Assembly: GCA_951406725.2 (NCBI GenBank)
Contig: OX597831.1
Location: 36,828,001-36,892,000 of the forward strand
Origin: Octopus vulgaris
Taxonomy: Eukaryota
Reading direction: 5' to 3'
Length of the DNA: 64,000 nt
Under the pieces are notes generated by a model that saw only the letters and a list, made by a program, of their open reading frames with translations, searched no databases and was not told the origin of the DNA. The translations under genes were made by a program, and so were the position numbers. Below, piece after piece: positions 1-64,000 of this stretch (positions are counted from its first letter, which is position 1; every line of letters starts with the position of its first letter).

Positions 1-285
1 TTGTTTCTAAGATGAGATTCAGAAATTTATTTATCTATTTATTTATTTATTTGTTTATTTATTTTTTCTTGTTTTTAACCCACCCACCCTTCTTCTTCTT
101 CTCCTCCTCCTCCTCCTCCTCCTCCGTCCTCACTTCTTCGTGCGAGTATTTGTTTGTTCCAATCGTATTTATACAGCCGATTGCTTCAGCTTGACAAGAG
201 ATCACTGCCATAATTGGTGAAATTTATAAATATCTGGTTTTGGATTATCTCTATGCATCAAAAATTTGTAATACAGCTTTTCATG

Positions 286-503
<218 letters not shown>

Positions 504-805
504 TAGCTATGGTTGCCTGATTGAAAAGTTGGTGTCGCAATGCTTTAGTTTAGAAACAAGGCAGGTAGTGCTGTGTTCAATCCTGTTCTGCACCGTGTCT
601 CTGATATATCTATCCTTAAGTTTCCTTTTAGGTAAGGAAACTTTGAGCAATACTTTTGAATATGTATTGATGCATGTATGTATGTATGTACATGTGTACA
701 TGTATATATACCTATACATACATATAAATATATATATACCTGCATATACTTTTCCATATAATATGCATATATTATATGGCATATATTATATGCATATATT
801 ATATA

Positions 806-1195
806 GGCGCAGGAGTGGCTGTGTGGTAAGTAGCTTGCTAACCAACCACATGGTTCCGGGTTCAGTCCCACTGCGTTGTATCTTGGGCAAGTGTCTTCTG
901 CTATAGCCTCAGGCTGACCAAAGCCTTGTGAGTGGATTTGGCAGACGGAAACTGAAAGAAGCCTGTCGTATATATGTATATGTGTGTATATGTTTTTGTG
1001 TCTGCGTTTGTTCCTCTAGCATTGCTTGACAACCGATGCTGGTGTGTTTACGTCTTTGTCACCTAGAGGTTTGGCAAAAGAGACTGATAGAATAAGTACT
1101 GGGCTTACAAAAAATAAGTCCCGGGGTCGATTTGCTTGACTAAAGGCGGTGCTTTAGCATGGCCGCAGTCAAATGACTGAAACAAGTAAAAGAAA
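806..1195 (+). mobile_element. tRNA-derived SINE, family A, full length
   Basis: Head GGCGCAGGAGTGGCTGTGTGGTAAG (Pol III A-box-like) and GGTTCAGTCCC (B-box-like), internal TA/TG tract, 3' part ending CAAATGACTGAAACAAGTAAAAG. The same sequence recurs at ~47955, 54336, 60656 and 63909. Confidence 0.9.
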
Positions 1196-1257
1196 AAGAT
1201 ATACATACATACATACATATATATATATATGCATATATATATGTGTGTGTGTGTGTG

Positions 1258-1440
1258 TGTATGAATATGAAAATGGAACAAAAATGCAATAGAGGGCATT
1301 AAAACGTTTGGAGTTAGATGATACAAAGGTGGACATGAGAAACAACAATTAGAAGGACAGGCAAAAAAGATGGGTCATTCGTGGGTTTCTTTCCCCAGTC
1401 AAGTTCCAGAAGTCATGACCATTTTGGGCAGTTACACTTG
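1258..1440 (-). mobile_element. ~180-bp dispersed repeat, possible PLE 3'-end family
   Basis: Homologous to 18897-19065 (-) and 44400-44570 (+). The 3' end abuts TA/TG dinucleotide runs in each copy. Confidence 0.6.
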
Positions 1441-1546
1441 AGATGTTTCGATCATCATCAAAGCATTATATTGCTTTGTAAGAAAGCTAGTGAATGTGTA
1501 CAGCAACAAAGACAAAAAAAAAAACAAAAAAAACAAACAAACGAAA

Positions 1547-1547
<1 letters not shown>

Positions 1548-1605
<58 letters not shown>

Positions 1606-1608
1606 AAC

Positions 1609-1687
<79 letters not shown>

Positions 1688-1700
1688 CAGATAGACAGAC

Positions 1701-1772
<72 letters not shown>
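1548..1772. repeat. (GATA)n/(GACA)n microsatellite
   Basis: Direct reading. Confidence 0.95.
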
Positions 1773-2181
1773 GTAATCTAAATAAGACAAAGATTTTAAT
1801 GCATATTTAATGACCTGTTACAATTGTTTCTGGATAAACTCTACTTGCAATGCCAGTTTACTCAAAAGTTCCAAGTGAAAATTTACATAATATTTGTAGA
1901 TTTAAACATTAAAGTAGCACTTCTTCAGACCGGCATCAAAGGTATGCTCTTACACTGTGTATCTTCCAGCATTGTACTTTGCTTATATCAAGAAGAAACA
2001 AAAAGTAAACAAAAATAAAAATTTTGCCGGAATGAATTTCAGAAGACATTGGGATTTTGTTATAAAATTTTACACTGTTGTTTGGATTTTATAATGTTAA
2101 AGAAGTAAACTACTAAATGATAGTACATACCAACAATCTAGCTAGTCATAATAAAATAGTAAATAAACACATATGAATATA

Positions 2182-2888
2182 GGTGAAGGAGTGGCTGTGT
2201 GGTAAGTAGCTTGCTTATAGACTCGGACCAACCAAAGCCTTGTGAGTGGATTTGGTAAACGGAAACTGAAAGAAGCCTGTTGTATATATATATATGTGAG
2301 TGTGTGTGTGTGTGGGGGGTGTGTGTGTGTGTGTGGGGGTGTATTTATATATGTATATGTTTGTGTGTGTGTGTTGTGCCCCGCCCCCCAACATAGCTTG
2401 ACATCAATGCTGGTGTGATTACGTGCCTGCAACTTAGCGGTTAGGCATAAGAGACCGATAGAATAAGCACTAGGCTTACAAAGAATAACTCTTAGTGGAG
2501 GCACATGGACTAGTGGTTAGAGCAGCGGACTTGCGGTCGAGGGATCATGGGTTCGAATCTCAGACCAGGCGATGTGTGTGTTTATGAGCAAAACACCTAA
2601 GCTCCACGCGGCTCTAGCAGAAGGTAATGTTGAACTTCTGCTGACTCTTTTGCCATAACTCTCTCTCACTCTTTCCTCCTACCTCTTGCAGTTCACCTGC
2701 GACGGACTGGCGTCCCATTCAGGTGGGGAGCCTATACACCAAAGAAACCGGGAAACCGGCCCTTATGAGCCAGGCATGGCTTGAGAAGGAACAAACAAGA
2801 AAGAATCACTCTTGGGGGTTGATTTGCTCGACTAAAGGCAGTCCTCCAGCATGACTGCAGTCAAAATGATTGAAATGAATAAAAGAAT
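2182..2888 (+). mobile_element. SINE family A copy interrupted by a nested SINE
   Basis: Family A sequence runs to ~2493 and resumes at ~2800 (GGGGTTGATTTGCTCGACTAAAGGC). Confidence 0.85.
2494..2799 (+). mobile_element. tRNA-derived SINE, family C, nested, with target-site duplication
   Basis: Head GGAGGCACATGGACTAGTGGTTAGAGCAGCGGACT...GGTTCGAATC. Flanked by AAAGAATAACTCTT (2480-2493) and AAAGAATCACTCTT (2800-2813). Related copies at 19578-19871 and 20865-21062 (-). Confidence 0.85.
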
Positions 2889-3194
2889 AGAACTAGTTTT
2901 AAAACATTGAATGGATATGGGGATCAGCCAGAATAAAATAGTAAATAAAGAGATCCATAGATAAAAAAAAAATTGTTGAATATCCTTGATACAGATAGAT
3001 TGAAAGGCAGAAAAACTGTCTTCAAATGGCTGTAATATAAATGGAGTACTGTACCATGCTCCTCTTGGAATCTCTCTCCCCCATTGGCTTGATACAACTT
3101 TAATTTCATGCTGTAAGTTTCTGCTAATAACATCAATGCTGTTGAGTGGACTTTGCATTCTATTACGATGTGCAAATCTTTAAAATATAACATC

Positions 3195-3410
3195 TAATAA
3201 TCTTTTCTGCTGTAGACACAAGGTCTGAAATTGCTGTAGAGGGGACTAATCGATTAGATTAGTGTTTTACTGGTACTTAATTTATCGACCATGAAATGGG
3301 GAAAGGCAAACTCGACCTTGGCAGAATTTGAACTCAGAACGTTGTGATGGGAAAAAATACTGCTAAGCATTTCCTCCAGCATGCTAACGATTCTGTCAGC
3401 TCACCACCTT
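3195..3410 (-). mobile_element. SINE family B
   Basis: Reverse complement matches the recurring GGTGAGCTGGCAGAA...GTTCTGAGTTCAAATTC...GGTCGA unit at 16933, 56027, 58483 and 59215. Confidence 0.8.
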
Positions 3411-3439
3411 ATATATAACTATAACATGTAATAATGTCA

Positions 3440-4255
3440 GGAGTTCAGCAGAACCTACCTCTTTAGAGCCTTATGAACACATTTCAACCATCTCTGCTAC
3501 TGCAACACAATGCAAGGTAGGTTCTTAACATTTATTTCCAGGACCTCAATGTAGCTGGCAGAGTTAACTCTAAAGGCTTGTTGAAAGAAGTAAGGAGGCA
3601 TCACATGTCCTTCATTGCTGACAGCCCCTAAAACCATGACAGTTGCAGGACATTTTGTATGCATAACACTTGAAACATCAGAAGGGTCTGTACATAACCA
3701 TCTGTCATTTCTTCTGTTAACTTTTTGACCTTGGTTGAAGTTTTTCTTGTTTGAGAAAAGACAAATCAAATCTTCTGCTGGATTTTTCAGTTCTTTTAAG
3801 AACCTTTTAGTGATTTTCTTTTGCTTTTTTCTGACAAATTGACCTTTCCTTGACAACATTTCTGACTGTTCCTTCTGACACATGGAGATCATTTGCAATT
3901 GACCTCATAGACTTTTAGGGATTGTAATCAATGATCTGTTGAACTTGCTGGATAAATTCCGGTGTTCTGATGATTTCAGAGCATTTAGAATGCATTTTAT
4001 TGTTTGATACTGGTGATATATTTCCTTCTTTATTCTCTAAGCTCCTTACAAACTTTGTAGATGAAAGATCTGGCAACTTTTAAAAACTGAGATATTTCTA
4101 AATCTCTATGCTCGACCTTTACAACCACAATAACAGCATGCCTCTTCATTTCTTGAATAACCTGAGACCCTGCCATTATTATTTTCTGAAACAAAGATTA
4201 TACAGAGTTAGCAAAAAATGTAGCAATGACGCAAATTATGTATGTCCTCAAATAC
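3440..4255 (-). mobile_element. Degenerate Tc1/mariner-superfamily transposon (transposase pseudogene)
   Basis: Minus-strand translation from the ATG at 4176 gives MAGSQVIQEMKRHAVIV...LEISQFLKVARSFIYKV (HTH-like N-terminus). The ORF track gives NRRNDRWL...HTKCPATVMVLGAVSNEGHVMPPYFF...YIEVLE, typical of a Tc1/mariner catalytic region. Stops and frameshifts are present. Confidence 0.8.
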
Positions 4256-4360
4256 CTTACACAACCTGTATATATAGTTGAAATTTACAGAAAAAACTAA
4301 AGATGAAGACAGGAGTATGAACAACAAACAGGTGTATTACTCTGACACTCGGAAGAGGGA

Positions 4361-4650
4361 TAAAGCATGACTCAATGTTTAGAACATCGGGCTCGCAATC
4401 ATGAGGTCGTGAGTTCAATTCCTGAACTGGGCTGTGCATTGTATTTTTGAGCAAGGCGCTATTTCACATTGCATCACTTCACGCAGCTGTAGAAAAAAGC
4501 TGAGATGTCATTGGTGCCAAGTTTTATTGGCCTTTGCCTTTCTCTTGGATGATATCAATGGTGTGGAAAGGGGAGTCTCGTATGCAAGGACGACTGCTAG
4601 TCTTCCATAAGGGGAGGGGAACTTTCTAGGTATAATCCCATGGTCATTTA
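4361..4650 (+). mobile_element. tRNA-derived SINE, family E, diverged
   Basis: GGTCGTGAGTTCAATTCC B-box-like motif followed by a TTGAGCAAGGC core; similar to 6500-6818 (-), 15300-15740 and 38553-38690. Confidence 0.6.
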
Positions 4651-5938
4651 CTCTTTTTTTTAAAACATGTAGCCAAATGGTTAGAACACTAGCTTCATGC
4701 TCATTTTTGAACTCACTGACACACTGTATGTATCCTTGAGCAAGGCACTTCATTGCCTGTTGCCCCAGTCTCTACTAGTTACATATCAAGTACAACCCTC
4801 TCTAATTAAGGCTATTAAATCTTGGATGTTCTGCCAGGTCAAGGATAATGAGCTTGAGGATGTCGTTATTTGCTCTCTAATACACACCGACTCTAAAACA
4901 ATTAACAACAGTATGGAACATATGTTTACAATGCTATCCTCATTACTGAGTGATGGCCATACTTTTAAGATGTATTGTGAGATAAATGCCTTGGTTAATG
5001 AATAGATGGATTGATGGTATGGTGATTGACAGAGACAGAGATTGAGGGCTGTTTAAGTAGAGACACAGAAGATATTTATGCATCTCTGTGTTTATAAATG
5101 TCTGTGTGTTCATATATCTATGTGTGAATATATATATCTGTGTCTGAATATATATATATATATGTATGTATATATGTATGTATGTATATATGTGTGTGTC
5201 TATATGCATGTGTGCATGTATTTGCGAGTAGTGAGATAGATGTTTAGGGAGATAGGCAGCAGTTTGATGGAGATAAAATGTTGGTTTGATATATATGGAC
5301 AAGGGGATTAAGTAGACAGGAAGATAGAAATCTCATAGGAAATAGATGGATATCTGTTTAAATAGAAAGGTAGAAATTAATACAGGTATAGACAAACCCT
5401 TAGAGAAAAATAATAATAAAATATAAAGAGAGAGAGAGAGAGAGCAAGAGAGAGAGAGATAGAGTAGGATATGGAGAAAGAATGAAAGTAGAATGGATAG
5501 AGAGATATGAAGTTGATAATATGAATAGAGAAGGAAGTTGCTTTGTTCTTATTTAACCACAGGTCAGCCTGTCTTAACAGACCGATGACCTAAAGGATTC
5601 TAGAGGTGACCAGTGTGTCTCTTTGTATATCTACTTCTTACAATGCTAAATATTTTGTTTGTTTATAAATATTTTTTGTAGGACGTAAGAGTGCAGATTT
5701 AAAAGAGAGAGATTTGACTGTTGTATCTAGCATGCGGCATGAGTGCACGTAAGGGCTACTTTTTTGGGTTGAAGAACAGGTGCATGTAGCATTGTTGTGT
5801 TAATGCCCACTTTTTCCATGCTTACAATGGTCAGATGGAAATCATTGTCTGCAGATGGAAGACTTTGCTGTCAGCAACACTTAGCTGTTTTCCTTGTAAA
5901 TTCATATTTCCTCCTGGTCAGACATGGGATCAGTACAG

Positions 5939-6012
5939 ATTGGAAATGAAGGGTATTACTTGTATGATGATGATGATGCTCACAACTGTCGCCTGATATC
6001 AAGGCAGATAGG

Positions 6013-6043
<31 letters not shown>

Positions 6044-6164
6044 ACATGCTCATATTGGAAATGAAGGGTATTACTTGTATGATGATGATGATGCTCACAA
6101 CTGTCGCCTGATATCAAGGCAGATAGGCACACACACACACACACACAAACACACACATGCTCAT
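5939..6164. repeat. Tandem duplication, ~115-bp unit x2
   Basis: TGGAAATGAAGGGTATTACTTG...CACATGCTCAT starts at 5941 and again at 6056. Confidence 0.9.
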
Positions 6165-6330
6165 ATCTGTGTATGTGTGTATATAAGTATGTATCTGTGT
6201 ATGTATGTATCTGTACATATATATATGTATCTGTTATATATATATATATATGTATGTGTGTGTATATATATATATCTGTGTATGTATGTATGTATGAATA
6301 TAGATATATATGTGCTTACACATATATTAT

Positions 6331-6500
6331 CATTGTTGTCGTCATCGTTTGACATCTGCTTTCCATACTGGCATTGGTTGGATGGTTTCACTGAGGACTG
6401 GCAAACCAGAAGGCTGCACTAGGCTCCAATCTGATCTGGCAAGAGTGCTACACCTGGATGCCCTTCCTAACACTAACCACTCAAAGAGTGTAGCAGGAGC
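6331..6500 (-). mobile_element. RTE-LINE-related 3' end (family D)
   Basis: Contains CTGGATGCCCTTCCTAAC, shared with the RTE 3' end at 29253-29633. Confidence 0.7.
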
Positions 6501-6818
6501 ACTCCATCGGTTATGACAACGAGGCTCCCAGCTGATACAATCAACAGAACAGCCTGCTCATGAAATTAACATGCAAGTGGCTGAGCACTCCACAGGCACT
6601 GATACTCTTAATGTAGTTCTCAAGGAGATTCAGTGTGACACGGAGCGTGACAAGGCTGGCTATTTGAAATACAAGTACAACTCATTTTTGCCAGCTTAGT
6701 GGACTGGAGCAATGTAAAACAAAGTGTCTCGCTCAAGGACACAACGTGTCACTGGAAATTGAACTCACGACCTTACAATCGCAAGCCGAATGCCCCTAAC
6801 CACTAAGCCACATGCCAT
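6500..6818 (-). mobile_element. tRNA-derived SINE, family E, near full length
   Basis: Reverse complement: TGGCTTAGTGGTTAGGGGCATTCGGC...GGTCGTGAGTTCAATTTCC...GTGTCCTTGAGCGAGACAC. Confidence 0.8.
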
Positions 6819-6832
6819 TACTGTGTAGTTTA

Positions 6833-6894
<62 letters not shown>

Positions 6895-6895
<1 letters not shown>

Positions 6896-7530
6896 AAAAA
6901 TAGTAAAAAGTGAAAAAACTACAGAAGGCTTAAAGGTTAAAAAATATATATATTTGCGTCAATATGTCTGAAGAATATTAAAAAATTTTTTTTCCTTTAT
7001 AATGACATAGTTTAGAAGAAAGACCGGTTTCGCGTTTAGCTTTTCAAATTTCTTATGTTTATGTTTAAAAGAGTTCTAAATAAGGGGAGGTAATGAGTGA
7101 TTTCTTCCGGTGTAAGGGAGATCATCGCTTAAAATTTCTTTCTTTTCCCTTGGTGTGAATTTCTCTGTATCAGTATGTTGGCATAGTTAAGTCTGGGCTT
7201 GTACTTTTCAATGAAAAATGTTTCCTTTTTTAGTCTAATTTGTGTTGATGATCCGATAGCACATTGGTAAAATGGAAAGATTGAAATTGTGGTAGTAGTT
7301 GCTTTGCGCATTTCTCAATGTGCTCACTAAAAGGTATCATTCTGTATTTTGGGAATGCAATCTGTTGTCGATGCAGTGTGCATCTACGTCTGAGTGATAG
7401 TCCCGTGGATCCCACGTAGTCTTGGTGGCAGCCCGAGCATTTTATGACATAAATTATGTTTTCAGAGTTAGATTTGATCTTGAATTTCTGTTCCTCTTTA
7501 AAGAGAAATTCTGATCCTTCTAGCAGGTTT
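6895..7530 (-). mobile_element. Inverted copy of the PLE 3' end (GIY-YIG C-terminal part plus 3' UTR; inverted pseudo-LTR)
   Basis: Reverse complement aligns by eye to 14197-14877. ORFs 7230..7415 and 7129..7311 nearly match the C-terminal part of 14132..14509 and the start of 14428..14721. It has a 12-bp deletion (TTTACTTGTGCC) and a ~33-bp deletion relative to the + copy. Confidence 0.95.
7016..7054 (-). ncRNA. Minimal type I hammerhead ribozyme, U3-A8 core variant
   Basis: Minus strand: AAGAAA-U-UUGAAAA-GC-UAAAC-GC-GAAAC-CG-GUC-UUUCUU. Stem I is AAGAAA/UUUCUU, stem II GC/GC, stem III the palindrome ACCGGU, and the cleavage triplet is GUC. Confidence 0.7.
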
Positions 7531-10500
7531 ACCCAAAAATCTTTCGAAAGTTTTCACCGAAAATTTTACCCAAAAATCTTTTGAAAGTTTTCACCGAAAA
7601 TTTTACCCAAAAATTTTTCGAAAATTTTCACCAAATATTATCACCAAAAACTTTTCGAAAATTTTCATGGAAAACTTTCCCCAAATTTTTTTCGAAAATT
7701 TTCACCGAAAATTTTCCCCGAAAATTTTCCCCAAAAATTTTTCGAAAATTTTAAACAAATTTTTCAAAAATTTTTCAAAAATTTTCATCGAAAATTTTCC
7801 AAAAAAAGTTTTTTGAAAATTTTCACCGAAAATTTTACCCAAAAATTTTTCGAAAATTTTCACCGAAAATTTTACCCAAAAATTTTCAAAAATTTTCACG
7901 AAAATTTTACCCAAAAATTTTTCGAAATTTTCACCAAACATTTTCACCAAAAACTTTTCCAAAATTTTCATGGAAGACTTTCCCCAAAAACTTTTCCAAA
8001 ATTTTCACTGAAAAGTTTACCCAAAAATTTTTCCAAAAATTTTCACCGAAAATTTTCCTAAAAATTTTTTGAAAATTTTTGCCGAAGATTCTCCCCAATT
8101 TTTGGAAAATTTACCGAAAATTTTCACCGAAAATTTTCCCCAAAAGTTTTCCCGAAAATTTTCCCCAAAGATTTTTCGAAAATTTTCACCGAAAATTTGA
8201 ACCAAAAATTTTACGAAAATTTTCCCCAAAAACTTTTCGAAAACTTTTCCCAAGATTGTCAAAAATTTTCATTGAAAATTTTACCCAAAAATTTTTCGAA
8301 AATTTTCCGCAAAAGTTTTTCGAAAATTTTACACAAAAATTGTTCGATGACTTTCACTGAAAATTTTACAAAAAAAATTTTCCGAAAATTCCCATTAAAA
8401 GTTTTCTCCAAAAACTCATAGGAAATTTTCACGGAAAACATTCCCCAAAAATTTTGCAAGGTTTTCACCAAAAATTTTTCGAAAACTTTCAACGAAAATT
8501 TTCCAAAATTTTCACTGAAAATTTTACCCGAAAACTTTTCGAAAATTTTCCCCAAAAATTTTTCCAAAATTTTCATCAAAAATTTTCCCCAAAAGTTTTT
8601 CGTAAATTTTCACCGAAAATTTTACCCAAAAATTTTTCCAAAATTTTCACCAAAAATTTTTCGAAAATTTTACACAAAAATTCTTCGATGACTTTCACTG
8701 AAAATTTTACAAAAAAAATTTTCCGAAAATTCTCCAAAAACTTTTCGAAAACTTTCACGGAAATTTTCAAAAAGTTTTCACAGAAAATTTTCACCAAAAA
8801 TTTTTTCGTAAACTTTACCCAAAAATCTTTCGAAAGTTTTCACCGAAAATTTTACCCAAAAATTTTACGAAAATTTTCACCAAATATTATCACCAAAAAC
8901 TTTTCGAAAATTTTCATGGAAAACTTTCCCCAAAAATTTTTCGAAAATTTTCACCGAAAATTTTCCCCACTTTTTTCCCGAAAATTTTCCCCAAAAATTT
9001 TCCAAAATTTTCACCGAAAATTTTACCCGAAAACTTTTCGAAAAGTTTCCGCAAAAAGTTTTCGAAAATTTTAAACAAAAATTTTTCAAAAATTTTCGCC
9101 GATAATTTTCCCCGAAAATTTTCCCCAAAAATTTTTCCAAAATTTTCATCGAAAATTTTCCCAAAATTTTTCCAAAATTTTCATCGAAAATTTTCCCCAA
9201 AAGATTTTTGAAAATTTTCACCGAAAATTTTACCCAAAAATTTTTCGAAAATTTTCACTGAAAATTTTCCCAAAAACTTTTCGAATATTTTCACCAAAAA
9301 TTTTTCGAAAACTTTACCCAAAAATCTTTCGAAAGTTTTCACCGAAAATTTTACCCAAAAATTTTTCGAAAATTTTCAACGAAAATTTTCCAAAATTTTC
9401 ACTGAAAATTTTACCCGAAAACTTTTCGAAAATTTTCCCCAAAAATTTTTCCAAAATTTTCATCAAAAATTTTCCCCAAAAGTTTTTCGAAAATTTTCAC
9501 CGAAAATTTTACCCAAAAATTTTTCCAAAATTTTCACCAAAAATTTTTCGAAAATTTTACACAAAAATTCTTCGATGACTTTCACTGAAAATTTTACAAA
9601 AAAATTTTCCGAAAATTCTCCAAAAACTTTTCGAAAATTTTCACGGAAAACATTCCCCAAAAATTTTCAAAAGTTTTCACAGAAAATTTTCACCAAAAAT
9701 TTTTTCGTAAATATTTCACCAAAAATCTTTCGAAAATTTTCACCGAAAATTTTACCCAAAAAATTTTACGAAAATTTTCACCGAAAATTTTGAACCAAAA
9801 ATTTTCCCGAAAATTTTCCCCAAAATTTTTCGAAAATTTTCCCAAGATTGTCAAAAATTTTCATTGAAAATTTTACCCAAAAATTTTTCGAAAATTTTCC
9901 GCAAAAGTTTTCGAAAATTTTACACAAAAATTGTTCGATGACTTTCACTGAAAATTTTACAAAAAAAATTTTCCGAAAATTTTCCCATTAAAAGTTTTCT
10001 CCAAAATTTTCAGGAAATTTTCACGGAAAATTTTCCCCAAAAATTTTGCAAAATTTTCACAATTTTCCCCAAAAATTTTTCGAAAATTTTCAACGAAAAT
10101 TTTCCAAAATTTTCACTGAAAATTTTACCCGAAAATTTTCGAAAATTTTCCCAGAAAATTTTTCCAAAATTTTCATCAAAAATTTTCCCCAAAATTTTTC
10201 GTAAATTTTCACCGAAAATTTTACCCAAAAATTTTTCCAAAATTTTCACCAAAAATTTTTCGAAAATTTTACACAAAAATTCTTCGATGACTTTCACTGA
10301 AAATTTTACAAAAAAAATTTTCCGAAAATTCTCCAAAAACTTTTCGAAAATTTTCACGGAAATTTTCAAAAGTTTTCACAGAAAATTTTCACCAAAAATT
10401 TTTCGAAAACTTTACCCAAAAATCTTTCGAAAGTTTTCACCGAAAATTTTACCCAAAAATTTTACGAAAATTTTCACCAAATATTATCACCAAAAACTTT

Positions 10501-12610
10501 TCGAAAATTTTCATGGAAAACTTTCCCCAAAAATTTTTCGAAAATTTTCACCGAAAATTTTTTTCCCAAAATTTTTTTCCCGAAAATTTTCCCCAAAAAT
10601 TTTCCAAAGTTTTCACCGAAAATTTTACCCGAAAACTTTTCGAAAAGTTTCCGCAAAAAGTTTCCGAAAATTTTAAACAAAAATTTTTCAAAAAAATTTT
10701 CGCCGATAATTTTCCCCGAAAATTTTCCCCAAAAATTTTTCCAAAATTTTCATCGAAAATTTTCCCCAAAATTTTTCCAAAATTTTCATCGAAAATTTTA
10801 CCCAAAAATTTTTGAAAATTTTCACCGAAAATTTTACCACAAAAATTTTTCGAAAATTTTCACTGAAAATTTTCCCAAAAAACTTTTCGAAATTTTCACC
10901 AAAAATTTTTCGAAAACTTTACCCAAAATCTTTCGAAAGTTTTCACCGAAAATTTTACTCCAAAAATTTTTCGAAAATTTTCAACGAAAATTTTCCAAAA
11001 TTTTCACTGAAAATTTTACCCGAAAACTTTTGAAAATTTCCTTTCCAAAAATTTTTCCAAAATTTTCATCAAAAATTTTCCCCAAAAAGTTTTTCGAAAA
11101 TTTTCACCGAAAATTTTACCCAAAAATTTTCCGAAAATTTTCACCAAAAATTTTTCGAAAATTTTACACAAAAATTCTTCGATGACTTTCACTGAAAATT
11201 TTACAAAAAAATTTTCCGAAAATTCTCCAAAAACTTTTCGAAAATTTTCACGGAAAACATTCAAAAATTTTCAAAAGTTTTCACAGAAAATTTTCACCAA
11301 AAATTTTTTCGTAAACTTTACCCAAAAATTTTCAAAGTTTTCACCGAAAATTTTACCCAAAAATTTTACGAAAATTTTCACCTAATATTATCACCAAAAA
11401 CTTTTCGAAAATTTTCATGGAAAATTTTCCCCAAAAATTTTGAAAATTTTCACCCGAAAATTTTCCCCAAAATTTTCAAAATTTTCCCGAAAATTTTACC
11501 GAAAATTTTCAAAATCCGAAAATTTTACCCAAAAATTTTTCGAAAATTTTCCCCGAGCTCTTTTGATTTTAAAAAGATTTTCGAATATTTTCACCGAAAA
11601 TTTTACCCAAAAATTTTTCAAAATTTTCCCGAAAATTTTCCAAAAATATTCATGAAAAAAAATTTAGGTGGCTTTGCTGCTTTCTGTGTATAAAGCGTGA
11701 ATTCTGGTTAGTTTATAGTCAAGATTTTCACGATACAATTTATTTACCTTGATACATTTTCAACTTTATTCGCATATTCGTTATATTTTTCGAAAATTTT
11801 CACCAAAATTTCCCAAAATTTTATTTTCACCGAAAATTTTACCCGAAAATTTCACGAAAATTTTCCCAAAAATTTTTCCAAAATTTTCACCGAAAATTTT
11901 CCCCAAAAAGAAAATTTTTTTTCGAAAATTTTCACCAATTTTACCCAAAAATTTGTCGAAAATTTTCCGCAAAAATTTTTCGAAAATTTTAACAAAAATT
12001 CTTCGATGACTTTCACTGAAAATTTTACAAAAAAATTTTCCGAAAATTCTCCAAAAACTTTTTCGAAAATTTTCACGGAAATTTTCAAAAGTTTTCACAG
12101 AAAATTTTCACCAAAAATTTTTCGAAAACTTTACCCAAAAATCTTTCGAAAGTTTTCACCGAAAATTTTACCCAAAAATTTTACGAAAATTTTCACCAAA
12201 TATTATCACCAAAAACTTTTCGAAAATTTTCATGGAAAACTTTCCCCAAAAACTTTTTCGAAAATTTTCACCGATAATTTTACCCAAAAATTGGTCGAAA
12301 ATTTTCCCCGAGCTAAAAATAGATGTTATGGCTGAAAATAGATTTTTAGGTGGCTGTTGCTGCTGCTTTCTGTCTATAGAGTGAATTCTGGTTTAGTATT
12401 ACAGTCAAGATGCCTCACCATCCCCGATACACCAGATTCTGCTTTACACTTAACTATGACGATATCGACTTTAACGGTTCCAAAATCACAATTATGGCTT
12501 TCTCCAAAAACTTTTCGAAAATTTTCAAGGGAAACTTTCCTCAAAAATTTTCCAAAGTTTTCACCGAAAATTTTCCGCGAAAATTTTCACAAAAATATTC
12601 GAAAAATCAC
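7528..12610. repeat. ~5 kb phased A4T4 satellite with ~1.6 kb higher-order repeat
   Basis: AAAATTTT blocks separated by 2-5 mostly C/CG bases. Marker TTCGATGACTTTCACTG occurs at 8343, 8684, 9571, 9934, 10283, 11178 and 12002 (three-step offsets 1591, 1599, 1607). Confidence 0.95.
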
Positions 12611-14083
12611 AAGGCCAGCGGTGCCAAAATCACAAAGTATGGAAGGCCAGCTGTGCCAAAATCAAAAAGTACGGAAGGCCAGCTGTGCCAAAATCAAAAG
12701 TATGGAAGGCCAGCGGTACCAAAATCAAAAAGTATGGAAGACCAGCGGTGCCAAAATCAAAAAGTATGGAAGGCCAGCGGTGCCAAAATCAAAAAGTATG
12801 GAAGGCCAGCGGTGCCAAAAATCAAAAAGTATGGAAGGCCAGCGGTGCCAAAATCAAAAAGATTTTCGAAAATTTTCCTAACAAACTTTAAATGCAAACC
12901 TAGCCTTTTCTATGGTCTGCCAAAAATTCATAAAAGCCAAATTATAAATGAAACCATTAAAAAATCACCAAAGACATACATACACACACCTAATCCGGGG
13001 GACCTAAAACTACGACCCATTGTAGCTGGCCCAACCTGTGAAACACACAGACTAAGTCTATTTATGGACATCCTCCTGAATCCCTTCCTTAAACATATCG
13101 AGAGCCATATCAGAGATGACTTAGATATGTTAAACCACCTCCCAAAAAAAGCCAAGGAAGAAACAATCCTGGTTTCATTTGATGTAGTTAACTTATATAC
13201 CAGTATACCTCATAATTATGGACTAGAGGCAATACAGTTCTGGCTGGACCAATTTCCGGAAGAAATTCCAAAAAGGATCAGTAAAGAATTCATTACTAAA
13301 TCAATTGAATTCATCCTACATAATAACCACTTCATGTCTGACAATACATTTTACCGTCAAAAATCCGGAATTGCTATGGGTACAAGGGCAGCACCAGTCA
13401 TTGTGAAACTAACAATGGGCTACATGGAAATAATCATTTACCAGGAATCTTTATCAATCTTTGGAAACCCCCTTTCTCAATACATAAAAGAGGATTGGAA
13501 ACGATTCTTAGACGATTGTTTTATACTCTGGAATGAAAACACAGATAAACTCCTAAAATTTAAAAACCTATTGAACAGCATAAACCCAAATATACAGTTC
13601 ACAATGGAATACAACCAAAAGGAGCTCACGTTCTTGGATATACTAATTAAAAAAGTTAACCTTAAAATAGAAACAGACATTTTTTACAAAGCCACAGACG
13701 CCAAACAATACCTTCTTTTTAATTCATGCCACCCAAGACACACTAAAACAAACATCCCCTTCAACCTTGCAAGAAGGATATGCACAATAGTGTCAGAACA
13801 AAATACCAGGAACTTGAGACTGCAAGAACTCAAAAACACCCTAATTGACAGACATTACCCAGCTCAACTCATAGAGGATGGGATCAGACGTGCAACAGAA
13901 ATCAACATAGAAACTTTAGGAAAAGTTCAACACAACAACACACCTTCCCCGAAAATACTACCTTACATATCTACATACAACCCCAGAAACAAAGAAGCCT
14001 TCACCATCATCACCCAGAATTTACCAATACTTCATAAGGACCCCAAATTAAAGGAAATTCTAAACATACACCAAATCATTTAA
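12410..14083 (+). CDS. Penelope-like element reverse transcriptase. RT homology starts at ~12880; the N-terminal ~155 aa are repeat-derived; the ORF ends at a premature stop.
   Basis: Motifs FYGLPKIHK, LRPIV, LVSFDVVNLYTSIP, YRQKSGIAMGTRAAP, WKRFLDDCF, IQFTME, FLDI and the thumb motif FNSCHP are characteristic of PLE RTs. Confidence 0.85.
   Translation: MPHHPRYTRFCFTLNYDDIDFNGSKITIMAFSKNFSKIFKGNFPQKFSKVFTENFPRKFSQKYSKNHKASGAKITKYGRPAVPKSKSTEGQLCQNQKYGRPAVPKSKSMEDQRCQNQKVWKASGAKIKKYGRPAVPKIKKYGRPAVPKSKRFSKIFLTNFKCKPSLFYGLPKIHKSQIINETIKKSPKTYIHTPNPGDLKLRPIVAGPTCETHRLSLFMDILLNPFLKHIESHIRDDLDMLNHLPKKAKEETILVSFDVVNLYTSIPHNYGLEAIQFWLDQFPEEIPKRISKEFITKSIEFILHNNHFMSDNTFYRQKSGIAMGTRAAPVIVKLTMGYMEIIIYQESLSIFGNPLSQYIKEDWKRFLDDCFILWNENTDKLLKFKNLLNSINPNIQFTMEYNQKELTFLDILIKKVNLKIETDIFYKATDAKQYLLFNSCHPRHTKTNIPFNLARRICTIVSEQNTRNLRLQELKNTLIDRHYPAQLIEDGIRRATEINIETLGKVQHNNTPSPKILPYISTYNPRNKEAFTIITQNLPILHKDPKLKEILNIHQII
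12611..12861 (+). repeat. 32-bp minisatellite, ~7.8 copies
   Basis: AAGGCCAGCGGTGCCAAAATCAAAAAGTATGG starting at 12611, 12643, 12675, 12706, 12738, 12770, 12802 and 12835; no spacers. Confidence 0.95.
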
Positions 14084-14553
14084 AGCTACAAACAACCTAA
14101 ATCACTTAAAAAGATTCTCACAAAGGCAAAATTGTTTTCTGAAATTACGGATGCAAAAGTAAAAAAATATGGTAGATCGACCTGTGCAACATGTCCAAAC
14201 CTGCTAGAAGGATCAGAATTTCTCTTTAAAGAGGGACAGAAATTTAAGATCAAATCTAACTTTACTTGTGCCTCTGAAAACATAATTTATGTCATAAAAT
14301 GCTCGGGCTGCCACCAAGACTACGTGGGATCCACGGGACTATCACTCAGATGTAGATGCACACTGCATCGACAACAGATTGCATTCCCAGAATACAGAAT
14401 GATACCTTTTAGTGAGCACATTGAGAAATGCGCAAAGCAACTACTACCACAATTTCAATCTTTCCATTTTACCAATGTGCTATCGGATCATCAACACAAA
14501 TTAGACTAAACAAGGAAACATTCTTCATTGAAAAGTACAAGCCAAGACTTAAC
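14084..14553 (+). pseudogene. PLE zinc-finger-like linker and GIY-YIG endonuclease, disabled
   Basis: In frame with the RT after TAA 14081-14083: SYKQPKSLKKIL...FTCASENIIYVIKCSGCHQDYVGST...LHRQQI. A frameshift near 14456 shifts to IFPFYQ...KETFFIEKYKPRLN. Confidence 0.88.
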
Positions 14554-14719
14554 CATGCCAACATACTGATACAGAGAAATTCACACCAAGGAAAAGAAAA
14601 AAAATTTAAGCGATTATCTCCCTTATACCTGGAAGAAATCACTCATTACCTCCCCTTATTTAGAACTCTTTTAAACATAAACATAACGATAACTCTATTC
14701 AACATAAACATAACGTCGT

Positions 14720-14757
14720 AAGAAATTTGAAAAGCTAAACGCGAAACTGGCTTTCTT
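14720..14757 (+). ncRNA. Hammerhead motif of the PLE 3' UTR, U3-A8 variant, cleavage site damaged
   Basis: AAGAAA-T-TTGAAAA-GC-TAAAC-GC-GAAAC-TGG-C-TTTCTT. Same as 7016-7054 except that GAAACCGGTC has become GAAACTGGC. Confidence 0.6.
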
Positions 14758-14995
14758 CTAAATTATGTCATTATAAAGGAAAAAAATTTTTTTAATATTC
14801 TTCAGACATATTGACGGAAATATATATATTTTTTAACCTTTAAGCCTTCTGTAGTTTTTTCACTTTTTACTATTTTCTATATATTCAACAACGTGCTTTC
14901 ACAAACGAACTTTCTTATCTAATTTTTATATATATATATATATATATCTATATATATATATAGGTGTGATGGTGTGATATGTGTGATCGTGTCTC

Positions 14996-15055
<60 letters not shown>

Positions 15056-15089
15056 GAATAGGGTGTTGGTTACAAAGTAAAAAAAAACC

Positions 15090-15262
15090 ACCACACTTTG
15101 TTAAGTGTTTGGTGTTAGGAAGGGCATCCAGCCATAGACAGAAAGCCAAATCGGATGAGAACCGAATGTGGCTGTCCAGCTGGTTAGCACCTGTCAAATC
15201 ATCCAACCCATACCAGTATGGAAAACAGACATTAAATAATGATGATGATGATGATGATGATG
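15090..15262 (+). mobile_element. RTE-related 3' end (family D) with (GAT)n tail
   Basis: GTTAGGAAGGGCATCCAGC...ACAGACATTAAA followed by (GAT)n. Confidence 0.7.
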
Positions 15263-15299
15263 TCTATAATTAAATAGGTGTGATAGTGTGTACATTAGA

Positions 15300-15740
15300 C
15301 ATTAGGGTCTCCTGCTCATGGTTGTAAGGGCTTGATTTCGATACACAGCAGCACATTGTCTCCTTGAACAAGACACTTTATTTCACATCGCTCCAGTTCA
15401 GTCAGCTGACAATACTGAGCAATCCTGGAATGGACTGGCATCCCATCCAGGTGAGTAGCATATACATCATGAATCCAGGGGAAACTGGCCTTTATGAGTC
15501 GGTATGATCCGATAAGGTAACTTTAATTTCAGTTCACTCTGCTGGCAAAAATGATGTGACCCCGTATTTTAAAAGGGCCTACATTGTCACATTCTGTGCC
15601 ATGCTGAACCTCCATAAGAACTATACTAAAGGTACAAATATCTGTGGAATGCTCAGCTAGTTGGCCATTAATTTCACAAGCAGGTGGTTCCATCGATCGG
15701 ATCTGCTGGAACACTCCCATTGTAACCAACGGAACACCAG
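15300..15740 (+). mobile_element. Diverged family E SINE pieces
   Basis: TGTCTCCTTGAACAAGACACTTTATTTCAC and GCTGGCAAAAATGA...TTAATTTCACAAGCAGG match the 6500-6818 element. Confidence 0.55.
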
Positions 15741-16460
15741 TTTATGATTAAATAGCTGCAGAGAAAGAAATAGATGATGAGTGGCTTCATCATAAACCTG
15801 AATTAATATGGACATTTCTAGTTCTTTGGGTTCCATATACAGGAATGAAGTTTGTTTGCATACTTCATATGAAGGGTTGGTAACGATATTCCTGGCAGAT
15901 CCTCTGAGTACTGGCACTATGTATAATACCAATTAATATTATCGGCAAGTTTCAATATTTAAACTGGCAGGTTCTACCATTTATATTATATCTCACATGC
16001 AATGTGTGTGTGTGTTTGTGTTGAGGGATTTGAATATATGCATATATGTAGATGCACAGGTATAGAAATAGATATGCTTGTGTATGTGTGTGTGTGTGTG
16101 TGTGTATGTGTGTGTATGTGTGTGCATGTGTTTGCACTTCTGTAATATATATGTGTGTGAGTGTGTACATCTTGTGTGGGTGTTTATATGATTAAGCAGA
16201 TTTATGGCTGTGCTTCTGTGTGTATGAGTGAGAAAGAGTGTGTATGTATATATATATATATATATATATATGTAGACAGAGAGAAAGAGAGAGAGAGATA
16301 CACATACACACATTAAGACTTGTATATAGTTTTGTATCTCTCTATATCAATGTATACAATTAAAGATTCAAACTCATGTTTGTATAATATGCAGGTATTT
16401 GAACATGCATATAAGCTCATGCATTTACACATAAGACACATACACACATGTATGCATATT

Positions 16461-16511
<51 letters not shown>

Positions 16512-16539
16512 TTTACATATATGGATGTACAGATAGACA

Positions 16540-16616
<77 letters not shown>

Positions 16617-16932
16617 CTTAGATTGATAGATAGATAGATAGATAGATAGGTAGATAGATATGTAGATAGACATAGATATGTACACATATATATATATATA
16701 TATATATATATTGATTGATTGATTAAATGATCTCAACAGATAGATAGATAAATAGATAAATGGATAGATAGATAGATAGATAGATAGATAAATACCTAAA
16801 TAGATAGATACATAGACAGATAAATAGATAGACAGATAAATAGATAGACAGATAAATAGATAGATAAATTGATAGGTAGATAGATAGATATATAGAGAGA
16901 TAGAAAAATTGATAGATAAATAGATGGATAAA

Positions 16933-17156
16933 GGTGGTGAGCTGGCAGAAACATTAGCACGCCGGGCGAAATGCTTAGTTGTTTTTGATCTGCCGTTACG
17001 TTCTGAGTTCAAATTCCACCGAGGTCAACTTTGCCTTTCATCCTTTCGGGGTCGATTAAATAAATACCAGTTACGCACTGGGGTCGATATAATACATTTG
17101 TCTGTCCTTGTTTGTCCCCTCCATGTTTAGCCCCTTGTGGGTGGTACAGAAATAAG
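16933..17156 (+). mobile_element. SINE family B in a (GATA)n tract
   Basis: GGTGGTGAGCTGGCAGAAAC...GTTCTGAGTTCAAATTCC...GTTTAGCCCCTTGTGGG...GAAATAAG. Confidence 0.85.
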
Positions 17157-17232
17157 ATAGATAAAAGGATAGATAGAGCAATAGATAGATAAATAGATAG
17201 ATAAATAGATAAATAGATAAATAGGTAGATAG

Positions 17233-17402
<170 letters not shown>

Positions 17403-17403
17403 C

Positions 17404-17490
<87 letters not shown>

Positions 17491-17985
17491 GTCATAGATA
17501 TATATATAAACAGAACATTAAATATGGTTAACTTGTAACTGGATTAGAATTCCAACAGAAACAGGTTGAGATAGGATCATTAACAAGAACTACCTCTGTA
17601 CATTTGTAATTCATTGCAGATATGAATAAAAGAGAGAATTATTCAGTTGAAATATTATATATTCCCAAAGTGTGACAGAATATGTTGTCAGTTATAAAGC
17701 ACGCTTTAGTCGAATGAGGCTCATAGGACACTAAATTAAGGCATTGCTGGTATCTGTCCTGTTGCGTTGTAGGAGTAAGGGGAAACGTGAAGTAAAAGAG
17801 AAAACAACATCATTAGTTGCTTCCTATCGATACACACCGACACAGCACATATAGGCACATATATATATTTGTACGTGCATATATATATATATATATATAT
17901 TTGCATGTGTGTGCATTTACATATGTATGCAGATATAGCTGTATATATATATGTATATATACATACAAATATGTATGTATCAATA

Positions 17986-18018
<33 letters not shown>

Positions 18019-18645
18019 CATCGTTTAAAGCGGACGTTAAACGATGATGATGATGATGATATATATATATATATGTGTATAAATGCATGCACGCGCATGT
18101 ATATATATTTCTAGATATACGCATTCAGGTTTACATATCTATCAACCAGCATACATATATGCATGTATATGTGTATGTGCGTATGTATATATCGGTTTTA
18201 AATCATGTGAGCATCTAGCTTGCATTCATTATCTCATGGCAACATTAACCATTATATAACCATTCTACAACCAGATATATTTTGATAAATCATTGAAATA
18301 CTGGCAAAAAACAAAGGAGTATTTCTGTGTTAACTTCATCTTTTCCACTATTTTTCACAATACATACATACATACATACATGCATATGTATATACATACA
18401 TACATGCACACGTATACACTCACACATGCAGAGAATCATAAATTGGAAAGCCTTTCCAATTTATAATTCTTTTTGTTATTGGGGGCTTAACATTTTCCCT
18501 CATTCCCCTGACTTCAGTTAATGTGTATCAATGAAAGTTTGTGGTTGTAGTTGTCTTCTAAGCATAATCTGGCTACTACCTGTTGTCTGTAGTACCCTTA
18601 ATTATATATATATATAGGGAGATGTACTTGCATAGCAAGTGACTT

Positions 18646-18827
18646 GATTCACTTTAACATTTAAATTTAATTTGTCAAAATATTTTCGTCGCTTTGAAAC
18701 CGCGACCTGTTCACTGACAAAGCTTCATGAAAAGGTCGTGCAGCACAAAGCTTTGTCACTGAACATGTTGCGGTTTCAAAGTGATGAAAATATTTTGACA
18801 ACTTAAATTTAAATGTTGGAGTGAATC
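18646..18827. repeat. Foldback with ~80-bp arms and ~22-nt loop
   Basis: GATTCACTTTAACATTTAAATTT...GACAAAGCTT pairs with AAGCTTTGTC...AAATTTAAATGTTGGAGTGAATC. Confidence 0.9.
18672..18720 (-). ncRNA. Minimal type I hammerhead ribozyme, G3-C8 core variant
   Basis: Minus strand: UUGUCA-GUGAACA-G-GUCGC-GGUUUCAAA-GCGAC-GAAA-AUAU-U-U-UGACAA. Perfect 6-bp stem I, 5-bp stem II, palindromic AAUAUU stem III, NUH triplet UUU. Confidence 0.7.
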
Positions 18828-18896
18828 TAACGGTTTTGTGTGTTTCTTAAATGGCTTATAAACACCTTCCACGCTGCAATTGTTTATATATATATA

Positions 18897-19065
18897 TAAA
18901 AATGGAACAAAAACGCACTTGAGTACAATAAAACATTCAGACAGATAGACGATACAAGGCAGACAAGAGAAACAACAATTAGAAGGACAGGCAAAAAACG
19001 ACTGGTCATTCATAGCCTTCTTTCCTCAGTCAAGTCCCAGAAGTCACAACCATTTTGGGCACCGA
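18897..19065 (-). mobile_element. ~180-bp dispersed repeat, second copy
   Basis: Homologous to 1258-1440 and 44400-44570. Confidence 0.6.
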
Positions 19066-19526
19066 CCCATACACACACACACACAGAGTATAAAGATAAA
19101 GTTAGCTAGTCCTAAAATGTTTTTAGGCTTGGTTGTGAGGAACGTTGGATGCAGGTCATAAAAGAACAAGGATCATATTTTGCTTAAATAAATAAATATT
19201 CTAAAACTTAAAAAACAATTTCAATGTTTCCTTTTTCAAATGCAACATTTCATGTAAGACAACCTAATACATCAACTATACAGGTGAGTTGAGGATAGTT
19301 GGGTGCTAGGTATTTCTTGCTAATGAACTTGCGTAAATATCTATCCATTTGGTAGGGGATATTTTGGTTCTGAGAAATATTTTGTGGCCGTATGGTAAGC
19401 AGCTTGCTTACCCAACCACATGGTTCTGTGTTCAGTCCCATTGCATTGCACTTTACGCAAAAGTCTTCTATCATAGCCTTGGGTTGACCAAAGCCTTGTG
19501 AGTGAATTTGGTAGATGGAAACATAC

Positions 19527-19577
<51 letters not shown>

Positions 19578-19581
<4 letters not shown>

Positions 19582-19869
19582 CGTGAACACCATGACCGAC
19601 CAGGCTATCAGATATGTTGCTACACATCGCTGGTCACAATGTGCTTCGCATTGTTTAAGCCTTCAAATGACACCACCCCGCTGGCTAAGCAAGCAGGCCA
19701 ACAGAAGAAAGAGTGAGAGAAAGTTGTGGCGAAAGAGTATAGCAGGGATTGCCACTACCACCTGCTGGAGCCTTGTGGAGCTTTAGATGTTTTCGCCCAA
19801 TAAACACTGACAAAGCCATGTTCCTACAACTGCGTGTCCGCTGACCTAACCACTGGGCCATTGCGCCTC

Positions 19870-19871
<2 letters not shown>
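19578..19871 (-). mobile_element. SINE family C-related
   Basis: Reverse complement starts GGAGGCGCAATGGCCCAGTGGTTAGG and shares CTAAAGCTCCAC...GCCACAACTTTCTCTCACTCTTTC with 2494-2799. Confidence 0.75.
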
Positions 19872-19922
<51 letters not shown>

Positions 19923-20221
19923 TACACCTTCTGCCCCAATATGAAGAACATTATAACTTGCAAAAATCACCAAGAGACCGCTCCCAGTTATAATTGTTGA
20001 GACCCTGAAGCTTGACTAGGTGTATATGATAAACTCCATCATATACGAGGCTGAAGTTACAGCTAAGTTCCAAGAATCAGTTGAAAAGAAGAATTTCGTC
20101 AGGTGTAATTTTATAAATATGCCTGTTCAAGTATCATAATAGCATGAAACTATTGGTAGCACTTTTGGGTGTGTATTCAAATTGATATATACATATGTGT
20201 ATTTAAATTTATGTATGTGTG

Positions 20222-20435
20222 TGTTTGTGTTTGTCCCCCTCCCCCATTACCAATTGATCAGTGTTGGTGTGTTTACATCCGAGTAACTTAGCAGTTTGGC
20301 AAAAGCAACCAATAGAATATGTACTAAGCTTAAGAAATAAGTCCTGGGGTTGATTTTTTGACTAAAACCCTTAAAAGCATTGCTCCAGCTTGGCTGCAGT
20401 CAAATGACTGAAACAAATTAAAAAATAAAAGAATA
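20222..20435 (+). mobile_element. SINE family A, 3' half
   Basis: GGTGTGTTTACATCC...AATAAGTCCTGGGGTTGAT...CAAATGACTGAAACAA. Confidence 0.75.
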
Positions 20436-20864
20436 AAATTCTATATTATTGTTAAGTAATTGTTACTCATTGGATATGAACCATTCAGAAGCTAAGAAAA
20501 TATATGGAAGGCTTTGTCACTAATTACAAGCTGAAAGATTAAAAGCAGATATCTTTTTTTCTGGCACATAGATAAAAAGTTATGCAGCTAAGTTGGCTAG
20601 CCATGTATGCAATTTGAGAGCAACTCCATAACATATGCAATTAAGTGGATAATAGGGGAGAAATCGAAGCCATATGTTAATGAATCTAAGAAATGCAACT
20701 TATGCATAGCAGAAAAATCTCATATCTTCTTCTTAGATTCAGCAATGCCAATACACTGGTTAATTTGAGATCTGAAATTTCTAGCAGGTGTAGATACACG
20801 GGCATGTTTCTATCACCAGTTTCATTGGCATATAGCCCCCCCCCCCCACACACACACATACACT

Positions 20865-21062
20865 TTTGCTAGATGCAGGTGGAAAGAGTGAGAAAAAGTT
20901 GTGGCAAAAGAGTCAGCAGAAGTTCACTATTACCTTCTGCTGGAACTGTGTGGAGCTTAGCTGTTTTACTCATAAACACACACATCACCCAATCTGAGAT
21001 TTGAACTCACGTTCCCTTGACTGCGAGTCCGCTGCTCTAACCACTAGGCCACGTGCCTCCAC
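20865..21062 (-). mobile_element. SINE family C, 5' part
   Basis: Reverse complement GGAGGCACGTGGCCTAGTGGTTAGAGCAGCGGACTCGCAG. Confidence 0.8.
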
Positions 21063-22059
21063 TGTCAGTTCATTAGTATAAGTTATTTGTTCTTGGTTTA
21101 TCTGTTTAATTTTCATGCTAGATTTGTTTTATGGTTTCTCTGTAGGACTTGTTTATCTATATCAGATATTTTTTCGATGGTTTTGTTTAGTTTCTGTCTC
21201 TCAGATCTACATATTTCACTTTGGTCAGCCTGTAACTAAGAACAACTTCGTTCATAGACTGGTCTATTGTTTTAGACTGGACTTAGTTCTTCATTTCTGC
21301 TATTGTCTCAAAATATTTGAAAACTTTCAGACCTAGTTGACTTATATTCTTTTTTGGAGTGGCTTGGTTCTTAGACTGGCTTATAGCTTTTCACTGGACA
21401 TAGACTGGTTTATTGTCACAAAAGGCTTGGAGAAATTTCGGTAATTTTAGAGTGACTTAGTTCTTGGACAGGTAACTTTTGCTGCTGCTGCTGCTACTTT
21501 AAAATCCATATTTTTCACTATATGATGGGGAAAAGATATCTAGTCTAGAAATGTTATTTTTGACTAGTGCTTTATCCATGTCATATGATGATGTATTTAC
21601 CAGTATCTTATCATTACTGATTCTGAAGATAACTATTAACTTTATGGGTTCCTGTCTCTTGTGGAGATATTTATTGCATCGGAAATATTTGCCATTCCAG
21701 AATAAAATAACATGTTAGTTTATAACTTAGAATATGAAATAAATTGACTTTCACAAACTTTACTTGCTAGTTCTTGTCTCTTTCCTTACCATTTAACATG
21801 CACACAGATGAGAAAAACAAAATATTAAACATGGAAAAAAAAATAATTCTTAGAATATTTATTTACTTCTGCTATTTGTCTTTATATTATTTGCTGTTTT
21901 GTTTTTACATGTTTAATGTATATTTTTGTGTGTGCATGGAAGAAGTGGCATGGGTTTTTTTTCTTTTAATGATGACGTAGATATTTAAAGTGGACACTTC
22001 TAAGAACCATGTGTATCTTTTCTTTTTCCCTTTCTCGTTAAAATAAAAATGTGTGTATA

Positions 22060-22072
22060 TTTATATATATAC

Positions 22073-22103
<31 letters not shown>

Positions 22104-22107
22104 GATA

Positions 22108-22151
<44 letters not shown>

Positions 22152-22177
22152 ACTATATATATATAAACATACATGTT

Positions 22178-22215
<38 letters not shown>

Positions 22216-23438
22216 TATATACACCATACATACATACATATATATATATTTGTGTGTGTATATATGTATCTATATAGGTATGCATTTATATCTAAATGTA
22301 TATATGAGCATGTGCATATGCATATATATATATATGCATACATAAATACATATATATATATGTGTGTGTGTGTGTATGTATATGGATATTTACATGTAAG
22401 TATGTATGTATATAATTCTATATATGAATGCATATACTATTACAATTTCGCATTTTCTTGTATCTCTCACGTATAAACATGGTTGCAAATAAATATTTTC
22501 CAAGAGTCTGAATGCAGAATTATAAAAGGAAAAAGAAAAGAAAAATTTCCATCAGTCCAAAAAGAAAAAAAGAAACAACAGAAATGAAAGGAAAGGGAAA
22601 AAGAAAAACCTTATATTTTCAGTTGTCTTTTTTCTTCTTTTTTTCTTCTTACATTTTTCTCTTTAAAAAAAAAAATATAATCCTTCTCCATTCATTTATT
22701 TATTGTACATTATGTACATCTCCATATATGACTCCTCTTACATATGAAATCCATTTAACTGTTTGTAAGCATTTGGGAGCTTATCGTTACTGCAGTCTCA
22801 TCCAGTATAGAATTTTATATCTTATAGCAATATCTGAAAACAGATATAAAGCGATAAACTTCTAGATATTTTTACAGGAGAATAATTTCCAACATTGATA
22901 GCATTTCAAAGAATAAATCGGCTTCAATGGTTAATTATCTTATGAGGAAATAGTATTGGAACATTAGCTTTGTGCAACCCTGAAAGATCTTGACAATGGA
23001 TGTTAGATTAACAGACCGTAAAACAGATTTTATTTTCCTCCGACGTTTAAAATACATGTGTATATATATATGTGGTGAATGGGTCTATATGCTTCTATGC
23101 AGACATGTGTATATATATGTATATGTTTATGTATAAATATATGTTTATATACATATACATAAACATGTGTATGTATATGTGTATATGTGTATATTTATGT
23201 ATATGTGTATATGCATGTATTTGTATATGTATATATTTACATAGGTATGTTTACATGCTTGTATATCTCAACATGTGAGCTAGTGTGTATATATTTGCAT
23301 TTGTATGTGTTTATATTTATGCATACATTTATATATATACATGTTCATATACGTATATATTTATTTTTGTATGTACATATTTATAAGCAAACGTTTTTTT
23401 GAGTATGTATGTGTGTATAAACAAATGTTTAAATGCAC

Positions 23439-23484
<46 letters not shown>

Positions 23485-23895
23485 GTAAATGTTTATATGT
23501 GTATGCATGAGTATATAAGTATATGTACATAAGTATATGTACAAAAGTATATGCGTGTATATGCATAGGTTCAAATGTGTATGTATGTGTGTATATGCAT
23601 ATATACATATGTATATTTATATGCACATATGCATATATTTATATATGTATGTTTGTATGTATATGCATAGGTATATATGTGTGTGTATGCATATATATGT
23701 ATGTGTGTGTTTGTATATATATGCGTAGGTATATAAGTAAATGTGTGTGTATATGCATATGTATGTATGTATATTTATATGTGTATATGCATATGTGTAT
23801 GTATATGAACAATGCATGTATGTATATATGTATATATACATGTATATATGTATATATGTAAACATGTATATATGTATATATATATGTATATATGT

Positions 23896-23972
<77 letters not shown>

Positions 23973-24940
23973 CATGTATACATGTATATATGTATATATA
24001 CATGTCTGTATATATGTATATTTCTATGCAAATGTTTATGTGTGCATGTATATAGGTATGTTTGTATATGTGTAGGTATATGAGTATATGTGTGTTTACG
24101 CATGTGTTTATATGTATATTTACGTGTGTATATGCTAATATTTGTAAGTGTTGTTGTATCCCTCCCAAACTATAATACATAAGTTGAATAGGAAGGACGG
24201 CAGCTGACTTAATGGTTAAGGAAATCAGGCACCACAACTGTGGATATGTTCAAAGAATAATCCAATACTGCTAATAAAATATTTGAGAGAAGCAGTTGAG
24301 AAACGCAAAGACAGAAAGACAAACAGAAAAAAAAAACAACAAAGAATAAATGAACAAATAAATAAAGAAAGAAACCATAACAAAAACAAAATCAAACACA
24401 AAATAGATTCTATTTTAATTCATGCTGCATTTCCGGCCTCAAGCTAAAACTTAGTAATGATGTGGAATGAATTACTTACAAACATTGTAATAGTTATTCT
24501 GTATGTTTAAGCAAGATTTTGTTAGTTGTTGCTATGAAGAATAAATCTCACCCATGAGCGTTTTGTCAATTTTCCGTCCATAAAAAAAAAATAAAATGAT
24601 TAAAATGTCAAAAAAAAAATAACAAATAAATAAATGGAAAGAATTGAGGATGTAATAATAATAAAAAAAAAAAATGTAAATTATTAAAAACTGACACAAC
24701 AGTAAAACAAGATTAAACTGTAGCCACAATGTCATTAGTTAGATATTATTTTGAGAAAAGAGACTACTTCAGAGCAAATCCAAATATTCATTTGAAGAAA
24801 GAAAAAAATGGAAATCAATATGTATGAATGAGTGTGTGTGTGTGTTTGGGGCAGGGGGAATGTTTGGGTGTATGTTTGGGTCCGTGTGGTTGAGAATGTG
24901 TAAGTATGTATGTGGAAGACAGAGAGAGAGAAAGAGGGAG

Positions 24941-24971
<31 letters not shown>

Positions 24972-25062
24972 AAATGCTTGTATTAGCATGTATGAAAATA
25001 TTTAAACTTGTAAACACACACATACATACATATATGCATATATGTATATACATATGTAGGCT

Positions 25063-25117
<55 letters not shown>

Positions 25118-25297
25118 GTATATACAAAATTATCATAAATAGATGAAGCTGTATACCTATGTATGAATATATTTGCATACTGTATACATATATATCCGTT
25201 TGCACATATATATGTATACCTGGGTCTGTGTATGTAAATATATATATATATATGTACATATATATATATATGTACATATATATATATGTATATTTAC

Positions 25298-25361
<64 letters not shown>

Positions 25362-25365
25362 ATAT

Positions 25366-25430
<65 letters not shown>

Positions 25431-26221
25431 TAGATAGATAGATATATACACACACATAAACCAAGTGTATGTAAATATGCATATTTATTTCGTCATTAGG
25501 CATGGTCTATGTATATATATATATATGTTAAGTGCACATGTGCGTTTGTGCCTCTCTGTATGGGTATATATCAATGTGTGTGTGTGTGAGAGAGAGACAG
25601 AGACACAGAGAGAGAGAGAGAGACAGAGAATGGAAGGTAGGGAGCTATGTGCAAGTCCCCACGCAAACATTTATAAGAGCGGAGTTTTAAGGAGAATCGC
25701 TAACCTTCAGTTGATTGTTACGTTTTATCCTGTTACCCTTGTTTAAAACTCTATCTGACCAAGCAACTGATTTCTTATCTTTATGTTCTTTCATGATCCA
25801 TTTATTTCACGGCAGCCACACATCTAATTCCCTATAAATTCATGATAGCGATCCCTGCTCTGTTATTACGGTAGTCAACATCTTTGTAGTGTTCACTGAA
25901 ATAGCATCTAAGATCTCACTCTTATACTACATATACATACATACATATACGCGTACACACACACACACATATATATATACATGCATATATATATATATAT
26001 ATATACATACATACACACACATATATATACACACACATACACACATATATATACATGTATATATATACATACATATATATATATATATATGCATAGTTAT
26101 ATGTATATATATATATATGTGTATACATATATATAGATATACATATATATATATGTATATATGTATTTGTATATATATTTGTATATATGTATGTGTATAT
26201 ATACACACACACACATATTTG

Positions 26222-26254
<33 letters not shown>

Positions 26255-26262
26255 GTATTATG

Positions 26263-26296
<34 letters not shown>

Positions 26297-26320
26297 TGTA
26301 TGTATGTATGTATGTATTGA
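22060..26320. repeat. Cluster of long degenerate (TA)/(TG)/(CA) tracts separated by AT-rich unique stretches
   Basis: Direct reading; source of the Y/I/C/M/H/T-rich ORFs. Confidence 0.9.
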
Positions 26321-26524
26321 AAGCCAAAGAAAGTTATAAAATGAGTTGTTCCATTCAATTTATCTGCTTTTATGTTACCTTAACCAAAACCATATAAAAC
26401 TCAGATTTGATTAATCTTTATTGACAAATATGAAATTGTTTATTTTTTCTGTTGATTTGGGCATAAAGGTCTTGTCTTTGTTGGTGGTGGTGGAGGTGGG
26501 AGTTAAAGAAGGAGGCAACCTCTT

Positions 26525-26570
<46 letters not shown>

Positions 26571-27289
26571 TGATGATGATGATGATGCTACTGTTGATAA
26601 AGATGATGATAGTAACCACATAGAGGCCACATAAATTTCCATTATAATAATAGGCAGTCTTTTTCTGATTTCTTTTAATAGGTCATTGACTGAACTTTCA
26701 TAGACATAATTCTTGCATGATTCATTGTCTTTGTCACAAATGGTATACATCCTTCACTTTCTCATCGTGCTATAATTTTCATGCTTTCATATTTTGCAAT
26801 GTTTCACAGAAACACATGGTGGAATCTGTGGAACATTGAATGAAATGGTGGGTCGGTGTTCAGTTACCTTCCTCTATATACTGAGTTCATATCCTATTGT
26901 GGTCAGACCCTGCTTGTTTTATTTCTTCCTGAGTTAATAAAATGGTAAGAAACTCTCAAGAGAACTTAGAGAGCAGAAGGACATCAGAGATGAAAACCCC
27001 ACTAAGGTAGGTATTTTTCTTACCCTCTAAAGCTGCCAGGCCACGTCTAGGTTATGACGCCTGGGGGCCTTTCTGCTGAGAACTTTTAGTCCCTTGGATA
27101 CTGGAGCCTTTTTGCATTTAAACTGCCTGTGGATTTCATCTTGATGTAACTCTTCTCTGTGGACTCAGCTTTCAAACTTAAACTCATAGAAGAAATGACA
27201 TTAGTTGTTATGTGAGTGGGGAAGCATCAACACTACGACAATGGCTCACTCAGAGTTACTTCCCCTAGAATTAAAATGCAAAAATATTA

Positions 27290-27837
27290 TTTTCTACTCA
27301 AGGCACAAGGCTAACGTTTCTTATTTCTTTATTGGCTACAAGAAGCTAAACAGAGAGGGGACAAACAAGGACAGACAAAGGGATTAAGTCAATTACATCG
27401 ATCCCAGTGTGTAACTGGTACTTAATTTATCGACCCGAAAGGACAAAAGCTAAGACGACCATGGCGAAATTTGAACTCAGAATGTAATGCTGCTAAGCAT
27501 TTTGCTGGCATGCTAACGATTCTGCCAGCTTGCTGTCTTAAAATGTAAAAATATTGCCTTTAATATTGTCAATTTTTGGAGTTGATAGCAGCAGCTTTAC
27601 CCATCCTCCCCAAAATTTGTAATCTTGGAGTCAAATAATTATTTCTACTATAGACACAAAGTCTGGAATTTGTGGGGGTCGGATGGTCGATTACATCAAC
27701 TCCAGTACTCGACTGGTACTTAATTTATCGACCCTGAAAGGGTGAAAGGCATAGTCGACCTCAGTGGAATTTGAACCCAGACAAAATACTGCTAAGCAAT
27801 TTGTCCAGCATGCTAACAATTCTGCCAGCTCACCGCT
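27290..27837 (-). mobile_element. Two family B SINE copies (~27290-27538 and ~27640-27837)
   Basis: Each contains ACTGGTACTTAATTTATCGACCC...ATTTGAAC...GCTAAGCA...TTCTGCCAGCT. Confidence 0.8.
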
Positions 27838-27964
27838 TTCTTGGCATCAAATAATGTAGAATAGAAGACTGGTAGATTCTTTAGAATGCCTTTAGTTGTT
27901 TAGTTTCATCGCCTTTCATTCTGAGTTCAAATCCTGCCAAGGTTGACTTTACTTTTCCTTTTTC

Positions 27965-28190
27965 ATCAACATCAACATCATCATCATCATCATCATCATC
28001 ATCCTCATTTAACGCTTATTGTTCAATGCTGGCATGGGCTGAATGGTTTGAGCAGAGCTAACAAGCTGGAGAGCCGCACCAGGCTCCAGTCTGGTTTGGC
28101 ATGGTTTCTACAGCTGGATGCCCTTCCTAATGCCAACCACTGTACAGTGTGTGCTAGGTGATTTTATGCAGCACCACATGAGTACTTTAA
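27965..28190 (-). mobile_element. RTE-related 3' end (family D)
   Basis: (CAT)n, then CAGCTGGATGCCCTTCCTAATGCCAACCAC. Confidence 0.75.
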
Positions 28191-28939
28191 CGTGACACAG
28201 ACAAAGGAATCTTGCAAGCCAATCCTCTTTACCAGGTGGGGTGGCCTTAATCTTTTATAAAAATAAGTATTGGTCAAAAACAAATTGATTTTTAATGACC
28301 GTAACTCAACACCTAAATTCTTGGCAATGTCCATATTTTAGAAATACCCATTGATAGTTTTGAAGATAGTGGACATGAGGTCCAATGGCATACATAACCC
28401 AGGGATGAGCGGGCCACCAACAAGATTTCCAAACCCTACAAAGCATTTAAATGTAAGTTATGTCAGTGTTTAGTTTCATACCAGACTAGTCAGGGTCCAG
28501 GGTTCAGGTTCAAGAAAGCCAAACATCGGACGGTGTAAAAAAACTGGTTGAAAAAATTAAGGTGCCCACTCCATCGAAATGTAATGGAAACTAGTTGGAT
28601 TCCTTAAATAGTTAAAATTATTTGAGCATTGTGTAAATCGCCCTCTGATATTTCTTCTAAATATGTATGTTCTGGGTTCAAATCAAACCAGGCTCAGTTT
28701 TGTCTTTGGGGGAGGGGTCAAGAAAAAGAAGCACCAGTCAAGTACTGACGCTGATGAATTCCCTAATCCCCTCCCCTCAAAACTGCTTCGTGCTTGGGTT
28801 TCTCTAAACGGAGCCTTCTATTAAAATTACTAAAAATCAAAATAAAAGAGAAACTGAACAGAAAAACAAAGAATGGTTAATATTTGAGCTGATGAAGGTG
28901 GTGAGCTGTTAGAATTAGGAGTTTTGTTCTTTGTTTTTC

Positions 28940-29135
28940 ATTTACTTGTTTCACTCATTTGACTGTGGCCATGCTGGAGCACTGCCTTTTAGTCAAAGAA
29001 ATCGACCCCTGGACTTATTCTTTGTAGGGCTAGTACTTATTCTATCAGTCTCTTTTTGCCAAACCGCTAAGTTATGGAGACGTAAAGATACTAACATCAG
29101 CTGCCAAGCGATGGTGGGAGGGACAAACACAGAAC
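28940..29135 (-). mobile_element. SINE family A, 3' half
   Basis: TTACTTGTTTCACTCATTTGACTGTGGCCATGCTGGAGCAC is the reverse complement of the family A tail. Confidence 0.8.
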
Positions 29136-29144
29136 CACAAACAT

Positions 29145-29191
<47 letters not shown>

Positions 29192-29252
29192 AATTTTTCA
29201 CCCTCATTTATAAATATATATATACATATATATATATATATACCTTCAAACA

Positions 29253-29633
29253 GTTGAAGGTATCAGGGAGAGAGGTAAACCCAGGAAGACATGGGATGAG
29301 GTAGTCAAGCATGACCTTAAAGCGTTGGGCCTCACAGAGGCAATGATGAAGGACCAAGATCTCTGGAGATATGCTGTGACTGGCTTCCGTGCTGGTGGCA
29401 CATTAAAAGCACCAACCGATCATAGCCACTGCCAGACTCCCCTGGCACCTGTGCTGGTGGCATGTAAAAAGCACCCACTACACTTGCGGAGTGGTTGGTG
29501 TTAGGAAGGGCATCCAGCTGTAGATCAGACTGGAGCCTGGTGCAGCCCCTGGCTTCCCAGACCCCAGTCGAACCGTCCAACCCATGCTAGCGCGGAAACA
29601 GACGTTAAACGATGATGATGATGATGATGATGA
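29253..29633 (+). mobile_element. RTE-clade LINE 3' fragment with (GAT)n tail
   Basis: Translation approximates VEG-RGRGKPRKTWDEVVKHDLKALGLTEAMMKDQDLWRYAV, the RGRPxxxW...DRxxW C-terminus of RTE ORFs. It is followed by the family D UTR and TAAAC(GAT)n. Confidence 0.8.
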
Positions 29634-30672
29634 TATATATATATATATATACACAAATATATATACACATATATATATGTACGATGGGCTTCTTTCAGTT
29701 TCCATCAGGGTCAATGAAATAAGCACCATTTAAACACTGGAGCCAATGCAATCAACTTACGTCCTCTCCAGAAATTGCATTTTACCAAAATTTGAAACCA
29801 ATATTTGAGATGAGGAATCTGGCAGTGGTCACAAAAATAAATAAAATATCAGTCAAATAAATGTTGATGTCTGAGAAAGAGATTTCATTATTCGTTTATT
29901 TTGGTCTCCCTTTTGCATTGTCTATGACTACAGTCAATGTATGTGCCAACAAAAGCTATTCTACAAGACATGGCATAGAGTTGTTGGTTGCCTTGTTAGA
30001 AATAGGAATATTCAGAAAAAAGCATTCAGTTTTATGGAATTACATTCTGAGTTCAAGTCCTGCTAAGGTAGACTTTGTCTTTCGGCATTTCAGCTTCTAT
30101 AAAAATAAGCAGAGCTTAAGGACTGAAGGTTGCTTGGGTCAAGTGAGAGTACCCCTTGTCCTAAATTTGTGCATTTGGTCCCTCAAAAGGTTTTAAGAGT
30201 TTGAAAATCACATTTTCCCTTCATTAACTTTTTACATTTGTTTAGACTTCTCTCTCTCTTTTTTTACTTCATTGCTTAAACGGTTAACAGGTAAAGGATA
30301 AAAAAAAGCACCCGTATGCATGCAGACACACAGACACACACGTACACACATGAAAGCAAGAAAAAAGAAATATATGTATATATAAAAATCAGATAAATGA
30401 ACATTATTATTTATGTCTTAAAATTCATATCCGTTTATATGAGTTTGTCTTAATTCTTGGCAATATTTTATTTGAATTTTATCCATTTTTCCTGCTTCTG
30501 ACTGTCCCTCCTCCATATTTAGAAAGGCAGCCTAGCATGTATGGTAATTTACCCAGGCAAACTGGAATTATTCCAAGACACCACTTAGTAAAACACTTCT
30601 GGGAGTTTGGAGGTTTATCAAACAATAAACTTAGAATGTTCACTCTTCAGCTGTTATTTTTTGCATGGTATA

Positions 30673-30703
<31 letters not shown>

Positions 30704-30745
30704 GTATGTATAATATATTAGATATACACATATAAAAACATACAC

Positions 30746-30786
<41 letters not shown>

Positions 30787-31017
30787 TACATACATTATAT
30801 ATATATATATGTATTTATATATGCGTACGTATATATATACATATACATGCATACACACACATACACATATATATATATATATATAAACATACACATGTAT
30901 ATATCTGTACATACATACATACATTATATACATATCTATGTATGTATATATGAGTATGCATATATATATGTATATATATACATACATACGCACACACACA
31001 CACATACACACACACAC

Positions 31018-31048
<31 letters not shown>

Positions 31049-31482
31049 TATATACATATGGATGTATATGTAGAGTGCAGAGAAGGACAGAGAGACTAAA
31101 AAAAAAATGAAAGGAAATGAAATAAAACGTCTACACACACACGCACACGCACACACTCACACACGCACACACACACACACACACACACATACATATGATT
31201 TTATATCATATATATGAATATCCAAATAGAAATGTATTAAATATTTGTATACATACATATCATCCATATAAATGTATAGATGTGTGTGTGTGTATTTATA
31301 CATATTGTACATGTGTTCACACATACGAATGTAAGTTGATTACATTGAATCCAGTGTTTGCATAGATGCATATATACTTATACATGTATATGCATCATAT
31401 ATACATATATACTTATGCACAGGTAAAGACACATACAGATGTTCACCCATATACATATATACAGAAATCACCTAGTCATAGC

Positions 31483-31710
31483 GTAGTCCACCTATCCCGG
31501 TTCACCTATCACAGTTCACCTGTCACACTTTATTATTAAAGCTTATGTTGATTCCTCCATGGTGTTGTTTTGCATTAATAATAAAATAAATATATACAAA
31601 TTATAAAAATAATAAAAAAAAATATACTGTACAGTACTGTTTCAACTTTGTAGATTTTCACCTACTGATTGGGGTTTTTGGAATGTAACACCTGTGATAG
31701 TAGGGATTAC

Positions 31711-31711
<1 letters not shown>
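31483..31711. mobile_element. Possible pogo/Tigger-type MITE relic
   Basis: Imperfect terminal inverted repeats GTAGTCCACCTATCCCGG and CCTGTGATAGTAGGGATTAC. Confidence 0.35.
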
Positions 31712-31751
<40 letters not shown>

Positions 31752-31800
31752 AATATTAAATTTCTAAATCTCTCATAGAGATATGTATGGTGGTGGGGTG

Positions 31801-32009
31801 ATAGAATGGTTGTATACTGTCAATCTAACGTGAATGTGACAGTAAGGGGTTACACCACTGCTGTTTAGCCCTAGGAAGCATCGACGCCTCCTGATGGCTT
31901 TGACACATTTTTCCATCAGGAGGCGTCGATGCTTCCTAGGGCTAAACAGCGGTGGTGTAATCCCCTACAGTCACGTTCACGTTAGATTGACAGTATACAA
32001 CCATTCTAT
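31801..32009. repeat. Near-perfect foldback, 97-bp arms, 15-nt loop
   Basis: ATAGAATGGTTGTATAC...CGCCTCCTGATGG pairs with CCATCAGGAGGCG...GTATACAACCATTCTAT. Confidence 0.95.
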
Positions 32010-32032
32010 ATATATATGTGTATATATATATG

Positions 32033-32295
32033 TCCGTGTTGGTGGCATGTAAAAACCACCAACCGATCATGGCCATTGCCAGCCTCCCCTGGCACCTGTG
32101 CCAATGGCACGTAAAAAGCACCTACTTCACTCATGGAGTGGTTGGCGTTAGGAAGAGCATCCAGCTGTAGAAACACTGCCAGATCAGACTGGAGCCTGGT
32201 GCAGCCTCCTGGCTTCCCAGACCCTAGTCGAACCGTCCAACCCATGCTAGCATGGAAAACGGACGTTAAACGATGATGATGATGATGATGATGAT
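32033..32295 (+). mobile_element. RTE-related 3' end (family D) with (GAT)n tail
   Basis: Near match to 29385-29633. Confidence 0.85.
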
Positions 32296-32297
32296 AT

Positions 32298-32760
32298 AGG
32301 GAAAATTCATGAAAAAAACAAAAGACGAAGACAGGTGGTGTAGAAAACAAACAAATGTATTAGTATAACACTCAGGAATTGAAAAAGTCTTTTCACATTT
32401 CAAGCCTATGCTCTTCCACAGAAAGGAACACAGAAAGAAGCAAGGAGAAAAACAAGGAGAGAAAAAAATGTGTGTAGTGGCTACCGATCTATCATGGCGA
32501 CTGCCAGACAGAAGGGTCACACAGATGAGTGAAGATGTAGTGGAGATTACAAAGTAATAGTGATCCCAAAAACGAAGGTGCGCGTGTGTGTAAGAGAGTA
32601 CGTATATGCATGTGGAAGAGGGCTGGTGGTCTTGACGTGTGCATGTGTGTATGTATAGGTGTGAAAATGTGGGGATGGGAATTGGTCAGTGCTTGTGTGT
32701 GGGTGGTAGGTGGTGGTGTGTTGTGATGTGATGTGTTGTGTGGTATGGTACAGTGTGGTG
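32298..32760 (-). mobile_element. Probable PLE 3' fragment with a decayed HHR-like motif (32393-32425)
   Basis: Minus strand CTGTGGAA-GAGC-ATAG-GCTT-GAAATGT resembles the 33771-33805 motif. Its tail resembles 4265-4355. Confidence 0.45.
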
Positions 32761-32779
32761 TATATATATATATATGTAT

Positions 32780-32967
32780 ATCATCATCATCATCATTTAG
32801 TGTCCGCTTTCCATGCTAGCATGGGTTGGACGGTTCAACTGGGGTCTGGGAAGCCAGAAGGCTGCACCAGGCCCAGTCTGATCTGGCAGTGTTTCTACAG
32901 CTGGATGCCCTTCCTAACACCAACCACTCCGTGAGTGTAGTGGGTGCTTTTTACGTGCCACCGGCAC
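32780..32967 (-). mobile_element. RTE-related 3' end (family D)
   Basis: Reverse complement of the 32033-32295 type. Confidence 0.85.
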
Positions 32968-33149
32968 ACACATATATATATATATATATGTATGTATGTA
33001 TATATCTTTGTAATTATATATCTAAATAGATATGTTTGCCTTTTTGAACGTCTGTATGCAAGCTTGCATAGGTACTCCAGCATGGCCACAATCCAATGAC
33101 TGAAACAAGTAAAATATTATATATATTTATATAGGTAAGTAGATTTAGC

Positions 33150-33650
33150 AGTTGGAATAACCATCTAAGGGATAAGACTATCCGTTATCACTACCGGCAT
33201 AAATTACCTATGTTAACTCTGGGCATGGATATGCAAGTATACTATGCTCATAGGATACAGGCAATAACAAAGATAAAGAAGATCTTATCCAGAGTCAAAT
33301 TCAAAATAATCAGAAAATGGAGAAAACTTTTGATCAACAAATTGACTACCTTCAAGTTTTACACTGCAAAATGGTATGATTCTGAATTTAGTAATCCTTC
33401 TTTCCTCATCACAAGGCCCTGTTCTTTCCTCTCCCCTCTTCTCTTCTTTTATTTTATGTATTTGCATTCACTTTGATGAAGCTCCATGTACCAGATTGGA
33501 TGTGCTATAAAAGATGATGAATATTATTCTTATAGTTTTCTTTGGTGGCACCAACTGTCATAGGCAGCAGAAACAGCTGTTAGCAATATTAAAGTTTTGT
33601 ATCCAAAAATAATAACCGATTGGAGTCTCCATTTTCTCCATTTTCTGCCT
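33150..33650 (+). mobile_element. Degenerate PLE 3' fragment (GIY-YIG C-terminus plus long-stem-II HHR relic)
   Basis: Translation fragments LLINKL-T...TLQNGM resemble the LIxKLxTxxPxGxN end of PLE endonucleases. TTGATGAAGCT (33473) ... AGCAGAAACAGCTGT (33566-33580) has a palindromic ACAGCTGT. Confidence 0.5.
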
Positions 33651-33770
33651 ATTTATATATATATATATATGTATATATATGAATATATATATTCAAAATG
33701 TGACCGCGTGTGTACCGTTGGTGATTTTTTTTCCTCTGTCTTCCCTTCTCTGGATCTTTCCTTCTCCTAT

Positions 33771-33805
33771 GTTTCCGATGAAGAGCTCCGCTCGAAACAT
33801 TAAAC
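33771..33805 (+). ncRNA. Minimal hammerhead-like motif in a short PLE-type tail (33690-33903), decayed
   Basis: GTTT-CCGATGA-A-GAGC-TCC-GCTC-GAAA-CA-T-T-AAAC. Stems I and II are intact; U4>C, and a likely CG>CA change in an AACGTT palindrome. Confidence 0.55.
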
Positions 33806-33949
33806 CCTCCTTCTTTCTTTCTTTCCTGAGCGTCCAATAATACTATATTTGTTCCACGTCCTCGCATTGTTGTGTTTTTTTGTGCTTTCTTGTTTGGATT
33901 AACTATATATATATATATATATATATATAGATAGATAGATATGTATATA

Positions 33950-33991
<42 letters not shown>

Positions 33992-33994
<3 letters not shown>

Positions 33995-34180
33995 TTTTAT
34001 TCTTTTATTTGTTTCAGTCGTTTGACTGCAGCCATGCCAGAGCACCACCTTTAGTCGAGCAAATTGACCCCAGGACTTATTCTTTGTAAGCCTAGTACTT
34101 ATTCTATTGGTCTCTCGTGCCCAACTGCTAAGTGATGGGGGCGTAAACACAATGATGGGGGGGGCAAACACAAACACACA
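33992..34180 (-). mobile_element. SINE family A, 3' half
   Basis: Reverse complement of the family A tail. Confidence 0.8.
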
Positions 34181-34769
34181 AACATATACATATATATATT
34201 ACTTATTATTTATATATATATCACTTATTATTTATTTATATATATATATATATATGTATATATATTCGCATACATATGTACATGTGTGTATTTCTACATT
34301 TATGCATATGTAAATATCTGCGTTTCTGTCATTTTATGTCTTGAAAGGGATCAGACATAAGTACAGTGTGGGGCAGTGACATGATCAACTAAATCCTTGA
34401 AGAGAGAAGGAGAGAAAGAAAGAAAGAGATTGAGAGAGAGAGAGAGAGAGAGAAAGCAAGAGAGTGAGAGGGAGAGAGAGAAAGAGAACCCTAGCATAGC
34501 TCCAAACCAATAATTCAAACTAGTAATAGAATACAAGAATATACATACATGCATATGCACGTAAGTGCACGTGTGTGTGTGCATAGTATGTATATTTCTA
34601 TACTTCTATAAACACATAACGAATAACAGTAAAAGGAAGAAAAAAATAATCACTCTAAATTGCACTGGGAATTGAAATATATATTTCCTTCCAGCAGAAT
34701 ATGGTTGTTTTACTTTAATCTTGACATATTTCTAACTATGAGCTTGGCTTTCTGTTAATGGAGCTTTCT

Positions 34770-36685
34770 ATTAAAGAAAGCCAAAATGAAATAAAATGAA
34801 ATATAAATAAAAATAAAAAAAGAAAATTGGTTAATATTTGCGCTGAGGAATCTGGCAGTGTTCACAAAAATAAATGAAGGAATAAATAAATAGAAATAAA
34901 TATTAATGTCTGTGAAAGAGATTTCTTTCTTCTTTTAGTTTGGTTTCATGTTTTTGCAATATCTATGATCGTGGTCAACGTATGAGCCAACGAGAGTTAT
35001 TCTATAAGACATTGCATTGAGTTGTTGCTTGACTTGTTAGAAACAGCAGAAATATTCAGAAATATTCAGAAATCTTCAGAAATATTCATGGTACAGGCAT
35101 GGTTATAGGTGATGTGTGGTTAAGAAGTTTGATTCCTAACATATTGGGTAAGAAGTCTCTTCCACTATAGCCCCAAATTGACCAATGACTTGTGAATGGA
35201 TTTCTTAAACTGAAAGTGAAAGTAGCCCCCTCCACCTCACACACATATAGGCATGGCTGTGTGGTTAGGCAGCTTGCTTCCCAGTCACATGGTTTCGGGT
35301 TCGATCCCACAGTATGGCATCTTGGGCATGTGTCTTCTGCTATAGCCTCAGGCCAAACAAAGCCTTGTGAGTGGATTTCTTAAGCTGAAAGTGGAAGTAG
35401 CCCCTCCACCTCACACACATATAGGCATGGCTGTGTGGTTAGGCAGCTTGCTTCCCAGTCACATGGTTTCGGGTTCGATCCCACAGTATGGCATCTTGGG
35501 CATGTGTCTTCTGCTATAGCCTCAGGCCAAACAAAGCCTTGTGAGTGGATTTCTTAAGCTGAAAGTGGAAGTAGCCCCTCCACCTCACACACATATAGGC
35601 ATGGCTGTGTGGTTAGGCAGCTTGCTTCCCAGTCACATGGTTTCGGGTTTGATCCCACTGTATGGCATCTTGGGCATGTGTTTTCTGCTATAGCCTCAGG
35701 CCAAACAAAGCTTTGTGAGTGGATTTGGTAGGTGGGAAATTCTATCGTGTGTGTACATTTGTGTGTAAGTGCTTGTGCCTACTAACAGAGAGGAAGGAAT
35801 ACATCACAGTATCACAGTATCTACCAGACTATCATATGCTGTTATACATCATTGGTCACAATGCGCTTCAAATTCTGTCTTGATTGCACCATTCTTTTCC
35901 ATCTTGACCAAAATTGCTTAACTAAATCAACTTTCCACTGTCGTGGAGGCCTTCTAAATGGCTTTTTCTGATCTCTTGGCTCAGTAACTGCATGGGCCCA
36001 CCTTTTGCCTGTGAAGCTTTTGATATATCTGGCCCTTTGGATCTCATAGATGCATGTATGCATGTGATTGTGTGTTTGTGTCTCCTAGTTTTGACTCAGT
36101 GCAACAATTGAAGACAAATGTCATCTTTATACAAGGAGATTGTTTACAATCTTCCATAAAAACATGTCTGGTAATAGAAAATTTGCTCCATCAAATTCTG
36201 TCTGACCTATGCAAGCATGCATCAGATGTGAATGTTAAAACGATGACGATGTTTGATGCATTCAGCATGAAAAAACTAGCAACAATTCTTTTTTTTTACT
36301 AAGGGCCACAAACATCTATGTGTAGTCTCAGAATAGGGATTTTTTAATGCAAGAAAGACTGGGAGTTGCCCATACATACAAGTCTGTCTCTCTCTACTCC
36401 ATCAATGTTGCCCAATGGAAAAGCCAGTTCTGGGGTTGATATATGTCTTATAGAATAACTCTCGTTGGCTCATACGTTGACCATCATCATAAATATTGCA
36501 AAAACATGAGACCAAAATAAAAGAAGAAAGACATCTCTTTCACAGACATTAATATTTATTTCTATTTATTTATTTATTCCTTCATTTATTTTTGTGAACA
36601 CTGCCAGATTCCTCAACTCAAATATTAACCAATTTTTAAAATTTTTATTTTTATTTCATTTTATTTCATTTTGGCTTTCTTTAAT
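34770..36685. repeat. ~240-bp inverted duplication (34770-35011 and 36443-36685)
   Basis: GAGGAATCTGGCAGTGTTCACAAAAATAAATGAAGG...GGTCAACGTATGAGCCAACGAGAGTTATTCTATAAGAC recurs as its reverse complement. Confidence 0.9.
35190..35725 (+). repeat. 174-bp tandem triplication containing a family A SINE head
   Basis: GCATGGCTGTGTGGTTAGG at 35251, 35425 and 35599; the copies are nearly identical. Confidence 0.95.
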
Positions 36686-37689
36686 TATTGCAGCGATTGC
36701 TGTTGGAACACATTCTTCGAACCAACCCACCCACCCCCAACTCTACTCACAAGGAATCAATCAGCTTGGGGCTTAAAGCAGGACACACTTGTCAAAGGTG
36801 CTACACAGGTGAACTAAACCATTCAACACATGATTGGTTGTAGAAGCAAGCTTCTTAACCATGCAGCCACAAGAAAATAACTAACTTATTATTTCTGTTG
36901 ATATTAAGAAAGAGGATATAACGGAAAATTGAAATGTAGTGTTGAAAATAAAACAAAAGAGTGAAAGTAACAGAACAACATGGCTAACTCTTTAGCAATT
37001 GTTTTTATGCTTTTCTTTGGCTTCTTTTATTTTACAGAACATGTGATAACAAAGAAATGTATGTAAAATGATTCTTAGAGAATATAGATGGTTATATAAA
37101 TAATATAAATACTAATAATATAAATAATAAACTATAACTAAAATTTATTCATTTAAAATACTTTATTTATTTTAAAAGTTATCAAGAATGCAAAGCATAT
37201 GACAACAAGAGAAAATACTGAGATATTAATATTTCAGATTACGTGCAACTGCTTTCAAGAAATTCATGTTTTTTTTTTGTTTTGTTTTTTTTTAGTAAAT
37301 TCAAAATTGTAATTGTGTATCATATTCGTAAAGTGCTATATGATATCTCTGCATTTCTTCATTCAGTTCGTTGTTTTCTCGAAGTTTATTTGTGTTCAAT
37401 ACATTCTTCATAACAGAAATATGTGACATTTACTTGATAAGTTTCTTTCTCTTATCACTTCTAAATCCTTGGAATGCATTTACATTACACATTAATTTAT
37501 TTATCATACAACCAGCTCAAAAAACACACAGTGTGAATCACTCGCATTATTGAGTAGTCAACTACTCAGCTTCCTGAGTTGAGTAACAATTGCATTTTTC
37601 ATGCTTACAGTTTGAAGAGAAACGAAAATGAGAATAAATAAAGTAAAATGACAGATTGAAAAAAAAGTGAATGATATTCTGACTTGGAT

Positions 37690-38960
37690 GCTGGTAAGAA
37701 ATTGACTAGTGACAAATTGACCAACATAGAACTATTGGGGAATAAATTGACTATGGATTATCTAGTGAAGAAATGACTGACAATGATTATCTAAGCACAG
37801 ATTATCTGGTGAGTAATTGATTGAGAATGGATATCTGACAATGAATTATCTGAAAACCAATAAATTATCTGGTACCAAATTGACCCAAAATTGTTTGACT
37901 GATACCAAATTATGATATGACAAATTGACAAAACAATTTTGGTTATCTGGTGACAAAATGAACAAAATGTATCTGACAATGGTTTCACTGATAACAAATT
38001 ATCAACCATTTAACTGACCATAAACTGTGTGGTGATGGATTGTCTGGCAACCAATCAACTGACAGCGAATGATCCGGCTGTAAATTATCTTGTAATGAAC
38101 TGAATGACAATAAATAATTTGGTAAACAATTGACAAACAACAAATCATCTGGTGAGGAATTGAGTGACAATGACTTACCTGGTGAGGAATTGACTGACAA
38201 TGACTTATGTGGTGAGGGATTGAGTGACAATGACTTATGTGGTGAGGGATTGAGTGACAATGACTTATCTGGTGAGGAATTGTGTGAAAATGACTTATCT
38301 GGTAAGGAATTGAGTGACAATGACTTATCTGGTGAGGAACTGACTAATGAATTTTCTGGTGATGAGTTGACCAATGACAGATTATCCAGTAATGAAATCA
38401 GCAACAAGTTATCTGGTAACAATGTGACTGACTACAGATGCTTTTGCCAAGGACTGACCAGTCATAAGTCATCAGGTCATGAATTGAAAGATAACAAATT
38501 ATCTGATGCCAAACTGAGCAACAACGAATTATTGGAGATGAACTGACCAACTGCATGGCCTAGTGGTTAAGATGTTGCACTCACCAGTGCAAGATTGTAG
38601 TACAATTCCCGGACTGGGTAATGTGATGTATTCTCAAGCAAAACATTTTGTTTTATGCCATTCCACTCCACTTGGCTGAAAATGATTACTCCTGGTGAAG
38701 AATTGAGTGACAATGACTTATCTGATGAGAAATTGAGTGACAATGACTTATCTGATAAGGAATTGAGTGACAATGGCTTATCTGGTGAGGAATTGAGTGA
38801 CAATGACTTATCTGGTGAAGAACTGAGTGACAATGTTGTGATCTCAATATCGAAGCTGCATAACTGACCCTATAAGTCCAAGGACTTAAGAAAGTTATGC
38901 CCAGGGTTGTTGAATAATAATAAATTGACTAATGACAAATTATCTGGTGATGAAGTGCTC
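37690..38960 (+). repeat. 30-bp minisatellite (GGTGAGGAATTGAGTGACAATGACTTATCT) with degenerate flanks, split by a SINE head at ~38553-38690
   Basis: Homogeneous cores at 38151-38350 and 38693-38835; translates as GEELSDNDLS repeats. Confidence 0.9.
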
Positions 38961-39193
38961 AACAACAGTTTAAACTCTTAACCGATTATGGCATTGAAGA
39001 TGGTGAAAATAATAATTATGAAGCTGGTGGTAATGACAATAATGGCAATTACAATAATTTCAATGATAAATGTGTTAGCATGTTGCTGTTGATTACTCCA
39101 CAAGATAGTTATGGAAGAGTCGAGCTGAAACCAAAGTTCAAATTTTGTAATCAAAGCAGGTTAATAATGTGAACCTTATCAATATCACAAACA

Positions 39194-40398
39194 TACCCAG
39201 TGTTCGGGCTAAATTTTATAGTTTGCATAAAATGAAAACACAATATTTCACTCAAAAATAAAAGTATTCTTGAAAAAATCAAAAAATCAACTAGATTATA
39301 GCTGGGTGGGGTAACAGTTTACTCTAAGTAGCTGCTCTCAGCTTCCACCACAGTCACAAGATGGATCTAGATCCTGGTGTATGATTTCTTCATTGTGTTT
39401 CTGGGAAGATTTTTCAAACATATCTTTGACCTTAGTCACCAGCTCGGCCTTGTTGTTGCAGGCAGAGAGGTTAGTGTTTTGTCAAATGTGCCCCACACAT
39501 GATAATCCATGGGATTGCTATCGGGGTAATTAGAGGCAAGAGACTAGGGGCTGGTGGAATAGAAATTCTCTGACTAACACTTTTCACTCTTTCTGGAGGT
39601 AAGCAAAGAACTGGATCCTGCTACCATGCATATGGCCTTCCAGCAACAGCCTTCTCTAGCCTGGGCTTGGCCATAGTCTCCAGCAGTTTCTTATAACCAT
39701 CTGAATTAAGCCTAAAGTCCTTTTTAAAGGGGTGGGTGACTTGACATCACTCTCGCTGGAAACACACCCAAAGACCATTACAGGGTGGGGAACTTGGTTT
39801 TCATGATGTCCATGTCATGTCTTGTAGCAGTGGCTCCCAAACTTTTTGGGGTTGCTGCCCCCTTGACACACAGGCCACATTCCTAGCACCCCCACCCCAA
39901 CTAACCATCACAAACATAGACTTCTTTCTGAAGCAAATTCAAAACAATTGTATTTCGCGAATAAGGCTTAATCTAATGAAGCCATTATTTTATTGTTTTT
40001 ACATGAATTACTACCCGATTATCACCCCACTTTTTACATGAATCACTATGCCATTATCACCCTACTTTCCTTCAACACCCCTTTGGAATTTTCCACCACC
40101 CCCAAGGGGGCAATACCGTCCACTTTGGAAACCACCATCTCATAGTCTTTACAGTGTTCATAGAACATTGGGCAGTAGTCATGGTGTCAGCATTTTGACA
40201 CCTAACATGGATCATCATGATGCAGGTAACTCTTTCCCAATATCCAGATGGCTTCCAATCCTACACATCAACTGATTTTTCTCAACTTCAACAGTAATCT
40301 TTATGCTTTTCAATGCTATTGACTTTTCACCAATACATGAAGCTGTTCCTGAAAAAGAGAGACATAAAAATCGTCCAATTTAACCAAAACATTCTGTA
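39194..40398 (-). mobile_element. Degenerate Tc1/mariner-superfamily transposon
   Basis: Minus-strand fragments MKTKFP-VMVFGCVSSE, LRLNSDGYKKLLE, VAGRPY-W-QD and PMDYHVWG. Imperfect TIRs TACCCAGTGTTCGGGCTAAATT and AATTTAACCAAAACATTCTGTA. Confidence 0.75.
39828..40137. mobile_element. hAT (Charlie-like) MITE nested in the transposon
   Basis: Ends CAGTGGCTCCCAAA and TTTGGAAACCACCA; 8-bp flanks TCTTGTAG (39820-39827) and TCTCATAG (40138-40145). Confidence 0.7.
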
Positions 40399-40514
40399 AT
40401 GTATGTGTGTTAATAAACTACAATGCTATAGTATTTTGTGTAAAGGAGAACTGTTTAAAGACATATGTTTAAAAGAAAAAAACAGCATATCTCAACATAG
40501 ACAAAATGAGAGTG

Positions 40515-40715
40515 ACCGTGTGGCCATGCTGGAGCACCACCTTAAACGTTTTTTTTTAGTTGAAGAAATCGATCCCAGAATCTATTCTTTTGTAAGCCTA
40601 GTACTTATTCTATCGGAATCTTTTGATGAACTGCTAAGTTATGGGTGGGGTGGGGTGAACGAAAACACACCAATATCAATTGTCAAGCGATGGTGAGGGT
40701 ACAAACACAGACACA
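40515..40715 (-). mobile_element. SINE family A, 3' half
   Basis: GTGGCCATGCTGGAGCACC...CCTAGTACTTATTCTATCGG. Confidence 0.75.
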
Positions 40716-40929
40716 CATAATATAGACATATACATATAAATATCATAATAATTATATACATAATTTTTGGTGTCTATTTCTAGCACATGGAGAGGTTGTT
40801 GCCAAACCTTTTCATAATTATGTATAATTGTAATTTTTATATTTGTAAAATTTACCTATAAGGTTTTTTATTTCCACACTGACCCCTTGGTAAAATCATT
40901 AATGTTTTTTTATCCTTTATTATAATTAA

Positions 40930-41219
40930 TATTATTATCACCATCATCACCATCATCATCATTGTCATCATCTTCAACATCATCACCATCATCATCATCA
41001 TCATCATCATCATCTTCGTCGTCGTCGTCGTCATCATCATCATCATCATCACCCCACTTCATTGTCATCATCTTTGGTATCATCATTGTCACCATCATCA
41101 TCAGTGGCATCATCTTCAACATCATCATCATCCTCATCATCACCACCACCATCATTGTCATCATCCCTGATATCATCATCATCACCATCATCATCATTGT
41201 CATCATCTTCGACATCATT

Positions 41220-41250
<31 letters not shown>

Positions 41251-41256
41251 CCATCA
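40930..41256. repeat. Degenerate (CAT)n tract
   Basis: Direct reading. A comparable (GAT)n tract lies at 42400-42933. Confidence 0.95.
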
Positions 41257-41510
41257 TATAGCATGGAAATCTAGATTTACTTATGGAGACAGCAACTGAA
41301 TATTGCCTGAGGAGATCTTCTTATACAGGTAAATCATTTACATAATTGAATTTAAATTTAGATTTAACTTTAAATCCAGAATATACGTGGATCCGTATGT
41401 AATGAAACATTTGTGGTGATTAAAAAGCTGTCTAACCGTACTTACTTTTCATTTTGACTCCTTTACTTTTTACTTTTTACTTCAAATATATCTATATCTA
41501 TATATGTGTG

Positions 41511-41558
<48 letters not shown>

Positions 41559-41559
<1 letters not shown>

Positions 41560-41843
41560 TCATAAAATACAGTGTACATTTAAACACATAAGAAATCCAC
41601 TCTTTGGGATTCAACACACTAGAAAGAACAGCTAGGTTCTATAACCACAAATATTAAGGATAAAATTCGACAGGAATGAAATGAAAAAATAAAAACATTT
41701 TACCATATTTTTATTTTTTCATTTCATTCCTGTTGAATTTTATCCCTAATTTTTGTGGTTATAGAACCTAGCTGTTCTTTCTAGTGTGTTGAATCTCATG
41801 AGTGGATTCCCTATGTGTTTAAATGTACACTGTATTTTATGAC
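41559..41843. repeat. Foldback, ~137-bp arms, 12-nt loop
   Basis: GTCATAAAATACAGTGTACATTTAAACAC...GAAAAAATAAAAA pairs with TTTTTATTTTTTC...GTGTTTAAATGTACACTGTATTTTATGAC. Confidence 0.95.
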
Positions 41844-41944
41844 TAATACATAGTTTTGGACTAAATTTTTACATGCTAGGCCACTGGAAATGAAAATTTC
41901 TATTAATTTCCATTTCCCTTTGATATGATTAAATATATATACAT

Positions 41945-42108
41945 ATATACGATGAGCTTCTTTCAGTTTCTGTCTACCAAATCCACTCACAAGGCTTTGG
42001 TCAGCTTGAGACTGTAGTAGAAGACACTTGGCCAAGGTGCCAGGCAATGGGACTGAATCCAGAACCATGTGGTTGGGAAGCAAGCTTCTTACCACACAGC
42101 CACGCCTA
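41945..42108 (-). mobile_element. SINE family A, 5' half
   Basis: Reverse complement AGGCGTGGCTGTGTGGTAAGAAGCTTGCTTCCCAACCACATGG. Confidence 0.85.
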
Positions 42109-42903
42109 TGTACTTGTTTTTCTCTTTAAGATGCTATTGTGTGAACTGAAGGAGATTTAGCTGCTATTTCTAACAATTTAAGTAAGCACATATAGCATCT
42201 TACATTAGACAGCCAGTGGGTAAAGCTCATGACAATAATGGTTTTTGACACAGGGCCAGCAATTTCGGTGGGGTGGGGAGAGGGATTAAGTTGATTACAT
42301 TAACCCCTCAATGCCCAGCTGGTATTTATTTTAGTGATCCCTTCCCAAAATGATGATAGGCAATGATGACCCCTTCCTGAAATGATGATGACAATCTGAT
42401 TGTGATGATGATTTTCACGACAATCATGGTCATAGTGATGGTAGTGTTAATTATGGTGATGATGATTATGATGATGATGGTGGCACAGGTGATGGTGGTG
42501 GTTGGTGGTGATGACGATGGTGATAGTAACAACGATGATGACGAAGGTGATGATGATGATGATGATGATGATGATGGTGATGACAAGGATATAAAGCTGC
42601 TGCTGTTAATGATATCAAAGATGATAACAATGATGATGATGGTGATGACGATGATAGTAAAGATTATGACAGTAATGGTGATGTTGATGATGATGATGAT
42701 GATGTTGATGATGATGATAAAGATCTAAAGCTGCTACTGCTGACGATGATGATATCAAAGATAATAACAATGATGATGATGGTGATGATGATGATAGCAA
42801 AGATGATGAAAATAATAGTGATGATGATGATGAGGATGATGATAACAAAGACAATGATAAATATGATGGTAATGATGATATCAAAGATGATGGTAATGAC
42901 TAC

Positions 42904-42934
<31 letters not shown>

Positions 42935-43253
42935 CGTACATATGTCCTACTAGTTGTTTGAACAAAGAGAATAGAAATTTTACATATAACATTTCAACAA
43001 CAAAATTTCCCCCCACCCCAAAAAAAAATCCACGATGGCATTTTGCTTTCAAGTTTTGTAAATGTGAATACAATATACAGACCACCTGTATGGAACTAAG
43101 TTTTTACAGTTGTTTTGTTACTAAGTGTAATATAAGTAGGAATATCAGAAACCAACATATTGAAAACTCCTTGTACAATTCTTTTAATTCTGTCCATATT
43201 TGTTTAACTTTACTGTTTATATACACTTCACTACAATGACTTGCAATAAGTGT

Positions 43254-43285
<32 letters not shown>

Positions 43286-43567
43286 ATCTGTGTGTGTATA
43301 TATATATATACACAAATGCAACAGAGAGGGAGAGAAATAGAGATAGAGAGAGAGGAATTTATTCCATTAAAAGTTATATAGATTTATATATATCTACGAC
43401 TTGTTATAAGTGAGTGTTTGTATGTGTGTTTGTATGTGTGTTTATATATATATATATATATATAGATAGATAGATAGATAGATATGCATATATATATATA
43501 TATAGAAATAGCAAGGGAGAGAGGGAGAGAGAGCAAATTATTCCATTAAGAGTTCTATATATTTATA

Positions 43568-43639
<72 letters not shown>

Positions 43640-44270
43640 TATATATATATATATATATTGCGTATATATTTATGTGTGTGTATATATATGTGAATATATA
43701 TCTATGTGTATATATATATATATATATAAATATATGTCTATGTGTATACAAGTATGTGTATATGTGTACATATGTATGTGTGTGTCTGTGTCTATGTGTA
43801 CATGTGTGTGTGTGTAGGTGTATATATGTGTGTGTTCATACTAGGTAAAAGGTAAATAGAAATAATGGAAGAAGATTTAAGAAACACAGAAGCAAAAGTT
43901 TGCTTTATTTGAATTTGTTGATATTTAGAAGAGGATTGTGATTACATTGCTCTTGAGATTTGATTTTTGCTTTATTTCTATATTATCTGTTTCCGTTAGG
44001 TGATGAGGAAATGAGAGGCAGGGGAGCGATGACTAGATAAACACGTGAATATGTATGTGTATGTATGTGTGTGTGTGTGTGTGTGAGAGAGTATATGCAT
44101 GTGTGTATATATATATATATATATAAATCTATTTGCACGTATATATCTATATATATATTTATACATATATATAAATGTGTATGTGTGCATGTGTGATTGT
44201 GCATGTGATTGTGCGTGTGATTGCGTGTGTGTGTATGTATATATATATATATATATATATAATTATATAC

Positions 44271-44350
<80 letters not shown>

Positions 44351-44399
44351 ATATTTATGTACATATATGTACATATACATATATAGATACATATATATA

Positions 44400-44570
44400 T
44401 TGCCTGAAATGGTCGTGACTTCTGGAACTTGACTGAGGAAAAAAGCCACAAATGACCCGTCTTTTCTTGCCTGTCCTTCAAATTGTTGTTCCTCTTGTCT
44501 GCCGTTGTATTGTCTATCTGTCTGAATGTTTTAATGTCTTCTATTCCGTTTTTGTTCCATTTTTATATAT
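44400..44570 (+). mobile_element. ~180-bp dispersed repeat, third copy
   Basis: Homologous to 1258-1440 and 18897-19065. Confidence 0.6.
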
Positions 44571-45077
44571 CAAAGAACTGAGGTATTTCGGATTTCAAGA
44601 TAGTGTGTGAGAGAAAATTGTGATGTCACAGGAGAGAAATGAGTCCACATGGATGATGGCGCACTTACTTTTAATGATTCCAAAAAGAAAGAGTCTTGGA
44701 GAAGCCATTATGAAAGACTACTGAATGTGGAGAATGAATGGGAGGAGGAGAGCCTGCCGAATGTTAACCCAGTAGAGGGACCAGTTATCTGAATAGAAAG
44801 CTCTCTAGTTGATAAATCAATTAAGGGTATGAAGCCATGCAAAGCCCCCAGCCCTTCAGGAATCACTACTGAGATTGTGTGGGCTATGGCCTTGTTACCC
44901 ACATTGTAAAGCAAGTATTTCATGATGGAGTCATACCCAATGACTGGCGTAGCAGCACCATAGTCAACTGCTACATGGGTAAAGGTGATGCTCTAGATAG
45001 TAATAACTACAGGGGTATCAAACTGCTGGATCAGGTGATGAAGATCACAGAGAGGGTCATAGCCTATCTCATTAGGG
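44571..45077 (+). pseudogene. RTE-clade LINE ORF fragment (region leading into the RT)
   Basis: Translations WRSHYERLLNVENEW, IKGMKPCKAPSPSGIT, IPNDWRSSTIVNCYMGKGDALDSNNYRGIKLLDQVMKITERVI (the NYRGIxLL motif of LINE RTs); internal stops. Confidence 0.85.
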
Positions 45078-45205
45078 ATGATGATGATGATGATGAGCAT
45101 GATGGTGATGATGATGATGATGATGTTGAAGATAAGGATTATGATGATGACAAAGATGATGATGATAATGACGATGATAATGATGATGAAGATGATGATG
45201 ACGAA

Positions 45206-45253
<48 letters not shown>

Positions 45254-45346
45254 GATGATAATGATTATGATGATGTCGAAGATGATGATGATGACGAAGA
45301 TGATGATGATGATGATGATGATGATAATGATTATGATGATGACGAA

Positions 45347-45406
<60 letters not shown>

Positions 45407-45595
45407 AATGATTATGATGATGACGACAATTATGATGATGAAGATGATGATGATGATGATAATGATTATGATGATGACGAAGATGATGATGAAGATGATG
45501 ATAATGATGATGATGATGATGATGATGATGGTGATGATGGTGATGATGACGACGATGGTGACGATGATGATGATGATCATGATCATGATCATGAA

Positions 45596-45630
<35 letters not shown>

Positions 45631-45703
45631 CGATGATAATGATTATGATGATGATGACGATGATGATGACGAAGATGAAGATGATGATGATGATGATGAT
45701 GAA
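45077..45703 (+). repeat. ~625-bp degenerate (GAT)n tract
   Basis: Direct reading. Confidence 0.95.
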
Positions 45704-46254
45704 GGGGTGGTGGTTGTAGTTGGGAGTGTTTGAAATCTCTTTGATTGTGATGGTTGGTATCAGTGATAACAGGCAGGTACTTCCTTTACAATATTGCACT
45801 AACGCCATCAGCAACACTACCACCGAAACCATCACCACCATCACCACCATCATCAACAACAACAACAACCACTGCTGACACCCTACCCCCCCCCCCACCA
45901 CCACCACTATGATCGTAGTTCCTTCCATCACATGAAGCAAGTGTGTCTCATGGTTTCCTTCGATGTAGAGTGTAGCTGTTGAAGGAGGAAATTCTTTGTA
46001 TATGTCTGCTGAGAGTGGCAGCAAATGCCAAAAGAAACCCTTCATCTTCATATGTCCACCTGCAACATTTGAAACACTGATGTCCATGTCTATTCTATAA
46101 TGATTCCCAAATCTATTGCTACATTCTAATACACATCTGTGGTCATCCAAAGGGTCAGCCTCTTAAACCCATTCTTAACCATTCCTTCTCTCTTTCAATT
46201 TGTTCTCCTCTAAGTCTCCATGTCCCCCTCTGTTTTATATCTTATGTTATATTT

Positions 46255-46795
46255 ATTATTTCTTCTTCTTCTTCTTCTTCTTCTTCTTCTCCTTCTTCTT
46301 CTTCTTCTTCTCCTTCTTCTTCTTCTTCTTCTTCTTCTTCTTCTTCTTCTTCTCTCTCTCTCTCTCTCCCTCCTGCTTTCTCTCTATGAACCAGTTGCTT
46401 TGATTCTTTCTTCTTGTCATTGTTTCCTCTTCAAATGCCTCCTCCTCCTTCTTCCTTTTCTTCTCCATCTTCTCCTCCTTCTTCTCCCTTCCTCTCCCCA
46501 TCCTCCTCCCCCTCCCCCCAGCTCCCCTCCCACTTGCCTCCCATTCCCTCCTTTCCTTTCCTCATCTCCCCTCCCCCTCATTCTCCTTCTTCTTCTTTCT
46601 CCTCCTTTCGCTTCCTCTTCTTTCCTTTCTTCTTCTCTTTTCTCTTCCTCTCCTTCCTCTCCAACTTCTACTTCTACTTTTTTTTCTTCTTCTTCCTCCT
46701 CCTCCTAATCTTCTTCTTCCCTCCTCTCTTCCTCTTCTTCTTCCTCCTCCTCTTCTTCTTCCCCCTCCTCCTCCTCCTCCTCCTCCTTCTCATCT
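46255..46795. repeat. (TTC)n and polypyrimidine tract
   Basis: Direct reading. Confidence 0.9.
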
Positions 46796-46966
46796 CACAA
46801 TATTAGACGAAACTTTAAATCCATCTGAAAGTGAATTTCTTTTAACAAACATTACATTTGCTTCAGTCTCTCTTCTCAACACACCATCCAACGCCATTGC
46901 CAAAGTGTCTTTGAGATAACAACCTTAAGTAAACATGCACACACACACACACACATATACATGTGT

Positions 46967-46997
<31 letters not shown>

Positions 46998-47954
46998 CTA
47001 AGTGATGATGACTATGGTGATGATGATAACAATGAAGTGATAAAAAAGATGACAATAATGAAGATGATGACAGTGATGCTAATGATGATGATTATGATAC
47101 ATATGTGCATATATATATGTGTGTGTGTATGTGTGCGTGTGTATGTGTGTGTGTATGTATATACACACATGTTATATTTACTATTTCTTCTACATATATA
47201 AATATTATTTTGTGTATATATATATATATATCTGCAATTATATATGTATGTCTGCATATATGATGATGGTAACGATGATGATGATCATGATGATGATGAT
47301 CTACATATATTATATACACACACATGCATACATATATAATTACAGATACACACACACACACACGCATCTGTGTTAAGTGTGCAATTTAAGTGCAAAACTA
47401 TTTGCCATGCTAATTGTTTAATACATATTCATTTTGTCTGAGGAGATATCAAGAATTTTGATAGAATGCCACTGCGTAATGTTCATATTTTTCTTAAACG
47501 AATTAGCAATTAAAATAAGTAAAGTGAAATAGCTGCCAGTAGGAATTGAAACCAAACCATATCACTCCACATCCCTACCCATTAACTCACAGAATTTCCT
47601 TGTATTCTAGAAAAATGCAAAACTTGTAATCAATAATACAATTCAAATGGATATAGTAACTAGCTAGATAGCCATCTCAGTAGATTAGTTTCCATGGAAC
47701 GTAGACAGTTATTTATTTAGCATGAAACTGAAGGTGCATTTCACACTTTTTCTCATGATTATAGGAATAAATATTGGACAATTTATTTCATACGCTTCCT
47801 CTTCACGCTTCCTCTTCATGCTTTCTCTTATGCTTAAAGGGATCAATACTTGACCAACTTATTTTGATTCAGGTGTAAAACGAATTACCTGAAGAGTCTG
47901 TATCAAGAGATACTGCTTTTTTTTTGTGTGGTAGATCATAAAAGTTTATTCCAA

Positions 47955-48377
47955 GGCGTAGGAGTGGCTGTGTGGTAAGTAGCTTGCTTACGAACTGCAT
48001 AGTTCTGGGGTCAGTCCCACTGCGTGGTACCTTGGGCAAGTGTCTTCTTCTATAGCCTTGGACCGACCAAAGCCTTGTGAGTGGATTTGGTTGACAGAAA
48101 CTAAAAAGAACCCGTCCTATATATGTATATGTGTGTGTGTGTGTGTGTGTGCGTGCGTGCGCATGTATATATGTTTGTGTGTCTGTGTTTGTTCCCCCAA
48201 CACCGCTTGACAGCTGATGCTGGTGTGTTTACATTCCTGTAACTTAGTGGTTCAGCAAAAGAGACCGATAGAATAAGTACTAGGCTTCCAAAGAATAAGT
48301 CCTGGGGTCAATTTGCTCGACTAAAGGTGGTGTTCCAGCATGGCCATAGTCAAATGACTGAAACAAGTGAAAGAGTA
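47955..48377 (+). mobile_element. SINE family A, full length
   Basis: Same head and tail as 806-1195. Confidence 0.9.
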
Positions 48378-49260
48378 TTAGCTGATGAGACCCAAATTGT
48401 TTGAAACCAGTGCATGTCTCAGTTTTCTGGTGGTTCTGTTTTGCATTCATGATGCTTACAAACTGCAGAGTTTTATTATTTATATCTTATACAGAAATGT
48501 AAATTATAACGTCACTTTCTCGATGTACTAAGGTAAAGGTGACACATATAAAGAGGTATGTATCATAAAATCGTGTTTTGGCTGCAACACTGAATGTTGC
48601 TTGCCTGTGCATTTGGTACAATTGTTGTTCAGAATTTGATAGTTTATAAAATACTTCCACTGACACCATTGATAACAATCACCAGTGATCAACACTCATG
48701 CAGACAAATTTTCACTACTCTGAGGTTCTGGCTGATGAGAGTCAAAATATTTGATGTAGCTAACTAGTTCACCATTCCCTAGTTATTCCTTCTGGCTTTC
48801 GCAAAATTCTTATGCAGCATCGCAAGGTACATTTATTTTATTCATTCACTATCAGAAGCCGTATAATCCTGTGTCAGAAGCCATAATGAAGTTACAGAAT
48901 TTTTGTTTCATGAATGACATTTAATGAAACGTTGAAAGTTGCTTCTTTATTATTTTCTGTTCATCATTCATAATATAAATTTTTTTTTTTATTGTAAAGT
49001 GTCTGAACTGACACCAAATAAAAGAACATTGATAATCCAACATTCACGCAAGCAGACTTTCTTATCAAGTAAACACTTGGTTGATGAGGCCCAAAATGTT
49101 TGAAAATAGATCACCGTCTTACAATTCCATTCCACATTCTTTCTTGCTCTCATCAAAATTCTTCAAACTTTTCATGGTTACATTCTTCTGTTTTTAATCT
49201 GACACTAAATCACAAGCCATAACATTGTAACAGTGATATATGACAACAGAAATAGTGTTG
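48378..49260 (+). repeat. Decayed ~350-bp tandem repeat (~2.5 units), each with a hammerhead-like core
   Basis: YTGATGAG at 48382, 48732 and 49081; ACTGACACCA at 48659 and 49007; AAAATTCTT at 48803 and 49155; AAGCCATAA at 48878 and 49214. Confidence 0.6.
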
Positions 49261-49722
49261 TTAAATTATTCTTTGCCAGAGCTGATAGTAGTAATTACCT
49301 TTGATAGATTAAAATTTGATTAGAAAACTAAAAGTTAATTAACACTTCTCAGCTACTACAGTTAATGGAGTGCATGCATGTATGCGTATATTTGTATGTG
49401 CAATGTCTGTATGCGTTTGGATCTGTTTGCAGATGTAGAATTGTACACGAGCTAAGCGAGAGTGTATGTGTGTAGGTATATATGTGTGTGTGTGTGCATG
49501 TGTGTGTGTATATGTACACACATATATGTGTACGTGCACATGTGTGTGTTTGTGCGTATGTGTGTATATATGTGTGTGTGTGTGTATGCGTGAGTATGTA
49601 TGTGTATATATTTCTGTATATGTGTATATGTGTGTGTGTGTAATTATATGTATGTATGTGTGTGTGTATATATATATGTGTGTGCATGTGTGTGTGTATA
49701 TATTTATATATATATGTGTGCA

Positions 49723-49795
<73 letters not shown>

Positions 49796-49937
49796 GTGTG
49801 TGTATATATGAGTATATTTGTATATATTTATGTATATGCATATATATATGTATGTGTGTGTATATATATATATAAATATATGAATATGTGAGTGTGTATA
49901 TGTATATATACATATATATTATATGTATATATACATA

Positions 49938-49983
<46 letters not shown>

Positions 49984-50191
49984 ACACAATATATATATAT
50001 ATATATACATATATATACATACATATATATGTGTGTGTGTGTATGTATGTATATATATATACACACACAGTGATAGAGAGTGAGACAGATAAACAGACAG
50101 ACTAAGTGACAGACAGATGGAGAGAGACTGAGAAATAATTGTTACTGTTTGAGCATGAGTGCCAATGCCCATGTGTGTGTGTAGGCATATC

Positions 50192-50229
<38 letters not shown>

Positions 50230-50660
50230 TGTGTGTGTGAACTGGATGAATGTGGCTGTTGTTAAGAGATAGCAATATATTTCAGATACCCCAATTAACC
50301 CTCTCTTATCAGCTTGTTTATATAAATCAACAACTCTCCACATTAATGGAAATTTTAGTGAGACAATTAAAACAAATACATAAAACCTACATATACACAG
50401 AGACACACACATACCCATACATACAGACAGACATAGACACACATGTGTGTACACACATACACACACAGAGTCTGTATCAAGAAACAACAGATGCAATGCT
50501 GGAATAACAACTCAGTGCCTAATGAAATATAAAGTTTAATAGAGTTGGAAATGAGATTGCGTGCACCATATACATACACACACGTGTGTGTGTGAATGTG
50601 CATGTGTGTGTGTATGCATGTGTGTGTTTATACATGTCTGTGTGTGTTTGTGTGCACAAG

Positions 50661-50915
50661 CATATGTCTGTGTATGCTTGTATTTGCATGAGTCCATGTG
50701 TGTGTGTGTGTATGTATGCATGTGCATGTGAGTATGTGAGCATGTGTGTATGTGCAGGAACATATGTCTGTGTATGCCTGTATTTGCATGAGTCCATGTG
50801 TGTGTGTGTGTGACTGTATGTGTGTTCATGTATGCATGTGCATGTGAGTATGTGAGCATATGTGTGTGTGTGTGTGCAGGAACATATGTCTGTGTATGCA
50901 TGCGTTTGCATGAGT
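50661..50915. repeat. Higher-order duplication of a TG-rich ~100-120 bp unit
   Basis: CATATGTCTGTGTATGC...TTTGCATGAGTC recurs at 50661, 50761 and 50883. Confidence 0.75.
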
Positions 50916-50931
50916 CTGTGAGTGTGTGTGC

Positions 50932-50964
<33 letters not shown>

Positions 50965-52258
50965 TTCAAGAGATAAAGATTCGAGTTATTTTATTATTAA
51001 CAAAAAATAAAAAAAAATAAAGAAAAAATATCAAAACATAATAACAGATAATACATGAATTAACTGCTAAGTGAGTCTGTTTAATCTTTTTTTAATTTTT
51101 GTTTCAAATTGGTGCTTATGATGTCTAATATGATTTACAGATGATAAATTTTCAATTGATTAGTTTTTCATATATTACTGGTATTCATTTCATAGTATTT
51201 TTTATACTTTCCATACATACATAAACACATACATAAATGCATACATACATGCGGTATTTCATTTTCGTTTTTCTTTTTAATTCAGAGTTATTACTAACCT
51301 CGCTTGTTAGCGAAGTTATAAAAGAAAGCATCTTCTTTTGTTCTTCATATTTTGGCTCTTCAGCAGGTCTGATGCTTTATTGTCCCAGGTATCACAATGT
51401 TTTCTATCATAAGAAAAAAGGAGTTGCATTCTCTCCCACCAAGAACCCAAGCTCTGCCATATTTTGCTCCAGGCAGGCGAATGTATATCTTGCTGCCCCA
51501 ATAAAAATAAGTGTATCTTTAGAACTGGATTTGCAAACTCCCTATCAGTGGTCCATAGATGCCCTCTTTCTCCTGTATTTCTCTGACCACATTGGTGTCC
51601 AAAGGGCCACTGAATCTCACAAAAGGTCATATCTTTTTCTTATGGTCCCACATAAGGAATTGACTTATTGTGTTTTAACTTGGGGGCTGTTTTAATTTTT
51701 GAGTTAAACAAATATATACTTAATCCATTGATCTCAATATAGCCGACCTTATCTGTTGGTATCTTCTTTTCTTCTTATCCTATACTTGTTTTGCCAGTGC
51801 ATCATACCTCATAAGAAGATAATGTGTGTGTGTGTGCCCTTCTGTTTTTGATTACTTGTAATCTTCCTTTGAGAAAGAAGCTAGTTTCTAAAAAAAGATA
51901 CAAAGCATCATCGTTGGAATATGGATATCAAAAACAAATTCACATTTGAAACTTTTTGTATTTGTAATAACTGAATAAGATGGCTGATTTCTTTTCGTCA
52001 AAAAAATTGACCCCAGGACTTATTCTTTGTAAGCCTAGAACTTACTATACTGGTCTATTTTGCAGAAACACTACATTAAGGGGATACAAACACACCAGCA
52101 TCAGATGTCAAGTGATGGCAGAGGGACAAGTGAAGACACTGTTACTTTTATCATCCTTTTGGGGTCGATAAAATAAGTAACAGTGAAACTCTGGGGTTGA
52201 TGTAATCAACTAGTCCCCTATCCACCAAATTTCAGGACTTGTGCCTTTAATAGAAAGG

Positions 52259-52300
<42 letters not shown>

Positions 52301-52560
52301 GCCTTTGCACAGCTTCTAGCGCTGGAGATGTACTACAGTGCCAGCTGTTCACTACCTGTGAACTAAGGTAACACCTCTTATTTTTTGAGCACCATCCAGA
52401 GTATTTGAGTGGTACCAAGCAGTGCTGTTTCCTGCAAGTGCTCCACCTTTATTGCAGCCCTTATTTGTTCCATGTACTTCTCGAGATTTTTTCTCACTGT
52501 TCCCAGGGCTCCAACAATTATTGTTACCACTACCACCTTTTTTCGTCGACCACAACTGCT
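52301..52560 (-). mobile_element. 5'-truncated R4/Dong-type non-LTR retrotransposon in (TAA)n
   Basis: Minus-strand translation KKVVVVTIIVGALGTVRKNLEKYMEQI...LQETALLGTTQILWMVLKK* matches the GALG...TALLGT C-terminus of R4-clade elements. (ATT)n flanks both sides. Confidence 0.8.
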
Positions 52561-52599
52561 TTATTATTATTATTATTATTATTATTATCATTATTATTA

Positions 52600-52775
52600 C
52601 TGCCGTTATGTTCTGAGTTCAAATTTCGCCATGGTCGACTTTTCTTTTCATCATTTCTTGGATCAATTAAATACGTACCAGTTAATCACATGGGTCAATG
52701 TAATTGACTTAATCCCCTTGTCTGTCCTTGTTTGTCTCCTCTATGTTTAGCCCCTATATGGACAATAAAGAAATA
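52600..52775 (+). mobile_element. SINE family B, 3' part
   Basis: GTTCTGAGTTCAAATTTCGCC...GTTTAGCCCC...AATAAAGAAATA. Confidence 0.8.
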
Positions 52776-52801
52776 ATTTATTATTATCATTGTTATTATT
52801 A

Positions 52802-52851
<50 letters not shown>

Positions 52852-53292
52852 ATTATTATTATTATCATTATTATTGTTATTATGGCAGTGAGCTAGCAGA
52901 ATCACTTAGTGACATTTTTTCTGACTCTTTAAATTCTCAGATCAAACACCACTGATGCTGGTACTTCTTGTCATTTGCTTTCTTTCCTTTCAAGGTCCAT
53001 GAATTAATGTGCCCCAGTTGAGTTATGATTTGATTGTAATTGCTTACACCCCACCCCACTTCGAAGTTACTGGCCTTATGCCAATATCAGAATGAATTAT
53101 TATTATCATCATCATCTGCCCTCAATGCTGGCAGTACTAGCCATCAATGTCTAGTGACAGAACCTCAGAGGGTTAAATCTAAAATCTAAAAATTTTCTTT
53201 TCCTGTTGTATTGTTAGAATACGGAAAAAAAGCAAAAAACATAATGAATGATATGTGACAGCCAACGTATTGATCAACCTACACAAATGAGA

Positions 53293-53568
<276 letters not shown>

Positions 53569-54335
53569 GGTGAAAGAGAGAGAGGCATACACACACACTG
53601 TCTGGTGTAGGGTTTCTTGTATGTTATTATTTTTGGGAATATTTATAGATATGTTTTTGTTTATGTATTAGAACTTTTATTTATTATTTTTTGGTTTTGT
53701 AACCATTCTATGGAAATTAACAGAAATTAGTTTGCTCAATGAGATTTTAATTGCTTGTCACAAGAAATTCACTTCTCTCACTGTTCCTGAGCAAGAATGT
53801 GCATATGTGTTTATATGTGTGTGTGTACATACACATGCATACACACACACTAATATACACATATACACATACATATACATAGATATATACATATGTGTGT
53901 CTCTGTCTATGTGTATAGCAGTATTCTGTTTGCGAAAATGACTGTCAGTGCATACTTAATTAACTATTGCCTTTGTGTATCTCTCTTTCTCTATCTTTCT
54001 CCGTGGGTTGATCTGTGGTTCTCTGTCTGTGTATCTCAATGCATATATTTATGTATGTATGTATGTATGTATGTATGTATGTATGTATGTATGTATGTAT
54101 GTATGTATGTATGTATGTATGTATGTATGTATGTACGTATGAATATATATATGTTTCTGTTTGCATATTTAAGTGTTTGCTTCTGATAATGTGTGTTCAC
54201 AAGTGTGTGCGTATAAATCACACACACACAATAAAATATATATATACATATGTATGTGTGTATATATATATATATGTATATATGCATGTATATATGTATA
54301 TATATATATAAATTTGTATACAAATATATATATAT

Positions 54336-54748
54336 AGGCGCAGGAGTGGCTGTGTGGTAAGTAGCTTGCTAACCAACCACATGGTTCCAGGTTCAGTCCC
54401 ACTGCGTGGCATCTTGGGCAAGTGTCTTCTGCTATAGCCCCGGGCTGACCAATGCCTTGTGAGTGGATTTGGTAGACGGAAACTAAAAGAAGCCTGTCGT
54501 ATATATGTATATATATATATGTATGTGTGTGTTTGTGTGTCTGTGTTTGTCCCTCTAGCATTGCTTGACAACCGATGCTGGTGTGTTTACATCCCCGTCA
54601 CTTAGCGGTTCGGCAAAAGGTACCGATAGAATAAGTACTGGGCTTACAAAGAATAAGTCCCGGGGTCGATTTGCTCGACTAAAAGGTGGTGCTCCAGCAT
54701 GGCCACAGTCAAATGACTGAAACAAATAAAAGAGTAAAAGAGTAAAGA

Positions 54749-54750
<2 letters not shown>
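54336..54750 (+). mobile_element. SINE family A, full length
   Basis: Close match to 806-1195. Confidence 0.9.
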
Positions 54751-54799
<49 letters not shown>

Positions 54800-54802
54800 A
54801 AT

Positions 54803-55701
54803 ATACGGGGTGCAGTGAATAAATTGTTGCCTAAATTGCACAAAAAGGAAAATAGCACTGACATCTCACTTTAGCAGATAATTTTACCAAAATTACATAA
54901 AAATGTCTTGAAATACTAAAGAGTATATTTTTGTTCAATAAAATCACCATTGGCTTTAACCATATCTTCCAGATGACTTTGGATTCTCCTGTAACTCTTC
55001 TAGATGGTCACATTGTTTAAGTAGGTGAATGCTGCTATAATCCTTGCCGTCAGTTCCTCTTTGGTATTACAAGGAGTTTTGCCGGTCTCTTGCTCAACTG
55101 TAACCCATTCATAATAATCAAGGGGGTTGCAGTCTGGGGAATTAGGTGGCAAGATGCTAGGGGATGATGTGTTTGCAGAAATTATCTGTCATTCATGCCT
55201 GGGTTCTTCTGCTTGTGTGGCATGGTGCAGAGTCCTGTTGCAAGACATAAAGTCTTCCAGCTGCCACCCTCTTGACCCAGGGCAGTGCTACCTCCTCCAG
55301 GCAGTTGATGTAGGCCTACCTGTTGAATCTGAGGCCATGTGGGAAAATGAATGGAAGCATAACGTTGCCATCTCTAGTAATCTCTCCATACACCATGATG
55401 TTGACTGGGTGCTTAATTTTTTATCTCTCCCAGTACATGGCCACTGATTGCACTGTCCTCAGATTGACACCTAAACACTCTGAAAATGTTCGTATTGGAA
55501 CTTTCAGTGCAAATACCAAGCAGTACAGCATGTTGTTTCAAAATTTCTGGCAGAATGAATTACATCATGGTACTGTTTTTGTCACAGACAGTGCCCAGCT
55601 AAACCTACTATATTAAGTAGTTGACAAAACCAAAAACAAACAATGCATATGTGTGAAATAAAAAATATATAAAGTGGCGACAATTTACCCATCACACCCT
55701 C

Positions 55702-55703
<2 letters not shown>
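54803..55703 (-). mobile_element. Internally deleted DD37D (maT-type) Tc1/mariner transposon
   Basis: TIRs TACGGGGTGCAGTGAATAAATTGTTGCC and GGCGACAATTTACCCATCACACCCTC. Minus-strand YINCLEEVALPWVKRVAAGRLYVLQQDSAPCH...PPNSPDCNPLDY has 37 residues between the Asps after correcting one stop and one frameshift. Confidence 0.85.
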
Positions 55704-55735
<32 letters not shown>

Positions 55736-56026
55736 CACACACACACACGCATACATACATGCATGAATGTTTATTATATATGTATGCATTTATGTATGTA
55801 TGTATGTACGTGTGTATGTAAATAAGTATGGATGTATATATGTATGTCCATCAGTCTGTTAGCGTGTGCATTCACAACTGTATGTATATAAATTCTATCT
55901 ATCTATCTGTCTGTCTGTCTGTATGTATGTCTCTCTATCTATCTACCTACCTACCTACCTACCTACCTACCTAACTACCTACATATCTACCTACCTATCT
56001 ATCTATCTATCTATCTATCTGTCTAT

Positions 56027-56256
56027 CGAGCTGGTAGAAACATTAGCATGCCGGGCAAAATGCTTAGCTGTATTTCATCTGCCGTTACGTTCTGAGTTCA
56101 AATTCTGCCAAGGTCGACTTTGCCTTTCATCCTTTCAGGGTTGATAAATTAAGTACCAGTTAGGCACTGGGGTCGATGTAATCGACTTAATCACTTTGTT
56201 TGTCCTTGTTTGTCCACTCTATGTTTAGCCCCTTGTGGGCAATAAAGAAATAAGAA
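56027..56256 (+). mobile_element. SINE family B in a (TATC)n tract
   Basis: Match to 16933-17156. Confidence 0.85.
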
Positions 56257-56946
56257 TCTATCTATCTATCTACCTACCTACCTATCTATCTATCTATCTA
56301 TCTATATTTCTATCTCTCTATCTATCTATCTATCTATCTCTGTGCATGTGTAAATATGAATGTATATTATATATGTATGCATGCATGTATGTGTGTATGC
56401 ATGTATATATGTATGCCCAACAGTCTGTGATTGTGTGTCTTCTTTGACCATTGTTTTATTTTTGTTTGATAGAAGTGTTCTGTTTCGGTCTTTTTTCTTT
56501 CTTCCTATTGTTTTTTTTTTCCGTTAAGTTCTGTCTACATTGGAATTTTTTCCTTCTCTTCACCATTCCATTGCTTATCTACTTAAAGTTGTACCTGTAT
56601 CAATAAACTTCTATAACTTCCAATTAATTATTTCAAAATAAACAAACACAGTGAAATCCTACCACTATACACTAAGACTTTTACATTTTTCAATAGCTAC
56701 TTCAAGATGGCTATATTAGATTTTTAATAACATTCTTTATAAAGGACACAAAAAAAAATATGACAAAAAAAAATACAAAGAAAGAAAAAAGAATTAAATC
56801 AATGAATTTATAAATAAATAGATAAATCTGATTTTTTAAAGAAAAATACTATCTGCAAAAAAAAAAAAAAAAAATCTAAGAATTGATGCATTTCTAAGAC
56901 TGTTTTCATTTTAATTTAAATTTTAAAATGTTTTATTTATTTATTC

Positions 56947-56947
<1 letters not shown>

Positions 56948-57001
<54 letters not shown>

Positions 57002-57063
57002 CATTATTAATATTATCATTATCATCATTATTATTATTATTATTACTATTATTATTAATATTA

Positions 57064-57104
<41 letters not shown>

Positions 57105-57203
57105 GTTAATATCATTATTGTTATGATTGTTATTGTTGTTATTATTATTATTATTGTTGTTATTATTATTATTATTATTATTGATGTTGTTTTTGTTGTT
57201 GCT
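56948..57203. repeat. (ATT)n/(GTT)n microsatellite
   Basis: Direct reading. Confidence 0.95.
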
Positions 57204-57394
57204 TCTCTTTTTGGTCATTCTAATTCTGAATGGCATCAATTGGTTTCATTTAGAATGGAGTTCATATAAAAATCTCGAAAGTTTTGCCCTTTTATTAGCT
57301 TAAATGCAAAAGAAAAATATATAAAACAACAGAAATTTCTAAATAAAACTGATCACCCCCACATCAAGATAACAACAACAACAATAACATCAAC

Positions 57395-57445
<51 letters not shown>

Positions 57446-58299
57446 AATGATAATAATACCAAGTAGCAGGATTGATTTCCAAAATAAGCTAAAAAACTTG
57501 TTCTTTCCAATAACTAGAAGTAATAAAAATCGTCTTTATTCCTTCTAATGTCTATAAACTTTTGTTATGTTGCTTATTTAAATGCAATTCTTTATATCCT
57601 TAGAGTAGCTTCCTTAATTACTTTATCCTTTTATTTTTGTTTTAATTATTTCTTTTTCACCTAAGCCAAATTATCATTAACTGGCTGAAACTTTTAAAGT
57701 CACTGTCAACAACATTCTTGTGTCAGAATAATAGATTTGTACTCAACAAAAGTACAGCATAACCCATCAGATTAATGTAAAATTATTTTTATTAGAGCCG
57801 AATATAAAACAAACATTAATATTTATTTTTTCCCCTGATCTTGGTCTAATTAATTCACATTCTTTTGCGAACATTCAAATTTCTTTTTGTTTCAATCCGT
57901 TTTATTTCTTAATTATTGGTCAAACTCATTCTGTTAACGAATAGTGCATTTAAAGGTGACAAAAGGTTAGGTTTTATGAAGAATATTTTGGTAGCTATTT
58001 ATTTGTATGGTTCCATCATGCCGCTACATAACGGGTTCTCTGTCAGCTTTGACACTGAACATTCACTTGTTTGATTAAACGAATGTCAGACACATTAAAT
58101 TAAAATGTAAGTGGTTGAGTATTCCACTGATATGCATACCCTAATGTAATCCTAAAGCCAAAACAGTATAACACAATATGTAACAAGACTGATCCTTTGA
58201 ATTACAATCCAGAATTGAATCCAATATGTCTGACTGAATTTCTTACAACTTCTGTCAATACATTTCACTCACAAATTTTTAGTTTATTTTGGAAATCAC

Positions 58300-58408
58300 T
58301 TCTGCTTATGTTCTGAGTTCAAATTCTGTCATGGGTGACTTTACCTTTTATCCTTTAGGGGTCAATAAAGTAAGTACCAGTTGAACACTGAGGTTGATGT
58401 AATCAACA

Positions 58409-58483
<75 letters not shown>

Positions 58484-58826
58484 GGCAGCAAGCTGGCAGA
58501 AACGTTAGCACACGGAGCGAAATGCTTAGCTGTATTTCATCTGTCTTTACGTTCTGAGTTCAAATTCTGCCACGGTCGACTTTGCCTTTCACCCTTTTGG
58601 GGTCGATAAATTAAGTACCAGTTGCGTACTGAGGTCGATCTACTCAATTGCGGCCCCCGAGTAGAAAAGATCATTATTATTATTATTATTATTATTATTA
58701 GTAGTAGTAGTAGTAGTATAATTATTATTATTATTATTATTATTATTAGTAGTAGTAGTATAATTATTATTATTATTATTATTATCATCATCATCATTAT
58801 TATTATTATTATTCTCATTATTATTA

Positions 58827-58885
<59 letters not shown>

Positions 58886-59106
58886 GAAGGTGGCAAGCTG
58901 ACAGAATTGTCAGCATGTTGGGCGAAATACTTAGCAGTATCTCCTCCATTGCTGCATTCTGAGTTCAAGGTTTGCTGAGGTCGACTTCGCCTTTCATCTT
59001 TTTGTGGTTGATAAATTTAGTACCAGTCAGATACTGGGGGTCAGTGTAATCTCCTACCCCACTTCTCCCCCATATTGCTATCCTTGTGGAAAAAATTGAA
59101 ACCATT

Positions 59107-59137
<31 letters not shown>

Positions 59138-59160
59138 CTATTATTGTTATTATTATTATG

Positions 59161-59213
<53 letters not shown>

Positions 59214-59425
59214 AGGTGGCAAGCTGGCAGATTCATTATCATGCTGGGTGAAATGCTTAGCAGTATTTTGTCTGCTGCTACGTTCTGAGTTCAAATTCCG
59301 CTGAGGTCGACTTTGCTTTTCATTCTTTCAGGGTCGATAATTTGAGTACCAGTGATGTACTGAGTTTATGTGATCGACTATCTCTCTCCCTTCAAATTCC
59401 AGGCTTTGTGCTTATAGTAGAGAGG
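58300..59425 (+). mobile_element. Four same-orientation family B SINE copies separated by (ATT)n
   Basis: TTCTGAGTTCAA...GACTT...GTACCAG units at ~58310, 58483, 58888 and 59215. Confidence 0.8.
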
Positions 59426-59532
59426 ATTCTTCTTCTTCTTCTTCATTTTCTTCTTCTTCTTCTTCTTCTTCTTATTATTATTATTACTACTACTATCATC
59501 ATCATCATCATCATCATCATCATTATTATTAT

Positions 59533-60630
59533 TGAGTGGAGGAGCAGTGCATGCCATCAAAGTGACACTGAGGTAAAATATACGAAGCCCAGCATACTCA
59601 TCATGACTACCCATCTGATAAGGGTGAATCCGGCACATGCATCACAACCATATGTGCATGACATGGCGAATTCATGTCGAGATAAACACTGCATGGTTTT
59701 GCAGGTGGCGCCCACTTAGAATTTTCTTCAGCCTGAGCAGCCCATCTTGATCAAAAGTTCTCTGAATAACGATTATTTCAGGATATTGAATGAAATACCC
59801 ATGAATTATTGAAATCCTAAAGAATTCCTTTCAACACATGACTACGATGCTCCCCGACTACTGCTTGCAATCAGAAATGCACATATCATCAGCCACCATG
59901 GGTTATGCTCAACTGATTATGGTAAAAAAAAAACTGACAAGCAATTCTGTGGTATTGAGCAGACTATTTGCTGTAGACCTTCTTTTATACCAAGACAAAA
60001 CAATGTACATGATAAAAGTTCCAATCAGTTAAGATCAGAAACCATGAGAGCCAGTGACTGTTACTGCTTCAGGGCCTTATTATTATTATTATTATTATTG
60101 AGTGAGAGAGCAGTTCATGCCATCAAAGTGACACTGGGGTAAAATATATGAAGCCCAATATACCCATCATGACTACCCGTCTGATAAGGGTACACCAGGC
60201 ACATGCATCACAACCACATGTGCGCGACATGGTGATCTCATATCAAGATACACAGCACATGACCTTGCAGGTGGGGCCCAGTTAGAATTTTCTTCAGGTT
60301 GAGCAGCCCATCCCGCTTAAAGGTCCCTGAATAAGGGTTGTTTAAGGATGTTGAAAGAACCACCCATGTTTCCAGAGGTGAATTATTCAAACCCCAAAGA
60401 ATCCCTCTCAACACATGGCTATGATGCTCCCCCACTACTTCTGCTCGTGATCAGAGATGCACATATCGTCAGCCACTAAGGGACATGCTCAACTGGTTAA
60501 AGTCAAACAACTGACAAGCAAATCTGTGGTATTGAGCAGAATATTTGCTGTAGCCCATCTTTTATACCAAGACAAAACAATGTACATGATAACACTTCCA
60601 GTCAGTTAAGATCAGAAGCCCTGAGAGCTA
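59533..60630. repeat. Two direct copies of a ~530-bp interspersed repeat (59533-60078 and 60099-60630) embedded in (ATT)n
   Basis: Both run from GCAGT.CATGCCATCAAAGTGACACTG to CAGTTAAGATCAGAA.CC.TGAGAGC; they are visibly diverged and differ by indels. Confidence 0.9.
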
Positions 60631-60655
60631 TTATTATTATTATTATTATTATTAT

Positions 60656-61097
60656 AGGTGGAGGAGTGGCTGTGTGGTAAGTAGCTTGCTTACCAACCAC
60701 TTGGTTCCAGGTTCAGTCCCACTGCATTGCACCTTGAGCAAGTGTCTTCTACTATAGCCTCAGGTCAACCAAACCCATGTGAGTGGATTTGGTAGATGGA
60801 AACTGAAAGAAGCCTTTCGTAAATATGTATATACACACACATATATATATATATATATGTATGTATGTGTGTGCTTATGTTTGTGTGTCTGTGCTTGTCC
60901 CTCCAACATCGCTTGACAACCAATGCTGGTGTGTTTACGTCCCTGTAACTTAGTGGTTCAGCAAATAGAGACTGATAGCATAAGTACTAGGCCTATAAAG
61001 AATAAGTCCTGGGGTCGATTTGCTCGACTAAAGTCAGTGCTCCAGCATGGCCACACTCAAATGACTGAAACAAGTAAATGAGTAAAAGAGTAAAAGA
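60656..61097 (+). mobile_element. SINE family A, full length
   Basis: Same head and tail as 806-1195. Confidence 0.9.
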
Positions 61098-61483
61098 ATT
61101 ATCATTATCATCATCATCTTTTTGTGGAGCGTTCAATTTTATTTGGAAATTTCTGTTGTTTCAAAATGTTTTCCTTATTCATTTATCAGATAAAAGGGCA
61201 AAACTTTGAAGATTTTTATACGAACTCGAGGCTAAATGAAACCAATTGATATTATTCAGAATCAAAATGACCAAAAAAGACAGAAAGAAAGAAGGAAAGA
61301 CTACCAATAATAAATAAGACCTTTTAAAATCAATTTATCCAACAATCGTTTGTCTTTCGCTTGTTTAATTCATTAGATAGCTGTAATGTTGGGGCACTGC
61401 TTCGAAGAATTTTAGTTTGACAAATCAACTTATGATAAAATGTCAATGTTTTTTTTAACTGTGAATAATAACAAATTTCTTAA

Positions 61484-61705
61484 CCCTTTCATTACCAAAC
61501 CGGCTGAAACTGGCTCTGGCGCTGTAGTACAAATGTCTTGTTTTCATAAGTTTTGAATTAAAATCTTCCACCAAACTTTAGTCACAATTTAATGTTCCTA
61601 ACATTAGCTTAATGATAACTAAGTTATTTTACTAAATTCTTTGTTATATCTAAAATAATTGAGAGAAACACAGAGCACCTTAAAATAAATACAGTAACGG
61701 AAGTG
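61484..61705. mobile_element. piggyBac-type MITE
   Basis: TTAA-CCCTTTCATTAC ... GTAACGGAAGTG-TTAA: TTAA duplication (61480-61483, 61706-61709) and an imperfect TIR starting with CCC. Confidence 0.7.
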
Positions 61706-62924
61706 TTAAAGAGTGAGAGAGAAAAGAACTAAGATGTCTGGGTTTCCATGAGTCATCATGCTGCACCTTGTTGTTAACCCTTTGGAAATTTGCAAACTAG
61801 ATGAAATTCTGTAACACTGTTGAGGAAGAAGCATTAGTTATGAATTGAGGGAAAAGGTGCAATGGGATTATCTACCAGCTAACCTGGCAAGTTTTAAAGG
61901 TATTTTGTATCATTTTTTGTTGTTGTTTAGCACTAATTAATCCCACAATTAATCAGATATATAATCAAATGTTATGCATTTTTGGAAAAATCCTTTGAGA
62001 AATTCATGTGAGAAAATAGACAAATAGACAAAACATGTAGGGTGATTTCAATTGATAAATACAAAGAGAAAAATATTGCACTTCCTTACATAGATTGTTT
62101 AATGATACAATATTTTGGGAAAGGTTATCCTTTTCAAATAGAAAGAAAATTATAATCAAAGTGTTAAGAGCAATGTTGCTGTTGTTGCTCTTTGACCTCA
62201 GGTTAACCCTAACAGAATATGTATCAAATGTATTCTAGTCCCATACATCACATCTTTATAATATTTATTCTGTATCTAAGAAAACAGTAGCAACACATCC
62301 TTCCTTTGTTTATACAGTGGAATATAAGTTGAAAGATATTTGGATAGTGTATGTAGAGACACCTTTACTGGTCCTTCTTGTGAGCTTCTTCACTCTCAGA
62401 GTGAAGCTCTACTTGAAAATGTTTTACACTGTTTTCCCTTTGACAATCAAAATTAATTTCAAAACAAGTTCTTTTTTTTTTTTATATGGTGGGCCATTAA
62501 CATTAATGGCCTGAATTTTTGCATGGTCTGGTTAACAAAATTTTAATAAAAATGAGACATCACAGATTATCCTTTCTCTTACTTCTTGACAATTTAAGTA
62601 ACATTATCATTTTTCTTTCCTTTTAGCTTGTTCAATAAATTTAATCAGTGATAATATTCTTATCTTCATCTTGAGTGTTTTGCAAATGTTAAAAGAAAAA
62701 AGAATGGGGAAGAAAAATATATAATTGATTGTGATTGGAGAATCTTCTGTGGATTAAGAGTAAAATATTTTATGTTGAAAAGTGTTAGACAGTCAATAAT
62801 GATTCTATTTAAATATTCAGTCTAAGAATGAGAAGCTGGCGACGACCGATGTCACACATTGGTTGGACTGCATTGCCTTCGCATCAATATAATCTATTTC
62901 TGACACCCTATACTGCTACCAATA

Positions 62925-63270
62925 CACTCACACATGCATACACATACACCTATGTGCATGCACGTATGCACACGCAAAGACGTGTGTGCCTGCGTGCACA
63001 CATGCGCATACACATTCACACATACACACTCACAAACATACACACATACACGCTCACACACACACATACACACTCGCACACACACACGTGTGTGCCTGCG
63101 TGCACACATGCGCACACACACTCACACATACACACTCACACACACACACTCACACATATACACTCACACACACACATACACACACATACACGCTCACACA
63201 CACACACACATACACACTCACACATACACACACACGTGCGTGCCTGCGTGCACACATGTGCACACACACT
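62925..63270. repeat. Degenerate (CA)n tract with a repeated GTGCCTGCGTGCACACATG motif
   Basis: The motif occurs three times within CA runs. Confidence 0.85.
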
Positions 63271-63908
63271 GCAAACTTACACATTTTGTCATTCACTCAC
63301 ATGTATAACCTTATTCTCCCTGACGTTGACCCTTTAATAACGGCAACACTGCAAAAGCAAAAGGAAAAGAAATCCAAATTATGGTTCTTAGACTCAAAGG
63401 ATAGACCGAAACGATGTCTGCTATAACTCACTCTCTCTTGAAGCTTGAGTATATTTAATAGAATTCACTCTGCCGTGAATGTATGGATTAGGCTACAGTG
63501 CATTGGTCTGTGAATGTTCAAACTGAGAATTGGCCTTTGTGTACCTTGGAGATTTTGTGAGGGCTTTTAATACCATCCTTCTCCTTTGACTAATTCTAAA
63601 GTCCCCTAAAATATTAAAGTATACACAGAATAACTTAGCTAGTTTTGTTTCTTGTTGCAAACATTTCACTTTGAATATATATTGTAAATCACTTTAAGAA
63701 ATGAATCAAAGACATACACATTTTCTTTCTCTTTTAAAAATCTTTGAAAAGCCACTTTATAATGACCAAATCGATTAAATTCACTTTAAACTTAAATTTA
63801 TAGTATGAGAATGCAATTTGGTCACGAATACTGTTCCACCATAACTGCTTGGTAAGTATGTTATTGAACAGTTATTATGGGCCTAGAAGTTGCTTTATTT
63901 TACTTAAT

Positions 63909-64000
63909 AGGCGTAGGAGTGGCTGTGTGGTAAGTCACTTGCTTACGAACCACATGGTTCCTGGTTCAGTCCCACTGTGTGGAACTTTGGGCAAGTGTCT
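63909..64000 (+). mobile_element. SINE family A head, cut by the window end
   Basis: GGCGTAGGAGTGGCTGTGTGGTAAG...GGTTCAGTCCCACTG. Confidence 0.85.

What the first reader, a model, noticed from the sequence alone, without database searches (positions are those of the whole stretch)
6895..14926. Penelope retroelement and its inverted tail enclose a 5-kb satellite: possible RT-driven capture or synthesis of tandem DNA
Seen: the order is [PLE 3' end, minus strand, 6895-7530] - [A4T4 satellite, ~5 kb] - [32-bp minisatellite] - [short A4T4 unit] - [PLE RT-EN-3' UTR, plus strand]. Both outer ends face (TA)n/(GA)n runs. Both inner PLE ends join repeat DNA with no unique spacer, and the left junction shares a TTT microhomology (GGTTT|ACCCAAAA). 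Established: PLEs often carry an inverted partial copy of their 3' end at the 5' side, and PLE RTs are the closest retroelement relatives of telomerase RT. Inference: kilobases of tandem repeat sitting exactly at the inversion point is not the usual structure. It could reflect template jumping onto a satellite transcript during one insertion, iterative telomerase-like repeat addition by the RT, or later expansion. If so, this PLE would be dispersing satellite DNA.
Basis: partly seen in the sequence, partly recalled or inferred. Interest (0 to 1): 0.8.

Follow-up and report, generated by a model that had tools for sequence, protein, structure and literature searches.

The report
Satellite trapped inside inverted Penelope insertion
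A dead Penelope-type jumping gene, probably in an octopus genome, has 5 kb of repeat DNA lodged between its two back-to-back halves; the repeat was likely copied in from elsewhere in the genome as the element inserted and likely lengthened later, making it an unusual single case of a known kind of DNA capture rather than telomerase-like synthesis.

Summary
The layout is real. Two 5'-truncated pieces of one Penelope-like element (PLE) point outward into (TA)n runs and enclose 5.35 kb of repeats. They behave as one insertion: 2.5% substitutions apart, sharing alleles rare in the family, with the PLE-typical tail on one arm only and inverted identity ending at the PLE 3' end. The middle is not a pure satellite. 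It is a composite (A4T4 array with 0.7/0.9/1.6-kb duplications, two copies of a non-repeat insert, 32-bp minisatellite) whose parts are multi-copy in four laid public runs, where other PLE copies continue into normal ORF at the right junction. Telomerase-like synthesis is rejected: no template in the retained PLE, and the array is hierarchical. Most likely both cut strands primed cDNA and the truncated ends were bridged, through 3-5-nt microhomologies, by a captured piece of an existing repeat that later expanded. PLE capture of host DNA is published; I found no report of a satellite at the inverted junction. No listed contig spans either PLE-repeat junction, a noisy patch (11420-11950) weakens the array's length, and dispersal by PLEs rests on one locus.

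The parts
6839..6895 (.). (TA)16(GA)12 run at the left outer end; likely target microsatellite
6897..7530 (-). Inverted, 5'-truncated PLE arm (EN C-terminal half plus 3' UTR), without the tail; 12-bp and 35-bp gaps relative to the right arm
   Evidence: tblastn of P0001, E 4e-34
7528..7530 (.). TTT overlap at the left PLE-array junction
7528..12311 (+). A4T4 (quasi-palindromic A-tract/T-tract) array, 12-13-bp subunits, period 37, with segmental duplications at offsets of about 0.7, 0.9 and 1.6 kb
11420..11950 (.). Noisy patch: few recurring 25-mers, many indels; possible poorly polished assembly stretch
11660..11790 (+). Degraded copy of the non-repeat insert (110 matches in 167 columns; 36 of 39 gap columns are losses in this copy)
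12312..12497 (+). Non-repeat insert, multi-copy in public runs, no protein or RNA family found; its end resembles the 32-bp unit
12498..12610 (+). Short A4T4 block between insert and 32-bp array; bridged by single contigs in two runs
   Evidence: table 8 records 17 and 25
12611..12861 (+). 32-bp minisatellite, 7.8 copies, 94% matches
12862..12878 (+). Single A4T4 unit ending in the TTTC(C) overlap with the PLE
12874..14556 (+). 5'-truncated PLE ORF: RT, Cys linker, GIY-YIG-type EN; broken by a stop at 14081-14083 and a frameshift near 14452-14458
14557..14884 (+). 3' UTR, with a decayed hammerhead-like motif near 14720-14757 (read by eye; strict core absent)
14885..14926 (+). ~42-bp tail present on the right arm only
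   Evidence: (38 contigs in one run end at 14884 and run into (AT)n)
14927..14962 (.). (TA)18 run at the right outer end; likely target microsatellite

Best explanation
Two 5'-truncated arms of a Penelope-like retroelement face outward into (TA)n runs and enclose 5.35 kb of composite repeat, likely from one insertion in which both cut target strands primed reverse transcription and the two unfinished cDNA ends were likely bridged by a copied piece of a repeat that already existed elsewhere in the genome. Steps: (1) EN cuts a (TA)n target on both strands (inferred; shown in vitro for another PLE). (2) One strand starts at the tail end (14926), the other about 42 nt inside (near 14884); the asymmetry is shown, the two start sites are inferred. 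(3) Synthesis stops at 12874 on one arm and 14197 on the other (shown). (4) The ends are joined through a stretch of the A4T4/insert/32-mer repeat using 3-nt and 4-5-nt overlaps (overlaps shown; RT template jump onto an RNA versus DNA-templated repair is not resolved). (5) Local duplication or homogenisation then lengthened the array (inferred from lower divergence inside it; assembly error may add). The copy is dead and the locus most likely has no function.
For: One event: arms differ by 16 of 632 columns. Of the 10 family-variant rows shown within the arm interval (40 of 189 rows shown in all), both arms carry the window allele at 14221, where 99.5-100% of depth in 4 of 4 runs reads otherwise, at 14456 (88-100% otherwise) and at 14838 (79-95% otherwise); 14407 is shared but uninformative; the other 6 are private to the right arm (14592 re-read by eye beside an indel). 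Both arms carry the same frameshift near 14452-14458. Inverted identity stops at the PLE 3' end; flanking repeats match only 69-77%. One-sided tail, inverted truncated arm and (TA)n bias are published PLE traits (PMC8557442, passages); both strands are cut and extended and two RT start sites define the tail (PMC11167929, parts 1-2 of 4). Pre-existing donor: insert, A4T4 and 32-mer are covered at summed depths far above single contigs in 4 of 4 runs, single contigs bridge insert to 32-mer in 2 of 4 runs, and other joints show the parts rearranged. Family contigs continue into normal ORF before 12874 in 3 of 4 runs. Later growth: 21 of 35 150-bp tiles have a copy elsewhere in the array under 2.5% substitutions; pooled 34/2858 (1.2%) for 22 central tiles against 15/602 for the arms, Fisher p=0.02. 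Precedent: host DNA and non-coding sequence captured between PLE repeats, template jumps proposed (PMC3846280, passages and Discussion).
Against: One locus only; the host genome is not held. Overlaps of 3-5 nt are weak in A/T-run sequence. The age contrast is soft: the direct 1.6-kb pair gives 21/1393 (1.5%), p=0.14, only 1 of 8 tested pairs was significantly below the arms, tiles are not independent, nearest-copy choice biases low, the central range was picked after seeing the data, and gene conversion would give the same result. The shared frameshift lies in a T run and could be a systematic sequencing error. Depth shares are not copy shares. In L1, templated inserts are typically under 250 bp and local (10.1101/2024.08.27.596794, passages), so kilobase capture is unusual.
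Confidence: 0.5

Rival explanations
1. 5' transduction: a truncated, defective source copy already sat downstream of the composite repeat; a read-through RNA (repeat + PLE + tail) was copied in trans without a template jump, and the second arm was joined to the repeat cDNA by the TTT overlap.
For: The right junction looks like an ordinary microhomology 5' junction (PMC3846280). Both arms share rare alleles and a frameshift, as expected from one defective source. PLEs move sequences in trans.
Against: No repeat-to-PLE joint among the 15 of 98 joints shown and none among the 32 pieces shown; loose ends at 12874 are normal ORF. No RNA data on the repeat.
Confidence: 0.15
2. Later arrival: an ordinary inverted PLE insertion formed first; the repeat entered afterwards (mobile composite element, ectopic repair at a fragile inverted repeat), with deletions trimming both arms back to microhomologies.
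For: Array duplications look younger than the arms. Microhomology-mediated deletions are common in PLE copies (PMC3846280). The repeat's parts are rearranged elsewhere (joints).
Against: No element termini or target duplication: both ends of the block lie inside A4T4 units. It needs a hit at or across the inversion point of a ~2.7-kb target.
Confidence: 0.14
3. Assembly artefact: two loci joined through a shared satellite, or an array whose length and inner order are wrong.
For: Deletion-rich patch at 11420-11950, homopolymer-type indels between array copies, near-identical long duplications; no holder run has half of the sampled words of 11950-12900; no junction-spanning contig listed.
Against: A chance misjoin would not pair two arms that share rare alleles and show the tail/no-tail pattern. 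The insert-A4T4-32-mer order is bridged by real contigs. This argues against a misjoin, not against a wrong array length.
Confidence: 0.1
4. Resident array: the satellite was already here between two (TA)n runs, and paired PLE insertions from one source deleted target DNA up to the array on each side.
For: (TA)n runs are dense (61 runs of 8 or more units in the window); both junctions resemble ordinary 5' junctions.
Against: Needs two outward-facing insertions, both with deletions ending inside the array and leaving no unique spacer; no A4T4 motif lies outside the arms.
Confidence: 0.08
5. Telomerase-like synthesis: the PLE RT added the repeats by copying a short template many times.
For: PLE RTs are the sister group of telomerase RTs (abstract of PMC8557442); the repeats abut both cDNA ends.
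Against: No template in the retained 2 kb of PLE. 291 parsed subunits fall into 96 types, with exact duplications up to 193 bp at kilobase offsets, two repeat types and a non-repeat insert. The same composite exists in public runs. The two arms would have had to make opposite strands of one array.
Confidence: 0.02

Closest known systems
EN+ Penelope-like elements with the CX2-5CxxC linker (Neptune/Nematis type), inverted-arm insertions (PMC8557442; PMC11167929)
   Same: RT plus C-terminal GIY-YIG-type EN with CCHH, Cys linker, inverted 5'-truncated copy, one-sided tail, (TA)n target
   Different: The inverted copy is described as immediately adjacent; here 5.35 kb of composite repeat lies between the arms. 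No direct pLTR or full ORF remains.
Host-DNA capture by Adineta vaga Penelope families Pen1_Av and Pen3a_Av (PMC3846280)
   Same: Kilobase non-PLE DNA, coding or not, enclosed by PLE terminal sequences; template jumps proposed for simple-repeat-rich inserts
   Different: There the captured DNA lies between direct pLTRs or before the 3' pLTR, with TSDs; here it lies at the inverted junction, is tandem-repetitive, and no TSD can be read in (TA)n.
L1 twin priming, chimeric and templated insertions (PMC13174262; 10.1101/2024.08.27.596794)
   Same: Two primed ends, inversion, foreign sequence taken in by template switch or repair
   Different: Different retroelement class; reported templated inserts are typically under 250 bp and local; 'satellite' does not occur in the main text of either paper.
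Non-LTR retrozymes, hammerhead-bearing satellites derived from PLE ends (10.64898/2026.07.22.740005)
   Same: A link between PLEs and tandem repeats
   Different: Retrozyme units derive from PLE termini and carry a hammerhead; this array shares no sequence with the retained PLE and has no strict hammerhead core.

Membership tests
EN+ Penelope-like element | Single ORF with RT followed by a C-terminal GIY-YIG endonuclease | tested here: met
   RVT_1 E 8e-7; 763 homologues among 2,700 candidates, many with RT and GIY-YIG domains; 75% identity over 532 aa to P0001, which hits RVT_1 and GIY-YIG, the latter below the curated cut-off. Pfam GIY-YIG did not hit the window's own EN piece. The ORF is broken and 5'-truncated.
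EN+ Penelope-like element | CCHH motif inside the GIY-YIG core | tested here: met
   CSGC...H...H aligned with five homologues
EN+ Penelope-like element | Inverted 5'-truncated copy at the 5' side | tested here: met
EN+ Penelope-like element | 30-40-bp tail at one end only | tested here: met
   ~42 bp (14885-14926) on the right arm only; 38 contigs of one run end at 14884
EN+ Penelope-like element | Inverted copy immediately adjacent, often with a palindrome at the junction | tested here: not met
   5.35 kb of repeats intervene; this is the anomaly
EN+ Penelope-like element | Direct pseudo-LTR / partial tandem | tested here: not met
   Only two PLE segments in the window; expected loss in a 5'-truncated copy
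EN+ Penelope-like element | Hammerhead ribozyme in the terminal region | tested here: inconclusive
   A decayed look-alike near 14720-14757 by eye (motif recalled); strict core absent, no Rfam match, no hammerhead fold
EN+ Penelope-like element | Target-site duplication or microsatellite target | tested here: inconclusive
   (TA)n at both ends; no duplicated unique flank
Neptune/Nematis clade | CX2-5CxxC linker upstream of GIY-YIG | tested here: met
   Present in 5 of 5 aligned homologues; the first Cys is substituted in this copy; criterion from PMC8557442
Neptune/Nematis clade | Placement in an RT tree with reference clades | not tested
   No named reference PLEs were fetched
Telomerase-like repeat addition | Short template in the element's RNA matching the added unit | tested here: not met
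   Longest shared stretch 13 and 10 nt, within the null of 60 shuffles; the lost 5' part of the element could not be tested
Telomerase-like repeat addition | Uniform short units without higher-order structure | tested here: not met
   96 subunit types, kilobase-offset duplications, two repeat types and an insert
Non-LTR retrozyme | Type I hammerhead in each tandem unit | tested here: not met
   No strict core on either strand of the array; no hammerhead among 65 weak Rfam matches
Endogenous CRESS-DNA virus fragment (considered for the insert) | Conserved nonanucleotide in a stem-loop and a Rep homologue | tested here: not met
   Two nonamer positions differ in 70-92% of depth in 4 of 4 runs; no stem-loop; no Rep among Pfam, atlas, word-index or full phmmer results

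The most novel reading that the evidence does not exclude
The repeat-plus-truncated-PLE junction is itself a mobile unit: a defective PLE lying downstream of a transcribed composite satellite is copied in trans, so PLE machinery seeds kilobase satellite and minisatellite arrays at new (TA)n sites, where they then expand. Inverted PLE junctions would be a general entry route for satellite DNA in this genome.
Probability: 0.12. Interest if true: 0.65.

Novelty: new variant of a known kind. Interest (0 to 1): 0.36.

Why it matters
How PLE inverted repeats form and how the two cDNA ends are resolved is still open (PMC8557442 and PMC11167929 both say the steps need experiment). A foreign block at the inversion point records that joining step and favours two primed ends bridged by microhomology over fold-back self-priming, at least here. 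It also offers a route by which a satellite reaches a new locus. In O. vulgaris PLEs cover 6.83% and satellites 3.12% of the genome (supplement of PMC13282606), so a genome-wide count is feasible and would say whether this is a one-off or a real dispersal route. As it stands it is one dead copy.

Tried and rejected
CRESS-virus reading of the insert: TAGTATTAC at 12394-12402, ATG at 12410 and an FTLN-like peptide (likeness recalled, not from a call). Rejected: nonamer not conserved in the family, no stem-loop (z=+1.39), no Pfam family for the 30-aa peptide or the 57-aa alternative frame, no usable atlas hit, 0 of 2,041 candidates, and 4 phmmer hits that are repetitive proteins with no Rep domain. 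Segmental inverted duplication: rejected, flanks match only 69-77%. Coding role for the array: 5 hits among 8,000 scored candidates, all low-complexity A/T-run translations. In-frame ORF 12380-14083 through the repeats into RT: not taken as meaningful, since these repeats are nearly stop-free in all three frames. Donor locus: exact-pattern scans found 0 matches in metagenome contigs, 0 in prokaryote genomes, and in viral contigs 0 and 1 isolated 20-nt match in unrelated sequence. Expression: no RNA holder listed, no evidence either way. Rfam: 65 matches at E<=1 in 6000-16000, all below gathering scores. Tail folding: no stable structure. Print: no paper held any of five sequence strings; searches for a PLE-captured satellite returned 13, 1, 1 and 0 papers, none describing such a case by title or start of abstract; the library lacks most subscription papers and Repbase/Dfam were not searchable. 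Earlier findings: 5 of 6 look-ups gave nothing relevant.
Full report
Observation. The left arm, 6897-7530 on the minus strand, matches 14197-14876 with 16 substitutions in 632 aligned columns and gaps of 12 and 35 bp. The right piece, 12874-14926, encodes RT, a Cys linker and a GIY-YIG-type endonuclease: 75% identical over 532 residues to the intact protein P0001, with 763 homologues among 2,700 candidates, the named ones mostly from molluscs including Octopus bimaculoides. The host is probably an octopus; this is inferred from those hits and the microsatellite-rich flanks, and no genome is held. The ORF is broken by a stop at 14081-14083 and a frameshift near 14452-14458. The linker motif places it with the Neptune/Nematis type by the criterion in PMC8557442 (passages; alignment); I built no tree.

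The middle block. It is a composite, not a pure satellite. The A4T4 array carries duplications at offsets near 0.7, 0.9 and 1.6 kb, with exact repeats up to 193 bp. Two homologous non-repeat inserts interrupt it (11660-11790, degraded; 12312-12497), and the end of the clean insert resembles the 32-bp unit. The motif GAAAATTTTC occurs 172 times within 7500-12900 and never in the rest of the window. Of 24 listed public runs, 14 hold part of 11950-12900, none half or more; six have shares of 0.24-0.41. I laid four of those six (three samples of organism A, one of B; contigs only) on 12300-14926. All 30 bins are covered in all four. Bins over the insert sum to depths of 848-4,976 and the bin at the A4T4/32-mer boundary to 39,000-169,000, against 11-88 for the individual contigs listed; summed depth is not a copy number, but these parts are plainly multi-copy. 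Single contigs bridge insert, short A4T4 block and the start of the 32-mer in two runs (12434-12621 with 3 differences; 12428-12620 with 4 differences and 11 gaps), and other joints show the parts in other arrangements. So the composite exists in real reads and in more than one organism label.

One insertion or two. Within the arm interval, 10 family-variant rows were shown (40 of 189 overall). Both arms carry the window allele at 14221, where 99.5-100% of depth reads otherwise in all four runs, at 14456 (88-100% otherwise) and at 14838 (79-95% otherwise); 14407 is shared but common; six are private to the right arm (14592 re-read by eye beside an indel). Both arms share the frameshift, which may however be a systematic error in a T run. 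Inverted identity ends at the PLE 3' end and the flanking repeats match only 69-77%, which rules out a larger inverted duplication. The right arm has a ~42-bp tail that the left lacks, and 38 contigs of one run end at 14884 and pass into (AT)n. An inverted truncated copy with a 30-40-bp tail at one end is the published PLE pattern (PMC8557442), and a purified PLE cuts and extends both strands and starts at two sites that bound the tail (PMC11167929, parts 1-2 of 4). One event is therefore much the likeliest. On the clock quoted for octopus TEs (distance 0.09 = 25 million years; PMC13282606, passages), 1.3% per arm would be roughly 3-4 million years, if the host is an octopus.

Junctions. Left: TTT is shared, bounded on both sides (five array copies of the same segment). 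Right: family contigs in three of four runs continue into normal ORF before 12874, so this copy is truncated there; the overlap is TTT plus C in 34 of 43 array contexts and CC in 7 of 43. Null chances are 0.087 for 3 nt or more on the left, 0.037 and 0.0135 for 4 and 5 on the right: suggestive only.

Telomerase-like synthesis. Rejected. The retained PLE shares at most 13 nt with the A4T4 array and 10 nt with the 32-mer, both inside the range of 60 shuffles; 291 parsed subunits fall into 96 types; the block has kilobase-scale structure, two repeat types and an insert, and occurs in public runs. The lost 5' part of the element could not be checked for a template.

Age of the array. 21 of 35 tiles of 150 bp have a copy elsewhere in the array under 2.5% substitutions; the 22 central tiles pool to 34/2858 (1.2%) against 15/602 for the arms, p=0.02. 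Against this: the direct 1.6-kb pair gives 21/1393, p=0.14, and only 1 of 8 chosen pairs was significantly below the arms; tiles are not independent, the range was chosen after viewing, and conversion would mimic youth. The first 750 bp differ from their nearest copies by 5-12%, so that structure is older than the insertion and came with the donor. The patch 11420-11950 is deletion-rich and poor in recurring 25-mers and may be an assembly weakness, so the 5-kb length is uncertain.

Mechanism. Shown: two truncated arms from one source, tail asymmetry, (TA)n ends, short overlaps, a multi-copy donor. Inferred: cleavage and priming on both strands, bridging of the cDNA ends by a copied piece of the repeat, later expansion. 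Unresolved: RNA template jump versus DNA-templated repair; no RNA holder was listed, which says nothing either way. Main rivals are 5' transduction from a source copy lying next to the repeat (0.15), later arrival of the repeat (0.14), assembly error (0.10), a resident array (0.08) and telomerase-like synthesis (0.02).

A side lead failed. The clean insert holds TAGTATTAC, an ATG and an FTLN-like peptide, recalling a circular ssDNA virus origin and Rep (likeness recalled). Two nonamer positions differ in 70-92% of depth in all four runs, there is no stem-loop, and no search returned a Rep. The donor repeat remains unnamed: exact scans of three collections found no usable locus, and no paper held its strings.

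Comparison with print. PMC3846280 (passages and Discussion) reports 0.9-1.5-kb host spacers, a host gene and non-coding sequences captured between PLE repeats, and proposes template jumps; it also reads palindromes at inverted junctions as self-priming, which this locus does not show. L1 work (PMC13174262 and 10.1101/2024.08.27.596794, passages) covers twin priming, chimeras and short templated inserts. The retrozyme preprint (10.64898/2026.07.22.740005, passages) links PLE ends to hammerhead-bearing satellites, which this array is not. Searches showed no report of a satellite at a PLE inverted junction (listings and abstract starts only); subscription papers and repeat libraries were outside reach, and bioRxiv supplements were not seen.

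Verdict. A real, well-formed PLE insertion with an unusual filler: a new variant of known PLE capture, one dead locus, junctions not yet confirmed by reads. Interest 0.36.

Noticed in passing
window 12312-12861: The insert and the 32-bp unit are related (19 of 22 bases near 12476-12497), suggesting the minisatellite grew out of this element's own sequence; the composite repeat is multi-copy in two organism labels and unnamed.
   Followed up: partly
window 12380-14083: A 567-codon open frame runs from the insert through both repeats into RT; probably incidental because the repeats have few stops.
   Followed up: partly
window 11420-11950: Deletion-rich stretch with a degraded insert copy; looks like a poorly polished assembly patch.
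   Followed up: partly
window 14720-14757 and 7013-7050 (minus): Decayed hammerhead-like motif in the 3' UTR of both arms, read by eye; core positions altered in both.
   Followed up: partly
window 6300-6780 and 15077-15709: Both flanks hold copies of the same two dispersed short repeats in opposite orientation, 69-77% alike, with more copies at 28.0, 29.5 and 32-33 kb; probably SINEs (name recalled).
   Followed up: partly
window 44873-45730: Frame beginning with a LINE RT-like stretch (RTE-type by recall, not searched) that runs into a long (GAT)n tract.
   Followed up: no
window 35189-35726: 174-bp tandem repeat, 3.1 copies, 97% matches.
   Followed up: no
window 38147-38835: Two arrays of a 30-bp unit (6.6 and 4.8 copies, about 90% matches).
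   Followed up: no
window 5939-6166: 115-bp direct duplication, 96% matches, 670 bp left of the insertion.
   Followed up: no

Follow-up and report, generated by a model that had tools for sequence, protein, structure and literature searches.

A short foldback lies between (TA)n runs in the genome of Octopus vulgaris, and its arms recall hammerhead ribozymes, one of them with G3-C8 in place of C3-G8 in the core. This locus raises the question of which element left the foldback, and whether the swapped pair is a natural state of a ribozyme family or the decay of a single copy. The window considered here is the whole stretch of DNA analysed, 64,000 nucleotides of contig OX597831.1, and all window positions are counted from its first letter.

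The foldback, placed by the sequence-only reading at 18646-18827, is real. Its inverted repeat consists of 80 nt arms (18646-18725 and 18748-18827) that are 90% complementary. The flanking (TA)n runs were confirmed in the sequence as (TA)7 on both sides (18603-18616 on the left and 18885-18898 on the right) and represent the target site, while the insertion itself spans 18617-18885 and thus extends beyond the limits first given. BLAST of a family copy against the window returned 18739-18885(+), 18729-18646(-) and 18648-18618(-), so the whole insertion is made of two pLTR stubs of a Penelope-like element (PLE) fused 5' to 5'. The left arm (18617-18729, minus strand; BLAST and alignment) bears the tail, that is, the far 3' end of the family. 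It has an internal deletion of about 83 nt (family positions 91 to 173) with a 3-nt microhomology, and the start codon was therefore lost from this arm. The right arm (18739-18885, plus strand; BLAST) is devoid of the tail and ends 57 nt before the far end, at the second 3' end of the family. It retains at 18851-18883 on the plus strand a start codon and 11 first codons in all, the putative N-terminus of the parent ORF according to peptide alignment with the ORF of a sister element. The interarm junction, read from the sequence as the gap between the BLAST pieces, occupies 18730-18738; together with its flanks (18728-18738) it resembles a captured bit of the motif's own core and stem II, with one mismatch.

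An intact minimal type I hammerhead motif is found in the left arm at 18672-18720 on the minus strand by sequence, descriptor and fold, with G3 at 18714 and C8 at 18709. Read from 18720 to 18672, it comprises stem I UUGUCA/UGACAA, the core GUGAACA, an extra G, stem II GUCGC/GCGAC, then GAA, the palindromic AAUAUU and U17, with the cut site predicted between 18678 and 18677. The stems, core, extra G and palindrome are exactly those described earlier. In RNAfold, stems I and II form the minimum-energy structure (-14.5 kcal/mol, z -1.78), and 11 of 200 shuffled sequences fold equally well. Across the 64 kb the strict descriptor matches the left arm alone. When the window was block-shuffled 15 times, a single match arose overall, and it was not G3-C8.

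The right arm contains a decayed copy of the motif (18753-18801, plus strand; sequence and fold) with C3, C8 and an extra U; its stem II has undergone three CpG-type changes and holds three G·U pairs. It does not fold as a hammerhead in RNAfold (z -0.18), lacks the full set of minimal type I features and is predicted to be inactive. The C at position 3 and the CpG-type decay of stem II had been noted correctly, but C3·C8 is a mismatch and not a canonical core. The idea that each arm encodes a working hammerhead is not supported, since the right one is decayed and the two lie on opposite strands, so that any transcript across the window copy would be a single hairpin of -111 to -126 kcal/mol. 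With such a read-through hairpin, one sense motif per strand, a broken right motif and a left arm without the start codon, the window copy is probably inert.

The repeat is highly abundant. The genome searched, 2.8 Gb in 227 contigs, gave 3,285 DNA candidates and 15,156 peptide candidates. An exact 22-mer spanning stem I, core and stem II was matched genome-wide by 5,534 G3-C8, 324 non-C8 and 166 non-G3 sequences, and reversed 22-mer controls gave 0 matches. Among 309 arms in the fetched loci, many of which were fetched through similarity to the family, 280 have G3-C8, 14 G3·G8, one C3·C8 and none C3-G8. The G3-C8 swap is thus genuine and constitutes the family consensus, which keeps both GTGAACA and the stems. 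The swap is not confined to one arm, as had been supposed: both arms of the family normally carry G3-C8, and the C3 of the right arm, seen in one arm of the 309, is private decay. In contigs drawn from four public runs, the family was seen in those labelled organisms A, B and D; no variant at positions 3 or 8 was listed there at 3%, the cover being thin.

The left arm and the family share the features of the minimal type I hammerhead: stems I and II, G12-A13-A14, A15.1-U16.1, H17, a palindromic helix III and the extra nucleotide. Positions 3 and 8 form a Watson-Crick pair in the family, while the literal C3/G8 core is absent. Rfam hammerhead models had no match at E up to 10 in the window arm and in the young subfamily, where canonical minimal motifs may also go unmatched; in the Rfam scan of the 64-kb window all of the matches listed (150 of 332) were microsatellite-driven miRNA. 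As it departs from the literal C3/G8 consensus and has no Rfam match, the motif is classed as a variant rather than an ordinary member. A separate arrangement of the family was observed at L201 (G000:C2:171240500-171247500), where copies with A at position 8 recur every 3,455 bp in a larger tandem unit; no ORF of at least 130 aa was listed between these tandem copies.

The parent of the repeat was reached from its upstream side. Five copies extended upstream of the usual 5' boundary, and one of them reached the C-terminus of a GIY-YIG endonuclease, scored above the cut-off by Pfam PF01541. The reverse transcriptase (RT) piece of the parent had no Pfam match and was called from the YVDD motif and a 55% match to the sister ORF. 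A search with this piece gave copies with open frames of up to 1025 aa that include YVDD, a CxxxCxxC linker and the endonuclease. In 20 loci chosen by RT similarity alone, the G3-C8 motif was located 969-1083 nt downstream, on the same strand, in 16 of 17 parent-type ORF ends, and the sole exception sits near the edge of its locus. The PLE origin proposed earlier is supported by this ORF, to which the motif is thereby linked, and the head-to-head arrangement is likewise supported. The 205-nt unit terminates copies that have, about 1 kb upstream, an ORF with RT, Zn-linker and GIY-YIG. Such a union of RT and endonuclease in a single ORF linked to the repeat is a feature of EN+ PLEs. By its CxxxCxxC linker the parent would be of the Neptune/Nematis type as defined in PMC8557442.

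Searches in the opposite direction gave no copy that continues past the repeat as far as the ORF, and no full-length parent with a 5' repeat joined to the ORF was found. No copy entered the ORF among the tails continuing into non-TA sequence (30 of 33 matches), nor among the 150 peptide matches in which long frames were sought (30 inspected at that stage). The GIY-YIG search yielded other PLE families, the parent being absent from 30 loci and 20 extended loci. At L171:1-1146 a 5'-truncated family copy and the GIY-YIG end of another PLE are fused in frame. The start of the ORF was approached through the sister element. The final 90 nt of the unit form an open frame, the 30 codons of which align to residues 6-30 of the sister 1312-aa ORF (10 of 25 identical, E 0.004). 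The two elements share the Arg codon at which they end. We infer that the family frame is the N-terminus of the parent ORF, the link being made via the sister. A pLTR ending inside the start of the ORF is seen directly in the sister, and in the family it is suggested by this peptide homology.

The ends of the copies indicate how the foldback arises. They were measured in 167 copies picked by the 3' tail only, which include 28 of 30 tail-search loci (two segmental duplicates were dropped) and 139 other loci taken from the 150 peptide matches, six being unfetched. An inverted arm is joined within 60 nt in 115 copies, and 52 of the 167 have no inverted arm. Inverted arms end mostly (88 of 115) at +81 to +93 from the cut site, the end used by the right arm in the window, while tail arms end at about +147; the full tail is present in two inverted arms. 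At the 5' side, 170 of 282 arms end 43-64 nt upstream of the cut site, a spread that partly reflects leader differences between subfamilies, and only six extend further. Longer copies contain a TA-rich box about 30 nt upstream of this boundary, and the boundary itself presumably resembles an initiator. From the sharp 5' ends, the TA-rich box and the likeness to an initiator, the 5' boundary is read as the transcription start. Sequence upstream of the cut site is included in 226 of 282 arms, which means that their RNA templates were uncut. The insertions of the family lie in AT-rich or (TA)n DNA.

The most probable explanation, which we hold with fair but not full confidence, is that the foldback is a pair of stubs of an EN+ PLE, produced at a two-strand nick in (TA)n DNA by copying uncut RNA twice, and that the G3-C8 motif would act, and cut weakly, in the parent transcript only. 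Reverse transcription would start at two sites 57 nt apart within the ORF start, giving one arm with the tail and one without it, after the scheme of PMC11167929. Each cDNA would then reach the 5' end of the RNA, a start site that precedes the cut site by about 60 nt, and joining of the two would give the foldback. In the parent RNA the motif would dimerise via the palindromic helix III, probably aided by the protein of the element; the G3-C8 pair would preserve the core geometry at a lower rate, and a cut would strip the first 60 nt and the cap from the parent RNA.

Two 3' ends and inverted arms match the two RT start sites and two-strand nicking of the anole PLE and the anatomy described in PMC8557442. 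The anole element PAc (Poseidon of Anolis carolinensis; Frangieh et al. 2024, PMC11167929) likewise nicks both strands in AT-rich DNA, starts reverse transcription at two sites within the beginning of its ORF, which set the limits of the tail, and uses an uncut RNA template. The octopus family differs from it in the tail (57 nt against 30-40), in the hammerhead lying entirely upstream of the start codon and in a longer ORF with a Zn-linker. Neptune/Nematis EN+ PLEs (Craig et al. 2021, PMC8557442) share the inverted 5'-truncated neighbour copy, the one-sided tail, the (TA)n targets, the C-terminal GIY-YIG and a CX2-5CxxC linker; no core swap is given for them in the accessible text of that paper. 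The foldback behaves as the terminal-repeat stub of a PLE that bears a minimal type I hammerhead, and in itself it is an ordinary by-product of PLE insertion and nothing new.

The history of the swap was followed in two relatives. The sister PLE (55% protein identity over 815 aa) has an intact 1312-aa ORF. Downstream of 15 of 16 of its ORF ends there is a motif that shows C3-G8, has C at position 9 and contains stem II GUCAC/GUGAC, the palindromic AGAACU and U17. Its stem geometry is the same as in the family, while the palindromic helix III is different; having C at position 9 instead of A, the sister core is not fully canonical. Young near-identical sister copies are found at L228-L232 (e.g. 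L230:2763-6698), with a donor-like sequence about 25 nt upstream of the hammerhead. An older lineage possesses G3-C8, C at position 7, a 6-bp stem II, a variable loop and, in the majority, a 4-nt palindrome. Its pattern accounted for 78 of 96 matches (hand count) against one in the control. The 23 copies examined, chosen for G3 and C8 by the search pattern itself, have a median DNA identity of about 70% to the main family. U17 is kept in 19 of them, and the first four positions of stem I are paired in 19, 11, 20 and 10 of the 23, the outer positions being poorly kept. Since the sister has C3-G8 at the same place and the older lineage has G3-C8, the swap is a double change and is not recent.

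Several results bear on whether the motif cuts. A Watson-Crick pair restored at homologous positions and kept across lineages speaks for activity, and the family hammerhead is probably active, though likely weakly, in the parent element. The C3G/G8C double mutant partly restores cleavage in the anole PLE hammerhead, which requires its protein (PMC11167929), and metazoan minimal hammerheads are weak in vitro (PMC4209133). In the octopus motif the helix III duplex amounts to only -0.2 kcal/mol, and cofolding yields two monomers instead of a dimer. At the cut site eight 5' ends were counted where 4.1 would be expected (p 0.057); microhomology in stem I accounts for the three that fall there exactly.

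The strongest competing view accepts the same PLE origin and takes the motif to be vestigial: the swap was fixed once cleavage ceased to matter, and the sequence was retained for another job, such as promoter-downstream sequence, protein binding or RNA folding. The mainly uncut insertion templates described above agree with this. In the anole element, moreover, catalytic mutants had no effect on insertion in vitro and no reads ended at the cut site (PMC11167929), and Naiad PLEs thrive without canonical hammerheads (PMC8557442). The contrast in conservation within the family is also weak. Changes that mark subfamilies (at least 8% of 172 arms) fall on five of nine loop II positions and on zero non-CpG positions of the core or stems; yet zero non-CpG changes in about 40 nt of core and stems, as against seven in about 140 nt downstream, are not significant when about two are expected. 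Two-sided covariation was found for no base pair within the main family. However, it is unlikely that two lineages with about 30% divergence would both have a Watson-Crick pair re-formed by a double transversion unless the 3-8 pair were under selection, and across the lineages loop II, N7 and the length of helix III changed while the palindrome, GAAA and U17 were kept. Loss of function before the swap is for these reasons unlikely, though it carries more weight than any other alternative.

The sharp 5' boundary, taken above as the transcription start, could also be a 3' splice site, with the short copies derived from RNA that was spliced or caught midway through splicing. Just before the boundary come a pentamer resembling a branch point, a run of pyrimidines and YAG, the young subfamily keeps the YAG, and the boundary junction was matched 958 times. 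Contigs of public runs, in which repeats were skipped, showed no joint spliced to the boundary and so carry no weight either way. In D. virilis the intron ends at helix I, and introns in the 5' UTR of PLEs are known (PMC2377424; PMC4209133). Yet the short copies have no shared first-exon sequence before the boundary, the modal 5' ends retain the AG (positions -60 to -58), which splicing would remove, and a TA-rich box lies about 30 nt upstream. We consider a splice origin of the boundary to be unlikely, and the transcription start remains the preferred reading of it.

One kind of change stands out at position 8. C8-to-G was found in eight of 172 arms, compared with a mean of 0.6 for C/G transversions elsewhere, one loop site reaching nine. 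It makes up 42 of the first 100 non-C8 matches, and G3-to-C makes up 10 of the first 100 non-G3 matches (eye count). The change occurs on several subfamily backgrounds and is confined to one arm at six of seven two-arm loci; examples are L057, L081, L292 and L298. Being mostly present in one arm only and on several backgrounds, it probably arises at insertion, and as no such excess is seen at other core positions, its cause is more probably a hot spot of the RT than the escape of templates from cleavage. General selection for dead ribozymes was rejected, C8G alone being enriched and not changes at G5, A6, A13 or A14. It is improbable that the motif is an active, selected, slow ribozyme 60 nt behind the start site which decaps part of its own RNA, with C8G recording the templates that escaped the cut. 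If this were true, the thousands of insertions would represent a natural activity assay of the ribozyme.

A MITE or DNA foldback with chance hammerhead resemblance would fit the inverted arms flanked by TA runs and the missing Rfam match, but it can practically be dismissed: the 3' ends are unequal and the 5' truncation is variable, an inverted arm is missing from 52 of the 167 copies, and the long copies lead on to an ORF with RT and GIY-YIG, a parent linkage that refutes it. Equal terminal inverted repeats with no RT parent, as expected of a MITE, were not what was found. A non-LTR retrozyme, which consists of head-to-tail monomers each with a hammerhead (bioRxiv 10.64898/2026.07.22.740005), was rejected as well, the window copy being an inverted pair.

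How far the motif is new can be judged against published hammerheads. The minimal type I hammerheads that metazoan PLEs carry in their pLTRs, as described by Cervera and de la Pena (2014, PMC4209133), have the same place in the pLTR, an extra nucleotide between 9 and 10.1, G10.1-C11.1, a small palindromic helix III, the NUH triplet and dispersed solo copies. That paper also describes a U3-A8 variant and pairs of motifs that lie on opposite strands at a distance of 100-700 bp. Unlike these, the octopus family has the core GUGAACA with G3-C8, and its extra nucleotide is G where their consensus is H; G3 is absent from the readable motifs of the Figure S3 alignment of that paper. Covariation of positions 3 and 8 is shared with the natural core variants of Perreault et al. 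(2011, PMC3088659), in the available text of which U3-A8 alone is reported. In PMC3884650, as far as its accessible text goes, G3-C8 appears only as an engineered variant, and the swap that is a laboratory mutant in PAc (PMC11167929) is the natural state in the octopus family. Natural G3-C8 was not found in the literature searched, including the available parts of PMC8495972, PMC6765202, PMC6155905 and PMC2377424; it may occur in Lünse et al. 2017 (PMC5785218), in figures or in subscription papers. Thus G3-C8 as a natural state appears to be undescribed and appears to be the only novelty of the motif. The foldback layout, minimal hammerhead, extra nucleotide, palindromic helix III, natural U3-A8 and partly active C3G/G8C mutant are already published.

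The earlier suggestion of unrecognised core diversity in this genome holds for G3-C8 in that sense, but not for U3-A8 and the opposite-strand pairs, which had been published (PMC3088659, PMC4209133). Three different 3-8 pairings do occur in the window, as had been proposed. Besides G3-C8, there are U3-A8-type motifs at about 14727(+) and 7050(-), which were read by eye, have a 2-bp stem II and do not pass the strict descriptors, and, at about 33775(+), a copy of a C3-G8 family in which U4 has decayed to C. When 340 fetched loci (1.06 Mb) were scanned with a descriptor, C3-G8, U3-A8 and G3-C8 families appeared and no A3-U8 family did; two shuffles gave no match of any kind. A loose pattern for unrelated G3-C8 families had 1,184 matches against 1,403 in the control and was discarded as noise, the older relatives excepted; in nine of 12 fetched candidates nothing pointed to membership of the older lineage.

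Should the motif cut, it would be a natural instance of a 3-8 pairing that in the literature searched occurs solely as a rescue mutant made in the laboratory. Search patterns that demand C3-G8 or U3-A8 would in that case miss entire families, which here amounts to over 5,500 exact copies that Rfam leaves unmatched. The swapped lineage and its C3-G8 sister form a matched pair for asking about the role of the hammerhead in PLE life cycles.

The window contains other PLE sequences. Remnants of another RT and GIY-YIG PLE at 12875-14461(+) and 7532-7278(-) show 58% and 47% identity to the 781-aa ORF of L121 (G000:C16:20835000-20841000). Each remnant is followed by one of the U3-A8 hammerhead-like motifs, and the two diverge outward from the satellite between them. 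This satellite (about 7600-12600) is a large degenerate tandem array of T/A tracts and the source of many false descriptor matches. The C3-G8 hammerhead-bearing repeat copy with the U4C decay occupies 33735-33889(+) and is 91% identical to L236. L121 itself is a two-ORF PLE (about 360 aa and 781 aa) with U3-A8 hammerheads in both terminal repeats, and in it a pyrimidine-rich stretch and AG overlap the core, like a splice acceptor inside the ribozyme.
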